The notes beneath the pieces were generated by a model. The model ran no database searches. It saw only the letters and a program-made list of their open reading frames with translations, and had not been told where the DNA came from. From Aquirufa sp. (GTDB lineage Bacteria > Bacteroidota > Bacteroidia > Cytophagales > Spirosomataceae): 64,000 nucleotides of DNA. Within the stretch, counting starts at the first letter, position 1, and each line of letters opens with the position of its first letter. The position numbers and the translations under genes were made by a program. This document shows positions 1 through 64,000 of this stretch, piece by piece. The stretch covers positions 47,211-111,210 of the forward strand of contig JBIKRO010000002.1 of the NCBI GenBank assembly GCA_044349095.1. The letters are read 5' to 3'.

Positions 1-8
1 TAATTTTT

Positions 9-16
9 TACATTTG
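9..16 (+). promoter_or_regulatory. candidate Bacteroidota -7 promoter box (TACATTTG, fits TAnnTTTG)
   Basis: Exact TAnnTTTG match about 30 nt upstream of the ATG at 45. The motif is short and AT-rich, so a chance match is possible. Confidence 0.3.
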
Positions 17-44
17 TTTAATTCTTTTTTTTGATTCGACCTTC

Positions 45-1280
45 ATGATTTCATATCAACAATTTACGCTTTCAAATGGACTTCAAGTCATTGTGCATGA
101 AGATCACACATCGACCCTCGCCGTGATGGATATCATTTATGATGTGGGTTCACGCGATGAAGATCCCAATCGTACTGGATTTGCACATCTTTTCGAGCAT
201 TTGATGTTTGGAGGAAGTAAAAATATCCCTAATTACGACAGTCCTTTGCAGCAAGTGGGCGGCGAAAATAATGCCTTTACCACGCCTGATTTGACCAATT
301 ATTATATATCGGTTCCTTATCAAAATCTGGAAACTGCCTTTTGGCTAGAATCGGACCGCATGATGCAATTGGCCTTTAATCCTCAATCCCTGGAAGTCCA
401 ACGAAAAGTCGTGATTGAAGAATTTAAGCAACGCTATCTAAACCAACCTTATGGCGATGTGTGGTTAAAATTCCGTCCGCTCATTTATACCCAACATCCA
501 TACCGTTGGCCCACGATAGGTGCCGGAATACAGCACATTGAGGAAGCGGTTTTAGAAGATGTGAAAGCGTTTTTTGCCAAATATTATGTTCCGACCAATG
601 CGATTTTAGTATTAGCGGGCCGAGTAACGTTTGCGGAGGCAAAGGCATTGGCTGAAAAGTGGTTTGGCCCTATTCCGGGTGGGAATAAGCCTAAGCGTCA
701 ATTGCCTCAGGAGCCTGTTCAAACAGAAGATCGCCGAATGGAAATTGTGGACAAGGTTCCGTCCAATCGAATTTATAAGGCATATCCAGTGCCAGGACGG
801 TATGATGAGGGATTTTATGCCATTGATTTAATGTCAGATTTAATGGGTCGGAATGAGACCTCATTTTTATATTTAGCTTTGGTTCAAAATAAGCGCATTT
901 TCGATTCAATCTCTGTATCGCAAACGGGATCTTTAGACCCTGGATTATTAATCGTTTCTGGCCAGGTTTGTGATGGAGTTGATTTAGCATTGGCGGAAAA
1001 GGAATTGAATCAAGCCATTCATGATTTTGTTAATTGCTCATTTCAAACGGTCGACTTGGAACGCGTTAAAAACCAGGCAGAGGCGAGTTTGATTTTTGGG
1101 GAGGTTGAAGTGCTGAATCGTGCCATGAATTTAGCGATGGCCGCGAATGCAGGCGATGTAAATTTGGTTAATTTAGAATCTGAAAATTTGGCTAAAGTCA
1201 CCTTAAGCGAAGTGAATTATTGGGCTAAAAAAATATTTAAAGAAGGGAAATCCAATACATTGATATATAAAAAGGCATAA
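45..1280 (+). CDS. M16 family zinc peptidase (insulinase/pitrilysin-like)
   Basis: Inverted zinc motif HxxEH in 'FAHLFEHLMFGGS' near the N-terminus. The 411-aa two-lobed layout is typical of M16. Confidence 0.85.
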   Translation: MISYQQFTLSNGLQVIVHEDHTSTLAVMDIIYDVGSRDEDPNRTGFAHLFEHLMFGGSKNIPNYDSPLQQVGGENNAFTTPDLTNYYISVPYQNLETAFWLESDRMMQLAFNPQSLEVQRKVVIEEFKQRYLNQPYGDVWLKFRPLIYTQHPYRWPTIGAGIQHIEEAVLEDVKAFFAKYYVPTNAILVLAGRVTFAEAKALAEKWFGPIPGGNKPKRQLPQEPVQTEDRRMEIVDKVPSNRIYKAYPVPGRYDEGFYAIDLMSDLMGRNETSFLYLALVQNKRIFDSISVSQTGSLDPGLLIVSGQVCDGVDLALAEKELNQAIHDFVNCSFQTVDLERVKNQAEASLIFGEVEVLNRAMNLAMAANAGDVNLVNLESENLAKVTLSEVNYWAKKIFKEGKSNTLIYKKA

Positions 1281-1281
1281 T

Positions 1282-1761
1282 ATGAAAATTCGCGTAGGTC
1301 AAGGATATGATGTACATCAGTGGGTTGCTGGAAGGCCATGTAGGTTAGGAGGTATTTTAATTCCTTCCGATCATGGGCCTCTGGGCCATTCAGATGCGGA
1401 TCTCGTATGTCATGTTTTGTGTGATGCTTTGTTAGGTGCGGCCAATATGCGCAATATTGGCTTTCATTTTTCGGATAAAGATCCTGTTTGGAAGGGGGTT
1501 GCTTCTACTATTTTGTTGCAAAAGGTCATGGAAATGATTCGGGAAGCGGGATGGGAATTAGGCAATGCGGATGTGACAGTGATCTTAGATCAACCCAAAT
1601 TAAATGCACATATTCCAGCGATGAAGGAGAATTTGGCCCTTGTGATGGGCATTGAAGAAAGCCAAATTTCGATTAAGGCCACGACTTCTGAGGGGATGGG
1701 ATTTGTAGGAAGAGGCGAAGGAATTTCCGCAATGGCCGTTGCATTAATTCAACAAGACTAA
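1282..1761 (+). CDS. ispF: 2-C-methyl-D-erythritol 2,4-cyclodiphosphate synthase
   Basis: 'GQGYDVHQ' and 'GHSDADLVCHVLCDALLGA' signatures, 159 aa. Starts 1 nt after the M16 stop. Confidence 0.93.
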   Translation: MKIRVGQGYDVHQWVAGRPCRLGGILIPSDHGPLGHSDADLVCHVLCDALLGAANMRNIGFHFSDKDPVWKGVASTILLQKVMEMIREAGWELGNADVTVILDQPKLNAHIPAMKENLALVMGIEESQISIKATTSEGMGFVGRGEGISAMAVALIQQD

Positions 1762-4023
1762 ATGAAAAACGTTGTCATCGACATAGAAAAAGAACGTTTA
1801 GAGATACTCAAAAGGTACCGTAAATTACTGCGTACGGCTAAGCCTTTTTTGAAAGATGACGATGCCAAGCAAATAAAAAAAGCTTTTTTACTCTCTGCGG
1901 AGGCGCACAAGGATATGCGCAGAAAATCGGGAGAGCCTTATATTTACCATCCTCTCGCGGTGGCGCAAATTTGTGTGGAGGAGATTGGGCTGGGAACCAC
2001 ATCGATTATTTCGGCCTTGATGCATGATGTGGTTGAAGATACAAATACCACATTAAAGGAAATAGATAAGGATTTCGGCCCTAAGATTACGTCGATCATC
2101 GACGGTTTGACTAAGATTGCGGGGACTTTTGAGTACGGGACATCCCAACAAGCCGAGAATTTCAGAAAGATGCTTTTGACGCTTTCGGATGACATTCGGG
2201 TGATTTTAATCAAGCTTGCGGATCGCTTGCATAACATGCGTACATTGGGGAGTATGGCAAAGGAAAAGCAATTGAAAATTGCTTCCGAAACCATTTATTT
2301 ATATGCTCCTTTGGCGCACCGACTAGGTTTAAATGCAATTAAAACCGAATTAGAGGATTTAGGATTAAAGTTTACTGAGCCTGAAGCTTACAAGGAGATT
2401 GCGCATAAATTGTCCGAAAACAGGCGTAGTAGAGAAAGTTTTGTCGAGCATTTTATTCGGCCCATCAAAAAATCGCTGGATGCGCGTGAAAAGAATTATA
2501 CGATCATTGGCCGACCCAAATCCATTTATTCCATTTACAATAAATTGAAAAAGGGCAATGTTTCCTTTGATAAAATTTATGATTTATTTGCGGTCCGAGT
2601 GGTCTTAGATGTTCCATTGGATCGCGAGAAATCTGATTGTTGGGAAGTGTATAGCATTGTAACCGATCATTATCGGCCTAATCCAAGCCGATTAAAAGAC
2701 TGGGTTTCCACTCCAAAATCGAATGGGTATGAGTCTTTGCATGCCACGGTGATGAGTATGCCTTTTGGGAATGATAAAGAGGGGCGCTGGGTAGAAGTGC
2801 AAATTCGGACGAATCGCATGGATGAAATTGCCGAAAAGGGTGTCGCAGCACATTTTAAATATAAGGGAACGGACACACGGACGAGTCAGGCTTTTGAATC
2901 TTGGTTGTCGCAAGTTAGAGAGGCCTTGGAATCCAATGATAAATCCAAATCTGCCGTCGAGCTAGTGGATGACATCAAAAATTCACTTTACCATGAGGAA
3001 GTTTTTGTGTTTACTCCTAAAGGAAAATTAATTGTTTTGCAGTCTGGTTCTACAGCTTTAGATTTTGCTTTTGAGATACATTCTGAAGTGGGTGCGCGGT
3101 GCATTGGGGCTAAAGTGGGAGGGAAATTAGTTCCCCTATCTCATAAATTAGCGAATGGAGATCAGATTGAAATATTGACTTCATCTAAGCAAAAACCTTC
3201 TGAGGATTGGCTTAGAATTGTCTTTACGACCAAGGCAAAAGCACGGATTAAAGAATTCATTAAAGAGGAAAATAAGTCCCATTTGATTAAGGGGCGCGAT
3301 TTGATTGAGCACCGACTGAAGCATTTTGGATATCCAGTGTTGACTTTAGAATTGACGAACCAAATTCGCGCTTATTTTAATGCGAAGGATGCAAGTGATC
3401 TTTTTTACCGGTTTGGCAAAGGCTACATTGCCATTGAGCAGTTGAAACACTGGAAGTCCGATAAGGAATCGCATGAGCGAAAGCAGGCAGAAAAAGCGAT
3501 TCAATCTCCGATTGTTGACAGCAAGACTTTCCGAAAGGAAATGCAACATTTTAATAAGGATCGCAAGGAGTCAGATATTTTATTGATTGGCGAGGATATG
3601 GATAAGGTGGATTATACGTTGGCCAAATGTTGTAACCCAATTTCTGGGGATGAGGTATTTGGGTTTGTCACCATTAATGAAGGCATAAAAATTCATCGTG
3701 CTGGCTGTCCAAATTCTCCTGAGTTGTTGTCTAGGCATGGCGATCGAGTGATAAAAGCTCACTGGGCAAGTCAGATAGCGATGTCATTTATTGTCGAGCT
3801 GGTGATTCGTGGCATCGACCGGGTCGGATTGGTGAATGATGTGACACGGATCATTTCGGATGAATTGCAGGTAAATATTACGGCTTTGTCGATAGGCGTG
3901 AAGGAGGGATTATTTGAGGGAAAAATTTCATTAATGATTCAAGACACGAACCATTTAGAATCCCTAGTAACCGAGTTAGAGCAAGTCACTGGAGTAATCG
4001 AGGTGGCAAGAGAGGAAATTTAG
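1762..4023 (+). CDS. bifunctional (p)ppGpp synthetase/hydrolase, RelA/SpoT family
   Basis: HD hydrolase motif 'MHDVVEDT', synthetase core around 'GYESLHATV', TGS-like 'VFVFTPKGKLIVL', and a C-terminal ACT-like region. Starts directly after the ispF stop. Confidence 0.9.
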   Translation: MKNVVIDIEKERLEILKRYRKLLRTAKPFLKDDDAKQIKKAFLLSAEAHKDMRRKSGEPYIYHPLAVAQICVEEIGLGTTSIISALMHDVVEDTNTTLKEIDKDFGPKITSIIDGLTKIAGTFEYGTSQQAENFRKMLLTLSDDIRVILIKLADRLHNMRTLGSMAKEKQLKIASETIYLYAPLAHRLGLNAIKTELEDLGLKFTEPEAYKEIAHKLSENRRSRESFVEHFIRPIKKSLDAREKNYTIIGRPKSIYSIYNKLKKGNVSFDKIYDLFAVRVVLDVPLDREKSDCWEVYSIVTDHYRPNPSRLKDWVSTPKSNGYESLHATVMSMPFGNDKEGRWVEVQIRTNRMDEIAEKGVAAHFKYKGTDTRTSQAFESWLSQVREALESNDKSKSAVELVDDIKNSLYHEEVFVFTPKGKLIVLQSGSTALDFAFEIHSEVGARCIGAKVGGKLVPLSHKLANGDQIEILTSSKQKPSEDWLRIVFTTKAKARIKEFIKEENKSHLIKGRDLIEHRLKHFGYPVLTLELTNQIRAYFNAKDASDLFYRFGKGYIAIEQLKHWKSDKESHERKQAEKAIQSPIVDSKTFRKEMQHFNKDRKESDILLIGEDMDKVDYTLAKCCNPISGDEVFGFVTINEGIKIHRAGCPNSPELLSRHGDRVIKAHWASQIAMSFIVELVIRGIDRVGLVNDVTRIISDELQVNITALSIGVKEGLFEGKISLMIQDTNHLESLVTELEQVTGVIEVAREEI

Positions 4024-4070
4024 TATTTTTCATAATTTATAGCTTATTTTACGTCGTTTTTTTTGATTAA

Positions 4071-4556
4071 ATGTCCCCAGAAATAGAGAAGTTCGTTTCG
4101 GTAAAAAAGATTTTCACAGCCTACTTGGAAAACAAGGGATTGCGGAAGACGCCGGAACGTTTTGCTATTTTAGAGGAGATTTATTTGCGAGATGACCACT
4201 TTGATGTGGAGGAGTTATATATCTCGATGAAAAACAAAAAATACCAAGTTTCTAGGGCCACGGTTTATAACACCTTGGATGTGTTGGTCGAATGTGATTT
4301 GGTTGTTAAGCATCAGTTTGGCAGAAATCAAGCTCAATTTGAGAAGTCTTATGGCCGTCGTCAGCATGATCATTTGATCTGTACGGATTGCCACAAAGTC
4401 ACCGAGTTTTGTGATCCACGTGTCCAAACCATTCAGAGTTTAGTAGGGGAGATGCTTCAGTTTAATGTCATGCACCATTCGTTAATATTTTATGGTTCAT
4501 GTACCAAAAAAGAGTGCGAACACCGAGATGCTTATCGGGCACAAAATCAAGAATAA
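4071..4556 (+). CDS. Fur family transcriptional regulator (Fur/Zur/PerR type not resolved)
   Basis: N-terminal winged-helix region '[11 protein letters not shown]', metal-site '[15 protein letters not shown]' with CxxC, and a second Cys pair 'CTKKEC'. 161 aa. Confidence 0.8.
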
Positions 4557-4577
4557 TTTACGTTTTAAAAATTTATT

Positions 4578-5858
4578 ATGGCAGTTGATGTATTATTAGG
4601 ATTACAGTGGGGAGACGAGGGGAAAGGAAAAATCGTGGATGTTTTAGCTCCTCGTTATCAGGTGGTTGCTCGTTTTCAAGGGGGTCCTAATGCGGGGCAT
4701 ACGCTTGAATTTGACGGATTTAAGCATGTATTACATCAAATACCTTCTGGAATTTTTCGTCAAGAAGTTCAAAATATTATTGGCAATGGAGTGGTTTTAG
4801 ATCCGATTATTTTCAAAAAGGAGATTGACGGACTGGCTCATTTCAATTTAGATTTGCGTAAGAATTTAGAGATTTCAAAAAAGGCTTCCATCATTTTACC
4901 TACGCACCGATTGCTAGATGCGGCGTATGAAAAAGCGAAAGGGGATGCGAAGATTGGATCTACCTTAAAGGGAATTGGGCCTACGTACACCGATAAAATC
5001 TCCAGACAAGGTTTGCGTGTGGGCGATATGATTTCACCTAATTTTCCTGAAAAATATACCGCTTTAGTGGATCGTCACAAGGCTATTTTAGATGTATACA
5101 AGTTTGAATATGATTTAGCGGAGGCCGAAAAAGAATTTTTTGCCGCGGTTGAATTTATGAAAGAATTTCAGTTGGTGGACAGTGAATATGTCGTTAATCA
5201 CGCATTAAATGCTGGAAAGACGATTTTGGCTGAAGGTGCTCAAGGGTCTTTATTGGACGTTGACTTTGGATCTTATCCATTTGTGACTTCCTCCAATACC
5301 ATTACGGCAGGTGCTTGTACCGGCTTAGGGGTGGCACCTAAAAATATTGGAGAGGTTTTTGGAATATTTAAGGCCTATGCTACTCGGGTGGGTTCAGGAC
5401 CTTTCCCAACGGAATTAGAAGATGAGGTGGGTGAGCGCATGCGTCAAGAGGGGAGAGAGTTTGGTTCTACGACAGGCCGACCTCGCCGTTGCGGTTGGAT
5501 CGATTTACCCGCATTAAAATATGCGATGATGATTAATGGGGTGACCCAATTAATTATGATGAAAGCAGATGTGCTAAATATTTTTGAGGAAATATTGGTG
5601 TGTACAGGCTATGAAATGCCGGATGGTTCGTTGACGGATCAAATTCCATTTGAAATTACCGATATTAAGGTTAAGCCCGTGTATGCAAGTCTGAAGGGCT
5701 GGCATTGTTCATTGGAAGGAATGAGAAATTTCGACCAATTGCCTGCTGAGTTAACTGCCTATATTGCGTTCTTAGAGTCGCACTTAAATTTGCCGATCAA
5801 TTTTATTTCGACGGGACCCGATCGTGAAGCATGTGTTTTGCGTGGTTCTTTAGCCTAA
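4578..5858 (+). CDS. purA: adenylosuccinate synthase
   Basis: P-loop 'GLQWGDEGKGK', 'GGPNAGHT' and 'GTTGRGIGP-like TLKGIGPTY' signatures. 426 aa. Confidence 0.95.
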   Translation: MAVDVLLGLQWGDEGKGKIVDVLAPRYQVVARFQGGPNAGHTLEFDGFKHVLHQIPSGIFRQEVQNIIGNGVVLDPIIFKKEIDGLAHFNLDLRKNLEISKKASIILPTHRLLDAAYEKAKGDAKIGSTLKGIGPTYTDKISRQGLRVGDMISPNFPEKYTALVDRHKAILDVYKFEYDLAEAEKEFFAAVEFMKEFQLVDSEYVVNHALNAGKTILAEGAQGSLLDVDFGSYPFVTSSNTITAGACTGLGVAPKNIGEVFGIFKAYATRVGSGPFPTELEDEVGERMRQEGREFGSTTGRPRRCGWIDLPALKYAMMINGVTQLIMMKADVLNIFEEILVCTGYEMPDGSLTDQIPFEITDIKVKPVYASLKGWHCSLEGMRNFDQLPAELTAYIAFLESHLNLPINFISTGPDREACVLRGSLA

Positions 5859-5861
5859 AAA

Positions 5862-6467
5862 ATGAAAGCGGAGGAAAATCATTTGGCGGATTTGTTTCAA
5901 TACGATGAGATTTATTGGGTGCCCGCTGATCGAGGATCTGTTGAGATGCCAGTGAAGACCTCCTCTCAAACGATGGATTCAAATCAGGCTCAGGATAGTT
6001 CTTCATCGCCCCAAGAGCATGTGGCTGGTCGAGCGGCCGCCAATCAACCCGCAACTATTGAGCATTCATTTGAATCAGAACCTTCATTAGATGGGGAATC
6101 TTCCAAAAGTAATAGTAGTATTTCCACTCCTTGGGTCATTGTTGGTCATATATCTGAATTAGAAAAATCGCGGTTGGCCTTAATTTTTTCAGCGCCTCCC
6201 ATGTTGTTATCTGCCAAAGATTGGAGTATTTATGAGCCTAAGGATGACGAGCCCACGCTTTCTGAATTTGTTAAACAGGCGGGGGCCAATAAATTTATAT
6301 TTTTGGGCCAACAACCGGCTATTTGGCAATCTGATTTCCATGTGACAGAACTGGTCCAACTGGAAGGCAAGTCGGTTTATTTCTTCCCTCGCTTGATATC
6401 CACCTTGACGGATACTGAAAAATCATTGAAATTGGTTTTTTGGAATGCCTTGAAGTCGATGATTTAA
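5862..6467 (+). CDS. hypothetical protein (Ser/Gln-rich low-complexity N-half, ordered C-half)
   Basis: ORF starts 3 nt after the purA stop. I recognise no family motif; coding status rests on length and tight coupling only. Confidence 0.45.
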   Translation: MKAEENHLADLFQYDEIYWVPADRGSVEMPVKTSSQTMDSNQAQDSSSSPQEHVAGRAAANQPATIEHSFESEPSLDGESSKSNSSISTPWVIVGHISELEKSRLALIFSAPPMLLSAKDWSIYEPKDDEPTLSEFVKQAGANKFIFLGQQPAIWQSDFHVTELVQLEGKSVYFFPRLISTLTDTEKSLKLVFWNALKSMI

Positions 6468-6482
6468 AAACGCGGCGCGAAT

Positions 6483-6507
6483 TGTAGAGACGCGATACTT
6501 CGCGTCT
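6483..6507. repeat. REP-like self-palindromic element, copy 1 (TGTAGAGACGCGATACTTCGCGTCT)
   Basis: Internal 7-bp stem AGACGCG/CGCGTCT around a 6-nt loop. The reverse complement of copy 2 matches at 24 of 25 positions. Confidence 0.8.
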
Positions 6508-6561
6508 ATTACTCGATTTATAAATTATTTTTATTTCCCAAAGGATGTGTGTGCAAATTTT

Positions 6562-6586
6562 AGACGCGAGGTATCGCGTCTCTACA
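6562..6586. repeat. REP-like self-palindromic element, copy 2, inverted (AGACGCGAGGTATCGCGTCTCTACA)
   Basis: Inverted copy of 6483-6507 with 54 nt of spacer. Its outer end contains the tsaD stop codon (6582-6584, minus strand). Confidence 0.8.
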
Positions 6587-7580
6587 GTGCGTATCTGGCT
6601 AATGGGCTGACATCTTGTCCACAAAATTCACCTACTTCGAATTTGAAATGACCAGCCATGGCGATCATTCCTGCGTTATCGGTGCAATAGGAAAAAGCTG
6701 GGATAAAAACGTCCCAATGATTTTCTTCGCCTAATTCCTGCAACCTTTTTCGTAATCCTGAATTAGCAGATACCCCTCCTGCAATTGCGATGGAAGTACA
6801 TTTTTTTTCACGCATGGCCTTTTTGACTTTACGCAATAGAATTTCAATCAATGTTTTTTGCACTGAAGCACAAATATCTGCCTTGTATTCTTCGATGAAA
6901 TTGGGATTTAATTTTACTTCTTTTTGGAGGAAATAAAGAATCGCGGTTTTAATTCCTGAAAATGAAAAATCTAATCCGGGCATTTCACCCATGGGAAATG
7001 TGTATTTATTAGGATTTCCCTCTTTGGCAAGCTTATCGATTAAAGGTCCTCCTGGGTAAGGAAGTCCTAGCAGTTTAGCCGTTTTGTCAAAGGCTTCGCC
7101 AACGGCATCATCCTGAGTTTCCCCAATGATTTGCATATTTAGGGGGCCTTCCACCCAGACCAACTGTGTATGACCACCACTTACGGTTAAACACAAAAAG
7201 GGAAATTGGGGCCTAGGTTCTTCGATGAAATGCGCCAACACATGGGCTTGCATGTGATTTACCTCAATTAATGGAATATCTAAACTTAGGGCTAATGACT
7301 TAGCAAATGACGTTCCTACCATCAGGGCTCCAAGCAAACCGGGGCCTCGAGTAAATGCGATGGCATTCAAGTCATTTTTGTTTATATTTGCCTTTTGCAG
7401 AGCTTCCTGGACAACAGGAATAATTGATTTTTGATGTGCCCTGCTAGCTAATTCGGGAACGACGCCACCCCACTCGCTATGAATTAATTGAGTGGAAATA
7501 ACGTTTGATTTTAACTCTCCGTCGACTATTATCGCCGCCGAAGTTTCATCACAAGAAGATTCAATCGCTAGTAAAATCAT
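6582..7580 (-). CDS. tsaD: tRNA N6-adenosine threonylcarbamoyltransferase
   Basis: 'LAIESSCDETSAAI' N-terminus, 'HMQAHV' metal motif, and 'GGVSANSGLR' near the C-terminus. 332 aa. Confidence 0.95.
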   Translation of the reverse strand: MILLAIESSCDETSAAIIVDGELKSNVISTQLIHSEWGGVVPELASRAHQKSIIPVVQEALQKANINKNDLNAIAFTRGPGLLGALMVGTSFAKSLALSLDIPLIEVNHMQAHVLAHFIEEPRPQFPFLCLTVSGGHTQLVWVEGPLNMQIIGETQDDAVGEAFDKTAKLLGLPYPGGPLIDKLAKEGNPNKYTFPMGEMPGLDFSFSGIKTAILYFLQKEVKLNPNFIEEYKADICASVQKTLIEILLRKVKKAMREKKCTSIAIAGGVSANSGLRKRLQELGEENHWDVFIPAFSYCTDNAGMIAMAGHFKFEVGEFCGQDVSPLARYAL

Positions 7581-7593
7581 AAAAATTCGTCTG

Positions 7594-7601
7594 CAAAAAT
7601 A
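7594..7601 (-). promoter_or_regulatory. candidate -7 promoter box for tsaD (TATTTTTG on the minus strand)
   Basis: Exact TAnnTTTG match 13 nt upstream of the tsaD ATG, inside the 64-nt divergent gap. Confidence 0.3.
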
Positions 7602-7644
7602 AGGTAATTAAAACATAATTTGTTTTTTTCACTAAAAGAAAAAT

Positions 7645-10600
7645 ATGGTCAAATACCTGAAACTCCTCGCAAAATCAGTCCTGTATGGATTGGTGGGGAT
7701 TTTTTTGCTATTTTTTTCGATCATATTGCTTCTGCGTGTACCCTCTAATCAAATCCGATTAGCCAATTACTTTACTCCCAAAATCGAAAAGGCCATTGGG
7801 TATCCGCTAACCTTAGACGGAATCCAACTTAAGTTTTTTGACGAAATAAGCTTTTGGGGATTGCGGGTCAAAGATCCTTGGGGCAAGGACATGATTTACA
7901 TTGAAAAATTAGACATCAATTTCAGTATTTCAGATTTGTTTTTGCAAGGTTCAAAACCTTCGATGGAATATGCGCAATTGATTCGCCCCCGAGTGCATTT
8001 AATTTTGGAAAAAAAATCGGGGAAGATAAATTTGAATGAGTTTATCGACCGTATTGTGGCGTATGTGAATAAAAATTCAACCTCCACCAGCACCGAATCT
8101 AGTTTGTTTAAAATTCATTCGGCCCAGGTCGTTGACGGTACTTTTTTACTCGATGACGAGCGAGAAAAAAACCTGGCTACACCTACACATTTCGATTTAT
8201 CGCATTTCAGTTTTGTCAAAATAAATTCAAAAGTAGCCGATTTTTATGTCCACGGGGATACGATAGGACTTCAGACGATCGGTTTTCAGACGATCGATCC
8301 TTCAAGTAAATTCCAAGTTAAAAAGTTAGATACCAAGTTCATGATTTCAGATCGGCAAATGCGATTTGATGATTTGACCTTATTTTTTAATGACTCTTAT
8401 GTTGGCGACCATGTCCACATGAATTACCAAAAAATAAATGACTTGACGAAGTGGATTACAAAAGTTGACATGGTCGGTAACCTAAAAAATAGCAAAGTTA
8501 AAGGGGAGGATTTAGGTCGATTTGTTACTGCTATGTATGATTATAAGGGGTATTATCAATTGAATGGCCAACTAAACGGCTCGGTCGATAATTTGGCACT
8601 GAAGAATTTTGAAATAGGATTTGGCCAGAAATCTAAGTTGAAAGGTGATTTCAGCTTTAAAGGCTTGCCCAATGTAACGAAGACGCAAATGGAATTTTCG
8701 ATGAATAAGTCCATTTTCTTCCCGAATGATTTAGCCGTTTTTATCACGCAAGGAGCCTCTGAAAAAATGAATATATTGGGCTCTGTTGCTTTTGATGGAA
8801 AATTTAAAGGCACGTATGACAACTTCCAAACATCAGGCCAATTGAATACCGGTTTAGGCTATATGGAGGGTGACTTTAAACTCAAGCTTAAAGATTCTAT
8901 GGCTTTGTCATCCTACGACGGGAGTGTTAAATTGGCCAAATTTAAATTGGGCAAACTGCTGGATCTAGAAACTTACATTGGCAATATTGATCTAATAGGT
9001 AAAATAAAAGGAATCGGTTTTTCAAAAAAATCAGCCCATGTTGATTTTGATGGCAAGCTTTCTGAAATCACATTTAACGCTTATGCCTATAAAAATGTGA
9101 GTGTAAAAGGGAATTTCCAGCGTCAATTATTTAAAGGAAATGTGGCCGTGAAAGACACTCATTTTGTGGCTGAGATGTCGGGGGAAATCAACTTGCAACA
9201 ACCCAAAGCCGTGTATTTGTTGGAGGGTAAAATAGGGCATGCGGATCTAGCTAAATTACATTGGGGGAGTGAGGATGTTCAGATTAAAACGGGTTTTGAT
9301 TTGAACATTAAATTTACTGACATCGATGATTTGTTTGGCAAGGCACTTTTCACAGATATTGTGATTAAAAAACCTCAAATGGATGATTTGTCCATGGGGT
9401 TAATTTCCTTTTCGGCCAATGAAAATAATGTGGGATTTAGGCAGTATCGATTGAATTCTGATTTGATTTCAGTGGAGTTGAACGGAGATTTTAAGCCCAC
9501 TAAAATGAAAGCAGAACTGGGCCAATTAGCTGATGAATATTTATTCTATTTTAATAAAAAAGAGGACGAAAGGACTGCTTACTACAACAAGAGAAAATAT
9601 GACATCAACGATAAATATTTTGCTGATTTCACCATCATTTGCCATCAAGCCCAACCCATTTTGTCGAGATTTTATCCGTCTATTGGCGTAGGTCGAAATA
9701 CCATTTTTACTGGAAATGTTTCCAAAGGGAGAACCTATTCGGTTAGTTTAGAGTCTTATCCTGACACATTAGTTTTTGGCGGATATAAATTTTATCAATC
9801 CGTTTTTTCACTTCAAAGTTCCAAGTTTTTAGGCGGTCCCGAGGTATCTTCAAGCCTTGTTTTTCAGTCAAGAAGACAGCAGTTGAATTTTTTGACACCC
9901 ACCGAAAACTTCAAATTAAATGCACTTTGGGATCAGGATCGAATTAATTTTGACGTTGATTTCAAACAGGCTGGTGATGATAATTCGGCACATTTTGGAG
10001 GCAATTGGAGATTTGAAAAAGATGGTTTATCCTTGCGATTTAAGGATTCCTATCTGAAAATTTTAGGACAGGATTGGGCCTTTGATCCTGAAAATATGGT
10101 GACCCTGAAAGGCCAAGAATGGAAAGCTGAGCATGTATTAATATCAAACAAAAAACAATCGATTGCCTTGCAAGGAAGTTTGTCCATGGATTCCACGCAA
10201 ACATTAAGATTCCGGGCAAATAAATTCCAATTAGCAACCCTTGAGCCTATCCTCGCCATTAAGGCGAATGGTGAATTGAACGCCGAAATTAGTGTTCAAA
10301 ATTGGTATCAAAATACGCGTGTCGACTCATGGATGATTGTTGACTCGCTTCGATTGGACAAGTTTTATATGGGTAATTTACAGGGCGTGGGTACCTATAT
10401 GGCAGAATCCCAACGAATGGATTTAAACTATACCTTAAATCGGTTGGGAGAACCCGTATTGTCCGTTAGTGGACAATATAAGCCGTATGCGGAGGGGGAC
10501 CAATTGGCCCTCAAAACGGAATTGAACCGGACGAATCTAGAAATTTTAGAGCCATTTACCAGAGGTATTTTTTCAGGATTAGCTGGCGAGGCTTCCGGCG

Positions 10601-12114
10601 AATTAAAAATTAGAGGTCAGTTTAGTGATCCTAGCTTTAGTGGAAAAGTTGTCGTTCAAAAAGCTAAAGTCAATTTTGATTATTTGAATACAGCCATTTT
10701 TGTGAGCGACACGGTTTCGTTTCAAGGGCGTCAAATTTTAGCCAAAAATTGGCAATTAAAAGATAATGATGGCAATGTAGCTAAGCTAAATGGCCAACTC
10801 AATTTTCCTAAGGACAAGCCTTTGGAAATGTCCTTAACAGCAGACCTTACTCGGTATAAAATTTTAAATACGCAGAAGAGCCCAAGCTCCTTTTATTATG
10901 GTACCGGCTATGCGAGTGGCTTATTTCAGTTGGATGGAACCCTGGATAATTTGCTTATTTCAGGCAATTTGAAAAGTGAAAAGGGTACCCGATTATTCAT
11001 TCCTTTAGATCGTGAATCGGAGGCGAAAGCAGATGATGATTTTGAGTTTTTAAGCCAAACGTTAAAAACAGAAACGGTCAACGAGAAGCTCGTTTCAACC
11101 CAATCGAAAGACAATGGCATTCGATTAGATTTGATGTTAAATCTGACCCCTGAGGCTTATGGAGAAGTCCAATTGGACAGCAAAAAAGGAGATATCATGC
11201 GTGGTTATGGTACGGGAGGCATTCGGATGACCATGGATAAAAAGGGTGATTTTAAGATGTTGGGCGACTATGCGATTGATCAAGGGGATTATACGTTCTC
11301 ACTTCAAAACATCATTAACAAAAAATTTGCCATTCAGCGGGGCTCTAAAATTTCATGGACAGGTAGTCCTTTGGATGCCAACATCAACATGAAGGCAATT
11401 TATACCCAATATGCGAGTCTGTTTCCTATCCTTTTGGATACAACAAACAAAGGGAATTTGCCTGAATTTAAGCGTCGATACCCGGTAGATGTGGTGATTA
11501 ATTTACAGGATAGGCTACTGGCTCCCAATGTTTCTTTTGATATTGGCATTCGGGATTATCCGAAAGATGTAACGTTGAATAGTGCAGTGACCGCCTTTGC
11601 TAATCGTATAAAAACCGATGAACAGGAGTTGACCCGACAGGTCAGTAACGTACTTCTTTTTGGCCAATTAGTCTCGCCTTTTGGGGCTAGTGGATTGGTT
11701 CTTGGTAATTTAATGGGAAATTTTACGGAGATGCTCTCGAATCAATTGAGCAATTTGGCCTCAGAAATTAATAAGGATTTGAACATAGATGTTTATTTGG
11801 GTGGCGGCAGTTTGACTCAGGATATATTGACAAACCTACAGCTGCGGGTCTCGTATAATGTGAACGACCGATTGCGTATCACGCGAAGTGGAGGATTTAC
11901 AGATGCCAGAAATCAGACGAGTCCTCAAATTTTATTGGGCGATTGGGCTTTGGAATATTTCATTAAAAAGGATGGAAGCCTACGTACAAAAATGTACAAT
12001 CGAAATGTCCAAACCACCCTTTTAGGATCCCTGAACTCCTATCAAATCAACCAAACTTTAGGCGCAAGTATCCTTTACAATAAGAGCTTTAATTCTTTCT
12101 TTGGGACTAAATAA
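7645..12114 (+). CDS. TamB/AsmA-like translocation and assembly module protein (very large envelope protein)
   Basis: 1489 aa with a single N-terminal TM anchor 'VLYGLVGIFLLFFSIILLL' and a long beta-rich repetitive body. The C-terminal region resembles the TamB (DUF490) tail as I recall it. Family call is from memory. Confidence 0.65.
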   Translation: MVKYLKLLAKSVLYGLVGIFLLFFSIILLLRVPSNQIRLANYFTPKIEKAIGYPLTLDGIQLKFFDEISFWGLRVKDPWGKDMIYIEKLDINFSISDLFLQGSKPSMEYAQLIRPRVHLILEKKSGKINLNEFIDRIVAYVNKNSTSTSTESSLFKIHSAQVVDGTFLLDDEREKNLATPTHFDLSHFSFVKINSKVADFYVHGDTIGLQTIGFQTIDPSSKFQVKKLDTKFMISDRQMRFDDLTLFFNDSYVGDHVHMNYQKINDLTKWITKVDMVGNLKNSKVKGEDLGRFVTAMYDYKGYYQLNGQLNGSVDNLALKNFEIGFGQKSKLKGDFSFKGLPNVTKTQMEFSMNKSIFFPNDLAVFITQGASEKMNILGSVAFDGKFKGTYDNFQTSGQLNTGLGYMEGDFKLKLKDSMALSSYDGSVKLAKFKLGKLLDLETYIGNIDLIGKIKGIGFSKKSAHVDFDGKLSEITFNAYAYKNVSVKGNFQRQLFKGNVAVKDTHFVAEMSGEINLQQPKAVYLLEGKIGHADLAKLHWGSEDVQIKTGFDLNIKFTDIDDLFGKALFTDIVIKKPQMDDLSMGLISFSANENNVGFRQYRLNSDLISVELNGDFKPTKMKAELGQLADEYLFYFNKKEDERTAYYNKRKYDINDKYFADFTIICHQAQPILSRFYPSIGVGRNTIFTGNVSKGRTYSVSLESYPDTLVFGGYKFYQSVFSLQSSKFLGGPEVSSSLVFQSRRQQLNFLTPTENFKLNALWDQDRINFDVDFKQAGDDNSAHFGGNWRFEKDGLSLRFKDSYLKILGQDWAFDPENMVTLKGQEWKAEHVLISNKKQSIALQGSLSMDSTQTLRFRANKFQLATLEPILAIKANGELNAEISVQNWYQNTRVDSWMIVDSLRLDKFYMGNLQGVGTYMAESQRMDLNYTLNRLGEPVLSVSGQYKPYAEGDQLALKTELNRTNLEILEPFTRGIFSGLAGEASGELKIRGQFSDPSFSGKVVVQKAKVNFDYLNTAIFVSDTVSFQGRQILAKNWQLKDNDGNVAKLNGQLNFPKDKPLEMSLTADLTRYKILNTQKSPSSFYYGTGYASGLFQLDGTLDNLLISGNLKSEKGTRLFIPLDRESEAKADDDFEFLSQTLKTETVNEKLVSTQSKDNGIRLDLMLNLTPEAYGEVQLDSKKGDIMRGYGTGGIRMTMDKKGDFKMLGDYAIDQGDYTFSLQNIINKKFAIQRGSKISWTGSPLDANINMKAIYTQYASLFPILLDTTNKGNLPEFKRRYPVDVVINLQDRLLAPNVSFDIGIRDYPKDVTLNSAVTAFANRIKTDEQELTRQVSNVLLFGQLVSPFGASGLVLGNLMGNFTEMLSNQLSNLASEINKDLNIDVYLGGGSLTQDILTNLQLRVSYNVNDRLRITRSGGFTDARNQTSPQILLGDWALEYFIKKDGSLRTKMYNRNVQTTLLGSLNSYQINQTLGASILYNKSFNSFFGTK

Positions 12115-12130
12115 TGCTGGTCGACGTATC

Positions 12131-12166
12131 AAAAAAAGAGCCGCAATGGCGGCTCTTTAAAATTTT
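12131..12166. terminator. bidirectional intrinsic terminator between convergent genes
   Basis: Perfect 9-bp stem AAGAGCCGC/GCGGCTCTT with a 4-nt loop. It is flanked by A7 on the left (T7 for the minus-strand transcript) and TTTAAAATTTT on the right. Confidence 0.7.
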
Positions 12167-12179
12167 GAATAGGTGCAAT

Positions 12180-13121
12180 TTATCTGACAACAAAAGTACC
12201 ATTGCCAATCGCAAATCCCTCTGAATACATTTCAATCGAATATTTCCCTGGCTTGTAAACAACTCCACCACGGGAATAAAGTACGGCAACTTCTTGGTTA
12301 TCGTTTGAATAAGAAACGGTTTGAGAAGTGGTAAATGGAATATCTTTACCTCCTTGATTGATTTTTCCTGATCCTACTGCCTCGTCTGATAATGTACTTC
12401 CTTCACCATCCAAAATACGTACGTAAATGGTTTTGTTCTCCAACTTAGTGATTGGGTTAGGGGCTAAATTGAATACAATTTTCAATTTGTCAATTCTTTT
12501 TCCACCTAATTTAGCTTTCTCCGTTTCTTTTCCTTTAGCATTGACAGCTAGCACACGAATGTTCTGAGCTTTCAATGCCGCACCGATACTTACCTTACGA
12601 GCTAATTCTTTGTTCTTAGCTGCTACCTCTGATAAGGTATCACTTAAGTTCTTGTTGACCGTTTTCAAGCCCGTATTTTCAGTGTTTAACGTCTGGTTTT
12701 GAGTGTTTAGCACTTGGTTGTTTTCAGTCAAAACACCATTTTGTTTTTTCAGCTCAACAATATCACCATCTTTTTGAGCTAGAATAAGATCATATTCTTT
12801 AATTTTAGCTAAATAGGAAGCTACAGTCGCATGATTTGCTTTCTTTAGCGAAGATTTATCTTGTTCTAATTGCAATTTCAAAGCTTCTAAGTCTGCCACT
12901 TGGCCTCCTAATGCTTTAATTTCAGAGATTTTACTATCTAACTGAGTTGAAATTGAATCTAATTTAACGCGTGTATTAGCTAATTCAGTCGCTTTTTCTT
13001 CGATACTAGTGGCTTGCTCTTTGGTTAGTTGGTTCGACCTGAAATATAAGACTCCAAATACTGCAGTTAATACAGCAAGGACTATGAGTGCAATCTTAGA
13101 AGTGTTGTTATTTGATTCCAT
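12180..13121 (-). CDS. membrane-anchored coiled-coil protein, function unknown
   Basis: N-terminal TM 'IALIVLAVLTAVFGVLYF', about 170 aa of heptad-like Q/L/K/E-rich sequence, and a beta-rich C-terminal domain. No catalytic motif. Confidence 0.5.
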   Translation of the reverse strand: MESNNNTSKIALIVLAVLTAVFGVLYFRSNQLTKEQATSIEEKATELANTRVKLDSISTQLDSKISEIKALGGQVADLEALKLQLEQDKSSLKKANHATVASYLAKIKEYDLILAQKDGDIVELKKQNGVLTENNQVLNTQNQTLNTENTGLKTVNKNLSDTLSEVAAKNKELARKVSIGAALKAQNIRVLAVNAKGKETEKAKLGGKRIDKLKIVFNLAPNPITKLENKTIYVRILDGEGSTLSDEAVGSGKINQGGKDIPFTTSQTVSYSNDNQEVAVLYSRGGVVYKPGKYSIEMYSEGFAIGNGTFVVR

Positions 13122-13236
13122 TATGTTTATTTTATTTATTAAAGGGTTTGTTTAATTTATCGCAAATTACAATAATTAAATTTAAATTCATTTCTAAACG
13201 CGTTTTTGGTTAATTTGCGTGAATAAATAATGGATT

Positions 13237-14814
13237 ATGCTCACCTATGATTTTATTGTAATTGGGTCCGGTATTGCGGGTTTATCGTATACCGCAAAAA
13301 TTGCGCAACACTTTCAGGACATTAATCAACCTGTTAAAATTGCGGTCATCACAAAAACCATTGCTGAGGAAACAAATACCAAATATGCACAAGGTGGAAT
13401 TGCTGCTGTTTGGGATCAGGATGATTCGTTTGACAAACACATCCAAGACACCATTGTTGCAGGTGATTTTATAAGTAATCAAAAGGTTGTTGAGATGGTG
13501 GTCAAAGAAGCTCCTGAGCGGCTTAAGGAATTAATCTCGTATGGAACTGATTTTGACCGTCGGGCTGATGGGACTTTTGATTTAGTCAAAGAAGGTGGGC
13601 ATTCGGATAAAAGAATTTTACATTACAAGGACTCCACGGGCAATGAAATTGAGCGCGCACTTTTAGCCAAAGTCAAGTCTTTTCCATCGGTGGATTTTTT
13701 CACGCATTACTTTGCGGTGGATTTAATTACCCAACACCATTTAGGCGAAAAGGTAACCAAGGATACTCCTGACAAAAAATGTTTTGGCGTCTATGTCCTT
13801 AATTTAAGAACTAAAAAAGTGGAGACCTTTTTAGGCAAAACTACTTTGTTGGCCACCGGGGGAATCGGCCAAGTATATCAATCCACAACTAATCCTAAGA
13901 TTGCCACGGGTGATGGAATTGCGATGGCATACCGAGCAAAGGCGTTTGTTCAAGGAATGGAATTTATTCAATTTCATCCTACCGCATTATATAATCCCGG
14001 AAAGAAGCCCTCATTTTTGATTTCTGAGGCGGTGCGAGGACATGGTGGAATTCTGAAAAATTTGGATGGCTCTACATTTATGGAGCGTTATGACGATCGT
14101 TTGTCCTTGGCACCCCGTGATATTGTTGCCCGTGCCATCGATTCCGAAATGAAAAGGCAAGGTAGCGACCACGTATTTTTAGATACAAGGCATATTCCAA
14201 AAGATGAAATTATACAACATTTCCCCATGATCTACCAGCATTGTTTAGATGAATTGGGAATTGACATGTCTACAGAAATGATTCCTGTGGTACCCGCTCA
14301 GCATTACCTTTGTGGGGGTATTATCGTGGATGAATTTAGTAGGACCAATATTCAACATTTATATGCCGCTGGGGAGTGTTCCTATACGGGCCTTCATGGA
14401 GCAAACCGTTTGGCTTCCAATAGTTTATTAGAAGCTATTGTATTTGCCCATCGGGCATTCCAAAAGTCGATTGACGAATTTGGAACTCAATCCTTACCGG
14501 AATTAATTCCAGCTTGGAATGATGAAGGCACGAAAAACCCTGAAGAACTAGTGTTAGTTACGGAAATGGCACGTGAATTGGAGTCCATTATGTCCAATTA
14601 TGTGGGCATTGTTCGTACTGATCGACGTTTGAAGCGAGCCTATGATCGCTTGGAATTGATTTATTTAGAGCACGAAGAGTTATATAAGCAATCTCGAATT
14701 ACTGTTCCTTTATGTGAATTGAGAAATATGATCAATGTGGCTTATTTGATCATCAAGCATGCGCGCGCTCAAAGAGAAAATAAAGGGCTTCATTACAATT
14801 TAGATTTGATATAG
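13237..14814 (+). CDS. nadB: L-aspartate oxidase
   Basis: FAD dinucleotide fold 'DFIVIGSGIAGLS', 'AQGGIAA', and 'GLHGANRLASNSLLE' near the C-terminus. 525 aa. Confidence 0.93.
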   Translation: MLTYDFIVIGSGIAGLSYTAKIAQHFQDINQPVKIAVITKTIAEETNTKYAQGGIAAVWDQDDSFDKHIQDTIVAGDFISNQKVVEMVVKEAPERLKELISYGTDFDRRADGTFDLVKEGGHSDKRILHYKDSTGNEIERALLAKVKSFPSVDFFTHYFAVDLITQHHLGEKVTKDTPDKKCFGVYVLNLRTKKVETFLGKTTLLATGGIGQVYQSTTNPKIATGDGIAMAYRAKAFVQGMEFIQFHPTALYNPGKKPSFLISEAVRGHGGILKNLDGSTFMERYDDRLSLAPRDIVARAIDSEMKRQGSDHVFLDTRHIPKDEIIQHFPMIYQHCLDELGIDMSTEMIPVVPAQHYLCGGIIVDEFSRTNIQHLYAAGECSYTGLHGANRLASNSLLEAIVFAHRAFQKSIDEFGTQSLPELIPAWNDEGTKNPEELVLVTEMARELESIMSNYVGIVRTDRRLKRAYDRLELIYLEHEELYKQSRITVPLCELRNMINVAYLIIKHARAQRENKGLHYNLDLI

Positions 14815-14870
14815 CTTGACTTGTCAATTATAAGGCCTACATTTAATCGGTTCTATACCCCATTCTTTCT

Positions 14871-15458
14871 ATGTCGCAATCGATTCGAGATGTAATCTCT
14901 CCTCTAAATATTCTTTCTAAATCTGAAATCCTGAATGTTAGTAAAAGTTTTAAAATTGTTCATCTAAAGAAGCATGATTGTTTAGTTCAAGCGGGAGGGC
15001 ATTTAGACCAATTGGTTTTTTTGAAAAAAGGAATTTTGCGGAGTGGATCAAATCAAGATTCAGAGGTTTTGAAATCGAAAGAGTTTACATTCGAAAATAA
15101 TTTTTTGTTTTCAGGCAGTAGTTTGTTGGCCACTAAACCCTTCTCCCAATCCATTCATGCCTTAATGGATTCAGATATTTTAGTTTTAACGCGCGCTGAG
15201 TTGGACGGGATTTACGAGAGTATTCCGGGATTTGTGGCGGTTTTGCGCCAACTAACACAAGACGAATTAGAAAAGCAGGAGAAGCTTGCTGTTTTAATAA
15301 AAATTCAACCCCCTCAAAAACGGTATGAGCATTTCCAACGAAATTTCGCTTGGATCGCTGGCCAATTACCCGAAGGCCAGTTGGCCTCTTTTCTTCAAAT
15401 TCCAACCTCCGAGCTAACTCGTATCAGAAAAAAAATAAGTTTAGGAACTACCTTTTAA
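14871..15458 (+). CDS. Crp/Fnr family transcriptional regulator
   Basis: cNMP-binding-type beta-roll 'LKKHDCLVQAGGHLDQLVFLKKGILRS' and a C-terminal HTH-like 'LASFLQIPTSELTRIRKKI'. Confidence 0.7.
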   Translation: MSQSIRDVISPLNILSKSEILNVSKSFKIVHLKKHDCLVQAGGHLDQLVFLKKGILRSGSNQDSEVLKSKEFTFENNFLFSGSSLLATKPFSQSIHALMDSDILVLTRAELDGIYESIPGFVAVLRQLTQDELEKQEKLAVLIKIQPPQKRYEHFQRNFAWIAGQLPEGQLASFLQIPTSELTRIRKKISLGTTF

Positions 15459-16078
15459 GCATGAAGTTTAAGGTAGGATACAATGACTTGTAAGCCTTTT
15501 TCAAAGTGATGGTTGTTGGGTATTACGATATCACAACTTCGTTTATGCGGCCTGATGAATTCTTCGTAGGTAGGTTTGACATGGTATTTCCAACGGTACA
15601 TGACATCCTGTAAATCATAACCCCTCTCTTCATTATCGCGTTTTATGCGGCGCTTTAATTTGATCTTGTCTTGTGCGTCAATAAATATTTTTAAATCTAG
15701 GAGCTTGGCAACTTCCGGAAAATGAAAAACGAAAATGCCCTCTACAACCAATATTTTTTTAGGATGGAAATGTAATATGGAGGGAATTTTTTCAGAGTTA
15801 TTGAAGGTGTATTCCTCGCGAGTGACTATTTCACCTGACCTTAATTTTTCGACGTCAGCGGCAAAAGCCACATCATCTATGGCCCCAGGCAAGTCAAAAT
15901 TTTCAATCCCATTTTCATCTTTCGTTTGATGTTGTTTAGGGCGATAGTAATTGTCCTGTGACAATAAACAAATATCATCTGTGTCGAATTGCTCCATTAA
16001 TCGAGTTAAAAAAAGGGTCTTTCCTGAGGCACTTCCTCCGGTAATCCCAATGATAAATGGACGGTTGTTGGTCGACAT
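15455..16078 (-). CDS. udk: uridine kinase
   Basis: P-loop 'IIGITGGSASGKT', 207 aa, typical Udk length and layout. Confidence 0.88.
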   Translation of the reverse strand: MSTNNRPFIIGITGGSASGKTLFLTRLMEQFDTDDICLLSQDNYYRPKQHQTKDENGIENFDLPGAIDDVAFAADVEKLRSGEIVTREEYTFNNSEKIPSILHFHPKKILVVEGIFVFHFPEVAKLLDLKIFIDAQDKIKLKRRIKRDNEERGYDLQDVMYRWKYHVKPTYEEFIRPHKRSCDIVIPNNHHFEKGLQVIVSYLKLHA

Positions 16079-16139
16079 AATGAAATAGATTCAAATGCAA
16101 ATTTGCGAAAATGATTTAAATTAAACTAAAGCAAAAATT

Positions 16140-16673
16140 TCATTTTTTGAATAAGAGATAAATAGCTTTTTCGTCTTTTTGCTTTTTGTCTATCTTTTCA
16201 AAACCAGCTTCGGCTGCGATGTTAATTAACTCCTCAGTAAAGAATAATTTTTTTCCACAGCCCTCATGAATGAGTGGAATTGAGATAGATACTTCTTCCT
16301 CTATTAGCAATTGCCCCCCTTTTTTTAATATTCGAAAAGCCTCTTGGAGCACTAACTCGATTTGTTTGAATTCATGTAATGCATTGAAAATGAATACCCA
16401 ATCGGCCATTTCATTTTCTAACGTTAATGCATGTACGTCTTCGTTTTTTACGGAAATGGTTGTTGTGTTTTTTGTTTGGGTTTTGTTTTCAAAATAGGCA
16501 ATGGAGTCGCCAACTTCCTCATTCGTCAGAGCCTGAAAATCATGATCGACTAAAATTAATTGGCCAGCGGGCTTTTGAATCACACAATTGATTTCCCACC
16601 AACCCGATCCACTACCTAAAGAAACGAGGGTATAGGTGTTTTTCCAAGGAGCAAATCTTAAAAGTTCTTTCAT
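16140..16673 (-). CDS. class I SAM-dependent methyltransferase
   Basis: Motif I-like 'LVSLGSGSGWWE' and a post-motif acidic 'LILVDHD'. Substrate unknown. Confidence 0.6.
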   Translation of the reverse strand: MKELLRFAPWKNTYTLVSLGSGSGWWEINCVIQKPAGQLILVDHDFQALTNEEVGDSIAYFENKTQTKNTTTISVKNEDVHALTLENEMADWVFIFNALHEFKQIELVLQEAFRILKKGGQLLIEEEVSISIPLIHEGCGKKLFFTEELINIAAEAGFEKIDKKQKDEKAIYLLFKK

Positions 16674-16699
16674 TCTAGGTTTAAATTAATGGATAAATC

Positions 16700-17239
16700 A
16701 TGAAGCATGGTATCTTTGAAGATAATTATTTTACCATGGCTATTTATATCGCACCTACGGCTTCAGTGATGGGCCGAGTACTTATTTCAAAAGATGTTTC
16801 TGTTTGGCACGGAGCGGTTATTCGGGCAGATGTGGAAGAAATTATTTTAGGGGAAGGCTGTAATATTCAAGACAATGCGGTCTTGCATGCCGACGAAGGA
16901 GATAAAACGATTATTGGCCCCAGGGTGACGATTGGCCATGCTGCGATTGTTCATGGCGCAACGATAGGCGAAGGCTCCCTCATTGGAATGCATGCAACGG
17001 TATTAAATCGCGCTCAGATTGGCCGATTTTGTTTAATTGGCGCTCATGCATTGGTCACCGAAGGGATGATTATACCTGATTTTTCCATGGTACTTGGAAT
17101 GCCTGCCAAAGTCGTTAAGACACTTTCTGAGGATCAAATAAGCCGTTTAAAAGAAGGGGCTGATCATTATATCATGATGGGGGAAAGACACGCAGCGGGG
17201 GAATTTCCATTACTCTCACAAGCCGATTTTAATTCATGA
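16700..17239 (+). CDS. gamma-carbonic-anhydrase-like / hexapeptide-repeat family protein
   Basis: Left-handed beta-helix hexapeptide repeats and 'NIQDNAVLHAD', 'IGHAAIVHG' His motifs typical of the YrdA/PaaY group. Confidence 0.8.
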   Translation: MKHGIFEDNYFTMAIYIAPTASVMGRVLISKDVSVWHGAVIRADVEEIILGEGCNIQDNAVLHADEGDKTIIGPRVTIGHAAIVHGATIGEGSLIGMHATVLNRAQIGRFCLIGAHALVTEGMIIPDFSMVLGMPAKVVKTLSEDQISRLKEGADHYIMMGERHAAGEFPLLSQADFNS

Positions 17240-17694
17240 AAGATCTTTTTTTAATTCGCCATGCGCACGCTGGACCCTATTTGCTCCCGGATGAAGGGCG
17301 CAACTTGTCTATTAGGGGAATAGAAGAGGCGCAAGAGTTAAGAGCGATTTTTTTGAAAAGCAATTTCCCTATAGGTTTTTGGTATATCTCCAATACGAAA
17401 AGAACGATTGAAACGGCTGAAATATTGATGGGAAACGTGCAAAAATCAGGAGATTCTTTTGATGAGTATTGGTACCACGCCACGGGGCCCCAATATGTGG
17501 AAAAATTACTGAGTAGCCACCAAGATGTTATTTATTTAGTAGCCCACAATTCATCGATTTCCTATGCGGCATCCTATTTTTCTGGAGAAATGATTCAAAT
17601 GGAAACATCTTCCTGTGTACATTTGCACTGGCCAAAAGCCGATACTTGGGATGAAATTATCAAAGGAAGTGCCATGGTCAATTTTATACATTAA
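17236..17694 (+). CDS. histidine phosphatase family protein (SixA-like)
   Basis: 'LIRHAHA' RH motif at the N-terminus and a later 'VAHN' motif. ATGA overlap with the upstream gene. Confidence 0.65.
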   Translation: MKDLFLIRHAHAGPYLLPDEGRNLSIRGIEEAQELRAIFLKSNFPIGFWYISNTKRTIETAEILMGNVQKSGDSFDEYWYHATGPQYVEKLLSSHQDVIYLVAHNSSISYAASYFSGEMIQMETSSCVHLHWPKADTWDEIIKGSAMVNFIH

Positions 17695-17698
17695 TGCT

Positions 17699-17827
17699 AT
17701 GCAAAAAAATCGCCTTATTTTTCGTTGGATTTTGATTCTGTTTACACTTTTGATGATTGCGCTCGCTATCGATATGGCTCGTAATACAACAGCTCCATGG
17801 AATAAAAACAAAGCAAAAACCAATTAA
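17699..17827 (+). CDS. possible 42-aa single-TM small protein
   Basis: ATG lies 5 nt after the preceding stop. It has a hydrophobic core 'WILILFTLLMIALAI' followed by a basic tail. No other support. Confidence 0.3.
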   Translation: MQKNRLIFRWILILFTLLMIALAIDMARNTTAPWNKNKAKTN

Positions 17828-17868
17828 TGCGCCGATTTAATTAGCCATTTAATTCCATAAATCGAAGG

Positions 17869-18387
17869 CTATAAAACAGACTCGATGTGCTTTAGATGAT
17901 GGGTGCAATGCCAAGCATAAATGCCCAATACTCGATCTAAAGGATAAGTAATACCTCGCTCTGGATGATAATATGTTTTCGTCCAATCCGTTTCTTGCAG
18001 AGTATTCATCAAATAAACCCAACGCTGATGCACGGATTTGACACCTGTAATGGACCATTCAATCGGTGCTTCGTCGCCATCCGGCATGTGTGCCCAGTCA
18101 TTTTCTGAATAGGGCATGATGGTTGGGTTGTCCTCATTTAATGCTTTTTTGAATCGTATGTAGCAATTCATGTGGCTATCAAACATGTGATGAATCACTT
18201 GGCGTGCAGTCCAACCTCCTGGTCGGTATGCTTTTTTCAAAGTGCTTTCCGAATGTTTTGAAGCTGCTATGGCTAATAAATCAGGAAATTCCTCAATCGT
18301 CTTTATCCAGTTTTTTCTGATTTCAGGCGTGATAATTTCTGGAGCAGCAAATTTCCCAATGGGATATTGAAGTGGATTTAATTCCAT
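17869..18387 (-). CDS. DinB/YfiT-like metal-dependent (thiol S-transferase-type) protein
   Basis: N-terminal 'YPIGKF' as in YfiT. Spaced His residues 'VIHHMFDSHMN' and 'HCTHHLKHI' are typical of the DinB four-helix fold. Confidence 0.78.
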   Translation of the reverse strand: MELNPLQYPIGKFAAPEIITPEIRKNWIKTIEEFPDLLAIAASKHSESTLKKAYRPGGWTARQVIHHMFDSHMNCYIRFKKALNEDNPTIMPYSENDWAHMPDGDEAPIEWSITGVKSVHQRWVYLMNTLQETDWTKTYYHPERGITYPLDRVLGIYAWHCTHHLKHIESVL

Positions 18388-18391
18388 GTGA

Positions 18392-20101
18392 TTATACGTT
18401 GGTAAAAAAAGTAGTGATGTCTTTGGCGGCTTCTCGGGTATGGGCGATCAAGGGGTGGACGCCGCGATGTATCAACTCGAGCATTTCTTTTCCTGAATCT
18501 TTGCTTAGGTGGGAAATATGCAATGGCATCAAAATCTCACCTTCTTCAACCTCCATAGGCGTACACACTTGAAAAGCGATGTTGCCCGCCGAGGCGATTT
18601 TAATTAAATCCAACTTCGTTTTCTGGAAACTTTCTTCAAAACTTTCTTCTGTATTTCCCGAAATTTCTAATTGGACTGCTGTCTGGCTCAATTTTAAAGC
18701 CAGTAATTCTTTGATCTCGCTATCTAACAGGTTTAATTGTTTTCTAAGTGCATGGTAATTTTTACCCGTCGACATCCGCTCGCGAATCGATTGCCTAATG
18801 AAATAAGTAATCGTATCTGTAACCGTTAATCCTATTTCAGCCGTTTGCTTAAAAATTAATGAGCTTAGTGACATACCAGGAATGGTGTTTGGATCATGCA
18901 AAATAACCATTCCTTCAGGGCTTAAAAATCCGTCTATTCGCGTGCAAACCCCAAAACCCAAGTCGTCAAAAGCTTTTTTAACCTGCTCTTGTATCATTTT
19001 CAAATGCGCTAAACTAGCATCCATGGGTATTCTTTTCCGCGTTGCCTTAGATTTATATTTGGCATTAAAATCGAAAACTTCCACGGACTCGTCAATAACA
19101 ATTTCGGTCGGCGGTAGGGCAACTGACTCACCATCAGGTGTCTGAATGACCCCGCAACTAAATTCCGCTCCATTTACAAACGATTCCAATAAAATGGAAT
19201 CCTCCGAATGAATAGAATGAATAACCGCCTTAGTTACTCCTTGTAAAAAATACGATTGTAACTCGGTCAAAAGTCCGCTAGGATGTAAGAAAATTTGATG
19301 TTGGAAAATGACTGGAAAGCCTATTCCCTCATCTAAATTGACCATTTTTTGTATTAAATCGATTTGATCTTCCTCGGTTAATTTAATCCAATCTTCTCGG
19401 TAAATCTCGGAGATGAACAGGCATTTTTTGATCGCCTGGTCAAAATCTTCTAAGGAATCTTTTTTGACAAATGCCAAACCAATCGACGATCCTTGGTGAG
19501 GAGCTTTGGCCACAAATGGCACGCCTATTTCTTTTTTAACTTGCTCAAATAATGTTTCTCGGCCATATTTCTCGTAATCATCCCTCTTTAACGTGAAGAA
19601 TTTTTTATCGAGTCCTACGCTTTTTTGTAACCATTCATTTTGCTTCGACTTATCTATTCCGATCGCTGATCCTAATAAACCAGGGCCGGAATAGGGGATG
19701 TTATACCATTCTAATAAACCTTGAATACTTCCATCTTCCGCGCCGGGACCGTGCATGGCAATGAACGCAAAATCGAAATGATCTTTAAAGTTTTCAGGAA
19801 AAATTTGAACGCCAATCTCCTGGATAATTTGGGCATAAGCCTCAGGATTTTGATTTTCTAAGGATTCAATGTAAACGGAAAATGGAGCTGTTTGATATTG
19901 TTTTGGAGGGAAAAAATCACGGATTGAATCTTCAAAAATAAGTGATTCTTTAATCAAAATAAAATGCCCCAAACTGTCTACAAATATAGGCACGGGCTTA
20001 AATAATGCTTTGTTGATATGCGCCATGGCCGTCTTCCCACCGGCAAAACTAATTTCACGTTCTCTTGCTTGGCCACCAAATAAAATTCCAATACGCATCA
20101 T
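18392..20101 (-). CDS. D-alanine--D-alanine ligase family ATP-grasp protein, long form (569 aa)
   Basis: Ddl-like blocks 'RIGILFGGQAREREIS', 'AMHGPGAEDGSIQGLLEWYNIPYSG', 'PFVAKAPHQGSSIG', 'FDFNAKY' and 'DPNTIPGMS'. There is also an internal insertion and a roughly 110-aa C-terminal extension. Confidence 0.7.
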   Translation of the reverse strand: MMRIGILFGGQAREREISFAGGKTAMAHINKALFKPVPIFVDSLGHFILIKESLIFEDSIRDFFPPKQYQTAPFSVYIESLENQNPEAYAQIIQEIGVQIFPENFKDHFDFAFIAMHGPGAEDGSIQGLLEWYNIPYSGPGLLGSAIGIDKSKQNEWLQKSVGLDKKFFTLKRDDYEKYGRETLFEQVKKEIGVPFVAKAPHQGSSIGLAFVKKDSLEDFDQAIKKCLFISEIYREDWIKLTEEDQIDLIQKMVNLDEGIGFPVIFQHQIFLHPSGLLTELQSYFLQGVTKAVIHSIHSEDSILLESFVNGAEFSCGVIQTPDGESVALPPTEIVIDESVEVFDFNAKYKSKATRKRIPMDASLAHLKMIQEQVKKAFDDLGFGVCTRIDGFLSPEGMVILHDPNTIPGMSLSSLIFKQTAEIGLTVTDTITYFIRQSIRERMSTGKNYHALRKQLNLLDSEIKELLALKLSQTAVQLEISGNTEESFEESFQKTKLDLIKIASAGNIAFQVCTPMEVEEGEILMPLHISHLSKDSGKEMLELIHRGVHPLIAHTREAAKDITTFFTNV

Positions 20102-20104
20102 AAA

Positions 20105-20359
20105 TTACTGGGGGATAATTTGGCTAATTTCTTCTACGGATTTGACTTCGGGTACTTCTCTTTTTATCGCTTCTTCCACACCAGCTCTGAATGTCATGGC
20201 CGACATATTACAGGATTTGCAATTGCCAACTAAAGACAATGTTAGCTCATTTTCTTCCGAAATACCTACGATTTCCACATTGCCTCCATCAGCAATCAAA
20301 TAAGGACGAATGGTGTCAAGTGCTGATTGAATTCGTGTATAAAGTGGATGATTTTCCAT
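20105..20359 (-). CDS. NifU/Nfu-type Fe-S cluster assembly protein
   Basis: 84 aa, 'IRPYLIADGGNVEIV' and CxxC in 'GNCKSCNMS'. Confidence 0.85.
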   Translation of the reverse strand: MENHPLYTRIQSALDTIRPYLIADGGNVEIVGISEENELTLSLVGNCKSCNMSAMTFRAGVEEAIKREVPEVKSVEEISQIIPQ

Positions 20360-20362
20360 AGG

Positions 20363-21442
20363 TTAAGCGTTTGATTGTGCGTTACTAATTGCAATTTGTT
20401 GGGCTAAATTGGTAGCAATATGTATAAAAGCATTTGCGCTGAGCCCGTCCGTAGAAGCAATAGGTTTCCCTTCATCACCCGCTTCTCGGATCGCTTGTAT
20501 CAGGGGCACTTCGCCCAAAAATGGCACTTTATATTTTTCAGCTAACATTTTACCTCCGTCTTTGCCAAATAAATAATATTTATTTTCTGGCAATTCTGCG
20601 GGTGTAAAATAAGCCATATTTTCGACTAAACCCAACAATGGAACATTAATTCCCGCTTGGTTGAAAAATTGCAAACCTTTGGTTGCATCTGATAAGGCTA
20701 CTTTTTGAGGCGTGGTTACAATCACAGCTCCTGTTAATTTGATCAATTGGACCAACGTTAAATGTATGTCTGAGGTTCCTGGCGGAAGATCGATCAACAA
20801 GTAATCCAATTCACCCCAATTTGTATCTCCAAAAAACTGGCGTAACGCTTGCGTCATCATAGGACCGCGCCAAGGCACAGGGCTGTCGGAGGGAGCCAAA
20901 AAACCCATTGAAATCATTTTTATCCCATATTGCATGATGGGCTGAATGCGATTCTTGCCATTGATTTCTTCGACCAAAGGCTGCAAATCCTCCGCGCCAA
21001 ACATCACAGGAATAGAAGGTCCTGAAATATCAGCATCCAAAATACCCACTTTAGCCCCTAGATTTTTAAGCGCCATGGCTAAGTTGGCCGTCACCGTCGA
21101 CTTACCCACACCCCCTTTTCCAGAGGCTATAGCAATCACATTTTTAACACCGGGAATTAAAGGATCAGCCGCCGATAAACTAGTTACCTCAGCAGTCATT
21201 TGAATCACAACTTTTAGGTCAGGATGAACTAAAAGGTGTATGGCATCCTCACAATCTTTACGAATTTTTTCTTTTAAGGGACATGCCGGCGTGGTTAAAA
21301 CCACGGTAAATCGAACTTCGCCAACGCCCAACTCGACATCCTTAATCATTCCCAAGGTGACCAAATCTTTTTTCAGGTCAGGTTCTTGGACGGTACTTAA
21401 GGCGCCTATAATCAGTTCTTTACTTACACTTAATTCTCCCAT
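20363..21442 (-). CDS. apbC: Mrp/NBP35 (ApbC) Fe-S cluster carrier ATPase
   Basis: Deviant Walker A 'ASGKGGVGKST', an N-terminal DUF59-like domain with 'TTPACPLK', and a 'DLPPGTSD' switch. Confidence 0.9.
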   Translation of the reverse strand: MGELSVSKELIIGALSTVQEPDLKKDLVTLGMIKDVELGVGEVRFTVVLTTPACPLKEKIRKDCEDAIHLLVHPDLKVVIQMTAEVTSLSAADPLIPGVKNVIAIASGKGGVGKSTVTANLAMALKNLGAKVGILDADISGPSIPVMFGAEDLQPLVEEINGKNRIQPIMQYGIKMISMGFLAPSDSPVPWRGPMMTQALRQFFGDTNWGELDYLLIDLPPGTSDIHLTLVQLIKLTGAVIVTTPQKVALSDATKGLQFFNQAGINVPLLGLVENMAYFTPAELPENKYYLFGKDGGKMLAEKYKVPFLGEVPLIQAIREAGDEGKPIASTDGLSANAFIHIATNLAQQIAISNAQSNA

Positions 21443-21465
21443 GTTCGATTTTAATATTCAAACCT

Positions 21466-21473
21466 CAAATATA
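21466..21473 (-). promoter_or_regulatory. candidate -7 promoter box for the apbC operon (TATATTTG on the minus strand)
   Basis: Exact TAnnTTTG match 24 nt upstream of the apbC ATG, within a 48-nt gap. Confidence 0.35.
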
Positions 21474-21490
21474 CGGGTTTTTACTGTTTT

Positions 21491-22468
21491 TTATGAGCCT
21501 AATGATGCTTTTAATGATAAAATTTCAGCTGCTAATTTTTCGGCTAATTTCGAATAATCGACAGAAGGAAATTGGCTTGATAGCTCCCCTTTTAATTTTT
21601 CTAAATTGGCTATATATAAATGTTTTTTTGTTGGGTGCGGTCGGTGATGCAAGGTGGCAATTATACGTTCCCAAGCAACATCTACCGCTACCAATTCGCT
21701 TGAAAAATAAGTCTCTTTGAATTTTTGCCAAATATAATCCACGGCCATTTCAGTTGGATGAATTAAATCTTTTTCATAAAAACGGTAATCCCTCAGCTCG
21801 TCCATCATGATTTCAAAAGCTGGGAAATAAGTAACTTGGCCCGGAAATTCTTGTGCAATTTCATGGGCTGCCAACCGCAATAAAGCTTTTGAAACAGAAT
21901 TTTCCATCATGCCATCTCGTGTATGCCTTACGGGTGACACGGTCAAGATGATGTGTAATTGGGGATGATTCTTTATAAATGCACGATAGGCCTCTGTGAT
22001 TTCAGAAACCTGATTCATGCGTTTTTCAAATCGCTGACTCGCTTGTTTATGGCAATTTGTGATGGGCCTATTGAGAATATTGTCGTGATAAAAATAGGCG
22101 GTACCGAAGGTCAGTACCAACGTATCTGCTTCGTTCAAAAATGCCTTGGTTTCTTCTTGCTTTAGATGAATCTCGGCCAATAAATCTTCCGGATTTTGAC
22201 TGATGAAATTGGAGTGAAAATCAGGATGTAAATAAAAATCACCTTCAGCATATAAATCGGTAATTTTTAACGGTTCAAACTCCAACGCTTTTAAAATGCG
22301 AATGGGATTAAATTGGGTTCCAAAAGGCTGATTGAGCAATTCCAGTGATAAATCATCCAACCTTTTCCCCATATTTTCCGCAAAACAAGATCCCATACAT
22401 AATACCCGACTATTGGGCGTTAGCTTATGGTTTGCAATGGGAATTGGGAAATCAGTGCTAAGTTTCAA
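21491..22468 (-). CDS. GSCFA family protein
   Basis: Literal 'MGSCFAENMG' motif near the N-terminus and an SGNH-like layout. 325 aa. Confidence 0.8.
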   Translation of the reverse strand: MKLSTDFPIPIANHKLTPNSRVLCMGSCFAENMGKRLDDLSLELLNQPFGTQFNPIRILKALEFEPLKITDLYAEGDFYLHPDFHSNFISQNPEDLLAEIHLKQEETKAFLNEADTLVLTFGTAYFYHDNILNRPITNCHKQASQRFEKRMNQVSEITEAYRAFIKNHPQLHIILTVSPVRHTRDGMMENSVSKALLRLAAHEIAQEFPGQVTYFPAFEIMMDELRDYRFYEKDLIHPTEMAVDYIWQKFKETYFSSELVAVDVAWERIIATLHHRPHPTKKHLYIANLEKLKGELSSQFPSVDYSKLAEKLAAEILSLKASLGS

Positions 22469-22503
22469 GCCTTATATATTAAAGTGAAATGATACCTCGA
22501 GTC

Positions 22504-24273
22504 TTATTTAAGGCCATTAGCCCATTGGTCCATTTTCTTTTCCAAAACCTCTAATGGCATATTTCCATCTTTTAGCAATTCATCATGGAAGTCAGAGAGT
22601 TTAAACTTGGTCCCTAATTGCTTCGTCAGGCGTTCTCTAATTTCTTTGATTTTTAGCGCCCCTATTTTATAACTTAAGGCTTGTGCTGGGATGGCCATAT
22701 ATCTTTCTATTTCAGCGATCGTACCCTCTTCGTTCAGTGGTTCATTGCCCATCATAAATTTAATGGCCTCTTCTCGAGTCATATTTTTGGAGTGCATTCC
22801 GGCATCTACTACTAATCGAATGGCACGGTGCATTTCATCCCCCAATGCACCCATGTACTGATATGGATCTGTATATAAACCCAATTCCTTCCCTAAGCTT
22901 TCGGTGTATAAAGCCCAACCTTCTGCATAGGCTGAATTTCCACCAAAACGCCTAAATTTAGGTAAATCTCCATTTTCTTGTTGCAAACTAATTTGATAAT
23001 GATGTCCAGGAATGGCTTCATGCAAGAAAAGACTTTCCATTCCACTCGTCAGGTTAAACGTTTTTGCATTCGTGATCGGTACATAAAAGATACCGGGTCT
23101 TTTTCCATCTTCAGTGCCGGCAAAATATTCGGCTGAGGCAGAGGCAGCTCGAAAAGCTTCCGTTTGACGTATTTCAAAAGGGGATTTTGGAACACGGCCA
23201 AACATCGTTTTGAGTGCGGGCTCCATTTTTTTATGAATCGTTTCAAAGGCCGCAAGCACTTCTGCTGGATCTTTAAAAGGAGTGAATTTAGGATCAGTTC
23301 TCATGTGTTCAAAAAAGGCTTTTAAATCGCCTTTAAAACCAACGGCATCTTTTGTTTTCTCCATCTCGGCTTTAATTCGCTTGACTTCAGAAAGGCCCGT
23401 TTGGTAAATCTCATCTGCCGATTTATCCGTGGTGGTCATGGTGCGAATTAAATATTGGTAATACGCTTTGCCATTTGGGATGTCGCTGATCCCAGAACTC
23501 AGCCTTCCTTTAGGCAAGTATTCTTCCTTGATGAAAGTAGATAAACGGCTGTAAGCAGGAAGGATAATTTGTTGGATGTTATTAACGTATAATTCAGTAA
23601 ACCTTTTTTTGTCTGCTTCGCTGAAGCTTTTAGGGAAATTTTTAATGGGTCCATAAAAGGTGCTTTCTTTTACGTCTTTGACGTTAAAGGCATCTAGTTG
23701 GGGTATGATTTTTACAATCAATGCCTTAGGCAAAACATGTCCCGCGGCCATTCCTTTTCTGAAATAAACGATGGAACTATCTAAGTATGCGGCCCCTTTA
23801 ACCATTCTTTTTGACCAGTTATCATAATCCTTGACGGTCACAAAGGGTTGGATGACTGAGCCACTTCCCAACTGTGCGAAGGTCAAATGAAAGCCATAAA
23901 ATTGATTTAATGGGATAAAGTTTTCGGGAAAGCTTAGGCCTTCAAGACCCAATTTGACATCTCTTTCAATTAAATCGTAGGTTAATTGGTCATTCGTATT
24001 TAAGCTTTCACGGTCAATTTCTTGAATAGATTTTTGGTATTTCTCTAAGATGCTTTTGACTAAAGCGCGGTGGCTATCAGTGAAGTCAATATTTAATAAG
24101 TCATTGTATCGATTGTCGCCATTAAATGTCGCAGAAAGGGGACTTAATTTTAATTGGTCCTCATAATAATCTGCAATAATTTTGTCAAGCTGTGGGTTTT
24201 TCTGTGCAGCATTTTTCTCTTTTTGGCATGAAAAAAATGAAATTAGGCTTATGAATAGAATTAGTTTTTTCAT
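22504..24273 (-). CDS. DUF885 family lipoprotein (metallopeptidase-like)
   Basis: Lipobox-like 'LISFFSC' and 'FLHEAIPGHHYQ' motif typical of DUF885. 589 aa. Confidence 0.75.
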   Translation of the reverse strand: MKKLILFISLISFFSCQKEKNAAQKNPQLDKIIADYYEDQLKLSPLSATFNGDNRYNDLLNIDFTDSHRALVKSILEKYQKSIQEIDRESLNTNDQLTYDLIERDVKLGLEGLSFPENFIPLNQFYGFHLTFAQLGSGSVIQPFVTVKDYDNWSKRMVKGAAYLDSSIVYFRKGMAAGHVLPKALIVKIIPQLDAFNVKDVKESTFYGPIKNFPKSFSEADKKRFTELYVNNIQQIILPAYSRLSTFIKEEYLPKGRLSSGISDIPNGKAYYQYLIRTMTTTDKSADEIYQTGLSEVKRIKAEMEKTKDAVGFKGDLKAFFEHMRTDPKFTPFKDPAEVLAAFETIHKKMEPALKTMFGRVPKSPFEIRQTEAFRAASASAEYFAGTEDGKRPGIFYVPITNAKTFNLTSGMESLFLHEAIPGHHYQISLQQENGDLPKFRRFGGNSAYAEGWALYTESLGKELGLYTDPYQYMGALGDEMHRAIRLVVDAGMHSKNMTREEAIKFMMGNEPLNEEGTIAEIERYMAIPAQALSYKIGALKIKEIRERLTKQLGTKFKLSDFHDELLKDGNMPLEVLEKKMDQWANGLK

Positions 24274-24445
24274 TTGATGAGTTGATTTATTTGACGTGCA
24301 TTAAATTATTTGAATGGATTTTCAGCGCAATCATTGATGAGGGAATTTTTCCGCTTGGCAATTATTGCATCTCAGTAAAATTAGCAAAATTTTGGGAATC
24401 TGTGTAATTAAAAAGGCCTTCATGTTCATATTTGGACAAATTCAA

Positions 24446-24453
24446 TATATTTG
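24446..24453 (+). promoter_or_regulatory. candidate -7 promoter box (TATATTTG)
   Basis: Exact TAnnTTTG match 40 nt upstream of the ATG at 24493. It overlaps the TTG at 24451, which argues against that upstream start. Confidence 0.35.
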
Positions 24454-24492
24454 TATCTCGCATATTTAGATCCATTTATTAATCAAATTCAT

Positions 24493-27135
24493 ATGTCTGA
24501 AATTGGCGCTGAGCGCGTACGACTTTCATTAAGGAACGATAATAAAGGCTGGAAAAAGTGGGGGCCTTACCTGACTGAGCGTCAGTGGGGAACTGTGCGT
24601 GAGGATTATAGTGCACATGGAAATGCCTGGGGAAGTATTACACATGACATGGCGCGATCGAAGGCGTATCGCTGGGGTGAAGAGGGGATTGGAGGTATTT
24701 CAGATAATAAACAACATGTGTGTTTTGCTTTTTCTTTTTGGAATCATCGAGATCATATTATTAAGGAACGTTTTTTTGGCTTGACTGGAGCGGAATCAAA
24801 TCATGGAGAGGACGTGAAGGAATTGTATTATTACCAAGATGCAACGCCTACACATTCTTATCAAAAGATGTTGTATAAGTATCCCCAACAAACTTTTCCG
24901 TATGAAAAGTTGATAAATGAGAGTAAAAAACGTAGCCGATTAGAACCTGAATACGAACTTTTAGACACAGGCATTTTTGATAAAAACGAATATTTTGACA
25001 TTTCCATGGAATATGCCAAAGGGGATGAGCAAGATATTTTGATTAAAGTGACGGTTGAAAATAGGTCAAAAGTAGACGCACCCATTACGGTTTTGCCCAC
25101 AATTTGGTATCGAAATACATGGTGTTGGGGATATGAAAATTACAAATACAAACCTCTATTAACGGGGGTAGGAAATTCATTTATTGAGGTAGATCACCGA
25201 GTGGTGGGCCGATTTAAATTATATGCGGAGGAAGCGGATGAGTTTTTGTTTTGTGATAATGAAACGAATTTTGAGCGCCTGCATCAATCGCCTAATTTAT
25301 CGCATTTTACCAAAGATGGGATCAATGATTATATTGTCAATAAAAGTAAAAAATCAATCAATCAAAATAATATAGGGACCAAAGCCGCGGCGCGATATAC
25401 AGCGAAAATTCCTGCGGGCGGTAAGAAAATTTTCAGGTTAAGATTAGTCGACCACACGTTAAAAACCCCTTTTGAGGATTTTGATGCTATTTTTGAGACA
25501 AGAATTAAGGAGGCGGACGAATTTTATGATTCGATTCAAAAAGGGGTCGACGACTCTGGATTGAAGTTGCTCCAGCGTCAATCCTATGCTGGAATGTTAT
25601 GGACTAAGCAGTGGTATTATTACAATGTTTTTGAGTGGATTAAGGGAGATCCTGCCATGCCAAAACCGGATGATAGCCGGAAGTTTGGTCGCAATAATGC
25701 ATGGCGGCATTTATATACGGCTAATATTTTGTCGATGCCTGACAAGTGGGAATATCCGTGGTTTGCGGCTTGGGATTTAGCGTTTCATACGATTCCTTTG
25801 GCAAGACTAGACCCTGACTTCGCCAAAAGGCAGTTGGCCGTTATCCTCCGCGAATATTACATGCATCCCAATGGTCAAATTCCGGCCTACGAGTGGTCGT
25901 TTTCGGATGTAAATCCGCCGGTGCACGCTTGGGCTACTTGGAAAGTCTATGAAATAGATAAGGAAATGAATGGCGGAAAGGGCGATATCGTTTTTCTGGA
26001 GCGCATTTTTCATAAACTTTTGTTGAATTTTACTTGGTGGGTCAACTTAAAAGATGCGGGGGGAGATAATGTTTTTGGGGGAGGATTTTTAGGAATGGAC
26101 AATATTGGGGTTTTTGATCGATCAGCTACTTTGCCAACGGGTGGGCATTTAGAACAAGCGGATGGAACGGGATGGATGGCGATGTATAGTCTAAATATGT
26201 TGCGGATTGCTTGTGAAATAGCCATTGAAAATCCGGTGTATCAAGATATGGCTTCTAAGTTTTTTGAACATTTTCTACACATCGCGGGGGCTATGCAATC
26301 CATTGGCGGGGAGAAATTGAATTTATGGGATGAAGATGATCAGTTTTATTATGATATGTTGCATCAAGAAGATGGAAGCGCGATGCTTTTAAAAGTTCGG
26401 TCGATGGTGGGTTTAATTCCATTATTTGCGGTCGAAGTATTGACATCCGATATGCTGGACAAATTGCCTGCATTTAAACGTCGGGTGGAATGGGTATTAA
26501 ACAACCGCCCCGATTTAGCCTCCTTGATATCTCGTTGGTATGAACCCGGAAAAGGTGAAAGTCGCTTGCTTTCAATCTTGAGAGGGCATCGGATGAAAAT
26601 GATTTTGAAGCGTATGTTTGACGAATCGGAGTTTTTATCGGATTTTGGAATTAGGTCTTTGTCAAAATACCATCAGGAGCATCCGTATAAATTTGCGTTT
26701 GACGGAGGCTCTATGCAAGTTGATTATACGCCTGCAGAATCTACGGGGGACATGTTTGGTGGAAATTCAAATTGGCGTGGTCCCATTTGGTTTCCGATGA
26801 ATTATTTAATTTTGGATTCATTGTCCAAGTTTTCGGATTATTATGGAAGTGATTATGAGGTGGAATATCCAACGAATTCAGGCCAAATGATGAACATAAA
26901 AGATGCCGCATCGGGTGTCTCAAAACGTTTATTAGCGATGTTTACACCCGGGAAGGATGGTAAAATTCCGATGTATGGGGAATATGAAAAAATGCAATCT
27001 GATCCAAATTTCAAGGATAAGCATTTGTTTTTTGAGTACTTTGACGGTGATACAGGGAAAGGTTTAGGGGCGAGTCATCAAACGGGTTGGACCGGTTTAA
27101 TTTCAGAAATTATTAGACAATTGTATGGAAAATAA
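24493..27135 (+). CDS. GH63-like (MGH1-like) glucosidase family protein
   Basis: N-terminal 'WKKWGPYLTERQWGTVREDYS...AYRWGEEGIGGISD' and an (alpha/alpha)6-like C-terminal half, as I recall for bacterial GH63-type proteins of about 880 aa. Start placed at the first ATG. Needs HMM confirmation. Confidence 0.65.
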   Translation: MSEIGAERVRLSLRNDNKGWKKWGPYLTERQWGTVREDYSAHGNAWGSITHDMARSKAYRWGEEGIGGISDNKQHVCFAFSFWNHRDHIIKERFFGLTGAESNHGEDVKELYYYQDATPTHSYQKMLYKYPQQTFPYEKLINESKKRSRLEPEYELLDTGIFDKNEYFDISMEYAKGDEQDILIKVTVENRSKVDAPITVLPTIWYRNTWCWGYENYKYKPLLTGVGNSFIEVDHRVVGRFKLYAEEADEFLFCDNETNFERLHQSPNLSHFTKDGINDYIVNKSKKSINQNNIGTKAAARYTAKIPAGGKKIFRLRLVDHTLKTPFEDFDAIFETRIKEADEFYDSIQKGVDDSGLKLLQRQSYAGMLWTKQWYYYNVFEWIKGDPAMPKPDDSRKFGRNNAWRHLYTANILSMPDKWEYPWFAAWDLAFHTIPLARLDPDFAKRQLAVILREYYMHPNGQIPAYEWSFSDVNPPVHAWATWKVYEIDKEMNGGKGDIVFLERIFHKLLLNFTWWVNLKDAGGDNVFGGGFLGMDNIGVFDRSATLPTGGHLEQADGTGWMAMYSLNMLRIACEIAIENPVYQDMASKFFEHFLHIAGAMQSIGGEKLNLWDEDDQFYYDMLHQEDGSAMLLKVRSMVGLIPLFAVEVLTSDMLDKLPAFKRRVEWVLNNRPDLASLISRWYEPGKGESRLLSILRGHRMKMILKRMFDESEFLSDFGIRSLSKYHQEHPYKFAFDGGSMQVDYTPAESTGDMFGGNSNWRGPIWFPMNYLILDSLSKFSDYYGSDYEVEYPTNSGQMMNIKDAASGVSKRLLAMFTPGKDGKIPMYGEYEKMQSDPNFKDKHLFFEYFDGDTGKGLGASHQTGWTGLISEIIRQLYGK

Positions 27136-27610
27136 AAATGAGTTTATGGGAACACCAGAAGAAAATTTCAAGGCATTAGGATTGGATTTACCGCCGGCAC
27201 CTAAACCGATGGGCGTATATAAACCCGGATTAAAAGTAGATCATTTCTATTATGTTTCGGGGCATGGGCCTGTCCTTATTGACGGCTCTTTAATTGTGGG
27301 CCGAGTTGGTGATTCGATGGATATGGAGGAAGGGAAGTTGGCGGCCCAGCAAGTTGGCCTGACGATATTGTCCACCTTAAAATCCCAATTAGGTAGTTTA
27401 GATAAAATCAAGCGGGTTATCAAAGTGTTGGGCATGGTGAATTGCACCGCCGATTTTGAGCGCCATCCTTACGTGATCAACGGTTGCTCCGAGTTATTTG
27501 CTAAAGTATGGGGGGAAGAAAATGGAATTGGTGTGCGCTCGGCGGTTGGCATGGGCACGCTCCCCGGCAATATCCCCGTGGAAATTGAAGTGATTTTTGA
27601 ATTAGCCTAG
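27125..27610 (+). CDS. RidA/YjgF family protein
   Basis: 'YYVSGHGP' and C-terminal 'VRSAVGMGTLPGNIPVEIEVIFEL' signatures. Overlaps the upstream gene by 11 nt. Confidence 0.8.
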   Translation: MENKNEFMGTPEENFKALGLDLPPAPKPMGVYKPGLKVDHFYYVSGHGPVLIDGSLIVGRVGDSMDMEEGKLAAQQVGLTILSTLKSQLGSLDKIKRVIKVLGMVNCTADFERHPYVINGCSELFAKVWGEENGIGVRSAVGMGTLPGNIPVEIEVIFELA

Positions 27611-27617
27611 AAAAATT

Positions 27618-27737
27618 AGGTAATAGGTAAAATTAGGTAACAGGTAATAGGTAAAAAGTAATAGGTGTTAATAATAAGGTATTAGGTAAAATTAGGTAAC
27701 AGGTATTAAGTAATAGGTAATAGGTAAAAAGTAATAG
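27618..27737. repeat. array of AGGTAAT-type heptads (plus-strand orientation) with higher-order duplication
   Basis: Runs of aggtaat/aggtaac/aggtatt/aagtaat units. An identical 23-mer 'taggtaaaattaggtaacaggta' occurs at 27624 and 27683, and an identical 17-mer 'taggtaaaaagtaatag' at 27648 and 27721. Confidence 0.85.
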
Positions 27738-27846
27738 TTGGATTTTAAAAGATTTTAAAGCTGAATCTATAACAGTTGGCTTAGCTTAAAACCAGATATC
27801 TAATGATGAAAAAAAAATAAGTTTGAGGCTTACTCAAAACTAACTT

Positions 27847-27913
27847 TTACCTATAACTTAATACTTATTACCTATTACTTAATACCTGTTACCTCTTACC
27901 TGAAAATACCTAT
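27847..27913. repeat. array of the same heptads in inverted orientation (ATTACCT-type)
   Basis: 27866-27894 'tattacctattacttaatacctgttacct' is the exact reverse complement of 27694-27722. The last unit overlaps the nadA stop codon. Confidence 0.85.
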
Positions 27914-28896
27914 TTGGATATCTCCAGCATAGCCTTTAGCGCTTTATAAGCAGGCACTCTCACTTTTTCCGATAGGTGAATTTCGGGCAATTCATAATAA
28001 AGTGCGTTATACAATTTCTCCAAGGTGTTCATTTTCATGTAAGGACATTCAGCACATGCACACGTATTTTGCTCGTTGGCCGGCGCGGGAATCAAATGTT
28101 TAAATGGAACCGCTTGTTTCATTTTATGTAGTATGCCCGCTTCGGTGGCCACAATAAAAGTGGAATTTGGGGAGGTTTCTACGAACTTCAACAAGGCCGT
28201 TGTCGACCCTACGTAATCAGCTTCTTTTAAAATAACTTCTTTACATTCTGGGTGAGCGATCAACAAAGCATCTGGGAATTCTTTCTTTAATTTGGCCAGT
28301 TTTTCAAGTGATATATCGATGTGAACCATGCAAGCACCTTCCCAAAGAATTAGGTCACGTCCTGTTTTATGGGCCACATATCGACCCAAGTTAGCATCAG
28401 GGGCAAAGATAATTTCTTGGTCTGAAGGAATAGATTCGACGATTTGGACTGCATTGGATGAAGTACAAATGATATCCGTCATCGCTTTGATGTCGGCTGA
28501 GCAATTGATGTATGAAACGACTACTGCCTTTGGATTCGCTGCTTTTAAGGCGGCAAATTCCTCCACAGGAACAGAGTCTGCCAATGAGCAACCGGCATTA
28601 AAATCGGGTACAATGACTTTTTTGGTTGGGTTCAGGATTTTGGCTGTTTCACCCATGAAGTGAACGCCACAAAAAATAATTAAATCTGCTTCTGTATTTT
28701 CAGCAGCTTGGGAAAGGCCCAAAGAATCGCCCACGTAATCAGCCAGTTCTTGAATGGCCCCATCTACATAGTAATGAGCTAGAATGACTGCATTTTTTTC
28801 CTTTTTTAATGCTTTGATCGCGTCAATAAGTTCTTGGCCTTTTGGGGTTGAACGTGCGATATAGCCTACTTGATTTGCTTCGTCAATTAAATTCAT
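27910..28896 (-). CDS. nadA: quinolinate synthase
   Basis: 'ILAHYYVDGAIQELADYVGDS', 'FCGVHFMGETAKI' and Cys ligands including 'CACAECPYMK'. 328 aa. Confidence 0.95.
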   Translation of the reverse strand: MNLIDEANQVGYIARSTPKGQELIDAIKALKKEKNAVILAHYYVDGAIQELADYVGDSLGLSQAAENTEADLIIFCGVHFMGETAKILNPTKKVIVPDFNAGCSLADSVPVEEFAALKAANPKAVVVSYINCSADIKAMTDIICTSSNAVQIVESIPSDQEIIFAPDANLGRYVAHKTGRDLILWEGACMVHIDISLEKLAKLKKEFPDALLIAHPECKEVILKEADYVGSTTALLKFVETSPNSTFIVATEAGILHKMKQAVPFKHLIPAPANEQNTCACAECPYMKMNTLEKLYNALYYELPEIHLSEKVRVPAYKALKAMLEISK

Positions 28897-29747
28897 TTTG
28901 CTTTTAAGCTTAAGTCTAAACTTTTAATATGATGCGTTAATGCACCCACTGAAATAAAATCAACCCCCGTTTCGGCATAAGCGCGAAGGGTCGTTTCATT
29001 GATTCCTCCCGATGCTTCGGTGATGAAGCGACCATTAATTTTTCTGATGGCATCTCTGAGTTTTTCAGGACTGAAATTATCCAACATAATGCGTTGGACC
29101 CCGCCGATTTCCAATACTTCATCTAATTCCTTTTCGTTTCTTACTTCTATTTCGATGGCTAATTTAGCGTCACGCGAGAGGTTATAGGCAAATGCTTTTT
29201 CTAAAGCGGCTGATATTCCTCCGGCAAAGTCTACATGATTGTCTTTTATCAATATCATATCAAATAGGCCGTATCGATGGTTTGTAGCTCCTCCTATTTT
29301 ACAGGCCCATTTTTCAGCTAACCGGAAATTGGGTGTCGTTTTTCGAGTATCGAGTAATTTGGCTTTCGTCCCATGAATAATTTGAACCAATGACCTCGTG
29401 TAAGTGGCAATTCCAGACATGCGTTGCATGCAGTTTAAGACTAAACGCTCCGCTTTCAGGATGGATTGTGATAGACCGTTAACTTCTAACACGATCATAC
29501 CTGGTTCGATCCAGTCGCCATCTTGTTTGAAAAGCGTAAGGTTTAAGTTGGGGTCAACGTAATTGAAAATGGCTTTAGCTAATTCCACACCGGCAAGGAC
29601 TCCCGTATCTTTGACTAATAGAGAAGCAGAACCCGTGGCAGAGGCAGGCACAGTCGCTAATGAAGTATGATCTCCATCTCCTAAATCCTCATGCAAAGCT
29701 TCTTTTATAAAGTGCTGAATATACTCAGGTGCTTGATATTCGAACAT
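28893..29747 (-). CDS. nadC: nicotinate-nucleotide diphosphorylase (carboxylating)
   Basis: 'DTRKTTPNFRLAEKWA', 'GGATNHRYGLFDMILIKDNH' and 'IMLDNF' signatures. ATGA overlap with nadA. Confidence 0.95.
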   Translation of the reverse strand: MFEYQAPEYIQHFIKEALHEDLGDGDHTSLATVPASATGSASLLVKDTGVLAGVELAKAIFNYVDPNLNLTLFKQDGDWIEPGMIVLEVNGLSQSILKAERLVLNCMQRMSGIATYTRSLVQIIHGTKAKLLDTRKTTPNFRLAEKWACKIGGATNHRYGLFDMILIKDNHVDFAGGISAALEKAFAYNLSRDAKLAIEIEVRNEKELDEVLEIGGVQRIMLDNFSPEKLRDAIRKINGRFITEASGGINETTLRAYAETGVDFISVGALTHHIKSLDLSLKAK

Positions 29748-29841
29748 GTTACCATTTTTGTAGCGACAAATTTACGAATTATAATCTTATGGGCATGAGA
29801 AATTGAATTCTAAAAAAAATGTCCTATTTTTGCCTCCTAGT

Positions 29842-30195
29842 ATGCAAAATAAAGTCAAAATATTTCAAATAATCTTATTCATCCCCGTGCTTTTTTGGCT
29901 CGTGGCAAAGCCGATTTCTTTAACCTCGGCTGAAAGGGTTGATTGTAAGATAGAGAAAAAAGGACACTCAAAACGTCCAGCGGACTCGAAGCAATCCCAA
30001 GTTTATGCGGTACAGCATGTATATCAAGCGGCTGCAAATCTACAGTTTGATTTTCCTTCTGATTGGAATTTTGTTTCGCCGATCGAATTTTTCAGCATAC
30101 AACCTCTTAATGATTTTAAACTGCCTGCGGTTATACATCGTACGCAATTTATGCGAATTTTATTAACTCAATTTATAGCCACTCTGGCACCCTGA
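29842..30195 (+). CDS. hypothetical protein with an N-terminal hydrophobic segment
   Basis: ORF only. The ATG at 29842 is preferred over the TTG at 29803 because a TATTTTTG box sits at 29825-29832. No family motif. Confidence 0.3.
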   Translation: MQNKVKIFQIILFIPVLFWLVAKPISLTSAERVDCKIEKKGHSKRPADSKQSQVYAVQHVYQAAANLQFDFPSDWNFVSPIEFFSIQPLNDFKLPAVIHRTQFMRILLTQFIATLAP

Positions 30196-30254
30196 TGAAC
30201 CTTATTTAAGAGGTTTATTCAATTTTTAATTTACAAATTTTTAATTTTTATATC

Positions 30255-33182
30255 ATGCGTTACAAAAGTGCTATTATTTGGCTGTCTACTATTATTTCAG
30301 CTTTATGTATTTTCTTCCTTTCCTTTACATGGAAGGCGGGCCAATTAAGAGATCAGGCAAATAATTATGCTACCTCTAAAGACGGGAAATTTGACCCGGC
30401 AAAAAGACTTCATTTTATTGATTCCTTATGGAAACAACCCGTATACATCGGATATACATTCCAAGAAGTTACCCAATATGCCCTTCACAAAGGATTGGAT
30501 TTAGAAGGGGGTTTACACGCGGTACTAGAGGTTTCACCTGTGGAAATTCTTCGTGCTCTTTCTGGAAAAAGTAATGATCCCAATTTTGAGAAGGCTTTAG
30601 CGGAAGCTAATGCGGCTCAAGCGAATTCATCTAAATCATTTAATGATTTGTTTTATGATGCCTTTGCAAAAGTTGCACCGAATCAAACCTTAGCATCTGT
30701 TTTTGCTAATTCGGTGAATCGTGGAAAAATCAGTTCTTCATCTTCTGATTCAGAGGTTAAGAAGGTTATTGACGCGGAAATTGACGGGGCTGTTGACCGT
30801 GTGTACAAAATTATTCAAGCGCGTATCGATAAGTTTGGTGTAGCTAATCCAAACATTCAAAGACTTCCTGGTTCGAACAGAATCCAAGTAGAATTACCAG
30901 GTGTGGATAATCCTGAGCGTGCCCGTAAATTATTATCGGGTGCGGCGAAATTGGAGTTTATCGAGTGTTATGAAGTAAATGAATATGGATCTGGATTGAA
31001 TGCTTTAGGAGCATTATTAGATCAGGAGTCTAAGCAACCTGCGGTAGCTTCATCGGCAGCCACTACCTCTGTTAAAGATACGTTAAGCAATGCTTTGGCA
31101 TCCCAATTATCTAAGCCTGCGGTTAAGGATTCAGGAAAAGCAAAGGCAGACACAAGTGCTGGAAGTGCATTGACCAAATTATTCTTGCCTATGGGCAATG
31201 GAATTGGGGTTTATCGCAAAGATACAGCTCGAGTAAATGCGTTATTTCGCCGTGCTGATGTGCGTGGATTTTTTCCTGCTAACCTGACATTTGCTTGGGC
31301 TGCGAAAGGAATTCCGGCAACGAATGGAGATGAGATTTTAACCTTAGAAGCTTTGAAAAAGGCGGAAGGCCAATCGGCCCCATTAGAAGGAGATGTGATT
31401 ACAGATGCCGCTCAAGATTTTGATCAAACGGGTCGTGCTGAAGTGACGATGTCCATGAATGGAACGGGTGCTAGAATTTGGAAAAATTTAACGGGGGCTA
31501 ATGTAGGTCGTCGAATTGCCATTGTATTAGATGGCTACGTATATTCTGCACCGGTGATTAATGGAGAAATTGCAGGTGGACGTTCTTCGATCTCAGGTAG
31601 TTTTACCGTGGAGGAGGCTAAAGATTTAGCTAATGTGTTGAAAGCGGGTAAATTACCGGCGCCAACACGTATTGTTGAGGATGCATTTATTGGTCCTTCT
31701 TTAGGAGTTGAGTCCATTAACCAAGGGTATATGTCGATGCTATTAGGCTTGCTATTAGTAATCGTATTCATGATTGGTTATTATGGAAATCCTGGTTGGA
31801 TGGCTAATTTGGCCTTATTCTTTAACGTATTTTTCATTGCGGGGGTGTTGGTTCAAATCCAAGCAGCGTTAACTTTACCAGGTATCGCAGGTATTGTGTT
31901 AACCTTAGGTATGGCTGTGGATGCCAACGTATTAATCAATGAACGTATTCGTGAAGAATTACACAAAGGGAAAGGCTTATTAGATGCGATTAATGTTGGT
32001 TACGAGAAAGCATTAAGTGCGATTTTGGATGGTAACATTACCACAGTATTGATCGGTGTGATCTTGATTATATTCGGTTCTGGATCTGTTAAAGGATTTG
32101 GAGTAACACTTTGTATCGGTTTGATTACTTCGGTATTTACGGCGGTTTATATTTCTCATATCCTGATATTATGGATGGCTAATCGTGCGATTAAGGCGGG
32201 TAGAGAGAAGAATATGACGTTTGAGACATTTATATCGCGTGATTTATTCAAAGGAATGAATTTCGACTTTATCGGCAAACGTAAATATTCATATTGGTTC
32301 TCTTGGGGATTAATTGCCGCAGGTGCTATTGTGTTATTCATGCAGGGAGGATTTAATTTAGGCGTGGACTTTAAAGGTGGACGTTCGTATGTGGTTGAAT
32401 TTGCTCAACCGGTTGACGCAGGTAAAGTTAAAGAGGCCTTGTCTGATAATTTTGGTGGAAAAGGAGTGGAGGTAAAGACCTTTAATGGGGCTAGCAAATT
32501 GAAAGTAACCACTTCGTATTTAGTGGAGGACGAATCAATTACTGCGAATAATACGGTAAAAACTGCTTTGGAAACGGGCTTAAAAGATTTTGCGGCTAAT
32601 TCTCCAGTAATTGTTTCTGAGGCTAAAGTTGGCGCAACGGTAGCCGATGATATTTTGACGCAATCATTCCTTTCTATTTTATATGCTTTGGTGGCGATCT
32701 TTATTTACATTTTGATTCGTTTCCGTAAATGGCAATATTCATTGGGTGGAATTGTGGCCTTGGTACATGATGCATTAGTTGTGTTAGGTATGGTGGGTAT
32801 TGCTCGTCTAGTTGGTTTTGAATTGGAAATAGACCAAGTATTTATTGCGGCGATTTTGACCGTTATTGGTTATTCAATTAACGATACAGTGGTTGTATTT
32901 GACCGTATCCGTGAGGAGATTGGTGTGAATCCAGATTTGGGAAATAAGGCCTTAATGATCAAAACCATCAATGAATCTATTAACCATACGATGTCACGTA
33001 CGGTGATGACTGCGACCACCGTATTTTTGGTGGTTACTGTATTGTTAATCTTTGGTGGCGATGTATTGAGAGGATTCTCTTTCGCGATGTTTATAGGTGT
33101 TGTATTTGGAGCTTATTCTTCTATTTTTGTAGCGGCTCCTATCGTGATTGACCTAGGGACCTCATCTAAACCAAAAAAATAA
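30255..33182 (+). CDS. secDF: protein translocase subunit SecDF (fused)
   Basis: 975 aa with the SecD periplasmic motif 'KGLDLEGGLH' and two six-TM blocks with 'GMAVDANVLINERIREE' and 'SINDTVVVFDRIREE'. Confidence 0.92.
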   Translation: MRYKSAIIWLSTIISALCIFFLSFTWKAGQLRDQANNYATSKDGKFDPAKRLHFIDSLWKQPVYIGYTFQEVTQYALHKGLDLEGGLHAVLEVSPVEILRALSGKSNDPNFEKALAEANAAQANSSKSFNDLFYDAFAKVAPNQTLASVFANSVNRGKISSSSSDSEVKKVIDAEIDGAVDRVYKIIQARIDKFGVANPNIQRLPGSNRIQVELPGVDNPERARKLLSGAAKLEFIECYEVNEYGSGLNALGALLDQESKQPAVASSAATTSVKDTLSNALASQLSKPAVKDSGKAKADTSAGSALTKLFLPMGNGIGVYRKDTARVNALFRRADVRGFFPANLTFAWAAKGIPATNGDEILTLEALKKAEGQSAPLEGDVITDAAQDFDQTGRAEVTMSMNGTGARIWKNLTGANVGRRIAIVLDGYVYSAPVINGEIAGGRSSISGSFTVEEAKDLANVLKAGKLPAPTRIVEDAFIGPSLGVESINQGYMSMLLGLLLVIVFMIGYYGNPGWMANLALFFNVFFIAGVLVQIQAALTLPGIAGIVLTLGMAVDANVLINERIREELHKGKGLLDAINVGYEKALSAILDGNITTVLIGVILIIFGSGSVKGFGVTLCIGLITSVFTAVYISHILILWMANRAIKAGREKNMTFETFISRDLFKGMNFDFIGKRKYSYWFSWGLIAAGAIVLFMQGGFNLGVDFKGGRSYVVEFAQPVDAGKVKEALSDNFGGKGVEVKTFNGASKLKVTTSYLVEDESITANNTVKTALETGLKDFAANSPVIVSEAKVGATVADDILTQSFLSILYALVAIFIYILIRFRKWQYSLGGIVALVHDALVVLGMVGIARLVGFELEIDQVFIAAILTVIGYSINDTVVVFDRIREEIGVNPDLGNKALMIKTINESINHTMSRTVMTATTVFLVVTVLLIFGGDVLRGFSFAMFIGVVFGAYSSIFVAAPIVIDLGTSSKPKK

Positions 33183-33185
33183 ATG

Positions 33186-33215
33186 ATACTGGCAATCTGA
33201 GAGGATTGCCAGTAT
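33186..33215 (+). terminator. stem-loop after secDF (weak terminator candidate)
   Basis: Perfect 12-bp stem ATACTGGCAATC/GATTGCCAGTAT with a 6-nt loop, but only two T residues follow. Confidence 0.4.
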
Positions 33216-33238
33216 TTACATCAACCTAATTTAATAAT

Positions 33239-34717
33239 ATGAACAATAGTATTTGGAGAAAAAAGCCTTTAGAGGCCTATGCTGAGGATGTCAAGAATAG
33301 CCAACTCAAGCGTGTGCTGGGTAAATGGGCGTTAACATCTTTGGGAATTGGAGCCGTTATTGGCGGTGGAATTTTCACATTGACAGGTATTGCCGCACAT
33401 GATTGGGCGGGTCCTGCCTTAGCTTTAGCCTTTGTTTTGGCGGGTACTGCGTGTACATTTGCCGCGCTTTGCTATGCTGAATTTGCATCTATTTTGCCTG
33501 TTGAAGGAAGTGCTTATGCATATTCTTACGGTACGGTAGGCGAATTTTTTGCCTGGTTCATTGGTTGGAATTTAATCTTAGAATACATGATGGGCGCCAC
33601 CACGGTAGCCGTTGCTTGGAGTGGATATTTTGAAAAACTTTTACATCTTTTCAATATAAACTTGCCTCTTTATTTGACCAATGATCCCGTGACTGCGGCT
33701 GAAAAGGTTGAAAAATTACGTGCAGCGGGTCAGGCAGTTCCAGATTTTGCTTTTGCCTTTAATTTACCTGCTTTTATCATCGTATGGTTGGTTACTTGGG
33801 TTTTAGTGAAGGGCATTAAAGAAGCGGCAAGTACGAACAACCTTATTGTGATTATGAAAGTTGCCGCGGTAATTTTTGTTATTGTCGTGGGTGCATTTTA
33901 TGTGGATACAGCTAATTGGCATCCCTTCATTCCAGATCCAGTTGTGGATGCTAAGGGTGCGACGCACTTTGGTTTTGACGGGGTGGTTACGGCAGCTTCC
34001 ATTATTTTCTTTGCTTATATTGGCTTTGATGCCGTGTCTACTCAGGCAGGAGAGGCCATTAATCCTACCAAGGATGTTCCGTTCGCTATTATTGCTTCTT
34101 TATTAATTTGTACAGTCTTGTACATTTTAGTTTCGTTGGTTTTGACGGGAATGGTTAAATATGATACCTTGGATTTGAAGGCACCAGTGGCTTCGGCTTT
34201 CGAAGGTGCTGGATTGCCTATCGCGATGTACATTGTGACGATAGCTGCCACGGCAGGTTTAACCTCTGTGATGCTCGTTATGATGCTTTCGCAAACACGT
34301 ATCTTCTTAGGTATGGCTAAGGACGGATTATTGCCAAAAGGTTTATTTGCAGCTATTCACCCTAAGTTTAAGACGCCATGGAAGTCGACGATTTTTGTGG
34401 GTGGTATCGTGTCCGTTGTTTCAGCTTTGACACCGATCGACAAAGTTTCTGAAATGTGTAGTTCTGGAACCTTATTAGCCTTTGCGATGATATGTGGAGC
34501 GGTTTGGTTGTTACGAGTTCGTGAGCCAAACATCGAGCGTCCATTTAAAGTGAAATTTTTGCCATTTGTTGCGACCGCTGGTATTTTGTGTAATTTATAT
34601 TTAATGTGGGGTTTGCGTACAGAAACCAAGATTTCGTTTTTGATATGGGGAACTTTAGGCATTATTGTATACTTCGCTTATAGTCGAGGGCATAGTAATT
34701 TGAATAAGAAATCTTAA
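33239..34717 (+). CDS. APC superfamily amino acid permease
   Basis: About 12 predicted TM segments and an N-terminal 'GIGAVIGGGIFTLTG' signature. 492 aa. Confidence 0.85.
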   Translation: MNNSIWRKKPLEAYAEDVKNSQLKRVLGKWALTSLGIGAVIGGGIFTLTGIAAHDWAGPALALAFVLAGTACTFAALCYAEFASILPVEGSAYAYSYGTVGEFFAWFIGWNLILEYMMGATTVAVAWSGYFEKLLHLFNINLPLYLTNDPVTAAEKVEKLRAAGQAVPDFAFAFNLPAFIIVWLVTWVLVKGIKEAASTNNLIVIMKVAAVIFVIVVGAFYVDTANWHPFIPDPVVDAKGATHFGFDGVVTAASIIFFAYIGFDAVSTQAGEAINPTKDVPFAIIASLLICTVLYILVSLVLTGMVKYDTLDLKAPVASAFEGAGLPIAMYIVTIAATAGLTSVMLVMMLSQTRIFLGMAKDGLLPKGLFAAIHPKFKTPWKSTIFVGGIVSVVSALTPIDKVSEMCSSGTLLAFAMICGAVWLLRVREPNIERPFKVKFLPFVATAGILCNLYLMWGLRTETKISFLIWGTLGIIVYFAYSRGHSNLNKKS

Positions 34718-34723
34718 AAAAGG

Positions 34724-34750
34724 AGGCGCAAGAAATTGCGCCTTTTTTTT
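34724..34750 (+). terminator. intrinsic terminator after the permease
   Basis: 8-bp stem AGGCGCAA/TTGCGCCT, GAAA loop, followed by a T8 run. Confidence 0.75.
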
Positions 34751-34872
34751 GCACCTTTAAAAAAGGTTTCTAATTTTTTTTTTGAGTATTGATCAAGTTG
34801 GCCTGATAACTTTCAATGAATGTAAGCATTCAGCTTCTTTCATTTGTATTTTTAATCCAATGGATTTTGGCG

Positions 34873-34880
34873 TATTTTTG
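34873..34880 (+). promoter_or_regulatory. candidate -7 promoter box for prfC (TATTTTTG)
   Basis: Exact TAnnTTTG match 27 nt upstream of the prfC ATG, downstream of the preceding terminator. Confidence 0.35.
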
Positions 34881-34906
34881 CACCTTGATTTTATAATGTA
34901 TATCGA

Positions 34907-36499
34907 ATGGGTCATATTGAAACAGAAATAGCGAAACGAAGAACTTTTGGGATTATTTCTCACCCCGATGCTGGCAAGACCACATTGACGGAGAAATTGC
35001 TTCTCTTTGGTGGAGCGATTCAAACGGCCGGTGCGGTAAAGTCAAATAAGATTAAGAAGGGTGCTACGTCTGACTTTATGGAAATTGAACGCCAAAGGGG
35101 AATTTCAGTGGCCACTTCCGTGATGACTTTTGAATACAATCAGGTTAAAATAAACATTTTAGATACCCCGGGTCACAAAGATTTTGCAGAGGATACCTAT
35201 CGGACACTCACGGCGGTGGACTCAGTAATTCTAGTGATCGACTGCGTAAAAGGGGTGGAGGAACAAACGGAGAGATTGATGGAAGTATGTCGCATGCGCA
35301 AAACGCCGGTGATTATTTTTATCAATAAAATGGACCGCGAAGGTCGAAATCCATTTGATTTATTGGACGAGTTAGAGCAAAAATTAGGGATATCAGTTCG
35401 ACCGTTGACATGGCCGATCAACATGGGTCAAAATTTCAAAGGGGTTTATCATTTATTGGATCGTTCTTTAAATTTATTCTCGGCCAATAAAACTAAGATT
35501 GAAAAGAATGTGGTTTCTGTGGATATTTCTACAGCAGAGTTAGACACTCGAGTGGGCGAACGAGATGCTGTTCAATTGCGTGAAGATGTCGAATTAATTG
35601 AAGGAGTTTACGAGCCTTTTGATCGGACCGATTATCTATCTGGGGATTTAGCGCCTGTATTTTTTGGTTCCGCGGTGAATAATTTTGGTATTCAAGAATT
35701 GCTTGACACGTTCACAAAAATTGCTCCTTCTACCCAAGCCCGTGGAACGGATATCAGGATTGTAGAACCTCAAGAGAAAAAATTCACAGGTTTTGTGTTT
35801 AAAATTCACGCAAATTTAGATCCTAAACATAGGGATCGAATTGCTTTTTTACGCGTTTGTTCAGGGGTATTTCATCGGAATACCTTTTACCAACATATTC
35901 GATTGAAGAAAAATGTGCGTTTTGCCAATCCGTATAATTTCATGGCGCAGGATAAAGAGGTGGTGGAAGAGGGATTTCCTGGGGATGTAATCGGTTTATA
36001 TGATACCGGAAATTTTAAAATTGGCGATACGTTGACCGAAGGAGAAATCCTGAATTACCAAGGAATTCCAAGCTTTTCACCGGAAATATTCAAGGAATTA
36101 ATGAACCTAGATCCGATGAAATCGAAGCAATTGGAAAAGGGAATTGACCAGTTGACGGATGAAGGCGTAGCCCAATTATTCACACAACCTCAATTAGGTA
36201 ACCGCAAAATTGTGGGAACGGTGGGGGAACTTCAATATGAAGTAATTCAATACCGTTTGGAACATGAATATGGTGCTAAATGCCGTTTTGATGGCATGTC
36301 AGTCACGAAGGCTTGTTGGATTACTTCCGAGGACCCCAAAAAACTACAAGAATTTGTCCGTTTAAAAGGTCAAAATATTGCGCAAGATAAGGATGGGAAC
36401 TACGTCTTTTTAGCCGAATCAGATTGGATATTACGTATGAATCAGACCAATAACCCTGAAATTGAATTCCATTTTACTTCAGAATTCAAATTAGCCTAA
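34907..36499 (+). CDS. prfC: peptide chain release factor 3
   Basis: GTPase motifs '[14 protein letters not shown]', 'DTPGHKDF' and 'NKMDR'. 530 aa. Confidence 0.95.
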
Positions 36500-36514
36500 A
36501 GGTATTTAAATTTT

Positions 36515-36553
36515 AAAAGCCTGCCGATTCACATGAGTCGGCAGGCTTTTTTT
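36515..36553. terminator. bidirectional intrinsic terminator between prfC and the BASS transporter
   Basis: Perfect 13-bp stem AAAAGCCTGCCGA/TCGGCAGGCTTTT with a 10-nt loop. T-run on the plus strand and A-run upstream. Confidence 0.8.
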
Positions 36554-36576
36554 ATGTAATGATTCCCAATGAATCC

Positions 36577-37632
36577 TTATTTATTTTTCCAATAATTGGC
36601 CAAGCTGGATCCATTGATGTTCATGACTGGACCAAAAATGGCTGCGGGTAATCCTACAGTTGCCACTTTTCCCATGGCCATGGCTAAACCTGAGGCTAAA
36701 CCTGCATTTTGTAATCCTACTTCAATAGCGATTGTTCGACAATCTTTTTCAGGAAGATTGGTGAGTCTACCTCCCCAATATCCTAAAATAAAACCGATGA
36801 TGTTGTGTAAAAAACAAGCCAAAACAAGCAGTGGGCCAACGGAAATAAGAGCATCCCTTCCATTAGCTGTAATAATGATGATGATCAATCCAATACTAAT
36901 CATGGAGATTAGTGGCAATTGTTCTTGAAACCAAGGCCATTTATTTCCAATGATTCGGTTGTAAATGACCCCTAAAATAATGGGGATTAAGATCAATTTA
37001 CTGATTTCCCAAATCATGGCGATCAGATCAATTTCGATCAATTGGCCGGCCAGATTTTTCATCAACAAGGGAGTTAAAAGGGGCGCAATGAATGTGGCGA
37101 TGGACGTTAGCGTGAGTGAAAGAGCTACATTGGCCTTGGCTAAATAAGACATAACGTTCGAAGCTAATCCGCAAGGCATGCAACCTACTAAAATGATGCC
37201 CGCCGATATTTCCGGCGGGAAGCTAAATACTTTTGTTAAGCCCCAGCCCACTAATGGCATGATGGAAAATTGGAAAAATACGCCTAAAGCCACAGCTTTT
37301 GGAGACTTTAACACTTCTTGGAAATCTGAAATCTGCATGGTAGATCCCATCCCAAACATGATTAATTGCAGCAATGGGATAATCAATATTTTAAATTTTA
37401 CATCACCAAAGCCAATGAAGGGCGTAGGGAATTGTAGCGTTAAAACTACCGCTGCGATGATCCACAGCGTAAATGAGAAGCCTTTCAGTGACTCTTTGGT
37501 ATGGGTGGAGATGGCTATCAGCGCAACGCCAATGATCCATAAAATTCCGGCCCAAGAAGTATCTGAAAAAATAAGCCCAATAAGTATAATGGTCGCCCCA
37601 GAAATGGATAATAATTTAAAGTTGTTTTTCAT
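36577..37632 (-). CDS. bile acid:sodium symporter (BASS/SBF) family transporter with an N-terminal extension
   Basis: Polytopic membrane protein with 'EVGLQNAGLASGLA' and 'MFGMGSTM' type SBF signatures. It has about 75 extra N-terminal residues carrying additional TM segments. Overlaps the AraC gene by 17 nt. Confidence 0.72.
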   Translation of the reverse strand: MKNNFKLLSISGATIILIGLIFSDTSWAGILWIIGVALIAISTHTKESLKGFSFTLWIIAAVVLTLQFPTPFIGFGDVKFKILIIPLLQLIMFGMGSTMQISDFQEVLKSPKAVALGVFFQFSIMPLVGWGLTKVFSFPPEISAGIILVGCMPCGLASNVMSYLAKANVALSLTLTSIATFIAPLLTPLLMKNLAGQLIEIDLIAMIWEISKLILIPIILGVIYNRIIGNKWPWFQEQLPLISMISIGLIIIIITANGRDALISVGPLLVLACFLHNIIGFILGYWGGRLTNLPEKDCRTIAIEVGLQNAGLASGLAMAMGKVATVGLPAAIFGPVMNINGSSLANYWKNK

Positions 37633-38509
37633 AATAGGTTTTGCGGTATTTATGCGGACTGACGCCCGTCATTTTTTTAAAGGTTAACGAAAAGTGTTGT
37701 GGCGAATAAAAGCCAGTTTCATAGGCTATGTCGCCTATTTTATGATTGAAATGTGTCATTAAATTCATGGCAATATTGATGCGTGTTTTGATTAAAAAGT
37801 TGATAGGACTTAAGCCCGTCTCCATTTTCATTCGCTCACTAAACGCCGTGATTCCGAGCTGCGCTATCTGAGCCATCTCAGGTACAGACCAATGATGCAA
37901 TGGATCTTTCGTTATATTTTGTTCAATAATTTGACTCACTTTTGTATTTTCTGACGTTTTTAAACTAGACTTTTGAGCTTCGCGTGCGTATAAAATCATG
38001 ATTTGGTCAATAATATGGATGACCATTTCATTTTGGCTCATTTCGTGGACAAATATTTCATTGGTCAACTGCACAAATAATTTGGCCAAGAAATCTGATT
38101 TATTGATTTTGAATTTATGGTAGTTTTTGAAAATTTCGCCAATTTCCATTTGGTCATATTTGGAAATTTTAGACCAATATCCAAATTCTAAATCTTGATC
38201 AGCATCAAAAAATTTAGTGCGTATAATGAGGTGAAAGAAGGATGAACGTCTAATTCGATTAGGGATAATTTCGACATTTTCCCATGGGCATACCACCAAA
38301 CAGTCACCGGGAAGCATGGTTTGTCTATTACCGTCAACACTAATTTCAAAAATTCCATCTTTGAAATAGAACATGCGAATACCGATTCCTTGAGGTAAAT
38401 ATACGGGGTTTGACTTGTTTGAGTCAACGGTCTGAAAGCTAAAATGCTCGATAAATGGGAAGTGAGCACTACAATCATTAAATGGAAATGTTAACGCAAA
38501 ATTTTTCAT
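37616..38509 (-). CDS. AraC family transcriptional regulator
   Basis: N-terminal cupin-like sensor region and a C-terminal double HTH ending 'IAYETGFYSPQHFSLTFKKMTGVSPHKYR'. Confidence 0.88.
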   Translation of the reverse strand: MKNFALTFPFNDCSAHFPFIEHFSFQTVDSNKSNPVYLPQGIGIRMFYFKDGIFEISVDGNRQTMLPGDCLVVCPWENVEIIPNRIRRSSFFHLIIRTKFFDADQDLEFGYWSKISKYDQMEIGEIFKNYHKFKINKSDFLAKLFVQLTNEIFVHEMSQNEMVIHIIDQIMILYAREAQKSSLKTSENTKVSQIIEQNITKDPLHHWSVPEMAQIAQLGITAFSERMKMETGLSPINFLIKTRINIAMNLMTHFNHKIGDIAYETGFYSPQHFSLTFKKMTGVSPHKYRKTYYEKQL

Positions 38510-38722
38510 GTTAAATTAAAATCAATCCATTCGGCAAATCAATTTTAGCGCTAAATAGTCTAAAAAATATGAATAGAACTAGTTGGTTTATTGCTTCAAT
38601 TTAAATTATAACACAATACAACCGAAAATTTATAAAAAAAAATTATAAAAATCACCAACGAGGAAATATATAATTTTTTCTCAATATAATTAAGAATATT
38701 AGCGGTCTAAACTTAAACAATT

Positions 38723-41700
38723 ATGATAAAAAATTACAAAAAGAATCTAACAAGGTTATTGTTAGGCTTGGCTATCATGATGCCAAATTTGATTTTTGCT
38801 CAAGCCAGAATCACTGGTTTGGTCAGTTCTGCCAAGGGCAATGAAGCCATTGCAGGTGTATCAGTCGCCATTAAGGGGACTAGTCAGGGCACATCAACAG
38901 ACGCGAATGGTAAGTATTCCATTAATGCGCCTAGTAACGCAACCCTAGTTTTTTCATTTGTTGGTTTTGTGAAAAAAGAAGTAAGCGTAGGTGCTCAGTC
39001 TGTGATTAATGTTTCTCTTTCTGAAGAAACCACAGCCTTAGATGAAGTAGTCGTTACTGCTTTGGGTATTAAAAAGGAGTCGAAAAAATTAGGTTATGCA
39101 ACCACAACGATCACTCCTGAGGCCATTACAGAGAATAGATCTCCTAACTTCATGAATGCTTTACAAGGTAAAATTGCCGGTGTAAACATTTCATCTCTAG
39201 GAACTGGACCTGCAGGTACTTCTAAAATTCGAATCAGGGGTCAGTCTTCATTCTCTGGTCAAAACTCGCCTTTAATTGTTATCAATGGTGTGCCTATTGA
39301 TAATACCAACTTTGGTACCAATCCAGGTAATAATGCCTCCGATAATTCAATTGGCGTCCGTGGAAGTGGTAATACTTCCGATGGGGGTGATGGTTTGTCA
39401 AGTATAAATCCAGATGACATTGAGTCCATGACGGTTTTGAAAGGAGCAACTGCTGCCGCATTGTATGGTTCTCGTGCGAAAGATGGGGTTTTAATGATCA
39501 CGACAAAAACAAAAGGTAAAACAAAGGGTATCGGCGTTTCATATAATATGAATTACACCAACGAGACACCTTTGGACTTCACTGATTATCAATATGAGTA
39601 TGGCCAAGGAGAAAGTGGTTTGCGCCCTACAACGGCTAACCCGACTTCAGGTCAGTGGTCTTTTGGTGAGAAATTTCAGCCAGGAATGACCCAAGTACTT
39701 TTTGATGGAGTTAGCGTTCCTTATGCGCCTGTATATGATCGAATTAATAAGTTCTTTGTAAAAGGAATGAACTTGACCAATACCGTGAGTATTGCTAGCA
39801 ATAGTGATAACGGTGGTTTCAATATGTCTATTTCTAATATGGATAACAATGGTATTGTTTCAAACAATACGTTTAATCGAAAAACGATCAACTTAGGTTT
39901 TGCTTATGATCTTTCTACGAAGCTATCAGTAGCAGGAAATATCAACTACTCGAATGAGTATAACAAGAACCCACCTAATATTGCGAATCAAGATAACTCG
40001 ATTCCAACAGCCGTTTATAACATGGCTAACTCGATGCCTTTTGATTTGTTAGAGCAGAAAGCGGTGGATGCCAACGGAGACGAGTTTGTATATTCTCGTT
40101 TTAGAAATAGAACGAATCCTTACTTCACCATGAAGAAGCAATTTCAAAACATTAGAAGAGATCGTATTTTCGGAAATATTTCTGCCAAATACAATATCCT
40201 ACCATGGTTATTTGTTCAAGGTAGAGTAGGTCAGGATTATTGGTCACGTGATCAAGATTTTAACAACTTCCCTACAGGACATGCCTCCATCGGGCCTGCA
40301 CCTGCCGGTTTTGTGAATGGAACATATACACAAGAATCTAGAAGATTTAGAGAAACCAATACCGACATTTTGATTTCAGCTACTAAGGCCTTTGGAGATT
40401 TTGAGTTTAATTTAACGGCGGGTGGTAATCAAATGTATCGTCGCTCCGACTTGAATAGTACTCAAGTTGTGGACTTTGTCGTAAGAGATTTATACACAGT
40501 CATGAATGGACGTGTGAAGGATCCGGTTTATGGATTAAGTGAAAGGTCCGTTAATTCCGTGTATGGATCGGGTGAAATTTCATTTAGAAATTATTTGTTT
40601 TTAAATGTAACCGCTCGTAACGACTGGTTCTCTACGCTTTCACCGGCGAATAGAAGCATTTTCTATCCTTCTGTTTCGGGTAGTTATGTATTTTCGCAAG
40701 CATTTGACAACATGCCTTCTTGGTTGACCTTCGGTAAATTAAGAGCTGCTGTGGCAGAAGTGGGATCAGATACGGACGTTTCTCCCTATTCAAACAATTT
40801 GTTTTATGGCATTAACCCCAACTTATTTGCTAATCCTGCCGGTGCTTTGCAACCCGTTGGAGGTGGACAAGGAAACGTGGTGCCTAACGCAGGTTTGAAA
40901 CCAATGAGAACGCGTGAATCTGAAATCGGTTTGGAATTAAAAATGTTCAATAGCCGCGTAACCTTAGATATGGCCGTGTATCAGAAGTTGACCAGCGACC
41001 AAATCGTTTCTGCTCAAATTTCAGATGCTTCAGGATTTACGAACTCCCTTATTAATAGTGGACAAAGTGAGAATAAAGGATTTGAAATGTTATTGAATTT
41101 GGTGCCTATCAAAACAGCAGATTTCCAATGGGATTTAACGCTTAATGGTTCTTATAACACCACAAAGGTATTAAGCTTATTGACTAATACTCCGGGGGAA
41201 AGAATTACAGTAGGTACTCACGTATTTAATGGTGAACTACGTCAGGTAGTAGGCCAAGAAATGGGCCAAATTTATGGCTTTGGCTATAGACGTGATGCTA
41301 ACGGGAAAAGAATTTTTGGGGCTAACGGTATTGCCTTAAGAACTCCTGATTTGATTTCTTTTGGAAGTGCTATTCCTAAGTATGTGGGCGGTATTACAAA
41401 CACGTTTAATTATAAGGGAATTTCATTATCAGCCTTGATTGATTTCAAAGTAGGAAACATGATGCTTTCGGGAACTAATTTCAATGCAGTACGTCACGGA
41501 TTGCATAAGATGACCTTGGAAGGTAGAGAAGGTGGCGTAGTGGCTGATGGAGTGAATGCACAGGGTGGACCCAATACGGCTAAGGCAGGTGTTCAACCAT
41601 TCTGGGAAGTAGTTCGTTCCCAAGCATTAATTGAGCCTGTTGTATATGATGGTAGTTATTGGAAATTACGTCAAATTACAGCTGGATACGATTTTACGAA

Positions 41701-41896
41701 GCACTTAAGCCCGAAATCGCCAATTAAAGGGATCAAATTGAGCTTTGTTGCCAATAATGTATTAATACTCAAAAAATACATAGATAATATTGACCCTGAG
41801 TCATTTGGATATTCTTCAGATAACTTGGTGGGAATGGAGTCAACAGGCTTGCCAACGACTAGAAGTTTAGGATTTAATTTAAATGTTAAATTTTAA
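38723..41896 (+). CDS. SusC/RagA family TonB-dependent outer membrane transporter
   Basis: Signal peptide, CarboxypepD_reg-like 'ITGLVSSAKGNEAIAGVSVAIKGTSQGTSTDANGKYSI', plug 'DEVVVTALGIKKESKKLGYA', and a C-terminal aromatic residue '...NLNVKF'. 1057 aa. Confidence 0.93.
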   Translation: MIKNYKKNLTRLLLGLAIMMPNLIFAQARITGLVSSAKGNEAIAGVSVAIKGTSQGTSTDANGKYSINAPSNATLVFSFVGFVKKEVSVGAQSVINVSLSEETTALDEVVVTALGIKKESKKLGYATTTITPEAITENRSPNFMNALQGKIAGVNISSLGTGPAGTSKIRIRGQSSFSGQNSPLIVINGVPIDNTNFGTNPGNNASDNSIGVRGSGNTSDGGDGLSSINPDDIESMTVLKGATAAALYGSRAKDGVLMITTKTKGKTKGIGVSYNMNYTNETPLDFTDYQYEYGQGESGLRPTTANPTSGQWSFGEKFQPGMTQVLFDGVSVPYAPVYDRINKFFVKGMNLTNTVSIASNSDNGGFNMSISNMDNNGIVSNNTFNRKTINLGFAYDLSTKLSVAGNINYSNEYNKNPPNIANQDNSIPTAVYNMANSMPFDLLEQKAVDANGDEFVYSRFRNRTNPYFTMKKQFQNIRRDRIFGNISAKYNILPWLFVQGRVGQDYWSRDQDFNNFPTGHASIGPAPAGFVNGTYTQESRRFRETNTDILISATKAFGDFEFNLTAGGNQMYRRSDLNSTQVVDFVVRDLYTVMNGRVKDPVYGLSERSVNSVYGSGEISFRNYLFLNVTARNDWFSTLSPANRSIFYPSVSGSYVFSQAFDNMPSWLTFGKLRAAVAEVGSDTDVSPYSNNLFYGINPNLFANPAGALQPVGGGQGNVVPNAGLKPMRTRESEIGLELKMFNSRVTLDMAVYQKLTSDQIVSAQISDASGFTNSLINSGQSENKGFEMLLNLVPIKTADFQWDLTLNGSYNTTKVLSLLTNTPGERITVGTHVFNGELRQVVGQEMGQIYGFGYRRDANGKRIFGANGIALRTPDLISFGSAIPKYVGGITNTFNYKGISLSALIDFKVGNMMLSGTNFNAVRHGLHKMTLEGREGGVVADGVNAQGGPNTAKAGVQPFWEVVRSQALIEPVVYDGSYWKLRQITAGYDFTKHLSPKSPIKGIKLSFVANNVLILKKYIDNIDPESFGYSSDNLVGMESTGLPTTRSLGFNLNVKF

Positions 41897-41918
41897 ATCG
41901 CTTTAAACGAAAAATAAT

Positions 41919-43436
41919 ATGAAAAAGATAGCAATAATTTTATTTTCAGCATGTGGGTTAATAGGACTCAATGCTTGTGATGCGGGCTTCGACGAGATGA
42001 ATGTAAACAAAACAGCGGCAATAGCCATCAACCCTGTTTTTGCATTAAATAACGCCGTAATTAATACTACTCCTCCGTCACCAACAGTTCAATATGAAAT
42101 GGGGATAGTCCAACAAATGATTTCGCCCAACTCTGGGGTTTTAGCAGGGGCTAATTTTAATCAAGATAACCGTGATTATACGCAGGCAACTTGGCAGCGT
42201 TATTACCGTTCTGTGATTCGAAATACCTATGATGTGATCGCTACAACCAAAGATCCGTCAAGAACTAATTTGGTTAACATGGCTAAGATTTTACAATCCT
42301 ATGCCTTTTTAGTGTTGACAGATACGTATGGTGATATTCCTTATACAGAAGCAGGAAAAGGATATACGGATCAAAAAGTTTATCCTAAATATGATAAACA
42401 ACAAGCTGTTTATGCTGGAATTATCAAAGATATATCTGATGCGGTGGCAGCCTTAGATGCTAGTAAAACTAGAGAAACGGCTGATGTCCTTTTTGGAGGT
42501 GATGTGGCAAAATGGAAGAAGTTTGGAAATTCACTTTTGCTTCGTATCGGAATGCGCTTGTCTAAAGTGGACGCAACCCAAGCTCAAGCATTAGTAACTA
42601 GAGCGTTTGCGGGTGGCGTTATCACTACTAATGCAGATAATGTGCTTATTCTTCATGATGCTAATTATTTAAATAGCATAGGCCAATTGTTAAACGCTAC
42701 TGAGGCGAACAATTTTTACCTAGCTGCACCATTCGTTGATCATTTAAAGAAAACAAATGATCCGCGCTTGAGGTCAATCGCGGTACGTTACGTGGGAGCC
42801 ACTTCGGGAACTCAACAAACGCCTGCTAGGGCGGTGATTGATCCTGCTGTTCAAATAGGAATGCCTTTTGGATATGACAACTCTTCAATCAGTGGACCTG
42901 TAAAGACATTAGGTTTAGCTAGTTTTTATGATTTTAGTCAAGCCGACAGAACTCGAATGAATAAAACGACGGCTCGCGCTTATCTAGTAACAGCTTCACA
43001 AACTAATTTATTGTTAGCTGAGGCAGTAACAAGAGGTTGGGTTACAGGAAGCGCCAAAGACTATTATGAAGCAGGTGTTAAAACACACATGGCCCAAGTA
43101 AGCGAAATGGACGCTAATTCAGTGGTTGCTTCAAGCGCCGTTGATGCATATTTAGCTGCAAATCCATTTAATTCAACAACGGCCTTGGAGCAAATTAATA
43201 CGCAATATTGGATTTCATGTTTCTTAAATGGACCTGAAGCATTTGCTAATTTCCGCCGTACAGGATTCCCTAAATTGACGCCCAATCCTTTCTCAGGTAA
43301 AGCTATCAAAGGAGATTTCATCAATCGTTTAACGTATCCTAACTCTGAAATTTCAGTTAATTCGGTGAACGTAAAAGCAGCTATAGCGAACCAAGGTGCG
43401 GATGATTTAGATACCAAAGTTTGGTGGCATAAATAA
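41919..43436 (+). CDS. SusD/RagB-like outer membrane lipoprotein
   Basis: Lipobox 'GLNAC' and a helical TPR-like body. Lies immediately (22 nt) downstream of susC-like. 505 aa. Confidence 0.82.
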   Translation: MKKIAIILFSACGLIGLNACDAGFDEMNVNKTAAIAINPVFALNNAVINTTPPSPTVQYEMGIVQQMISPNSGVLAGANFNQDNRDYTQATWQRYYRSVIRNTYDVIATTKDPSRTNLVNMAKILQSYAFLVLTDTYGDIPYTEAGKGYTDQKVYPKYDKQQAVYAGIIKDISDAVAALDASKTRETADVLFGGDVAKWKKFGNSLLLRIGMRLSKVDATQAQALVTRAFAGGVITTNADNVLILHDANYLNSIGQLLNATEANNFYLAAPFVDHLKKTNDPRLRSIAVRYVGATSGTQQTPARAVIDPAVQIGMPFGYDNSSISGPVKTLGLASFYDFSQADRTRMNKTTARAYLVTASQTNLLLAEAVTRGWVTGSAKDYYEAGVKTHMAQVSEMDANSVVASSAVDAYLAANPFNSTTALEQINTQYWISCFLNGPEAFANFRRTGFPKLTPNPFSGKAIKGDFINRLTYPNSEISVNSVNVKAAIANQGADDLDTKVWWHK

Positions 43437-43461
43437 TGAATACCATAAACCTATAACATAT

Positions 43462-44907
43462 ATGAAAGATTTTGTAAAACGTTTTAGAGCGGAGGATAAA
43501 GCCAAGGCTCAAGAAAACTCAAGAAGAAATTTCCTTCGCAATTCTGCCTTAGGCGGCTTGTCATTGGGGATGATTTTTGATCATGATCCTGAAAAGGAAA
43601 TGGAGTATATTACTCAAAAAGTGAACAAATCGAGTAATCCCTCAGAACTTAAAATTACCGATATTCGTATTGCTGTAATTGACAAAGCACCTATGACTTG
43701 TCCCTTGATTCGTATTGATACAAACCAAGGGCTAGTTGGCTGGGGTGAGGTGCGCGATGGCGCAAGTCCGAAATATGCCATGATGCTGAAAAGCAGATTG
43801 ATGGGTCAAAATCCATGTAATGTGGAGAAGATTTTCAAAATCATCAAGCAATTTGGCGGTCAAGGAAGAGCTGCTGGCGGTGTTTGTGGAGTAGAAATGG
43901 CACTTTGGGATTTAGCAGGAAAGGCTTTTGGCGTTCCTGTGTACCAAATGCTAGGAGGTAAGTATCGCGATGAAATTCGAATTTATGGAGATACTCCTGA
44001 GGTCGCAGATCCAAACGAATTTGCTAAAAAAATGAAGGAACGTCAAAATTTAGGTTTGACATTTTTGAAAATGGACTTTGGTATTCAATTATTAGCTGAT
44101 GTTCCTGGAGCTTTAGTGGGTGGAAAGAATTGGGATGTAAAGAGACAATGGGGGAATAACCCATCTGCGAAGGGAAATGCTCGTTCGTACAGCTGGACGA
44201 AACATCCTTTCACACGTATCCAAGTAACCGATAAAGGGATTCAGTATTTAGCTGATTATGTGGGCACAGTTCGAAATGTGATCGGGTATGATACTCCACT
44301 TGCAGCGGATCATTTTGGTCATTTTGATGTAAATACCGCGATTCGTTTAGGTAATGCGTTGGAGAAATACCAATTAGCTTGGTTAGAGGATATGATACCT
44401 TGGCAGTATACGGAACAATGGCATCAAATTACTTCGGCAATCAATACGCCAACGTTAACCGGTGAAGACATTTACTTGAAAGAAGAATTTATCAAGTTGA
44501 TCGACGCACACGCGGTGGATATGATTCAACCAGATTTAGCTAGTTCAGGTGGTATTTTGGAAACGAAGAAAATAGGTGATTATGCTGAAGAAAATGGAGT
44601 TCCTATGGCAATGCACTTTGCCGGTTCTCCGATTTGCTTTATGGCTAATATTCATTGCGCTGCGGCCACAGAAAATTTTGTTGCGCTTGAGCATCATTCA
44701 TTCGATGTTCCTTGGTGGGAGGATTTAGTGACTGGAATCGAGAAGCCAATTTTCAACAAAGGTTTTGTCAAAGTTCCAAACAAGCCAGGTTTAGGGGTCG
44801 AATTGAATGAAGAGGTAGTAAAAGCCCACTTGAAATCAGGTGAAATGTTCTTTGCTCCTACGGACGATTGGACCAAGATTGATTCATGGGATCGCGAATG
44901 GTCTTAA
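43462..44907 (+). CDS. enolase superfamily protein (mandelate racemase/muconate lactonizing family, acid-sugar dehydratase-like) with a twin-arginine leader
   Basis: Leader '...ENSRRNFLRNSALGGLSLGMIF'. Metal/catalytic blocks are 'AADHFGHFD', 'LAWLEDMIP', 'LTGEDIY', 'MIQPDLASSGG' and 'MAMHFAGSP'. Confidence 0.85.
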   Translation: MKDFVKRFRAEDKAKAQENSRRNFLRNSALGGLSLGMIFDHDPEKEMEYITQKVNKSSNPSELKITDIRIAVIDKAPMTCPLIRIDTNQGLVGWGEVRDGASPKYAMMLKSRLMGQNPCNVEKIFKIIKQFGGQGRAAGGVCGVEMALWDLAGKAFGVPVYQMLGGKYRDEIRIYGDTPEVADPNEFAKKMKERQNLGLTFLKMDFGIQLLADVPGALVGGKNWDVKRQWGNNPSAKGNARSYSWTKHPFTRIQVTDKGIQYLADYVGTVRNVIGYDTPLAADHFGHFDVNTAIRLGNALEKYQLAWLEDMIPWQYTEQWHQITSAINTPTLTGEDIYLKEEFIKLIDAHAVDMIQPDLASSGGILETKKIGDYAEENGVPMAMHFAGSPICFMANIHCAAATENFVALEHHSFDVPWWEDLVTGIEKPIFNKGFVKVPNKPGLGVELNEEVVKAHLKSGEMFFAPTDDWTKIDSWDREWS

Positions 44908-44914
44908 ATTTTAC

Positions 44915-44942
44915 AAGGGTGATGTTCGCATCACCCTTTTTT
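44915..44942 (+). terminator. intrinsic terminator/attenuator inside the locus, after the first enolase-family gene
   Basis: Perfect 10-bp stem AAGGGTGATG/CATCACCCTT, TTCG loop, then a T-run. Confidence 0.7.
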
Positions 44943-44967
44943 ATCTACACATAAACCTATTTATATC

Positions 44968-45897
44968 ATGAAAATTAAAGTAATAATATTGAGTTATTTG
45001 GCCATTAGCCTTTCATTTTTGTCTTTCGGACAAAATATCCAAATGCCAAAAGAGATGATTATGACTTACTCTCAGCAATGGAAGGGTGAGCGCTTTCCTG
45101 ATGGTCGTCCAAGAGTTTCAGATGATTTGGTCAAAAGATTAGCCAAAATTTCCATTGAGGAAGCTTGGGGCGTAATGCGCGGCGAAGGATACGAAAGTCA
45201 ATTTGAAGGGAATTGGCATATTATAAATCCCAATAAGCCGCTTGCTGGCCGTGTCCTGACTGCGCAATACATGCCAATGCGTCCAGATATCAATACGCCC
45301 ATCATGGAAAAGGGGAAATCAGAAAATCGGAAAGGTGCTTCTAATTCCTGGCCTATCGATTTATTACAAGAGAATGATGTGTATGTAGCGGATGGCTATG
45401 GCAAGATTATAGACGGTACTTTGATTGGTGATAATTTAGGAAACTCGATTTATGCCAAATCAAAAACGGGTGTTGTTTTTGACGCCGGTATCCGCGATTT
45501 AGAAGGACTTGAGGCCATTGATGGTTTTGTAGGCTTTGTACGTGGGGTGGATCCTTCATTTATTAAAAATGAAATGTTGACTGGTATCAATTACCCAATC
45601 CGAATTGGTCGTGTCACGGTGATGCCTGGGGATTTGATCTTAGGTAAAAAAGAAGGTGTTATTTTTATTCCTGCTCATTTAGCCGAAAAGGTAATTTCAA
45701 CATCTGAGTTTATTGGCATGACAGATGCTTTTGGCCATTTACGTTTGAAGCAAGGAAAATATACGCCAGGTCAAATAGATCAAAAATGGACGGATGACAT
45801 CAAGGCTGATTTTGTTAAATGGGCCGACGAAAATCCAGATAAGCGTCCGATGTCTAAAGCGGAATTAGCCAAGATTTTGAAAGATAAAAATTGGTAA
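44968..45897 (+). CDS. RraA-like / class II aldolase-like family protein, long form, with a Sec signal peptide
   Basis: Signal 'MKIKVIILSYLAISLSFLSFGQ' and core 'IGDNLGNSIYAKSKTGVVFDAGIRDLEGL', matching the RraA/HMG-aldolase 'G..G.V.DG..RD' region. 309 aa. Confidence 0.75.
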   Translation: MKIKVIILSYLAISLSFLSFGQNIQMPKEMIMTYSQQWKGERFPDGRPRVSDDLVKRLAKISIEEAWGVMRGEGYESQFEGNWHIINPNKPLAGRVLTAQYMPMRPDINTPIMEKGKSENRKGASNSWPIDLLQENDVYVADGYGKIIDGTLIGDNLGNSIYAKSKTGVVFDAGIRDLEGLEAIDGFVGFVRGVDPSFIKNEMLTGINYPIRIGRVTVMPGDLILGKKEGVIFIPAHLAEKVISTSEFIGMTDAFGHLRLKQGKYTPGQIDQKWTDDIKADFVKWADENPDKRPMSKAELAKILKDKNW

Positions 45898-45902
45898 TTC
45901 AG

Positions 45903-46844
45903 ATGAGAAAAATAATCGGAATTTTCGCAATTGTCTTGGTGTCGACGTTCGCGTGGGGCCAACAAATTTCCAAGGAAGAAATGCTTTTTTTGACTCCTTT
46001 ATGGAAAGGGGAACGTTTTGCTGATGGCCGACCAAAGGCCTCTGACGCTTTATTGCAAAGGCTCAAATCCGTGACATTGGAAGAGGCCTGGGCAGTATTG
46101 AAAAATGAAAACTTTAAGCATAATTATGAAGACGGTTGGCAAACCATTAATCCCGATAGTGTGTTAGTGGGTCGAGCGTTAACCGCTACTTTTATGCCGG
46201 GTCGACCAGATATCCAACGGGTTATCGACGACCGTGGTCATACCAAAGACGGAAGAATTAAGTCTCAAAATTCATGGCCCATTGACATGCTAGTCAAAGG
46301 CGATGTTTATGTGGTGGACCAATTTGGTGCACATGAGGATGGTCCGACGATTGGCGATAATTTGGGGAATTCCATTTATGCGAAAACGGGCAATGGCATT
46401 GTGTATAATGGTGCTGTTCGCGACATCAATGGCTTAAAGGAATTAGGTAGGTTTACCTCCTTTTTTCGCACCTATCACCCTTCCCATCATTTAAACAATC
46501 CCGATGGGGAGTTGAATACTACGTTGGTAGGAATAAATACACCGACCCGCATCGGAAAAGCAACGGTTCTTCCAGGAGACGTGGTTTTAGGTCGAGATGG
46601 CGGAGTGATTTTCATCCCTCCACATTTATTGGAAAAAGTGGTAAAGACCTCTGAGATTGTTCGTTTGAGGGATATGTTTGGGCATCAGCGTTTACGCGAG
46701 CAAAAATATACCCCGGGTCAAATTGACAATCGTTGGAGTGAAGAAATCGAAAAAGATTTCTCAAAATGGTTAAATGACAAAATAGACAAATTGCCAGTTC
46801 CTAAGGCACAAATACAAGAATTTTTGAAAGGTAGGACTTGGTAA
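45903..46844 (+). CDS. RraA-like / class II aldolase-like family protein, paralog 2, with a Sec signal peptide
   Basis: Signal 'MRKIIGIFAIVLVSTFAWGQ' and core 'IGDNLGNSIYAKTGNGIVYNGAVRDINGL'. Roughly half its positions are identical to the upstream paralog by eye. The ATG at 45903 is preferred over the TTG at 45891. Confidence 0.75.
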   Translation: MRKIIGIFAIVLVSTFAWGQQISKEEMLFLTPLWKGERFADGRPKASDALLQRLKSVTLEEAWAVLKNENFKHNYEDGWQTINPDSVLVGRALTATFMPGRPDIQRVIDDRGHTKDGRIKSQNSWPIDMLVKGDVYVVDQFGAHEDGPTIGDNLGNSIYAKTGNGIVYNGAVRDINGLKELGRFTSFFRTYHPSHHLNNPDGELNTTLVGINTPTRIGKATVLPGDVVLGRDGGVIFIPPHLLEKVVKTSEIVRLRDMFGHQRLREQKYTPGQIDNRWSEEIEKDFSKWLNDKIDKLPVPKAQIQEFLKGRTW

Positions 46845-46851
46845 AAAATAG

Positions 46852-48144
46852 ATGAAAATGAAAAATAAATCAGATAGACGCGAGTTTTTTAAAAATGGAT
46901 CTTTAGCTGCTTCGGCGTTAATGTCCGGATCCATGTTTCACTGGGGTGGTCGCTATGAAGAGGCCATCAGTGATAATCCAAAGATGTCGGCTCCGGCCGA
47001 CTTGAAAATTACTGACATCAAATGTGGGTATATCCGAGGAGGCTACCACCTGTATGTTAAAATTTTTACGAATCAAGGTATTTATGGCGTGGGAGAAGGT
47101 GCGGATGCAACTCCGGGAACTTATCATTTAGTTAAAATGATGGGCCAACGGATCATTGGCAAAAGCCCATTGAATATCAATCGCTTATTTGAGGACATAC
47201 GCAAAAGTGGATTTTTTGCCGGTGCTCAGTCGGGCATGTATGTAGCTGTTTTGACAGCTGTAGAAAGTGCACTTTGGGATTTGGCTGGGAAGGCTTTGGG
47301 TTTACCGGTGTACCAATTATTAGGTGGAAAATTTAGGGATAAAATCCGTGTCTATATGGACACAGCTTTATATCAAACCAAATTACCTAAGCCCTCTGAT
47401 TTTGCGGAGGCGGCTCAGAAGGCGGTGGATATGGGATTTAATGCGATTAAATTTGACATAGATCAAGCTAATGATCCTAATAAATATGATGCATACAATT
47501 GGACAGCAAGTCCGGCTGAATTAAGACGTATGTTTGAACAAATCGCCGCTGCTCGAAAGCAAGTGGGCCCTGATATCGACATATGTGTGGACATGCATGG
47601 AAGATACGATGCTCCTACCGGTGAAAAAGTAGCGAAAATGATGGAGCCATTAAATTTAATGTGGCTAGAGGAACCCGTTCCAGCTGAGAATATCCAGGCA
47701 TATAAAAAAATCACGGACTCCACTTCTACGCCTATTTGCGCGGGTGAAAACCAGTATTTAGCTTATGGATTTAGGGAGATGTTGGAAATCGGTGCGGTTG
47801 ACATCATCATGCCAGACTTGCAGAAAGCGGGTGGTTTGGGTGAAGGCCAGCGAATTGCCAACTTGTCGAATTTGTATTATGTGCCTTTTGCGCCGCACAT
47901 GGTGTCCTCATTTTTAGGTGCTATGGCTGCTTGTCACGTGTGTGCATCGGTACCGAATTTCTTAATCTTAGAATGGCAAGCGTATTTCCATACGGATCCG
48001 ATGTATAAAGAGATTGTCATTCACAAAGGAGAATGGCTAGATAAAGGATTTATTCCATTATCGAATGAACCAGGTGTGGGTGTTGATATCAACATTGAAG
48101 CCATGCGTAAATACGCAGTTAAAGGAGTTCCGTTTTTTGATTAG
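46852..48144 (+). CDS. enolase superfamily protein (galactonate/mannonate dehydratase-like) with a twin-arginine leader
   Basis: Leader 'MKMKNKSDRREFFKNGSLAASALMSGSMF'. Blocks are 'CVDMHGRYD', 'LMWLEEPVP', 'CAGENQY', 'IIMPDLQKAGG' and 'FAPHMVSS'. Confidence 0.85.
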   Translation: MKMKNKSDRREFFKNGSLAASALMSGSMFHWGGRYEEAISDNPKMSAPADLKITDIKCGYIRGGYHLYVKIFTNQGIYGVGEGADATPGTYHLVKMMGQRIIGKSPLNINRLFEDIRKSGFFAGAQSGMYVAVLTAVESALWDLAGKALGLPVYQLLGGKFRDKIRVYMDTALYQTKLPKPSDFAEAAQKAVDMGFNAIKFDIDQANDPNKYDAYNWTASPAELRRMFEQIAAARKQVGPDIDICVDMHGRYDAPTGEKVAKMMEPLNLMWLEEPVPAENIQAYKKITDSTSTPICAGENQYLAYGFREMLEIGAVDIIMPDLQKAGGLGEGQRIANLSNLYYVPFAPHMVSSFLGAMAACHVCASVPNFLILEWQAYFHTDPMYKEIVIHKGEWLDKGFIPLSNEPGVGVDINIEAMRKYAVKGVPFFD

Positions 48145-49370
48145 CGGATACGCTTTAAAATTTCTATACAGGCTCTTCCATTGTGGTAAGGGCCTTTCCA
48201 AGGGCCTATTTTTCCATTGCGAATCATAGGCTCTTCTTTTTCATCGATCCCCCAAAGCCATTCGCCTGAGGATGATTTTAGTTTTGATTTGATGAAAGAC
48301 CAACTTCCTAGACTCAGTGCGTAGAATTTTTTATTTCCAGTTAACTGGTATGCGTTATAATATCCGACCATGGCTTCTGCTTGTGGCCACCAATGTTTCT
48401 GGGTATTGATATGTCCATGATTTTTCTCATTCCACATCCCACCATCTTTTGGGTCAATTCCTTTTTCGGCTTCGATGGCCATATTTACGGCCAATTTTTT
48501 CATTTTTTTAATCCAAATCGGATTTTTAATCGTTTCCGCAGTTTCTAACAAAAGCCAAGCAGATTCGATGTCATGTCCAAAAGAAACGGCTTCCGATCTT
48601 GTAGACCAATTATCAGTGAAAAATAAAGTTTGCGTTTTGCCGTTGGCTATAATTTTTTCATGAAAAATGGAAAGCATGGTTTCAATTTCAGCCTTTAATT
48701 TTTTGTCGGGATACACCTGATAAAGATTTGAAAAGGCTTCAATCAAATGTAAATGTGTATTCATGGATTTTTTTTGATCTGCTTTTCCTTCGGTAATCGT
48801 CTTATCATCAATCGGCGTCCAAGCCTCATTGTAAGCTTCATAATAACCCCCATTTTTCAGGTCCTTGCAGTTGGTTTGTAAGATCTGATAGATGCTTTTT
48901 GCTTTTTCTAACGCTTGCGGATTTTTCGAAATTTTATAATATTCAGCAAAGGCATATAGCATAAATCCTTCTGCATAGACTTGTTTATGGGTGTCGGAGG
49001 GAGTTCCGTTCGATTTCACGGACCAATAAGCGCCTTTATTTTTAGTGTCCCAAAAATAAGTATTGAGGTAATTAAATGCTCGGTCGGCCAATTTTTTATA
49101 CCCTGGCTTTGGGTCCATTTGATAGGCAGCTGAAAATGTCCAAAGAACTCTACTATTCAAAATTAAACCTTTATCGGCCTGCAGGTTGGGTACGTTATTC
49201 GCGTCAACAGCTCCGTAGAATCCGCCTTTTTCGACATCCACACTATTCTTTTCCCAATAACTTAAAATGTCATTCAGTTCCGTTTTTATTTCTTTTCTAA
49301 AGTCGCTTGGGCTTTGTGCGGAAATGGATTGTGCGTACATTAAAAAAATAAGAATTTTAAAGATTTTCAT
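48141..49370 (-). CDS. AGE family (N-acylglucosamine 2-epimerase-like) (alpha/alpha)6 epimerase/isomerase with a signal peptide
   Basis: Signal 'MKIFKILIFLMYAQSISAQ' and 'EKGGFYGAVDANNVPNLQADKGLILNSRVLWTFSAAY', typical of the AGE superfamily. 409 aa. Confidence 0.78.
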   Translation of the reverse strand: MKIFKILIFLMYAQSISAQSPSDFRKEIKTELNDILSYWEKNSVDVEKGGFYGAVDANNVPNLQADKGLILNSRVLWTFSAAYQMDPKPGYKKLADRAFNYLNTYFWDTKNKGAYWSVKSNGTPSDTHKQVYAEGFMLYAFAEYYKISKNPQALEKAKSIYQILQTNCKDLKNGGYYEAYNEAWTPIDDKTITEGKADQKKSMNTHLHLIEAFSNLYQVYPDKKLKAEIETMLSIFHEKIIANGKTQTLFFTDNWSTRSEAVSFGHDIESAWLLLETAETIKNPIWIKKMKKLAVNMAIEAEKGIDPKDGGMWNEKNHGHINTQKHWWPQAEAMVGYYNAYQLTGNKKFYALSLGSWSFIKSKLKSSSGEWLWGIDEKEEPMIRNGKIGPWKGPYHNGRACIEILKRIR

Positions 49371-49667
49371 GGAGCTAGGTTTATGGCAACAGATGCTTTT
49401 TATATATTAAATATAAAGATTGTGTTTGAATTTTAATGGAATAAATTTTTGAAATAATCATTTGATTATACTAAATCGCTTACCTTTTTAAACAAAATGG
49501 CCATTTGATTTCATATTTTAGGTCATTTTAAAAAAAGTAATTATCTTTCTTATGTAAATTATGCACATTGATTTAAATATTAAATGGGATTTTGAATGCT
49601 GTTATTTTACTAAGTCAAATTTAAAAAGTATTAAATTTTAAAATTTAAAAACCAGATAAGTTCATAA

Positions 49668-50639
49668 ATGACAAATCCTATTCAAATATCCATTGTTATA
49701 CCTGTTTATCAAGGAGAAAAAACGCTGCCAAAATTAGTTGGCGAGTTAATTGCCTATAGCCAAGTACAAATGACTAAGCTTGGGAATCCCTATATCATTA
49801 ATGATATTATTCTAGTGCATGATTGTGGTTTTGATCGCTCAGATAAAGTTATCGAAGAATTAAGTGAGCTATACTCAGAAGTACGGCCACTTTGGTTATC
49901 TAAAAATTTTGGTCAGCATCCCGCCACCATGGCTGGAATGGCAAGTGCTACAGGTGATTGGATCGTTACATTAGATGAAGATGGACAGCAAGACCCTACT
50001 TTTATTGCAGGAATGTTAGACGAGGCATTGTCTAAATCACTCCAAGTAGTTTACGCGCTGCCTACAAATCCTCCTCCCCACGGTTTTTTAAGAAATATAT
50101 TTAGCGTCTTAGCGAAATCGATTTTCCAAAAGCTTTCAGGAAATGTTATGTCTAAGTATTTCAATAGCTTTCGAATGATTGATGGGGAAATTGCAAGAAC
50201 ATTGGCAGCTTATAGTGGAAATGGAATTTATTTAGATGTTGGTCTTTTATGGGTTTCTTCAAGAATTGGAAGTTTTCCCGTTGTGCTTAGAGATGAAGAT
50301 AGGCCATCAGGGTATTCTTATGGTAAGTTGATGAGTCATTTTTGGCGATTAATTTTAACTTCAGGCACAAAACCCTTAAGATTAATCACTTTGTTAGGAT
50401 TCTCCTCGTTAATGATTGCTTTCATCACATCCATCATTGCTTTGTATGATAAAATCTTAGGAAATGTACCAGTTCAGGGCTGGACCTCTTTGTTCATTAT
50501 GGTCTCATTTTTCTCCGGAGCCATCATGCTTTCATTGGGAATAGTGGCTGAATATTTGGCAATAACCATGAGCATTGCCATGGGAAAACCACTCTATGTG
50601 ATTGCTACGAAACCGTCAAGGCCCCAACAAAACACATAA
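49668..50639 (+). CDS. GT2 family glycosyltransferase, polyprenyl-phosphate glycosyltransferase architecture (GtrB/ArnC/Ppm1-like)
   Basis: 'ISIVIPVYQGEKTL' N-terminus, 'TLDEDGQQDP' DxD-type motif, and two C-terminal TM helices ('LITLLGFSSLMIAFITSIIAL', 'LFIMVSFFSGAIMLSLGIVAEYL'). Confidence 0.85.
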   Translation: MTNPIQISIVIPVYQGEKTLPKLVGELIAYSQVQMTKLGNPYIINDIILVHDCGFDRSDKVIEELSELYSEVRPLWLSKNFGQHPATMAGMASATGDWIVTLDEDGQQDPTFIAGMLDEALSKSLQVVYALPTNPPPHGFLRNIFSVLAKSIFQKLSGNVMSKYFNSFRMIDGEIARTLAAYSGNGIYLDVGLLWVSSRIGSFPVVLRDEDRPSGYSYGKLMSHFWRLILTSGTKPLRLITLLGFSSLMIAFITSIIALYDKILGNVPVQGWTSLFIMVSFFSGAIMLSLGIVAEYLAITMSIAMGKPLYVIATKPSRPQQNT

Positions 50640-51601
50640 TGAAACTAATTTGGGTATTAGGGAAAGGTGGATTATTAGGTTCCGCTATTTATGATTCGTT
50701 ACTACGCGAAGAACAAATCATTTATTCCCCTAAGGACAAATTTAATTGGACAGATGAATCTAGCATCCTGGGACAAATAGAAAAGTCGGTTGAGGAGTTT
50801 GCTAATTCATTAACCGATGGCCAGCATTGGCATATTTATTGGGCTGCTGGTGTAGGAACAATGCATAGCACAGTTCCCGAATTGTTATTAGAAACAAAAA
50901 TCATATCTAGGTTAACTCAACTCATTCAATCCAATAAAATTCTTAATTCTGTAAGGGGTTGCTTAAATTTTGCAAGCTCTGCAGGTGCAGTGTATGCGGG
51001 GTCGACCGAATTAATTTTGAATGAAACCTCATCAGTTTCACCCATGAATGCGTATGGGTTTGAAAAAGTCAAACAAGAGGAATTATTGATGGCTTTTGGT
51101 CGAGAAAATCCTGGTATTGGAATTATTATTTCTCGCTTATCTACACTATATGGACCTGGGCAAGCCTTTGGAAAGGGTCAAGGATTGATTGCCGAAATTG
51201 CTAGAAGAATCCTGAAAAATCAGCACGCTTCCATTTATGTTCCGTTTGATACAATCCGAGATTATATCTATTCTTTTGATGCCGCTAAGGCAATGATTGA
51301 AACTTCCAATTTTTTAAGTGAAGAATTGGGTCAAACAATAAAAATAATTGCTTCAGAGAGCCCCACGACCATTGCCGAAATCATCTCATTATTTAAAAAT
51401 ATTTCAAAAAGAACCCCCAGAATTATCTTGAGCGATAGTTACAAAAGAAATGCATATAATCGAAAAGTTATACTTAAATCGATACATCAGCCTTTGAAAT
51501 TCAACTTCGCCAAAACAAGTTTATTAATAGGGATTTCAAATGTGTATTCATTTGAGAAACAAAATTTAAAACTATTAAATACTCAGCTTGTTTCCAATTA
51601 G
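50639..51601 (+). CDS. NAD-dependent epimerase/dehydratase (extended SDR) family protein
   Basis: Rossmann-like 'VLGKGGLLGSAI', 'SSAGAVY' Ser and 'YGFEK' YxxxK. 1-nt overlap (TAATG) with the GT2 gene. Confidence 0.7.
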   Translation: MKLIWVLGKGGLLGSAIYDSLLREEQIIYSPKDKFNWTDESSILGQIEKSVEEFANSLTDGQHWHIYWAAGVGTMHSTVPELLLETKIISRLTQLIQSNKILNSVRGCLNFASSAGAVYAGSTELILNETSSVSPMNAYGFEKVKQEELLMAFGRENPGIGIIISRLSTLYGPGQAFGKGQGLIAEIARRILKNQHASIYVPFDTIRDYIYSFDAAKAMIETSNFLSEELGQTIKIIASESPTTIAEIISLFKNISKRTPRIILSDSYKRNAYNRKVILKSIHQPLKFNFAKTSLLIGISNVYSFEKQNLKLLNTQLVSN

Positions 51602-51621
51602 ATTAAATCCAATTTACTCCT

Positions 51622-54600
51622 ATGAAAAATTATTTACTACTCATATTATTTATATTTTCGTTCATTTCCCTAAAGGCCAAAGATCATTCTGAGCTGATGA
51701 AAAAGGCAGATCGAATTATTGCAGTATATAAGCTGTATACGGTCATGCATAAAACTCAAATTCCACCTAGTGGGGATAAGCATGACTATATGAGCCAAGG
51801 ACCTTATTGGTGGCCAGACCCAAGCAAGCCCGATGGAAAACCGTACATCCGAAAAGATGGCGTTAAAAATCCCGAAATAAAAGGAATCGCCGACTCAGAT
51901 GAAATGGATGAGCTCATTGACGATGTGGATTTATTGACCCAAGCATTCCAAAAATCAAAAAATGAAAAATATGCGGCTTTTGCATCTCAATTAATTAAGA
52001 CTTGGTTCATTAATCCAAAAACCAAGCAGAATCCCAATTTGAATTTCAGCCAAGGAATTCCAGGCATTAATACTGGCCGGGGAATTGGTATCATTGAGAC
52101 CCGATTTTTAATTAAAATTACGGATGCGGCTGAGAAATTACAAGCGTCTATGCATTGGCGTAAGTCCGATCATCAAGCGTTGAAAAACTGGTTTAAAGAC
52201 TACCTAATTTGGCTTATTGAAAGTCCCATTGGCCAAGATGAAGCCGATGAACATAACAACCATGGAACTTATTATGATGTTCAAGTCGTTAATTTTGCCA
52301 TGTTTTTGGGCCAAAATGAGTTGGCTAAGCGCCAACTAGAAATCACCAAATCTCGAATGGCTTCACAGTTGAAGCCCGACGGATCCCAACCCCATGAATT
52401 AGCCAGAACGAAGTCTTTTGGTTATTCTCTAATGAATCTTAGAGGCTTCTTTTATTTAGCAGAATTTGCTCAAAAATTGAATGTTGATCTATGGCATTAT
52501 CAAACTCCTGAAGGTGCGACAATTAAGAAATGCTTGGATTTTTTAGTCCCTTACATCAAAAAGGATAAAGTGTGGCCATTCCAACAAATTGCTGAAATTC
52601 ATTGGGCCGATTCAGAAGAAATCTTGATCGAAGGTTTTAAAGCTTATAAAGATATTTCTTATTCAGATTTAGCCAAAAAAGTAAGTGCTGTAAACCATGA
52701 TAAATTCTCTCCATCCGATTTGGTGGATCCATTTTTAGATTCAGCTAATTCACGGTGGTTTTTCTTTAATTCGACGAGTCGGCCTTTTGGCATGGTCAAC
52801 CTAAGTCCTGACAATGGCGTTCAGAGTGATTGGGGAGCAGGCTATCGATATAATTCGGATAGCATCAAATGCTTCAGCCACATTCACGGTTGGCAATTAT
52901 CGGGCATCCCTGTGCTGCCAACCACGGGTGAATTTAAAGGCCAATTAGGTTCAGGCCAATATGGGTCCACCTTTTCGCATGCCAAAGAAATTGCCAAACC
53001 AGGTTACCATGAAGTCTATTTGGAATCGTATAAGATTAAGGCCCAATTAACCGCTACTACCCGAGTGGGGTTTCATAAATACACCTATCCAAAGGCTGGA
53101 GAAAGCCAAATATTATTCGACTTTGCTACCTTTTTAGGACCATCAGATACCCAAAGTGCGTATGTCAAGCAAGTGGGAGATCGTCGAATTGAAGGCTATG
53201 CCATCATGTCGCCTGCAGTACGCCGACCTAAAATTTTGCCTGTCTATTTTGTTGTCGAATTTGATAAGCCTTTTACTAAAATAGCCGCTTGGCGAAAAGG
53301 AAAATTGGAAGCCTTTTCAAATAAAATAGAAGGGGAGAAAATAGGGGTTTATGTGAGCTTCCCAACGGCCAATAATGAAGAGCGATTGATGAAGGTCGCC
53401 ATCTCCTATGTGAGTACGGAGCAAGCAAGTTTAAACATGAAAACAGAAATTCCTCATTGGGATTTTGATCGTGTCGTGGAAGAAAGCAAGTCGGAATGGA
53501 ATGAATGGCTGGGTCGTATTCAGGTGGAAGGTAAGGACGAAGTGGCAAAGAAAAGATTTTACACGGACTTATTTCATGCGCTACAAGGGAGACGAATTGT
53601 CAGTGATGTGAACGGTAAATATTTGGACATGACGGGGGATAATCCGCGCGCGGGTCAAATTCCGTTGAAGGCGAATGGCCAACCGAAATTCAATCACCAT
53701 AATTTTGATGCCATGTGGGGAGCGCAATGGACGATCAATACCTTGTGGCATTTGGTTTATCCTGAGGTGACCGAATCGTTCATTAATTCGATGTTGATGA
53801 TGTATGATGACGGAGGCTTAATTCCTAGGGGTCCTGCCGGCGGAAATTACACCTATGTAATGACGGGAGCGTCTTCGACTCCATTTATTGTAAGTGCATA
53901 CCAAAAAGGGATTCGTGGTTTTGATATACAAAAGGCTTATGAAGGCATGCGGAAAAATCATTTCCCTGGGGGTATGATGAGCAAGGCAGGTTATGAACAT
54001 AAGACATTTAAGGGTGGTGGGATTGAGTATTATATGGAGCGCGGTTATGTTCCTCATCCCATCAGTCCAATTCGATATGGTTTTCACATGGATGGATCTG
54101 CGCAAACGCTCGAATACGCTTATCAGGACTTTTCTTTAGCTCAAATGTCAAAGGCCTTAGGTAAAACAGATGATTATCAGCTGTTTATGAAGCGTTCTCA
54201 AAATTTTAAAAATATTTGGAACCCTGAATTAGGTTGGATGTGGATCAAAAACCTAGATGGAAATTGGGAGAAATCGGTGGACATTTTACGTTATGACCAT
54301 GGTTGGGAAGAAGGAAATTCGGCCCAATGGACTTGGTTTGTCCCACACGATTTGAAAGGTTTGGCAAGCTTGATGGGAGGAAATGACAAGGCTGTCGCAA
54401 AATTAAATGAGTCTTTTGAGAAGGCATCTGTTCATGATTTTGTGAGTGGAAAATCTCATGATAAGGAAACTCAGGAGGAAAACCGTCGGGTTTATTTGAA
54501 CTTTGGCAACCAGCCTTCCATTCAAACTAGCTATATTTTCAATCAAATCGGGGCACCTTGGTTGACCCAAAAATGGACCCGTAAGGTCATCGAAAAAGTA

Positions 54601-54963
54601 TATTCAGGCCTTTCGCCCAATTATGGATATAGTGGAGATGAAGACCAAGGACTCATGGGTTCATTGGCTGTGTTGATGAAAATAGGTATTTTTAGCATGG
54701 ATGGTGGTGTCGCTCAAACACCCTATTACGATTTAAGCAGTCCTATTTTTGACAAAATTGAAATTAAGCTTAACCCCGATTTTTATCCGGGGAAAATAAT
54801 TTCAATAGAGACAAAAAATAATTCTCAGGACAATGTGTATATCCAGCAGGCGAGTTTCAATGGCAAGCCGATAAAATCTTGGATTTCACATCCTGACCTA
54901 ATTAAAGGGGGAAAAATCAAGTATGTTTTAGGTGCGAAGCCGAATAAAAGCTTTGGTCAATAA
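51622..54963 (+). CDS. secreted fusion protein: N-terminal alginate-lyase-family (PL5-like) domain + C-terminal GH92 alpha-mannosidase domain
   Basis: Signal 'MKNYLLLILFIFSFISLKA'. Residues up to about 360 carry 'GPYWWPDPSKPDG', 'GRGIGIIET', 'HNNHGTYYD' and 'RTKSFGYS'. From about 375 on, the GH92 blocks 'SRPFGMVNLSPDN' and 'GYSGDEDQGLMGS' appear, with a typical GH92 length of about 740 aa. Confidence 0.8.
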   Translation: MKNYLLLILFIFSFISLKAKDHSELMKKADRIIAVYKLYTVMHKTQIPPSGDKHDYMSQGPYWWPDPSKPDGKPYIRKDGVKNPEIKGIADSDEMDELIDDVDLLTQAFQKSKNEKYAAFASQLIKTWFINPKTKQNPNLNFSQGIPGINTGRGIGIIETRFLIKITDAAEKLQASMHWRKSDHQALKNWFKDYLIWLIESPIGQDEADEHNNHGTYYDVQVVNFAMFLGQNELAKRQLEITKSRMASQLKPDGSQPHELARTKSFGYSLMNLRGFFYLAEFAQKLNVDLWHYQTPEGATIKKCLDFLVPYIKKDKVWPFQQIAEIHWADSEEILIEGFKAYKDISYSDLAKKVSAVNHDKFSPSDLVDPFLDSANSRWFFFNSTSRPFGMVNLSPDNGVQSDWGAGYRYNSDSIKCFSHIHGWQLSGIPVLPTTGEFKGQLGSGQYGSTFSHAKEIAKPGYHEVYLESYKIKAQLTATTRVGFHKYTYPKAGESQILFDFATFLGPSDTQSAYVKQVGDRRIEGYAIMSPAVRRPKILPVYFVVEFDKPFTKIAAWRKGKLEAFSNKIEGEKIGVYVSFPTANNEERLMKVAISYVSTEQASLNMKTEIPHWDFDRVVEESKSEWNEWLGRIQVEGKDEVAKKRFYTDLFHALQGRRIVSDVNGKYLDMTGDNPRAGQIPLKANGQPKFNHHNFDAMWGAQWTINTLWHLVYPEVTESFINSMLMMYDDGGLIPRGPAGGNYTYVMTGASSTPFIVSAYQKGIRGFDIQKAYEGMRKNHFPGGMMSKAGYEHKTFKGGGIEYYMERGYVPHPISPIRYGFHMDGSAQTLEYAYQDFSLAQMSKALGKTDDYQLFMKRSQNFKNIWNPELGWMWIKNLDGNWEKSVDILRYDHGWEEGNSAQWTWFVPHDLKGLASLMGGNDKAVAKLNESFEKASVHDFVSGKSHDKETQEENRRVYLNFGNQPSIQTSYIFNQIGAPWLTQKWTRKVIEKVYSGLSPNYGYSGDEDQGLMGSLAVLMKIGIFSMDGGVAQTPYYDLSSPIFDKIEIKLNPDFYPGKIISIETKNNSQDNVYIQQASFNGKPIKSWISHPDLIKGGKIKYVLGAKPNKSFGQ

Positions 54964-55355
54964 TGGATATTCATTTTAAAAAAGACCCGCTGATGTATCT
55001 TTCAAATTATTTGTTGACGGGTTTATCTGTATTGTTTTTTATGGGTGTTTGTGTGGAGGCCTCAGCACAAACTAAAAAAGCTATTGAATACAAGACCCCG
55101 AATTTTGGCTGCACGTTTGAAGATGGCCCTTTCCAAGCGAAAATAATAGCTACACAAAGTCGCCTCCCTAAAAATAAGATCGATTTTTTAACGAGCGTAG
55201 ATATTCAAGGTTGCCAGGTTATTCACATTACTTTCGACAAAGTGGCAAAGGGATTTGAGGTTGCTTTTAAGCCAACCGACATCGACGATTCCGGCAATGC
55301 TATCATACTGGCAGAACAAGGAATTAGCTACGAAATTCACCTCATTTTGCCCTAA
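54963..55355 (+). CDS. hypothetical small secreted or membrane-anchored protein
   Basis: 1-nt overlap (TAATG) with the fusion gene. Hydrophobic 'LLTGLSVLFFMGVCVEASAQ'. No family motif. Confidence 0.45.
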   Translation: MDIHFKKDPLMYLSNYLLTGLSVLFFMGVCVEASAQTKKAIEYKTPNFGCTFEDGPFQAKIIATQSRLPKNKIDFLTSVDIQGCQVIHITFDKVAKGFEVAFKPTDIDDSGNAIILAEQGISYEIHLILP

Positions 55356-55357
55356 AT

Positions 55358-56506
55358 TTAAAAGGGTTTTTGGTTCCAAAGAACGGGGTTTCGAATGGGG
55401 AAATTTCGGATGACTTCTTGGTTTGTCGGGAAATGGTCTAATTTTTTCCACAGAGCCAAGCTATTATCATCGCCATGAATGGCAGAAAAATAGAGAAAAC
55501 TTTGGGCAATCGGCCATTGGTCGAAATACATGACATCAGCCGGATAGGTCCACAGGCTTTTGTCTTTGACGAATGGAATTAGATAAGAAACGCCTTTTTT
55601 TATGGATCTGCCATCGGGCATTTGCCAGTCCCACATATTCAATACATGGGCTAGGGTACTCATAATATCTAAATTAAATATGGAATAACCGTAGGGCTTA
55701 GTCCGTTTTAACTCGAGCGGAAATGAACCATCGGCCGCCATTTGGTCTGGAATAAATGCCGTCCGGTAGCGTTTTCTACAGAAATCGATCAGTGAGGCGT
55801 TGCCGGTAAAGGATGCAAATACGGCCACTTGGAGTGCCCAACAAGTTCCATGGTTGTTTAATGCATCTCTTTCAGTCATTCCATAGGGATGCGTCGTCAT
55901 CCAAAGTACATATTCCTTAAACCAAGCGACAAATGCGGCATAATCTTCTGGTGCGATTTGACTTTTTAAGGCTTCCATGGCCTTGACCACTTCCAGAAAA
56001 TGAATGGTATCAATGATTCCAATGCCACGACCCGTTGCTTTTCCTTTTATTGCTTGAGCATATAATAGGGAAGGATTCATGCGCGTAGATGGGTCCACAA
56101 ACCAAGCCTTAAAATGCGGAATAGCTGCTTTGGCATATTGAGCTTTTTTGGTGAATGTGTAGGCAGATGCTAGTGAACCGACAATCTCGCTGAAACGTAT
56201 CATGGCCAGACGGTGTGCCACAAAATTTTCTGGATTAGTCTCTCCGTCTCTTTGAATGTAAGGTCCAGTAGGATTTGCTGGGTCGGGCCACCAATAATCG
56301 CCTTCTGAATAAAAATCATTTACGCCTCCGGCTGATCGTGGACATTGTGTGGCAGTAACCGTAATGGGCTTTTGCGTCAAATTTTTATCGGCTATGACAA
56401 TCGTTTTTGCGATGCGCTCTTTGGAATAAATCTCCCTAGGAGCTACAGAAAAGGTCAGAGTATTATTTAATAAAAAGAGAAATAAGAAAGAAATTTTCAA
56501 TTTCAT
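55358..56506 (-). CDS. alginate-lyase-family (PL5-like) polysaccharide lyase candidate
   Basis: 'GDYWWPDPANPTGPY', 'GRGIGIIDT', 'LNNHGTCWA' and 'RTKPYGYS', paralogous to the N-domain of 51622-54963. Start is set at the ATG that forms an ATGA overlap with the sulfatase stop and precedes signal 'MKLKISFLFLFLL'. Confidence 0.75.
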   Translation of the reverse strand: MKLKISFLFLFLLNNTLTFSVAPREIYSKERIAKTIVIADKNLTQKPITVTATQCPRSAGGVNDFYSEGDYWWPDPANPTGPYIQRDGETNPENFVAHRLAMIRFSEIVGSLASAYTFTKKAQYAKAAIPHFKAWFVDPSTRMNPSLLYAQAIKGKATGRGIGIIDTIHFLEVVKAMEALKSQIAPEDYAAFVAWFKEYVLWMTTHPYGMTERDALNNHGTCWALQVAVFASFTGNASLIDFCRKRYRTAFIPDQMAADGSFPLELKRTKPYGYSIFNLDIMSTLAHVLNMWDWQMPDGRSIKKGVSYLIPFVKDKSLWTYPADVMYFDQWPIAQSFLYFSAIHGDDNSLALWKKLDHFPTNQEVIRNFPIRNPVLWNQKPF

Positions 56507-58044
56507 TTGACTTGCATTTTTGAGGCCCACTCTGTGTATTTAGCTAAAAGATTTTTAAATTTTTCGGGATTTTTTTTGATCAAATTATTTGTTTCAATTC
56601 GATCTATTCGGACGTTATACAATTCCCATTCTTTTACTTCATCGTCCCAAACCAATTTCCAATCTCCTTCCCGAATGGCTTTATTGCCAAAATGTTCCCA
56701 TGCAATGTAAGGTTGAGATTCCCTTTTATTCTGCTTCAGAAGGGGAGCCAAACTTTTACCTTCGACCAATTTTGTAGTTTTAGTTTTTGTTAATTCCATG
56801 ATGGTCGGAAAAATATCCATGATATGTCCCACTTGGTCACTTTGAAAGCTTTTTTTAATTCCCGTTGGGTATGAAATAATTAGAGGTGTTGAAATTCCTC
56901 CTTCATGCATCCAATGTTTGTACATCCGAAAAGGAGTATTACTAGCATAGGCCCATTCTTTTCCATAAGTGGTATAACTTCCTGGGGCGCCAATTTTCGT
57001 TGTCAATGAAGCATTGTATTTTCCTTGCCCTAAATCTTTGGATGAACGTTCGCCTAATATTTCATGGCAGGCGCCATTATCTGAAAGGAAGAAAATAACG
57101 GTATTGTCATAGGTTCCATTAGCTTTTAATTCCTTTATGATTTTCCCGATTCCTTGATCCATCTTGTCGACCATCGCCGCATAAGTGGCCATTTTTTCGA
57201 TCCAAATAGTTTTGTCAGCTTCTTGTTCAAAATTAACTATCGTAGGATCCGATCCGGGTAAATTGTCAATATTAGGGTTTAATTTAATTTTATTTTGTTG
57301 TGCAAATCGCTGCTTCCGCAAAGCTTCCCAACCTTGTGTGTATTTGGATTTATAGGAATCAATCAAATCTTGAGGCGCATGAATCGGCCAGTGTGGAGCC
57401 GTGTAGGCTACATATAGAAAAAACGGCTTTCTTGTGGACTTATTTTTCTGTAGATAGGAAACGGATTTATCTGAGATAGCATCGGTAAAATAGTAATTCC
57501 CCTTGGGGGCAAATGGCTCGTTATCTTCAACGAGCTGTCGTTTTGGCAATAATTCATAATAACTGTTAGCTCCTGAAATCAATCCATAAAAGTGATCAAA
57601 ACCTCTTTGGTTAGGCCAATCGGGCTTTTTTTCTCCTACATGCCATTTCCCAGCCATATAGGTATTGTATCCATTCTTTTTTAATTCTTCGGCGATTGTT
57701 GGGGTATTTACGTTTAAAAATCCTTGGTAAGATCCTGTATTATTTCGGTCATAATCGCCTGTGTTGACCATTCCACCCATTCCCGCTTGATGTGGATACA
57801 TTCCCGTGAGCAGCGAGGCTCTACTTGGACAGCAGCGTCCTGCATTATAAAATTGGGTAAAAATGGCTCCTTTTTTACCAAGTAAATCGATGTTAGGCGT
57901 TTTGATTTCTGATCCAAATATTCCAATATCACTATAGCCCATATCATCTACTAAAATCACGATCACATTCGGAGGCGTTTTTTGTGCAAAAACAGTCGAC
58001 ATGTTCATTAAGAGTAAGCAGCAGAAAAGGTAGCTATTTTTCAT
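56503..58044 (-). CDS. S1 family sulfatase (arylsulfatase-like, Cys-type)
   Basis: Signal peptide, 'VILVDDMGYSDIG', and the formylglycine motif 'CCPSRASLLTG'. 513 aa. Confidence 0.92.
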   Translation of the reverse strand: MKNSYLFCCLLLMNMSTVFAQKTPPNVIVILVDDMGYSDIGIFGSEIKTPNIDLLGKKGAIFTQFYNAGRCCPSRASLLTGMYPHQAGMGGMVNTGDYDRNNTGSYQGFLNVNTPTIAEELKKNGYNTYMAGKWHVGEKKPDWPNQRGFDHFYGLISGANSYYELLPKRQLVEDNEPFAPKGNYYFTDAISDKSVSYLQKNKSTRKPFFLYVAYTAPHWPIHAPQDLIDSYKSKYTQGWEALRKQRFAQQNKIKLNPNIDNLPGSDPTIVNFEQEADKTIWIEKMATYAAMVDKMDQGIGKIIKELKANGTYDNTVIFFLSDNGACHEILGERSSKDLGQGKYNASLTTKIGAPGSYTTYGKEWAYASNTPFRMYKHWMHEGGISTPLIISYPTGIKKSFQSDQVGHIMDIFPTIMELTKTKTTKLVEGKSLAPLLKQNKRESQPYIAWEHFGNKAIREGDWKLVWDDEVKEWELYNVRIDRIETNNLIKKNPEKFKNLLAKYTEWASKMQVK

Positions 58045-59873
58045 TTCTTGGTTAGTTTAAGTTCTTCCATGATGGCTAAGGAAAAAAAGGCCGAAGTATA
58101 AGCGCATGTTATTGGAAACCAAGGTCTAAATGCAGCGCCTACCGCCGAATGAATTGTTTTGCCAACAATCCCCCCATAGGCTTGTCGGTCAGAACCTTGG
58201 TATTGATTTTTCATGCACCAAGTTAATGATTTTCGTGCCATGGCGACATATTTTTTCTCTCCACTAGCCGCATATAATTGGTATAATAAATAACTCCATA
58301 ACGCAGTTCCTTTTTCGCTGATGCCCACTTTCTCTAAAGGCTCATCGGTGATAAAAGTCCAATGACCATCCGGTTTTTGCCAAGCTTGCATGCGATCAGC
58401 CATTTTTTTAGCTAAATCTAGGTAGGGTCCTTTTGGGTTGTTTCGATGAGCGGCTAATAATCCCTCCATCGCCCAACCAAGTCCTCGCGTCATTTTTATA
58501 GTCGGCTGAACTCCCGTTTTTTGATGCCAACCACGTTCCCATAAACCATCCGGCCGACTCAATTTTTTCAAATGCTCTTGAATGTATTGCTCAGTCATTT
58601 TGAAATACTTAGGGTCCTTCGTGATGGCGTATAAATTAGCAATGCCTTCAGATCCAAAACCCGATTCGTCGATGGTATGCTCTGAAAACTTTTGTTCATC
58701 TACATAATAATCTTGTGGGATAAGGCCATATTGGGTCATTAAGCGATCCGTAGTTTCAGCTAATAATTTCGCCGCATCTAAATATTTTTTATTCCCTGTT
58801 TCCGTGTATAATGGAATCCAAGCCCAACCGGAAAAGAAATTCGCATCCGAGGTACTATAACATTGTTGGTACCCGAAATCAGGCAAAATAATATCTCTTC
58901 TCCAGCGGGAAAGTGGCACACCAAACATAGGATGAGCCACATCCATGATTCGCGAATTTATGGCCGACTGGCCTATTTTTTCTGCTGCTGACAATAGCCC
59001 TGCTTTGGAGGTAGAAATAGGTAATTCAGCTATTTTTCGGGCATTTAAAAGTACTTTTACCGCGGGACCTGAACCCCAAATCCAATGGTTTGATCGGTAA
59101 CTCTGTGCGTCTAAATCATAAAATAAATTGAGACTTCCGTAGGTAAGGCTACTCGGATTGTTGTTTTGTGAGCGAAGGAGGTAGTCAATGGATTTTGAAA
59201 GTGCTAATTTCAGATTTTTCTGAGTGAAGCTACTGTTTGTGAGCTCCGGCCTAACGATGGTTTTTGTAGACCAATTTATCTTATGTTTAATTGTTTTTGA
59301 TACCCCATTTTCTTTGTAATGCACCGTAATGGTACCTTTCCAGTCTTCACTTAAAGGAGTAAAATGATAGTTTAGGGATCCATTTAAGGGCTGAACTATT
59401 TGTTGGATATAAAAATCTTTAATTTGGCGTGCGCGTGGTTCAATATAGAGTGAATTTTCCCAGTCTTCCAATCGGTCTGCTTCGAAGTTCAATTTCTTTT
59501 TATTTGATTCAGACTTTTTGAAAAAATGCTGATTCCAAGCGGAAACAGTGGCCATTGAGTCAAGAATGATATGCCCTTTCATGCCTGGATTTCGAACAAT
59601 GTCAACCACGGGGTACCAAATCTGTTTGTTTGGTATGGGATTAGGCAATACCGTTTGTGGCTCAGGATGTTCGGTGGAAATATCTGTGATCTTCGTTATT
59701 CGAGTATTTCGATCACTTCTTATTTGAATTTTTACCTCTTGAACGTTCGGATTTAAGTTGGCATGAAACGTAATTCCAGCTCCGTCCGGACTCCAAGAAA
59801 CCTCATGTCGATTCGCTTGTGCAAACAATATTTCAGAAGACAATAGCAGTAAACTGATGAATAAAGATCTCAT
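58041..59873 (-). CDS. secreted protein of unknown family: beta-rich N-domain + probable (alpha/alpha)6-type C-domain
   Basis: Signal 'MRSLFISLLLLSSEILFAQ'. The C-terminal ~390 aa has repeated W/Y-rich helical hairpin-like blocks ('GWAWIPLYTETGNKKYLDAAK', 'GLGWAMEGLLAAH', 'ALWSYLLYQLYAASGEKKY'). ATGA overlaps on both sides. Confidence 0.55.
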   Translation of the reverse strand: MRSLFISLLLLSSEILFAQANRHEVSWSPDGAGITFHANLNPNVQEVKIQIRSDRNTRITKITDISTEHPEPQTVLPNPIPNKQIWYPVVDIVRNPGMKGHIILDSMATVSAWNQHFFKKSESNKKKLNFEADRLEDWENSLYIEPRARQIKDFYIQQIVQPLNGSLNYHFTPLSEDWKGTITVHYKENGVSKTIKHKINWSTKTIVRPELTNSSFTQKNLKLALSKSIDYLLRSQNNNPSSLTYGSLNLFYDLDAQSYRSNHWIWGSGPAVKVLLNARKIAELPISTSKAGLLSAAEKIGQSAINSRIMDVAHPMFGVPLSRWRRDIILPDFGYQQCYSTSDANFFSGWAWIPLYTETGNKKYLDAAKLLAETTDRLMTQYGLIPQDYYVDEQKFSEHTIDESGFGSEGIANLYAITKDPKYFKMTEQYIQEHLKKLSRPDGLWERGWHQKTGVQPTIKMTRGLGWAMEGLLAAHRNNPKGPYLDLAKKMADRMQAWQKPDGHWTFITDEPLEKVGISEKGTALWSYLLYQLYAASGEKKYVAMARKSLTWCMKNQYQGSDRQAYGGIVGKTIHSAVGAAFRPWFPITCAYTSAFFSLAIMEELKLTKK

Positions 59874-61039
59874 TTTTTATTTTTTTGACGTACCAATGCT
59901 TCTAAAAAATAATAGTCAGCATACACGATAGGTGCATCTATTTCAAATCCATTTGGTAAACCGCCCGTGCTGTGATTTAAAAGAAATCCATGGGTGGAAG
60001 ATGCCACAGGGGCTAAATAGTCCGTAGAACTAAGGCTCGCCAAGATCTTATCGGCAAATCCTTGGTAATAGGTTTTTTTGTAGGGTTGGAGGTTTGCTAA
60101 CTCATACAATGCGGAAGCTGTAATAGCCGCGGCGGAGGCATCTCTAGGTACATGGGGGATTTTAGGATCATCAAAATCCCAATAAGGAACAAGGTCGGAA
60201 GGTAATCTAGGGTGATTTAAGATGTATTGAGCGATGTTTTCAGCTAAATTCAAATATTGTTTTTTCCCAGTTTCTCGATAGCATACGGCATAGCCATACA
60301 AAGCCCATGCCTGGCCCCGAGCCCATGCAGATGCATGTGCATAGCCTTGATGCGTATTTTTTTTGACCACGGCCCCCGTTTTTACGTCATAGTCTAACAC
60401 GTGGTAAGAACTAAAGTCTGGCCTAAAATGATTTTTCATCGTCGTATTTGCATGAGATACGGCTACCTTATAAAAAGCAGAATCTTTGGTTTCCTTAAAT
60501 GCCCAAAATAATAATTCCAAGTTCATCATGTTGTCGATGATCACGGGGTTGTCCCATTTGTCCCGACTATGATCCCAAGAGCGAATAACTCCTGTTGTGG
60601 GATTGAATCTTTTTATGTTGGTTCTGGCTGATTGGATTAAGATATCACGATAGTTGGAATTGTTTGTCAACCGAAGCCCATTTCCAAAACTAGTGTACAT
60701 CTTAAATCCCATGTCATGCGTTCCGGCATTCATTTTTTCTTTTTCGAGCGGCAATGTGTAGTTTTCTGCTTGGGCTGCCCACTTTTTATTTCCAGTTAAT
60801 TCATATAAATACCATAATCCTCCAGGAAAAAAACCTGAACACCAATCTTTTGACGCAACTAAAATTAGTGAATCGCGACGCACGGTTCTCGGGCTCACCT
60901 TATCACTATTTCTTGAGGCAACTCTAGACGACTCTCTTAGGGCATAATCCATTTGGGATTCTATTTTTGAGATCAGGCTGGCTTGTTGGGCCGCGCTGGA
61001 AAAACATAAAAGAGTTAAAATAGCGATGTATTTTTTCAT
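59870..61039 (-). CDS. GH88 family unsaturated glucuronyl hydrolase
   Basis: 'WCSGFFPGGLWYLYELTG', 'IIDNMMNLELLFWA' and 'QGYAHASAWARGQAWALYGY' blocks. The ATG at 61039 (signal 'MKKYIAILTLLCFSSAAQ') is preferred over the TTG at 61078. Confidence 0.88.
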   Translation of the reverse strand: MKKYIAILTLLCFSSAAQQASLISKIESQMDYALRESSRVASRNSDKVSPRTVRRDSLILVASKDWCSGFFPGGLWYLYELTGNKKWAAQAENYTLPLEKEKMNAGTHDMGFKMYTSFGNGLRLTNNSNYRDILIQSARTNIKRFNPTTGVIRSWDHSRDKWDNPVIIDNMMNLELLFWAFKETKDSAFYKVAVSHANTTMKNHFRPDFSSYHVLDYDVKTGAVVKKNTHQGYAHASAWARGQAWALYGYAVCYRETGKKQYLNLAENIAQYILNHPRLPSDLVPYWDFDDPKIPHVPRDASAAAITASALYELANLQPYKKTYYQGFADKILASLSSTDYLAPVASSTHGFLLNHSTGGLPNGFEIDAPIVYADYYFLEALVRQKNKK

Positions 61040-61144
61040 GTTATCTGGATTGATTTTGGGTTTTTCTATTGGCAGCAACGAATCGCAAAATAGAAGGTTG
61101 CTTTTTTCATAGGTTTGGAGAATACAATCATCATGCGTCTAAAT

Positions 61145-61179
61145 TAAAAATAACTCCCCATTTAATAGGGAGTTATTTT
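61145..61179 (-). terminator. stem-loop with flanking T-runs between susD-like and GH88 (terminator/attenuator candidate)
   Basis: 13-bp stem AAAAATAACTCCC/GGGAGTTATTTTT with a GC core ACTCCC/GGGAGT and a 9-nt loop. T-run follows on either strand. Confidence 0.55.
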
Positions 61180-61200
61180 TAAAATTACTGAAAAAAATGA

Positions 61201-62688
61201 TTACCTGATGGAAGGGTTGTTTACCAACTCCACATCAGGAAGGAACAATGTAAATCGAGCAATGCTGCCTCCTGTAGGAGTTTTTCCAGCAGCTTTCGCT
61301 ACGGCATCAGCACGTCCTGTTCTCACCATATCCCACCATCTTTTACACTCATAGATAAACTCATATCCTCTTTCTTGGAAAATCAAATCGTCAAAAGCTG
61401 TTTTGGATAATCCTGCAGGAAAGTCAGCTAAAGTACTTGACTTAGCTAAATCTACTCCATATCCTCTTCTGCGAACTTGGTTTACCGCGTCATAAGCTGC
61501 TTGCGTTGGACCATTTAATTGGTTTTCACATTCTGCAAAAATCAAATAGGCCTCAGCAAAACGGTATAAATAATAATCATTTCCTGCAGCTGTTTCTTCA
61601 GGTGCAGCACCATCTCTGAATTTTCCAAACATAAAGCTAGCTTGAGGAATTAAATTGGCTCTTACTTTTACTCCTTTGATGGTAATGGTATCGATCAAAT
61701 TCCAAGTTCTGCGTAGGTCTTTTCTGTCCCAATCTTTAATTAAAGGAGCATTTCTACACATTAACGCGGAGATTCCACGAGCGGCCAGACCCGCATCTAA
61801 AGCACGTCCTTCAAAAGCATAGGTTGGCAAGAACGAGCCCAATGCTTTTTGCTGAGAAAATTTAATCGCAAAAATTTCTTCAGAATTCGTTGGCGTAGAC
61901 GGCGAATATAAAGTCTCTAAAGATTTAACTAGATCATAGCCATACGTTGCTTTATTGTCGATTACCTCTTTCGCTTTTAAACGTGCATTGGTATAATCTT
62001 TTTTCCATAAATATATGTCGGCAAGCATCATTTTAGCACTTCCTTTCGTCGCTCTACCTGTATTAGCTTCAGGAACTTTATTAGGTAAATTAGCTTCACA
62101 AAAGATTAAGTCTTTAGTGATTTGATCGATGATAATGCTAGAGCTTGTTAATGGCAAGGCTGTTCCATCAGAATTTTCGATTGGCGATAAACGTAAAGGA
62201 ACGTTGCCATGCATACGGGTCAACCACCAATAACACAATGAACGGACAAAATAAGCTTCTGCTTTATAAGGTGCTTTGATGTTTTCAGCAAGTGATTTAT
62301 CATCATCAATCGCTTTAATGATCAAATTTGATTTTCCAATGGCTTCATAAAAGGTAGTCCATCTGGCCGCATTATCATTTCTTTGAGGCTCAAAATTATA
62401 GTTCATATAATTGGTTCCACCCCCAGCAGGCAATTGGCAATACTCAGCTAAACCTTCGATATCTCTGGTTAAAGTAGATTCCCAGAGACGACCACGAGAA
62501 CGTGAAAGTGGCTCATAAGCCCCGATAACAAAAGCATCCAAAAGTGGCTTGCTTAATGTTGAAATTTGATATCGAGCCGGAGGAACTTCTTCTAAAAACT
62601 TCTCGCAGCTAGAAAGCGATCCCATCATGAGGATCATTAAAATCGGAATTAATTGTATGTTTTTTATCTTTTTCATAACCTGAATCAT
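61201..62688 (-). CDS. SusD/RagB family outer membrane lipoprotein
   Basis: Lipobox 'GSLSSCEKFLEEVP' and a RagB/SusD-like C-terminal 'ERGYEFIYECKRWWDMVR'. The start may instead be the Met 4 codons downstream. Confidence 0.88.
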   Translation of the reverse strand: MIQVMKKIKNIQLIPILMILMMGSLSSCEKFLEEVPPARYQISTLSKPLLDAFVIGAYEPLSRSRGRLWESTLTRDIEGLAEYCQLPAGGGTNYMNYNFEPQRNDNAARWTTFYEAIGKSNLIIKAIDDDKSLAENIKAPYKAEAYFVRSLCYWWLTRMHGNVPLRLSPIENSDGTALPLTSSSIIIDQITKDLIFCEANLPNKVPEANTGRATKGSAKMMLADIYLWKKDYTNARLKAKEVIDNKATYGYDLVKSLETLYSPSTPTNSEEIFAIKFSQQKALGSFLPTYAFEGRALDAGLAARGISALMCRNAPLIKDWDRKDLRRTWNLIDTITIKGVKVRANLIPQASFMFGKFRDGAAPEETAAGNDYYLYRFAEAYLIFAECENQLNGPTQAAYDAVNQVRRRGYGVDLAKSSTLADFPAGLSKTAFDDLIFQERGYEFIYECKRWWDMVRTGRADAVAKAAGKTPTGGSIARFTLFLPDVELVNNPSIR

Positions 62689-62704
62689 TTAAAATTTTAT
62701 AGAA

Positions 62705-64000
62705 TTAAAAGTTGACGGTTAAACCTAATGTAACCGTTTTAGAACCTGGATATGCACCATTGTCAACCCCTTGTTGGAGTGAGTTGCCACTAAATGCATT
62801 CACCTCAGGATCATATCCTTTGTAATCGGTTATGGTAATTATATTGTTACCTGATAGATAAATATTGGCAGACTTGATAAATTTAGTATCTCCCAAAGGC
62901 AGAGAATAATCTAAACGAATATTGCGTAAACGAATATAAGATCCATCTTCAATAAACAAATCAGATCTTCTGTGAATAATAGAGGCTCTTGGCTTTGGAT
63001 AGTAATTATAAATTTCTGCTGAGCGATTGTAAATGGGCGTAGGTGTAGCCGCTGTAAATAACATTTGATTATCAATGCTGTTTCCTTGAACGCTAGACCA
63101 AGTCATCATGAAATTAAAGCGCTTATATTTTAAGCTTGTGTTTAAACCAATGATGGTCGACGGATATGGATTTCCAATGTACTGGTTATCACGTCCATCA
63201 ATGATTCCATCTCCATTCACATCCATAAAGGCCATTTCTCCATCTGCGGCATATCCATTAAATTTAGGTCCGTAAAAAGAGGATAATGGATCACCAGGAG
63301 TAATTCTAGAGTTTCCGGAACTAAATGGCAAATTGTTTTTAGTAGCAACTACCTTGTTCTTGTTGATGGAAAGGTTAGCGTCGATAGACCAACGAAGATC
63401 CTTGGTCGCGATTAGATCAGTGCCAATTTCCAATTCAAATCCTTTGTTTTCGACCTCACCCACGTTGTCAATAATCGTGTTATATCCAGAAGATGGAGGC
63501 AATTGGACCGTCGCTAATAATGAGGTTGTATTCTTTACATAATAATCTAAAGTAACTCGATATTTGTCATTTAGGAATCCAAAATCCAAACCAGCATTGG
63601 TCTGAGTGGTTGTTTCCCAAGTCAAATTGTCGTTTGGCAATGTAGGAGATAAACCTACCGCTAATCCAGAACCTGCACCCTGAGCCGTATTAATTACGTT
63701 TCCGATCAATAATGATTGATAAGGTTGAATCGCAGGATTTCCTGACTGTCCCCAAGTAGCACGTACTTTAAGGTTAGAAATGGCCGTAACATTTTTCATG
63801 AAAGGCTCTTCAGATGCTTTCCAAGCTAAACCCAATGAAGGGAAAACTCCATATTTCTTATTCTTACTAAATACAGACGCGCCATCTCTACGAATACTAG
63901 CCGTAAATAAATAGCGATCCTTAAAGTTTAAACGTACCCTTGAAAAACCTGAAACTAATCGGTTGGTGATAATATCGGTAACCGGCTTTGAAACAGAACC
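62705..64000 (-). CDS. SusC/RagA family TonB-dependent transporter, C-terminal part (gene runs off the window)
   Basis: The frame stays open upstream of 63835 to the window edge ('...FTASIRRDGASVFSKNKKYGVFPSLGLAWKASEEPFMKN'). Ends '...LGLTVNF'. Lies 16 nt upstream of the susD-like gene. Confidence 0.9.
   Translation of the reverse strand, partial: GSVSKPVTDIITNRLVSGFSRVRLNFKDRYLFTASIRRDGASVFSKNKKYGVFPSLGLAWKASEEPFMKNVTAISNLKVRATWGQSGNPAIQPYQSLLIGNVINTAQGAGSGLAVGLSPTLPNDNLTWETTTQTNAGLDFGFLNDKYRVTLDYYVKNTTSLLATVQLPPSSGYNTIIDNVGEVENKGFELEIGTDLIATKDLRWSIDANLSINKNKVVATKNNLPFSSGNSRITPGDPLSSFYGPKFNGYAADGEMAFMDVNGDGIIDGRDNQYIGNPYPSTIIGLNTSLKYKRFNFMMTWSSVQGNSIDNQMLFTAATPTPIYNRSAEIYNYYPKPRASIIHRRSDLFIEDGSYIRLRNIRLDYSLPLGDTKFIKSANIYLSGNNIITITDYKGYDPEVNAFSGNSLQQGVDNGAYPGSKTVTLGLTVNF

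Follow-up and report, generated by a model that had tools for sequence, protein, structure and literature searches.

What would a SusC/SusD outer-membrane import locus take up when it carries no glycan-cutting enzymes, and when two pairs of normally cytoplasmic acid-sugar enzymes are predicted to be exported alongside it? The question arises in a 64,000-nt window (the whole stretch of DNA analysed) from Aquirufa sp. (assembly GCA_044349095.1, contig JBIKRO010000002.1, positions 47,211-111,210 of the forward strand). Our preferred reading, to which we assign a probability of about 55%, is that this locus would be a self-contained uptake and processing system for a carboxylated sugar, that is, an aldonic, aldaric or uronic-derived acid, possibly carried on a short oligosaccharide. 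The features of the locus are as follows.

36515..36550, no strand: bidirectional terminator-like hairpin with a 16-bp stem, between RF3 and the SBF gene; left boundary of the locus
36577..37632, minus: SBF/BASS-family (sodium/bile-acid symporter) inner-membrane transporter, 351 aa (Pfam SBF, 1.1e-40)
37616..38509, minus: AraC-family transcriptional regulator, 297 aa, divergent from susC (Pfam HTH_18/HTH_AraC)
38510..38722, no strand: AT-rich divergent intergenic region of 213 bp with the presumed promoters/operators (from the sequence)
38723..41896, plus: SusC/RagA-family TonB-dependent outer-membrane transporter, 1057 aa, without an STN domain (TIGR04056)
41919..43436, plus: SusD-like lipoprotein of the PF12771/PF12741 type, 505 aa, lipobox LNAC (Pfam SusD-like_2/SusD-like)
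43462..44907, plus: E1, enolase-superfamily protein (MR subgroup) with a Tat signal, 481 aa (Pfam MR_MLE_N + MR_MLE_C)
44915..44938, plus: terminator/attenuator-like hairpin with a U-run, between E1 and R1 (RNA fold)
44968..45897, plus: R1, RraA-fold protein with a Sec signal, 309 aa (Pfam RraA-like)
45903..46844, plus: R2, RraA-fold paralogue with a Sec signal, 313 aa (Pfam RraA-like)
46852..48144, plus: E2, enolase-superfamily enzyme with a Tat signal, 430 aa (Pfam MR_MLE_N + MR_MLE_C)
48141..49370, minus: exported AGE-family protein, a cellobiose 2-epimerase homologue with a Sec signal, 409 aa (Pfam GlcNAc_2-epim)

These genes form two divergent operons, AraC-SBF and SusC-SusD-E1-R1-R2-E2, the latter with successive intergenic gaps of 22, 25, 60, 5 and 7 nt; recomputing its coordinates and gaps returned those of the original prediction. 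The SBF gene lies downstream of and co-oriented with the AraC gene, which it overlaps by 17 nt, and the AGE gene is convergent to E2, with a 4-nt overlap at the E2 stop. Gene callers agree on an ATG start for R2. SusC scores 622.7 bits against TIGR04056 (cut-off 368) and contains Plug and CarboxypepD_reg domains according to Pfam; the hairpin between E1 and R1 folds at -15.1 kcal/mol (z = -3.4), and the intergenic region between the two operons has no Rfam match. Pfam supported the enolase-superfamily and RraA-like assignments made originally, and the inventory of enzymes stood as listed, even though the SBF transporter, the first open reading frame of the range, had been overlooked. The absence of CAZymes was also assessed by Pfam: no open reading frame of 100 aa or more in the 36.5-49.4 kb range matches a glycoside hydrolase (GH), polysaccharide lyase (PL), carbohydrate esterase (CE), sulfatase or kinase family, as had been claimed.

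CAZymes begin 2.2 kb to the right of this range, with a PF05426+GH92 fusion (51622-54963) followed by a PF05426 protein, a sulfatase, two GH88/GH127-like proteins and a second SusD/SusC pair. This neighbour, at about 2 kb, is a conventional polysaccharide utilization locus (PUL), with its PF05426 lyase-domain proteins, sulfatase and GH88-like genes at 51.6-61 kb of the window, and its association with the module is not kept outside this species. Orthologues of its 402-aa GH88-like protein occur in four Bacteroidales loci carrying R1-E1, directly adjoining R1 in two of them.

The export of the four enzymes was assessed by motif conservation across orthologues. E1 and E2 carry Tat-type motifs (SRRNFLRN and DRREFFKN, respectively), each followed by a Gly/Ala-rich hydrophobic stretch, and Sec-type signals are present in R1 (SFLSFG/QN, the slash marking the predicted cleavage), R2 (TFAWG/QQ) and the AGE protein (SISA/QS). 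The twin arginine is found in 51 of 54 E1 orthologues (the three misses being regex artefacts), in 14 of 15 E2 orthologues, and also in every full-length E1 from loci devoid of R. Similarly, a hydrophobic signal is present in 49/50 R1 and 11/11 R2 proteins, followed in nearly all by a small residue and Gln. The two twin-arginine and two Sec signals first noticed in this one genome are thus conserved family-wide. That these N-termini are non-functional, and the proteins ordinary cytoplasmic sugar-acid enzymes encoded beside a transporter, is extremely improbable: the signals are kept over roughly 130 orthologues from several orders, even though the mature parts diverge down to 55-60% identity; 57 of 61 R proteins have Gln right after the predicted Sec cleavage site; and the extensions are absent from the cytoplasmic homologues 2qq6, 5x15 and FlDet, the last being a 2-keto-3-deoxy-D-glucarate dehydratase/decarboxylase of the RraA family from Flavobacterium sp. 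UMI-01 (PMC8563752). The alignment to 2qq6 starts at residue 52 of E2, and that to FlDet, which keeps its initiator Met, at residue 56 of R1. What speaks for a cytoplasmic location is E1, whose RR motif is preceded by an unusually long, conserved segment and whose Tat h-region is followed by no obvious signal-peptidase site; for this last reason, E1 may stay membrane-anchored.

E1 and E2 both keep the metal triad and the His-Asp dyad. The D/E/E metal ligands, the Asp-His dyad and the KxD motif are invariant in 55 E1 sequences and present in 14-16 of 16 E2 sequences. E2 shows the GalD-type signature (D247-x-H249, E273, E299, D322, H349), with DxH in 16/16 sequences, whereas in E1 a DH[F/Y/W]GH motif replaces it, with an aromatic residue in 55/55, and a net insertion of roughly 36 residues relative to E2 lies in the barrel domain. 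Since the general-acid residues differ, both enzymes probably act on different substrates or stereoisomers, and E1, devoid of the GalD general-acid His, may not be a dehydratase, judging from its sequence. E2 has strong full-length similarity to PDB 2qq6, of unknown function (E 2.3e-97). The top NCBIfam models for both are galactonate, gluconate and mannonate dehydratases, with glucarate/galactarate dehydratases scoring far lower; these best scores, along with the conserved triad and dyad, bear out their original description as acid-sugar-type enolase enzymes. All NCBIfam matches of E1, E2, R1 and R2 fall below the curated cut-offs, and the substrate is therefore not readable from sequence.

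R1 and R2 share 46% identity. Their invariant Asp155, Arg176 and Asp177 align to Asp102, Arg123 and Asp124 of the HMG/CHA aldolase (3noj), and the R1 model (pLDDT 89.6) has only RraA-fold structural matches, 3noj among them (Foldseek E 4.6e-14, TM 0.73 on target). The best NCBIfam model for both, NF006093 (88-98 bits, below cut-off), has FlDet as a full member, to which R1 and R2 are 26-28% identical with the Arg-Asp motif aligned; compared with this family, they have extra N- and C-terminal segments. Hence, the aldolase type proposed originally stands as to fold and catalytic residues, but the closest characterised subfamily is that of FlDet, and since FlDet is a dehydratase/decarboxylase, aldolase chemistry is not assured.

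A route for acids derived from lignin or aromatics might be suspected here, given that 3noj, the one RraA-fold aldolase characterised both structurally and kinetically, belongs to the protocatechuate 4,5-cleavage pathway, and that muconate cycloisomerases are members of the enolase superfamily. We regard it as very unlikely. E1 and E2 score 72-84 bits against muconate cycloisomerase models and 205-250 bits against galactonate dehydratase; LigK models reach 45-55 bits on the R proteins (cut-offs 179-305), well under NF006093; the neighbours across loci are sugar kinases, 6PGDH, an epimerase and GH28 instead of ring-cleavage enzymes; and the amidohydrolase (deacetylase) of sibling loci, described below, is of the PRK09237 and not the LigI/LigJ type.

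Hundreds of species share this uncharacterised arrangement. Its core array, (SusC-SusD)-R1-E1-SBF(-R2-E2), is found across Cytophagales, Chitinophagales, Bacteroidales and Flavobacteriales. Among 62 loci with full flanks, E1 lies within two genes of R in 48, SBF belongs to the module in 46, and SusC/D are within four genes in 30. The adjacent SusCD are orthologous across orders (SusD 43-71%, SusC 48-78% identity), as are the SBF proteins (41-58%), whose matches to the NCBIfam PanS/bass models are below cut-off. The mirror order E-R-R-E remarked upon originally does exist here, but it is specific to this species, a local rearrangement of canonical R1-E1-SBF-R2-E2. AraC orthologues occupy the same position in 10/62 loci, with an ECF sigma/FecR pair instead in others. 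In 80 loci, 64 unlabelled genes run in the direction of R, and the only CAZyme-type ones among them are GH28 (2), GH78 (1) and SASA esterase (2), and no GH or PL was found in E1-anchored metagenome loci, so regular GH/PL neighbours, which would have spoken against the original prediction, are not a feature of the homologous loci.

The recurrent neighbours are instead sugar-acid enzymes: a gluconokinase-like FGGY protein (14 loci), an NAD-6PGDH (above cut-off) between SusD and R1 in Emticicia, an L-arabinonate-type IlvD/Edd dehydratase, a KDG-kinase-like PfkB and a Tat-Gfo/Idh/MocA protein. The last of these recurs among periplasmic sugar-oxidising partners, with an aldose-dehydrogenase/cytochrome c fusion and an FAD_binding_4 protein. 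UxuA appears in one module locus. No cytoplasmic partner genes are found within this window, and no aldehyde dehydrogenase occurs in it or near the module in 90 loci.

E and R do not always travel together. About 22 of 58 E1-anchored loci have E1-type proteins without R. Conversely, some loci, including those of the Dyadobacter type, have R but no E, and R is accompanied there by other partners or by SBF alone; the couple is therefore not obligate, even though an E-then-R sequence is likely. These loci, plus the hairpin between E1 and R1, would agree with E and R being independent periplasmic enzymes acting on different compounds, or with R preceding E, and sharing only transporter and regulator. 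We find this unlikely, since R and E are adjacent in 44/62 loci in a fixed R-then-E gene order, separately so for both paralogue pairs. Moreover, in sibling loci of Dyadobacter and Maribacter, the place of E ahead of the same R and SBF is taken by the Sec-amidohydrolase, a Tat-DgaE-like PLP ammonia-lyase and a Tat-RidA: a different front end of the KDG-forming type feeding R, which fits R as the common downstream step. By analogy with the KDG-forming OngB/OngC/OngD steps (PMC9537276), these siblings appear to be a convergent design.

Export signals, catalytic residues, synteny and the conserved orthologous SusCD support the outline first drawn for this locus, in which a TonB-dependent importer would supply a sugar-acid route in the periplasm. 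According to our preferred reading, the substrate would cross the outer membrane through the dedicated SusC/SusD. In the periplasm, Tat-exported E1/E2 would abstract the alpha-proton and eliminate the beta-hydroxyl to give a 2-keto-3-deoxy sugar acid, which Sec-exported R1/R2 would enolise at their Mg-Arg-Asp site and break down, either by retro-aldol cleavage into pyruvate and an aldehyde or by FlDet-type dehydration/decarboxylation. The resulting small 2-oxo acid would reach the cytoplasm through SBF, whose cargo may be this or a sugar-acid product; plant BASS proteins carry pyruvate, glycolate and 2-oxo acids, and Salmonella PanS carries ketopantoate. There, AraC would sense the 2-oxo acid or a derivative and induce the operon, and the exported cellobiose-2-epimerase homologue may be an accessory acting on the reducing-end sugar. 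In Bacteroidales, the KDG-kinase neighbours point to an import of intact KDG, and a periplasmic KDG aldolase would then be redundant there.

A rather unlikely variant is an aldarate/uronate branch, where E would convert an aldaric acid or aldarolactone into 2-keto-3-deoxy-aldarate and R would turn it into alpha-ketoglutarate semialdehyde, imported by SBF. The acids would stem from oxidised uronates of pectin-, alginate- or GAG-like polymers, with monomers delivered by separate PL/GH loci such as the right-hand PUL. It draws on the FlDet-type best model of R, on the alginate lyase gene flanking that of FlDet (PMC8563752), on the lyase-domain, sulfatase and GH88-like genes of that PUL and the Bacteroidales orthologues of the last, and on the occurrence of GH28 in two of the module loci and of UxuA in a further one. 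However, fldeg adjoins fldet (PMC8563752), and the lack of any aldehyde dehydrogenase near the modules argues against a route to the semialdehyde, unless the gene lies elsewhere in the genome. E1/E2 match aldonate dehydratases far better than glucarate/galactarate dehydratases, gluconokinase-like, 6PGDH and KDG-kinase neighbours indicate aldonates/KDG, the pairing with the PUL is confined to this species, and R differs from NF006093 in score and terminal segments.

The epimerase homologue (2.5e-100 to PDB 3wkf) lies beside the module in nine loci (L017, L018, L030, L035, L059, L062, L091, L108 and L137). Its recurrence in several lineages, with relatives acting on beta-1,4 disaccharide reducing ends, brings to mind a non-hydrolytic trimming of aldonic-acid-ended oligosaccharides, such as cellobionate-type products of LPMO/cellobiose-dehydrogenase. 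Here, E would dehydrate the terminal acid, R would enolise the 2-keto-3-deoxy unit so that the 4-O-linked glycan is lost by beta-elimination, and the epimerase homologue would act on the newly exposed reducing end, the whole replacing a glycoside hydrolase. SusCD are usually oligomer importers, yet this locus type lacks GH/PL family-wide; the periplasmic oxidising partners recur; and TonB-dependent import of aldonate-terminated chito-oligosaccharides is established (PMC9537276). Still, we consider it unlikely. The argument is a purely chemical one, glycosylated acids are not a known substrate of any enolase-superfamily or RraA-fold enzyme, and the epimerase occurs in only a minority of full-flank loci (5/62). 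SusCD pairs can also import monosaccharide acids, as NanOU does with sialic acid (PMC3969230), so that the substrate need not be an oligomer.

No characterised example was found in the searchable literature, as originally stated, even though cytoplasmic analogues exist, namely FlDet (PMC8563752) and the ong pathway (PMC9537276). Canonical Sus-like PULs likewise place susC next to susD, have a regulator of their own and co-transcribe their periplasmic enzymes; in contrast, this locus has no glycoside hydrolase, lyase or esterase, none is recurrent in orthologous loci, and its enzymes come from families known only as cytoplasmic catabolic enzymes. In the Bacteroides nan operon, a lyase is paired with an AGE-family epimerase, and, unlike E and R, the Nan catabolic enzymes are cytoplasmic and of other families (class I aldolase). 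The SusC/SusD-like NanOU of Tannerella/Bacteroides is devoted to the uptake of a monosaccharide acid, sialic acid, and not of a polysaccharide (PMC3969230).

Regarding the enzymes, E1 and E2 share with 2qq6 and the D-galactonate dehydratase/MR subgroup the two-domain architecture, metal triad and His-Asp dyad, and E2 also the Asp-x-His general acid; both remain below all equivalog cut-offs of that group, E1 departs from it by its aromatic residue and barrel insertion, and 2qq6 lacks their Tat signals. FlDet, a Mg2+-activated RraA-fold enzyme from Bacteroidota whose substrate is a 2-keto-3-deoxy sugar acid (PMC8563752), shares NF006093 with R1/R2, but is a 237-aa cytoplasmic protein with a native N-terminus at Met1, shorter than R1/R2 with their Sec signals and extra segments, and its partner is an aldehyde dehydrogenase, not found near R, instead of an enolase-family enzyme. 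The HMG/CHA aldolase (LigK/GalC type; class II pyruvate aldolase/oxaloacetate decarboxylase) has the same fold and catalytic residues at about 20% identity, although it is cytoplasmic and serves aromatic-acid catabolism. Lastly, the oxidative chitin utilisation cluster ong of Pseudoalteromonas prydzensis keeps its acid-processing enzymes in the cytoplasm, relies on a GH20 for periplasmic trimming of the oligomer, has an inner-membrane transporter of the SSS family and involves no RraA-fold or enolase-family enzyme (PMC9537276). OngA-D are absent from the window's own locus, whereas analogues of its deacetylase, PLP lyase and RidA occur in the sibling loci, and ong, in parallel with the route proposed here, takes in a substrate ending in a sugar acid by a TonB-dependent importer and converts an aldonic acid into 2-keto-3-deoxygluconate (PMC9537276).

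The locus, lying between 36.5 and 49.4 kb, consists of two divergent transcription units and one convergent gene, with the following features:

36515-36550, strong bidirectional terminator beyond the SBF gene
36577-37632, minus strand, SBF/BASS-family transporter, overlapping the AraC gene by 17 nt
37616-38509, minus strand, AraC-family regulator, first gene of the minus-strand unit
38723-41896, plus strand, SusC (TIGR04056 above cut-off)
41919-43436, plus strand, SusD (PF12771/PF12741)
43462-44907, plus strand, E1, enolase superfamily (MR_MLE_N and MR_MLE_C)
44915-44938, plus strand, strong terminator-like hairpin and U-run in the 60-nt E1-R1 gap (-15.1 kcal/mol, z = -3.4)
44968-45897, plus strand, R1, RraA-like
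45903-46844, plus strand, R2, RraA-like
46852-48144, plus strand, E2, enolase superfamily (MR_MLE_N and MR_MLE_C)
48141-49370, AGE-family gene, convergent to E2 and overlapping its stop codon by 4 nt

The plus-strand genes from SusC to E2 are separated, in order, by gaps of 22, 25, 60, 5 and 7 nt, and the hairpin between E1 and R1 could result in different expression levels for SusC-SusD-E1 and for R1-R2-E2. ORF calls and Pfam agree with the coordinates and domain calls of the original prediction, and the genes it named are all present, but it overlooked the SBF transporter even though this is the first gene of the range it described. An Rfam gathering scan of the window gave no match, and a sigma-70 promoter scan, whose consensus is not applicable to Bacteroidota, remained at chance level.

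As in a PUL, susC and susD are adjacent. Glycan-depolymerising CAZymes, the other hallmark of these loci, were not found by Pfam in the window locus, where none of the ORFs with 100 aa or more in the 36.5-49.4 kb range matches a glycoside hydrolase (GH), lyase, esterase, sulfatase or kinase, nor do they recur in the 80 + 80 related loci. The absence of CAZymes claimed originally thus stands for the locus itself, but not for the wider neighbourhood. Whereas the left flank is composed of housekeeping genes (SecDF, an amino-acid permease and RF3), the right one carries GT2 and NAD-epimerase genes and then, 2.2 kb from the locus, a conventional PUL-like region (51622-64000) that starts with an unusual gene:

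51622-54963, fusion of PF05426 (alginate-lyase domain) and GH92 in a single ORF of 1113 aa

The rest of this PUL comprises a second PF05426 protein, a sulfatase, two GH88/GH127-like proteins, a PF07980-type SusD and a TonB-dependent receptor. Its inclusion in the system was considered and rejected, since its genes do not accompany the module (SusC-SusD, R/E pairs and SBF transporter) in any other genus: outside the window's species, nothing equivalent to GT2, the NAD-epimerase, the PF05426-GH92 fusion or the second PF05426 protein lies near the module, and for the sulfatase there is one distant match only. The right-hand region is treated here as a separate locus, with the exception of a 402-aa GH88-like protein. 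The GT2/NAD-epimerase genes (49668-51601) were not detected between the AGE gene and the GH92 fusion in two MAGs with 95-97% identity (L011 and L012, our own ORF calls), which may reflect a recent insertion or deletion. Two further genes of the window are unrelated to the locus:

22504-24273, minus strand, DUF885 protein
24451-27135, plus strand, GH63/MGH1-like glycoside hydrolase of 894 aa

In the protein collection, the R family forms at least 7,999 clusters when grouped at 90% identity. For the study of synteny, ORFs were called in 80 genome loci and labelled with the window proteins, the counts being restricted to 62 non-redundant loci flanked on either side by four genes or more; these neighbourhood counts are approximate, since ORFs were called crudely, by taking the longest reading frames from the first start codon, and related genomes do not provide independent loci. 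E1 is found at most two genes away from R in 48 of the 62 loci, 46 have the SBF transporter, 30 have SusC/SusD no more than four genes away, and 11 have a second R2-E2 pair. The AraC gene accompanies 10 of them, an ECF sigma/FecR pair with an STN-bearing SusC being found elsewhere. The canonical order, (regulator)-SusC-SusD-R1-E1-SBF-(R2-E2)-(AGE), is found in Emticicia, Lacihabitans, Chryseolinea, Niastella, Paraflavitalea and many MAGs. The E-R-R-E mirror order that had been noticed is real in the window, but it is not a general feature, representing a rearrangement, with a relocated SBF gene, seen only in this species. In a reciprocal sample of metagenome loci anchored on E1, 58 of which had enough upstream sequence, R was next to E1 in 28 and close by in another 8, and in about 22 the fetched stretch had no R. 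The coupling between E and R is, hence, strong but not obligate.

SusD proteins from E1-type loci share 43-71% identity with the window SusD over their full length, and the SusC proteins share 48-78% with the window SusC. Such identity is high for SusD-family proteins, which argues for one conserved ligand class across loci.

The lack of CAZymes is a family trait. The co-directional, closely spaced gene runs around R in the 80 loci contain only 64 unlabelled proteins, among which Pfam detected GH28 in two, a SASA esterase in two, GH78 in one and CBM9 in one, with no recurrent CAZyme. Beside the SusCD-E1 arrays devoid of R, the E1-anchored metagenome loci carry DUF362/Reg_prop proteins, sulfatases, UxuA, FAD_binding_4, multihaem cytochromes and an aldo-keto reductase, and no GH or PL was found there. 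Large proteins (800-1100 aa) that flank the module in other genomes were ruled out as hidden CAZymes, being identified as unrelated proteins, namely SNF2 helicase, AsmA, AcrB, PriA, MacB, a zincin protease and DUF362/Reg_prop. Homologous loci invariably accompanied by GH or PL genes, which would have spoken against the original prediction, were not encountered, GH28 and GH78 being only sporadic. The DUF362/Reg_prop protein (about 940 aa, Reg_prop being a two-component regulator propeller), which may be a sensor, recurs beside SusCD-(R1)-E1 in Bacteroidales-type loci, as in these related loci:

L059, 1906-4749, DUF362/Reg_prop protein
L062, 1968-4823, DUF362/Reg_prop protein
L152, 4194-7025, DUF362/Reg_prop protein
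L161, 7609-10407, DUF362/Reg_prop protein

Export signals had been proposed for all four enzymes, and the motifs are indeed present and conserved family-wide. E1 (SRRNFLRNSALGGLSLGMIF) and E2 (DRREFFKNGSLAASALMSGSMF) carry an N-terminal Tat-type S/T/D-R-R-x-F-L-K motif with a moderately hydrophobic stretch, their N-terminal regions reading …ENSRRNFLRNSALGGLSLGMIF… and …KSDRREFFKNGSLAASALMSGSMF…, respectively, and R1, R2 and AGE have short basic-hydrophobic N-termini ending in FG|QN, WG|QQ and SA|QS. Export was judged by motif conservation among the orthologues from the 80 genome loci. The RR-x-hydrophobic motif followed by a Gly-rich hydrophobic stretch is present in 51 of 54 E1 orthologues, the three misses being regular-expression artefacts, and in 14 of 15 E2 orthologues; it also appears in all full-length E1-type proteins of the independent metagenome sample, including those from R-less loci. 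In 49/50 R1 and 11/11 R2 proteins, the conserved WKGER motif comes after a hydrophobic signal, and a small residue plus Gln follows the signal in 57 of 61 R proteins, a pattern that agrees with the rule of a Gln at the start of Bacteroidota proteins processed by signal peptidase I. The alignment with PDB 2qq6 begins at residue 52 of E2, this relative thus being devoid of the signal segment, and that with FlDet, a characterised RraA-family enzyme from Flavobacterium sp. UMI-01, begins at residue 56 of R1, with Met1 as the native N-terminus of FlDet. This conservation among orthologues, together with cytoplasmic relatives that have no such segments, suggests that predicted export is a conserved trait of both the E and R families.

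E1 orthologues (loci L007 to L090) also have a conserved segment of 20-45 residues before the RR motif (43462-43530 in the window), with the consensus MKxxLDRFKFNGxIPxGP in many orthologues from Cytophagales. Such a segment is not usual in a Tat n-region, and it may serve to bind a chaperone or have a regulatory role. Its length and the absence of an evident cleavage site suggest that E1 may be anchored to the inner membrane.

Both E1 and E2 combine the MR_MLE capping and barrel domains (PF02746 and PF13378). Three carboxylates, one at the end of each of barrel strands 3, 4 and 5, act as metal ligands in this type of enzyme; they are present (D283/E309/E335 in E1, D247/E273/E299 in E2) and do not vary among the 55 E1 sequences or, for E2, among 15-16 of 16. 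The strand-7 His/strand-6 Asp dyad is conserved (H385/D358 and H349/D322, respectively), and a Lys-x-Asp on strand 2 is near-invariant in both families. In galactonate dehydratase, an Asp-x-His motif supplies the general acid, two residues past the first metal ligand. E2 has this GalD-type motif (DMH) in 16/16 sequences, whereas E1 has DHF at that position, aromatic in 54/55 and within a conserved DH[F/Y/W]GH motif, and a net insertion of about 36 residues relative to E2. With 31% identity between them, E1 and E2 are not redundant copies. Their best NCBIfam matches are galactonate, gluconate/galactonate and mannonate dehydratases, all below cut-off, including the GalD equivalog NF010624 (204.9 bits for E1 and 249.5 for E2, cut-off 311), and their top PDB match is 2qq6, a structural-genomics entry with no assigned function. 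The proposal of acid-sugar dehydratases is, accordingly, upheld regarding the superfamily and the catalytic residues, but every equivalog cut-off is missed and E1 is devoid of the GalD-type Asp-x-His.

R1 and R2 are 46% identical and match PF03737 with 63.2 and 61.8 bits (cut-off 24.5). Asp155/Arg176/Asp177 of R1, invariant among 45 homologues, align to Asp102/Arg123/Asp124 of HMG/CHA aldolase (3noj), as do their equivalents in R2, the roles of these aldolase residues having been described (bioRxiv 10.1101/516542). The AlphaFold model of R1 (pLDDT 89.6) gave 26 significant Foldseek matches (E <= 0.001), all RraA-fold, with the long-form group first (5ir2, 5x15, 3noj, 3k4i, 2c5q). A C-terminal Trp (…KxRxW) is found in R1, R2 and the 45-homologue consensus (45895-45897 and 46842-46844 in the window). 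The LigK/HMG-CHA aldolase equivalogs are missed, NF006731 (cut-off 179 bits) and TIGR02798 (cut-off 304.5 bits) scoring 54.6 and 52.8 bits for R1, and 46.7 and 45.0 bits for R2.

A closer precedent is FlDet, which turns 2-keto-3-deoxy-D-glucarate into alpha-ketoglutarate semialdehyde, is inactive on KDG, KDPG, DEHU and 4-hydroxy-2-oxoglutarate, and is encoded by a gene flanked by an alginate lyase gene (PMC8563752). FlDet, whose sequence was machine-read from the supplement PDF and could have minor errors, belongs as a full member to NCBIfam NF006093 (341.1 bits, cut-off 208). This is also the top model for R1 (98.3 bits) and R2 (88.5 bits), both under the cut-off, and ranks ahead of the LigK aldolase models (45-55 bits). 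Contrary to FlDet, which is cytoplasmic and paired with an alpha-ketoglutarate-semialdehyde dehydrogenase gene, R1 and R2 have predicted signal peptides; they are 26-28% identical to it and have additional N- and C-terminal segments, and no homologue of the partner dehydrogenase (FlDeg) was found in 90 loci or the window. All this points to R as a separate, exported branch. The fold and Arg-Asp site of the pyruvate aldolase originally proposed for R are upheld, and its chemistry could be retro-aldol cleavage, decarboxylation or an FlDet-type dehydration/decarboxylation; in each of these candidate reactions, the conserved Mg-Arg-Asp site would first enolise a 2-oxo acid.

HLB5 from Parabacteroides johnsonii (PDB 5ir2, deposited as 'novel cellulase') has the aldolase-type Arg-Asp site. 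This RraA-fold protein of a xylanase/glucuronidase cluster was reported as a 'cellulase' (bioRxiv 10.1101/516542), which shows that such proteins had been noticed in glycan loci earlier, without a convincing assignment. In the light of FlDet and the R family, a sugar-acid role seems more likely.

The neighbours of the module give additional hints on the chemistry. The recurrent cytoplasmic ones, none of which has a signal peptide, include a gluconokinase-like FGGY kinase (14 loci), a 6-phosphogluconate dehydrogenase of the NAD-dependent type (6PGDH, above cut-off) between SusD and R1 in Emticicia, and an IlvD/Edd-family protein closest to L-arabinonate dehydratase. Bacteroidales loci add a KDG-kinase-like PfkB, a ribokinase (above cut-off) and Zn-dependent dehydrogenases that most resemble L-threonine 3-dehydrogenase and L-idonate 5-dehydrogenase. 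Predicted exported neighbours are recurrent Tat-signal Gfo/Idh/MocA oxidoreductases and, in Maribacter, an aldose/sorbosone dehydrogenase fused to cytochrome c. None of FGGY, KdgK, 6PGDH, IlvD, Gfo, DgaE, RidA or GH28 is found within the 64-kb window. The window's 402-aa, weakly GH88-like protein (59870-61078, minus strand) has strong orthologues (phmmer E about 1e-124) in R1-E1 loci of four Bacteroidales MAGs, adjoining R1 in two:

L045, 1719-2909, GH88-like orthologue
L059, 10-1194, GH88-like orthologue
L062, 5-1201, GH88-like orthologue
L076, 8371-9576, GH88-like orthologue

These orthologues hint at a link to unsaturated-uronate chemistry. Together with the alginate lyase neighbour of FlDet and the sporadic GH28 and UxuA, they hint at uronates or aldarates as the source, whereas the kinase and 6PGDH neighbours favour aldonates.

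A sibling locus type keeps SusC-SusD…R-SBF and replaces E with three signal-bearing proteins: a Sec-signal amidohydrolase (PRK09237, above cut-off), a Tat-signal DgaE-family PLP ammonia-lyase and a Tat-signal RidA-like protein. Exported PLP lyase and RidA proteins look unusual in themselves. The order is SusC-SusD, RidA-like, DgaE-family lyase, amidohydrolase, R and SBF, with the aldose-dehydrogenase/cytochrome c fusion added in Maribacter:

L038, 6672-9800, sibling locus of Dyadobacter koreensis
L072, 5982-12666, sibling locus of Maribacter algicola

The same three enzyme types make 2-keto-3-deoxygluconate from N-acetylglucosaminic acid in the cytoplasm of Pseudoalteromonas, in a system importing the oxidised oligosaccharide via TonB-dependent receptors (PMC9537276). 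Two distinct front ends, each of which plausibly makes a 2-keto-3-deoxy acid, thus converge on R and SBF, and this is the main argument that R would follow E and have a 2-keto-3-deoxy sugar acid as its substrate.

Relying on sequence, synteny and one structure model, we propose that SusCD would bring a carboxylated sugar in, E1 and E2 would dehydrate it in the periplasm to a 2-keto-3-deoxy acid, R1 and R2 would cleave or decarboxylate this product, SBF would take the resulting small 2-oxo acid across the inner membrane, and AraC would sense a cytoplasmic product. BASS-family members carry pyruvate, glycolate, 2-oxo acids and ketopantoate. We give this five-step mechanism slightly better than even odds (about 0.55), its weak points being the non-obligate E-R coupling and the absence of the canonical general acid in E1. 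A third weak point is that, at least in Bacteroidales, the KDG-kinase neighbours suggest that the 2-keto-3-deoxy acid itself may be imported.

The AGE protein, encoded in 5/62 loci, recurs in or beside the module in several lineages. It aligns with the cellobiose 2-epimerase 3wkf over its whole mature length (residues 26-409, E 2.5e-100) and scores 318 bits against NF041848 (cut-off 800). Cellobiose 2-epimerases act on the reducing-end sugar of beta-1,4 disaccharides, and we know of no characterised one that is exported, as the signal of the window AGE would predict. This likeness keeps open the idea of an imported oligosaccharide with a modified reducing end, and with it a rather improbable alternative, in which oxidised glycans would be consumed by a non-hydrolytic, GH-free periplasmic 'peeling' cycle. 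SusCD would then import aldonic-acid-ended oligosaccharides formed when LPMOs or dehydrogenases attack polymers such as cellulose or mannan, the enolase-family enzyme would dehydrate the terminal acid residue, the RraA-fold enzyme would expel the remaining chain by beta-elimination or cleave the acid unit, and the exported epimerase homologue would reset the new reducing end.

Should the dehydration and cleavage of imported sugar acids by E and R be true, it would provide a location, a partner and a pathway context for thousands of Bacteroidota proteins whose sole annotation at present is 'RraA family protein' or 'mandelate racemase/muconate lactonizing enzyme family protein'. The Sus paradigm would then reach beyond the depolymerisation of glycans and include lyase reactions at carbon-carbon and carbon-oxygen bonds of sugar acids in the periplasm. 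The presence of the R family in at least 589 species-representative genomes would make periplasmic oxidised-sugar processing a candidate common strategy of soil and freshwater Bacteroidota, relevant to what becomes of uronate-rich polymers and of plant and fungal biomass oxidised by LPMOs or dehydrogenases. It would also define a clear set of proteins to express and screen, with Emticicia, Spirosoma, Dyadobacter, Chitinophaga and Siphonobacter as cultured hosts.

The superfamilies of the components are already known. In the full-text literature we found no description of exported RraA-fold or enolase-family enzymes, of the E-R pairing or this locus type, or of a conserved linkage to orthologous SusCD and SBF in CAZyme-less loci, which bears out the earlier remark that no characterised example was known. 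What appears to be new is the predicted export of both enzyme families, their pairing, and their conserved linkage to SusCD and SBF without CAZymes. The overall logic has precedents in PULs, NanOU and the ong cluster (the oxidative chitin cluster of Pseudoalteromonas prydzensis), with which this system would share TonB-dependent import, periplasmic processing, inner-membrane transport and a dedicated regulator.

Follow-up and report, generated by a model that had tools for sequence, protein, structure and literature searches.

Conserved twin-arginine leaders on two enolase-superfamily proteins of an Aquirufa operon, and their recurrent RraA-like and symporter partners

Two enolase-superfamily proteins encoded in one nutrient-uptake operon of the 64-kb stretch of DNA analysed here (the window), ENO1 and ENO2, carry twin-arginine (RR) leaders that are ancient, conserved and located outside the globular fold. 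The RraA-like partners of these proteins and a symporter, which were absent from an earlier note on this DNA, provide the main functional clue. Together, the conserved RR leaders and the aldolase-like partners with their secretion signals point to a widespread, uncharacterised breakdown pathway outside the cytoplasm. From the sequences, we consider it rather probable that the operon holds, twice, a conserved extracytoplasmic catabolic module composed of a Tat-exported dehydratase, a Sec-exported lyase or decarboxylase, and a symporter. The genes of the operon are arranged in the order SusC-SusD-ENO1-RraA1-RraA2-ENO2, all on the (+) strand (38723-48144; Table 1), and the likely start of RraA2 is the ATG at 45903.

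Table 1. Positions and supporting matches of the operon genes, the two leaders and the adjacent divergent genes.
Feature	Position in window	Strand	Evidence
SBF/BASS-family inner-membrane carboxylate symporter, PanS-like	36577..37632	-	Pfam SBF 1e-40
AraC-family regulator, divergent from operon, upstream of symporter	37616..38509	-	HTH_18/HTH_AraC
SusC/RagA TonB-dependent outer-membrane transporter	38723..41896	+	TIGR04056 622.7 bits (cut-off 368); Pfam Plug and CarboxypepD_reg
SusD-like lipoprotein	41919..43436	+	SusD-like_2 7e-86; SusD-like 1e-68; N-terminus MKKIAIILFSACGLIGLNAC resembles lipobox
ENO1, enolase superfamily, mandelate racemase subgroup, DgoD-like, 481 aa	43462..44907	+	MR_MLE_N and MR_MLE_C
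ENO1 leader, aa 1-60	43462..43641	+	long n-region, S-R-R-N-F-L-R, h-region SALGGLSLGMIF, acidic linker
RraA1, RraA/HMG-CHA-aldolase-like, Sec-type signal peptide (MKIKVIILSYLAISLSFLSFGQ, followed by N)	44968..45897	+	Pfam RraA-like 4e-17
RraA2, RraA-like paralogue, Sec-type signal peptide	45891..46844	+	Pfam RraA-like 1e-16
ENO2, enolase superfamily, DgoD-like, 430 aa	46852..48144	+	MR_MLE_N and MR_MLE_C
ENO2 leader, aa 1-50	46852..47001	+	MKMKNKSD-RR-EFFK, Ser-rich h-region, then WGGR

Twin-arginine leaders of ENO1 and ENO2

The sequence strings quoted in the earlier note were all found where it had placed them, and its view that both enolase-superfamily ORFs carry RR leaders holds: ENO1 and ENO2 begin with RR-x-F-[LF]. 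The motif occupies aa 20-26 in ENO1 (RR codons 43522-43527) and reads D-R-R-E-F-F-K in ENO2 (aa 8-14; RR codons 46876-46881), and in both proteins an uncharged stretch of 12 or more residues comes after it. The starts do not lie downstream of the leaders, since no in-frame ATG, GTG or TTG is present between M1 and the RR pair of ENO1, while the candidate starts of ENO2, M1 and M3, both precede it. The RR pair is conserved in orthologues, being present in 118 of the 120 best homologues of ENO1 and likewise in 118/120 for ENO2, with truncated sequences as the exceptions. R21, R22, F24, G32 and G36 are invariant in the ENO1 family (n=90), as are R9, R10 and F12 in the ENO2 family (n=64). Among 97 family ORFs from Bacteroidota, Planctomycetota, Verrucomicrobiota, Acidobacteriota and Rhodothermales, RR was found in 93, and 92 (95%) passed a crude Tat-like rule that only 28 of 913 neighbouring ORFs (3%) passed. 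The conservation of RR, the start-codon check and this last contrast together indicate that the leaders are neither due to chance nor an artefact of start-codon assignment.

The ENO1 leader scored 20.6 bits with TIGR01409, a curated Tat model (cut-off 16.7). The Ser-rich ENO2 leader of the window matched neither TIGR01409 nor Pfam TAT_signal, and 25 of 38 ENO2-family leaders matched TIGR01409 (E≤0.01). The ENO1-ENO2 alignment extends through the leader. The leader is an add-on to the enolase-superfamily fold: among the 117 nearest full-length representatives of 50% clusters it is confined to about 13, and the others begin at the capping domain. In alignments, E. coli DgoD and PDB 2QQ6 begin opposite residue ~51 of ENO2 and residue ~63 of ENO1, and the AF2 model of ENO1 shows a helix at aa 21-38 within a low-confidence N-terminus (aa 1-60).

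It is conceivable that the RR N-termini are not export signals at all, and that the proteins are cytoplasmic, with an extension used for regulation, oligomerisation or partner binding. The failure of the window ENO2 leader with the curated Tat models would fit this, as would the unusually long n-region of Bacteroidota ENO1 proteins (it can reach ~50 aa and opens with a conserved MKNxxDRFKF) and the fact that, to our knowledge, all enolase-superfamily enzymes characterised so far are cytoplasmic. We nevertheless regard this explanation as very improbable, because RR-x-F is strictly conserved together with an uncharged h-region in five phyla, the obligate RraA-like partners have classical Sec signals, SusC/SusD adjoin the enolase genes, and the ENO1 leader passes the TIGR01409 cut-off. 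We therefore favour the reading in which ENO1 and ENO2 are predicted Tat substrates. TatA and TatC have been recorded for Bacteroidetes, Planctomycetes and Acidobacteria (PMC3827258). Neither tatA nor tatC is located within the 64-kb window, which counts against the module.

ENO1-type leaders end in ...LGMxFD and ENO2-type leaders in a conserved [FY]-G. Because no clear canonical A-x-A signal-peptidase site is present in either family, ENO1 and ENO2 could be released or membrane-tethered. If the leaders were uncleaved Tat signal-anchors, the translocated enzymes would not be soluble but would remain attached to the inner membrane on its periplasmic side, perhaps beside the symporter. Besides the unseen A-x-A site, this would be in line with an ENO1 h-region that passes straight into the acidic linker, with an AF2 prediction in which one helix leads into a flexible linker, and with the co-occurrence of the symporter and the ENO enzymes. 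However, the h-regions are short, with ~12-16 uncharged residues, and rich in Gly and Ser, so that they resemble cleavable Tat signals more than membrane anchors, and the aromatic-Gly of ENO2-type leaders, with a small or neutral residue at -3, could be a signal-peptidase I site (K/R comes next in 18/38 leaders). Anchoring is therefore an unlikely, but not a negligible, alternative to release.

Catalytic residues and fold

The earlier note attributed a complete catalytic signature to both enolase-superfamily proteins. Indeed, the five residues that it listed align in both with DgoD D183, E209, E235, D258 and H285, and the equivalents of these residues, of E310 and of K144 are kept in ENO1 and ENO2 and invariant across both families. 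The signature is complete in ENO2, where D247, H249 (both in DMHGR), E273, E299, D322, H349 and E374 correspond to DgoD D183, H185, E209, E235, D258, H285 and E310, but not in ENO1. Here, the metal ligands D283, E309 and E335, the His/Asp base dyad D358/H385 and the E310 equivalent E410 are in place, whereas the position of DgoD H185, the general-acid His of the DxH motif, is taken by F285 (D283-H-F-G-H287). Within the ENO1 family D283, H284, G286 and H287 are invariant and F285 nearly so. ENO1 thus lacks the full DgoD-type signature because the DxH acid His is absent, and either its acid or its reaction may be a different one. The AF2 model of ENO1 (pLDDT 85, pTM 0.82) is confident from aa 61 on and matches structures of the mandelate racemase subgroup, but is of poor quality in an insertion of ~50 aa (pLDDT 52-67 at aa 221-250). 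This insertion and the absent DxH His may signify a different chemistry.

One possibility is that ENO1 is not a dehydratase, but performs another enolate-based step, such as epimerisation, racemisation or cycloisomerisation, that feeds ENO2 or RraA1. This would be consistent with the nearly invariant Phe between the invariant His284 and His287, the invariant His248 in the family-specific insertion, the lower scores of ENO1 than of ENO2 on all dehydratase models, and the presence of the cycloisomerases 5OLC and 4HPN among its structural neighbours. Against it stand the intact metal ligands, His/Asp dyad and E310 equivalent. In L-rhamnonate dehydratase a single His serves as both base and acid, and the loss of the beta3 His therefore does not exclude dehydration. 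Moreover, ENO1 is most commonly accompanied by an RraA-like gene but not by ENO2 (59/80 versus 19/80 loci), as would suit a self-sufficient dehydratase-lyase pair. On balance, we doubt that ENO1 is anything other than a dehydratase.

The closest functional and structural relatives differ from the window proteins in several respects. DgoD shares the two-domain fold, but it is cytoplasmic, has no leader, shows 27-29% identity to the window proteins and has the DgoK kinase and DgoA aldolase as partners instead of RraA-like proteins. With scores of 249.5 and 204.9 bits against a DgoD equivalog cut-off of 311 bits, and with scores under every NCBIfam equivalog cut-off, including that of ManD, the two window proteins were ruled out as DgoD or ManD orthologues. 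The closest solved sequence relative is 2QQ6, a mandelate racemase/MLE-like protein of Rubrobacter xylanophilus from structural genomics with no assigned function (E 2e-97 with ENO2 over aa 52-429, 1e-56 with ENO1), which also has the closest fold to the ENO1 model (TM 0.87) and shares the IDMHGR, WLEEP, AGEN, MPD and APH motifs. In contrast to the window proteins, it has no leader (its residue 7 lies opposite ENO2 residue 52), no ENO1 insertion and no DHFGH variant. ENO1 and ENO2 are diverged from each other, as had been proposed, with 31% identity, and the associated suggestion of different substrates fits the data because, across genomes, the two enolases are paired with separate RraA-like proteins.

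Recurrent gene neighbours

Neighbourhoods were counted in 80 ENO1 loci, over 10 kb around ENO1. An RraA-like gene was found ≤10 kb from ENO1 in 59 loci and a symporter homologue in 30, while SusC/SusD were nearby in 18-19 and a homologue of the AraC-type regulator occupied the same position in 7. No other gene families were recurrent around ENO1 in the 80 loci. Where a locus has both RraA2 and ENO2, RraA2 almost always immediately precedes ENO2. This order is also found in marine genomes, where the symporter gene directly follows ENO2. In small (~1.75-Mb) marine Bacteroidota genomes the minimal trio RraA-ENO2-SBF is located among housekeeping genes. The enolase-RraA pairing is seen across phyla, and the PanS/BASS-like symporter is the third recurrent partner.

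RraA1 and RraA2 are 46% identical. R176-D177 of RraA1 aligns with R123-D124 of the P. putida HMG/CHA aldolase/oxaloacetate decarboxylase 3NOJ, and RraA2 keeps the catalytic Arg-Asp as R177-D178; this pair and the GD motif are shared with 3NOJ and the RraA-family proteins 5X15 and RraAS2. Unlike these, RraA1 and RraA2 have a Sec signal peptide and are extended at both the N- and the C-terminus, to a length of ~310 aa. Neither protein reaches any NCBIfam cut-off, and no aromatic-degradation genes are located near them. A hydrophobic Sec-type signal peptide is present in 69 of 71 RraA-like family members, and the partners are probably Sec-exported.

The window symporter resembles PanS and plant BASS2 of the bile-acid:sodium symporter family. 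Its best NCBIfam match is PanS, a ketopantoate/pantoate transporter, and it also matches TIGR00841; with 246 bits against a 400-bit cut-off it was rejected as a PanS orthologue. Proteins of the bile-acid:sodium symporter family transport small 2-oxo/2-hydroxy carboxylates, among them ketopantoate, pantoate and pyruvate.

A possible extracytoplasmic pathway

In the pathway that we propose, the substrate would enter the periplasm via SusC/SusD. ENO1 and ENO2, after folding in the cytoplasm and export via Tat, would take the alpha-proton from a hydroxy-carboxylate (an acid sugar or tartrate-like acid), stabilise the enediolate on Mg2+ and eliminate the beta-substituent to yield a 2-oxo (3-deoxy) acid. 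The cognate Sec-exported RraA-like enzyme (RraA1 with ENO1, RraA2 with ENO2) would then cleave or decarboxylate this acid, releasing an aldehyde or CO2 together with a small 2-oxo acid such as pyruvate, and the oxo-acid would be taken up by the PanS/BASS-like Na+-coupled symporter, with the whole set probably controlled by the AraC-type regulator. All of this is putative, from the substrate and the type of reaction to the sequence in which the two steps occur and the product that is transported. Two further observations count against the module. Periplasmic release of an aldehyde would require its handling, and no conserved gene for this was found. Also, the usual cargo of SusC/SusD is oligomers, and the conserved gene set includes no glycoside hydrolase.

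The pairing of a dehydratase with a class II aldolase is established in E. coli RhmD/RhmA (L-rhamnonate) and GudD/GarL (glucarate), where the dehydratase forms a 2-oxo-3-deoxy acid that a divalent-metal aldolase converts to pyruvate and an aldehyde, and where the genes are adjacent and accompanied by a transporter and a regulator. The logic proposed for the window is the same, but the E. coli enzymes are cytoplasmic and their aldolases have the HpcH/HpaI fold, whereas the window has the RraA fold and export signals on both enzymes.

Downstream of the operon, the window contains a PF05426 lyase-GH92 fusion (51622-54963) and a second PUL (55358-64000) with two GH88-like genes, a sulfatase and a PF05426 lyase, and an AGE-family epimerase gene with a signal peptide is convergent with ENO2. 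These neighbours would be expected if the module served the neighbouring PUL in the breakdown of an acidic sulfated polysaccharide by processing unsaturated uronate products. We consider this to be quite unlikely, as the neighbours are not conserved with the module (AGE in 5/80 loci, PL-GH92 in 2/80) and marine genomes hold the trio amid housekeeping genes.

Tat-exported sugar enzymes without redox metal centres are known, such as the Zymomonas glucose-fructose oxidoreductase and Gfo/Idh/MocA proteins of Bacteroidota. Their RR leader, cytoplasmic folding, oligomeric state, binding of a cofactor or metal, and role as periplasmic carbohydrate enzymes parallel what is predicted for ENO1 and ENO2, although fold and chemistry differ. 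A literature search returned no report of a Tat-exported enolase-superfamily enzyme. RR-bearing Gfo/Idh/MocA-type neighbours are also present in related loci.

Twin-arginine leaders of ENO1 and ENO2

The two enolase-superfamily proteins of the window, ENO1 (481 aa) and ENO2 (430 aa), start with MKDFVKRFRAEDKAKAQENS-RR-NFLRNSALGGLSLGMIF and MKMKNKSD-RR-EFFKNGSLAASALMSGSMF, with the motifs S-R-R-N-F-L-R and D-R-R-E-F-F-K, respectively. The earlier note had read these N-termini as twin-arginine leaders with a mildly hydrophobic stretch behind the arginines, and the motif and the stretch were both confirmed: in each protein the motif is located where the n-region passes into the h-region, with RR and F invariant in both families, and behind it comes a stretch of 12 uncharged residues whose Kyte-Doolittle values average at least 0.8. 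Conservation of the arginines among orthologues, a check proposed in the same note, was also found, as RR-x-F is present in 118 of the 120 best homologues of each protein, the others being truncated entries, and is invariant in the family alignments (90 ENO1-type and 64 ENO2-type sequences). The RR motif was furthermore detected in 93 of 97 family ORFs from 80 related genomic loci that span the Bacteroidota, Rhodothermales, Planctomycetota, Verrucomicrobiota and Acidobacteriota. A simple Tat-like rule, which requires an RR motif together with 12 uncharged, moderately hydrophobic residues, was satisfied by 92 of these 97 ORFs as compared to 28 of the 913 other ORFs of the same loci, and several of these 28 resemble genuine Tat substrates.

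The leaders cannot be explained as an artefact of start-codon assignment, because they are conserved at the protein level. Nor do the true starts lie downstream of the leaders, which would have spoken against the original reading: the ENO1 frame contains no further start codon from M1 up to the RR, and in ENO2 the RR comes after either of the two possible starts. With the curated Tat signal model TIGR01409, the ENO1 leader scored 20.6 bits, which is above the cut-off of 16.7 bits. The ENO2 leader of the window is unusually rich in Ser and matched neither TIGR01409 nor a second model, Pfam PF10518 (TAT_signal); the leader of one ENO2 orthologue scored 20.8 bits with TIGR01409, and 25 of the 38 distinct ENO2-family leaders matched at E≤0.01. 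Inspection of the leaders of both families revealed no A-x-A signal-peptidase site behind the h-region. ENO2-family leaders have a conserved [FY]-G, with K or R as the next residue in 18 of the 38, and ENO1-family leaders end with LGMxFD. Upon the predicted export, the leaders of ENO1 and ENO2 may be either cleaved or retained.

The leaders are located outside the enzyme fold. E. coli D-galactonate dehydratase (DgoD) and the mandelate racemase/MLE-like protein of Rubrobacter xylanophilus (PDB 2QQ6) begin at about residue 51 of ENO2 and residue 63 of ENO1, and in an AF2 model of ENO1 (pLDDT 85, pTM 0.82) confidence is high only at residue 61 and beyond, the part before it containing an isolated helix (aa 21-38). 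Among the 50%-identity representatives of full length, the 117 closest to ENO2 include about 13 with a Tat-like N-terminus, and the remainder start at the capping domain; judged from these sequences, the leader is a clade-specific feature. Sequence identity between ENO1 and ENO2 is 31%, and the alignment of the two continues through the RR region, which suggests that the leader is older than the divergence of the two proteins.

In the Bacteroidota, ENO1-type leaders (positions 43462-43521 of the window; homologues P0002-P0120) have a conserved extreme N-terminus of the type MKNxxDRFKFxGxIP, which reads MKDFVKRFR in the window, and between this start and the RR lie 15-40 residues of variable, low-complexity linker. 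In the ENO1-type members from Acidobacteriota and Planctomycetota this arrangement is missing and the n-regions are short. One idea is that the conserved start is a binding site for a chaperone or for proofreading. RR leaders also occur in several other clusters of the mandelate racemase subgroup that are 30-46% identical to ENO2 (representatives P0243, P0259, P0268, P0294, P0310, P0341, P0343, P0370 and P0377), and Tat-type leaders therefore seem to be present in more lineages of the superfamily than those of ENO1 and ENO2. No tatA or tatC gene is located within the 64-kb window; TatA and TatC have been reported for Bacteroidetes in general, and also for Planctomycetes and Acidobacteria (PMC3827258).

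Active-site residues and relation to known dehydratases

In both proteins, the MR_MLE_N capping domain and the MR_MLE_C modified TIM-barrel domain scored above the Pfam gathering score, and the AF2 model of ENO1 superimposed on structures of the mandelate racemase subgroup with TM values of 0.8-0.88. In this subgroup, the metal ligands are three carboxylates, one at the end of each of barrel strands 3, 4 and 5, and the general base is a His-Asp dyad on strands 7 and 6. Equivalent residues were identified by aligning E. coli DgoD with ENO1, ENO2 and family members, with the roles of the DgoD residues as described in the DgoD literature and the UniProt annotation.

Residues of ENO1 and ENO2 equivalent to active-site positions of E. 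coli DgoD
DgoD residue	Role	ENO1	ENO2
D183	metal ligand	D283	D247
E209	metal ligand	E309	E273
E235	metal ligand	E335	E299
D258 / H285	base dyad	D358 / H385	D322 / H349
E310		E410	E374
K144		K203	K200
H185	general acid (DxH)	F285 (replaced)	H249

The metal and base residues listed in the earlier note indeed occupy the DgoD-equivalent positions in both proteins, and all tabulated positions except the equivalent of H185 are invariant in the ENO1 and ENO2 families. By fold, metal ligands and base dyad, ENO1 and ENO2 are thus members of the mandelate racemase subgroup of the enolase superfamily. The further claim that both proteins keep a complete catalytic signature holds for ENO2, which has the full DgoD-type set including D247-M-H249, but not for ENO1, where the general-acid His of the DxH motif is replaced by F285. 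The sequence of ENO1 at this site is D283-H-F285-G-H287, and among 90 sequences the Phe is nearly invariant and His284 and His287 are invariant. Another feature specific to the ENO1 family is an insertion of about 50 residues behind barrel strand 2, which contains the invariant His248 and part of which (aa 221-250) is modelled at low confidence. Lacking the His of DxH, ENO1 may catalyse dehydration, which in DgoD-like enzymes is the Mg2+-dependent conversion of an acid sugar into a 2-oxo-3-deoxy acid, or another reaction.

Orthology of ENO1 or ENO2 to DgoD or ManD can be ruled out, because all equivalog scores were under the respective cut-offs. For the DgoD equivalog NF010624 (cut-off 311 bits) the scores were 249.5 bits for ENO2 and 204.9 bits for ENO1, and both proteins were also below every cut-off of the NCBIfam models for ManD and for gluconate/galactonate, rhamnonate, arabinonate and talarate enzymes. 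The nearest solved structures are function-unassigned entries from structural genomics, with 2QQ6 ranking first, and homologues are publicly annotated as 'mandelate racemase/muconate lactonizing enzyme family protein' or 'galactonate dehydratase'.

Gene neighbourhood and RraA-like partners

Two RraA-like proteins, RraA1 and RraA2, are encoded between ENO1 and ENO2, and the window carries two paralogous pairs of an ENO and an RraA-like enzyme. The genes from SusC to ENO2 are co-oriented and separated by gaps of 22, 25, 60, -7 and 7 nt; given this tight spacing on a common strand, we infer that they form one operon. The SusC/SusD pair is of the PUL type and co-oriented with the catabolic genes, an arrangement that recurs in 18-19 of the 80 related loci. 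No glycoside hydrolase or polysaccharide lyase is encoded inside the operon or conserved with it across these loci, meaning that the CAZymes of a PUL are lacking.

Genes and segments of the window
Feature	Positions	Strand	Remarks
GH63/MGH1-like glycoside hydrolase	24451-27135		894 aa
YjgF/RidA-like protein	27125-27610		
SBF-family transporter	36577-37632	-	divergent from the SusC-ENO2 gene row
AraC-type regulator	37616-38509	-	divergent from the SusC-ENO2 gene row
SusC	38723-41896	+	passes TIGR04056
SusD-like	41919-43436	+	directly after SusC; SusC/SusD signatures by Pfam
ENO1	43462-44907	+	Pfam MR_MLE_N and MR_MLE_C
RraA-like 1 (RraA1)	44968-45897	+	Pfam RraA-like
RraA-like 2 (RraA2)	45891-46844	+	Pfam RraA-like
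ENO2	46852-48144	+	Pfam MR_MLE_N and MR_MLE_C
AGE/cellobiose-2-epimerase-family protein	48141-49370	-	stop codon overlaps that of ENO2 by 4 nt
Low-GC segment	49456-51608		2.15 kb, GC 0.35-0.365
GT2 glycosyltransferase	49668-50639		within the low-GC segment
NAD-dependent epimerase/dehydratase	50639-51601		within the low-GC segment
Lyase-GH92 fusion	51622-54963		single ORF, 1113 aa
Second PUL	55358-64000	-	

The window proteins were compared by tblastn with the 80 loci, which are centred on ENO1, and matches within 10 kb were counted. An RraA1-type gene, usually adjacent to ENO1, was present in 59 of the 80 loci and the SBF transporter in 30, followed by SusD and ENO2 (19 each) and SusC (18); in 16 loci, ENO2 was immediately preceded by an RraA2-type gene, and AraC was present in 7. 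When 1,010 ORFs from these loci were clustered all against all, no family (e.g. a dehydrogenase or kinase) recurred beyond ENO, RraA-like, SBF, SusC/SusD and AraC. In marine Bacteroidota genomes of about 1.75 Mb (L082-L085, positions 10001-11275 and flanks) there is a bare trio of, in this order, an RraA-like gene with Sec signal, ENO2 with RR and SBF, without SusC/SusD, which sits among housekeeping genes (succinate dehydrogenase, peptidases). One flavobacterial genome contains an RraA-ENO2 pair. The ENO2 orthologue of the marine trio, P0154, was found on at least 191 contigs, TARA samples included, and this indicates that the module is abundant in seawater. The best curated match of the SBF transporter was PanS, a ketopantoate/pantoate carrier, with a score below the cut-off. 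Altogether, the conserved unit is composed of an enolase-superfamily enzyme with a Tat leader, an RraA-fold enzyme with predicted Sec export and a BASS/PanS-like symporter, the Tat export being likewise a prediction, and in many Bacteroidota SusC/SusD are added to it.

RraA1 and RraA2 scored 63 and 62 bits with the Pfam RraA-like model (cut-off 24.5 bits). Their residues R176-D177 and R177-D178, respectively, align with R123-D124 of the P. putida HMG/CHA aldolase (3NOJ), where the Arg is catalytic and the Asp binds the metal. All NCBIfam aldolase and RraA scores were below cut-off (e.g. 52.8 versus 304.5 for TIGR02798 and 98 versus 208 for PRK08245). RraA1 and RraA2 thus have the RraA fold and its Arg-Asp pair, but are not equivalogs of LigK/PcmE aldolase or RraA. 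Of 71 RraA-like partners, 69 start with a hydrophobic signal peptide of the classical type, which ends around A-Q-(A)|Q. Tat-dependent 'hitch-hiker' co-export of these partners is ruled out by their own Sec signal peptides. Since the Tat signals of the ENO enzymes and the Sec signals of the RraA-like enzymes are independent and both predict an extracytoplasmic location, their coincidence is the strongest indirect support for the export being real.

Possible periplasmic pathway and other features of the window

An ENO enzyme could convert a hydroxy-carboxylate or acid sugar into a 2-oxo acid by enolisation and beta-elimination. The RraA-like enzyme might then act on this product by retro-aldol cleavage or decarboxylation, and the resulting small oxo-acid would be taken up. 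A route of the type tartrate to oxaloacetate to pyruvate would be equally possible. The pairing of ENO and RraA-like enzymes parallels RhmD/RhmA and GudD/GarL, which are cytoplasmic enzyme pairs. It is possible, if rather doubtful as a whole, that a large, phylogenetically broad and functionally unassigned branch of the enolase superfamily acts outside the cytoplasm and, together with a secreted lyase or decarboxylase of the RraA fold that is dedicated to it, turns a hydroxy-acid or acid sugar that is abundant in the environment into a 2-oxo acid such as pyruvate within the periplasm, the product alone being imported via the BASS/PanS-type symporter. The system would then have been kept even in streamlined marine Bacteroidota of about 1.75 Mb, and the acid catalyst of ENO1-type enzymes would be rearranged, with for example His284, His287 or His248 of the insertion in place of the DxH His.

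The enolase superfamily serves as a textbook example of how enzyme function is assigned, and to our knowledge its characterised members are all cytoplasmic. A literature search, with most subscription journals outside its reach, returned no account of Tat-exported or periplasmic enolase-superfamily enzymes or of the ENO/RraA-like gene pairing. The fold and the export routes are already known; the compartment, the partner and the module would be new. If true, a conserved Tat-exported clade with a fixed secreted partner and a dedicated symporter would extend the superfamily to another cellular compartment and probably to new substrates, and this clade comprises thousands of sequences from at least five phyla. 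It would also mean that Tat is used by a non-redox, Mg-dependent enzyme, and that soil, freshwater and marine heterotrophs pre-process organic acids in the periplasm before uptake. The question is testable, as the defined three-gene module can be directly cloned and screened.

The window is about 95% identical to contig L001 of a freshwater Spirosomataceae MAG, which places the organism in the Cytophagales. The low-GC segment with the GT2 glycosyltransferase and the NAD-dependent epimerase/dehydratase is missing from L001, where its flanks are only about 70 bp apart, and it looks like a strain-specific insertion. The AGE-family gene converges on ENO2; its product has the signal peptide MKIFKILIFLMYAQSISAQS and scored 318 bits, below the EpiA cut-off of 800, and the gene is near the module in only 5 of the 80 loci. 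The adjoining 1113-aa ORF, also present in L001, combines a PF05426 'Alginate_lyase' domain (aa 41-318) with a complete GH92 alpha-mannosidase-type module (N-terminal and catalytic domains), an unusual lyase-hydrolase fusion. At the window edge, the second PUL has a fragment of a TonB-dependent receptor; it further encodes SusD, two GH88-like/GH127-like proteins, a sulfatase and a PF05426 lyase that stands alone, a gene content that suggests the use of a sulfated, uronic-acid-containing polysaccharide. A tie of the module to the lyase/GH88/sulfatase PUL, the AGE epimerase or the lyase-GH92 fusion is unsupported, as these neighbours are not conserved elsewhere. The GH63/MGH1-like gene, which adjoins that of the YjgF/RidA-like protein, is located upstream of nadA and nadC, two genes of NAD biosynthesis, and bears no relation to the ENO finding.
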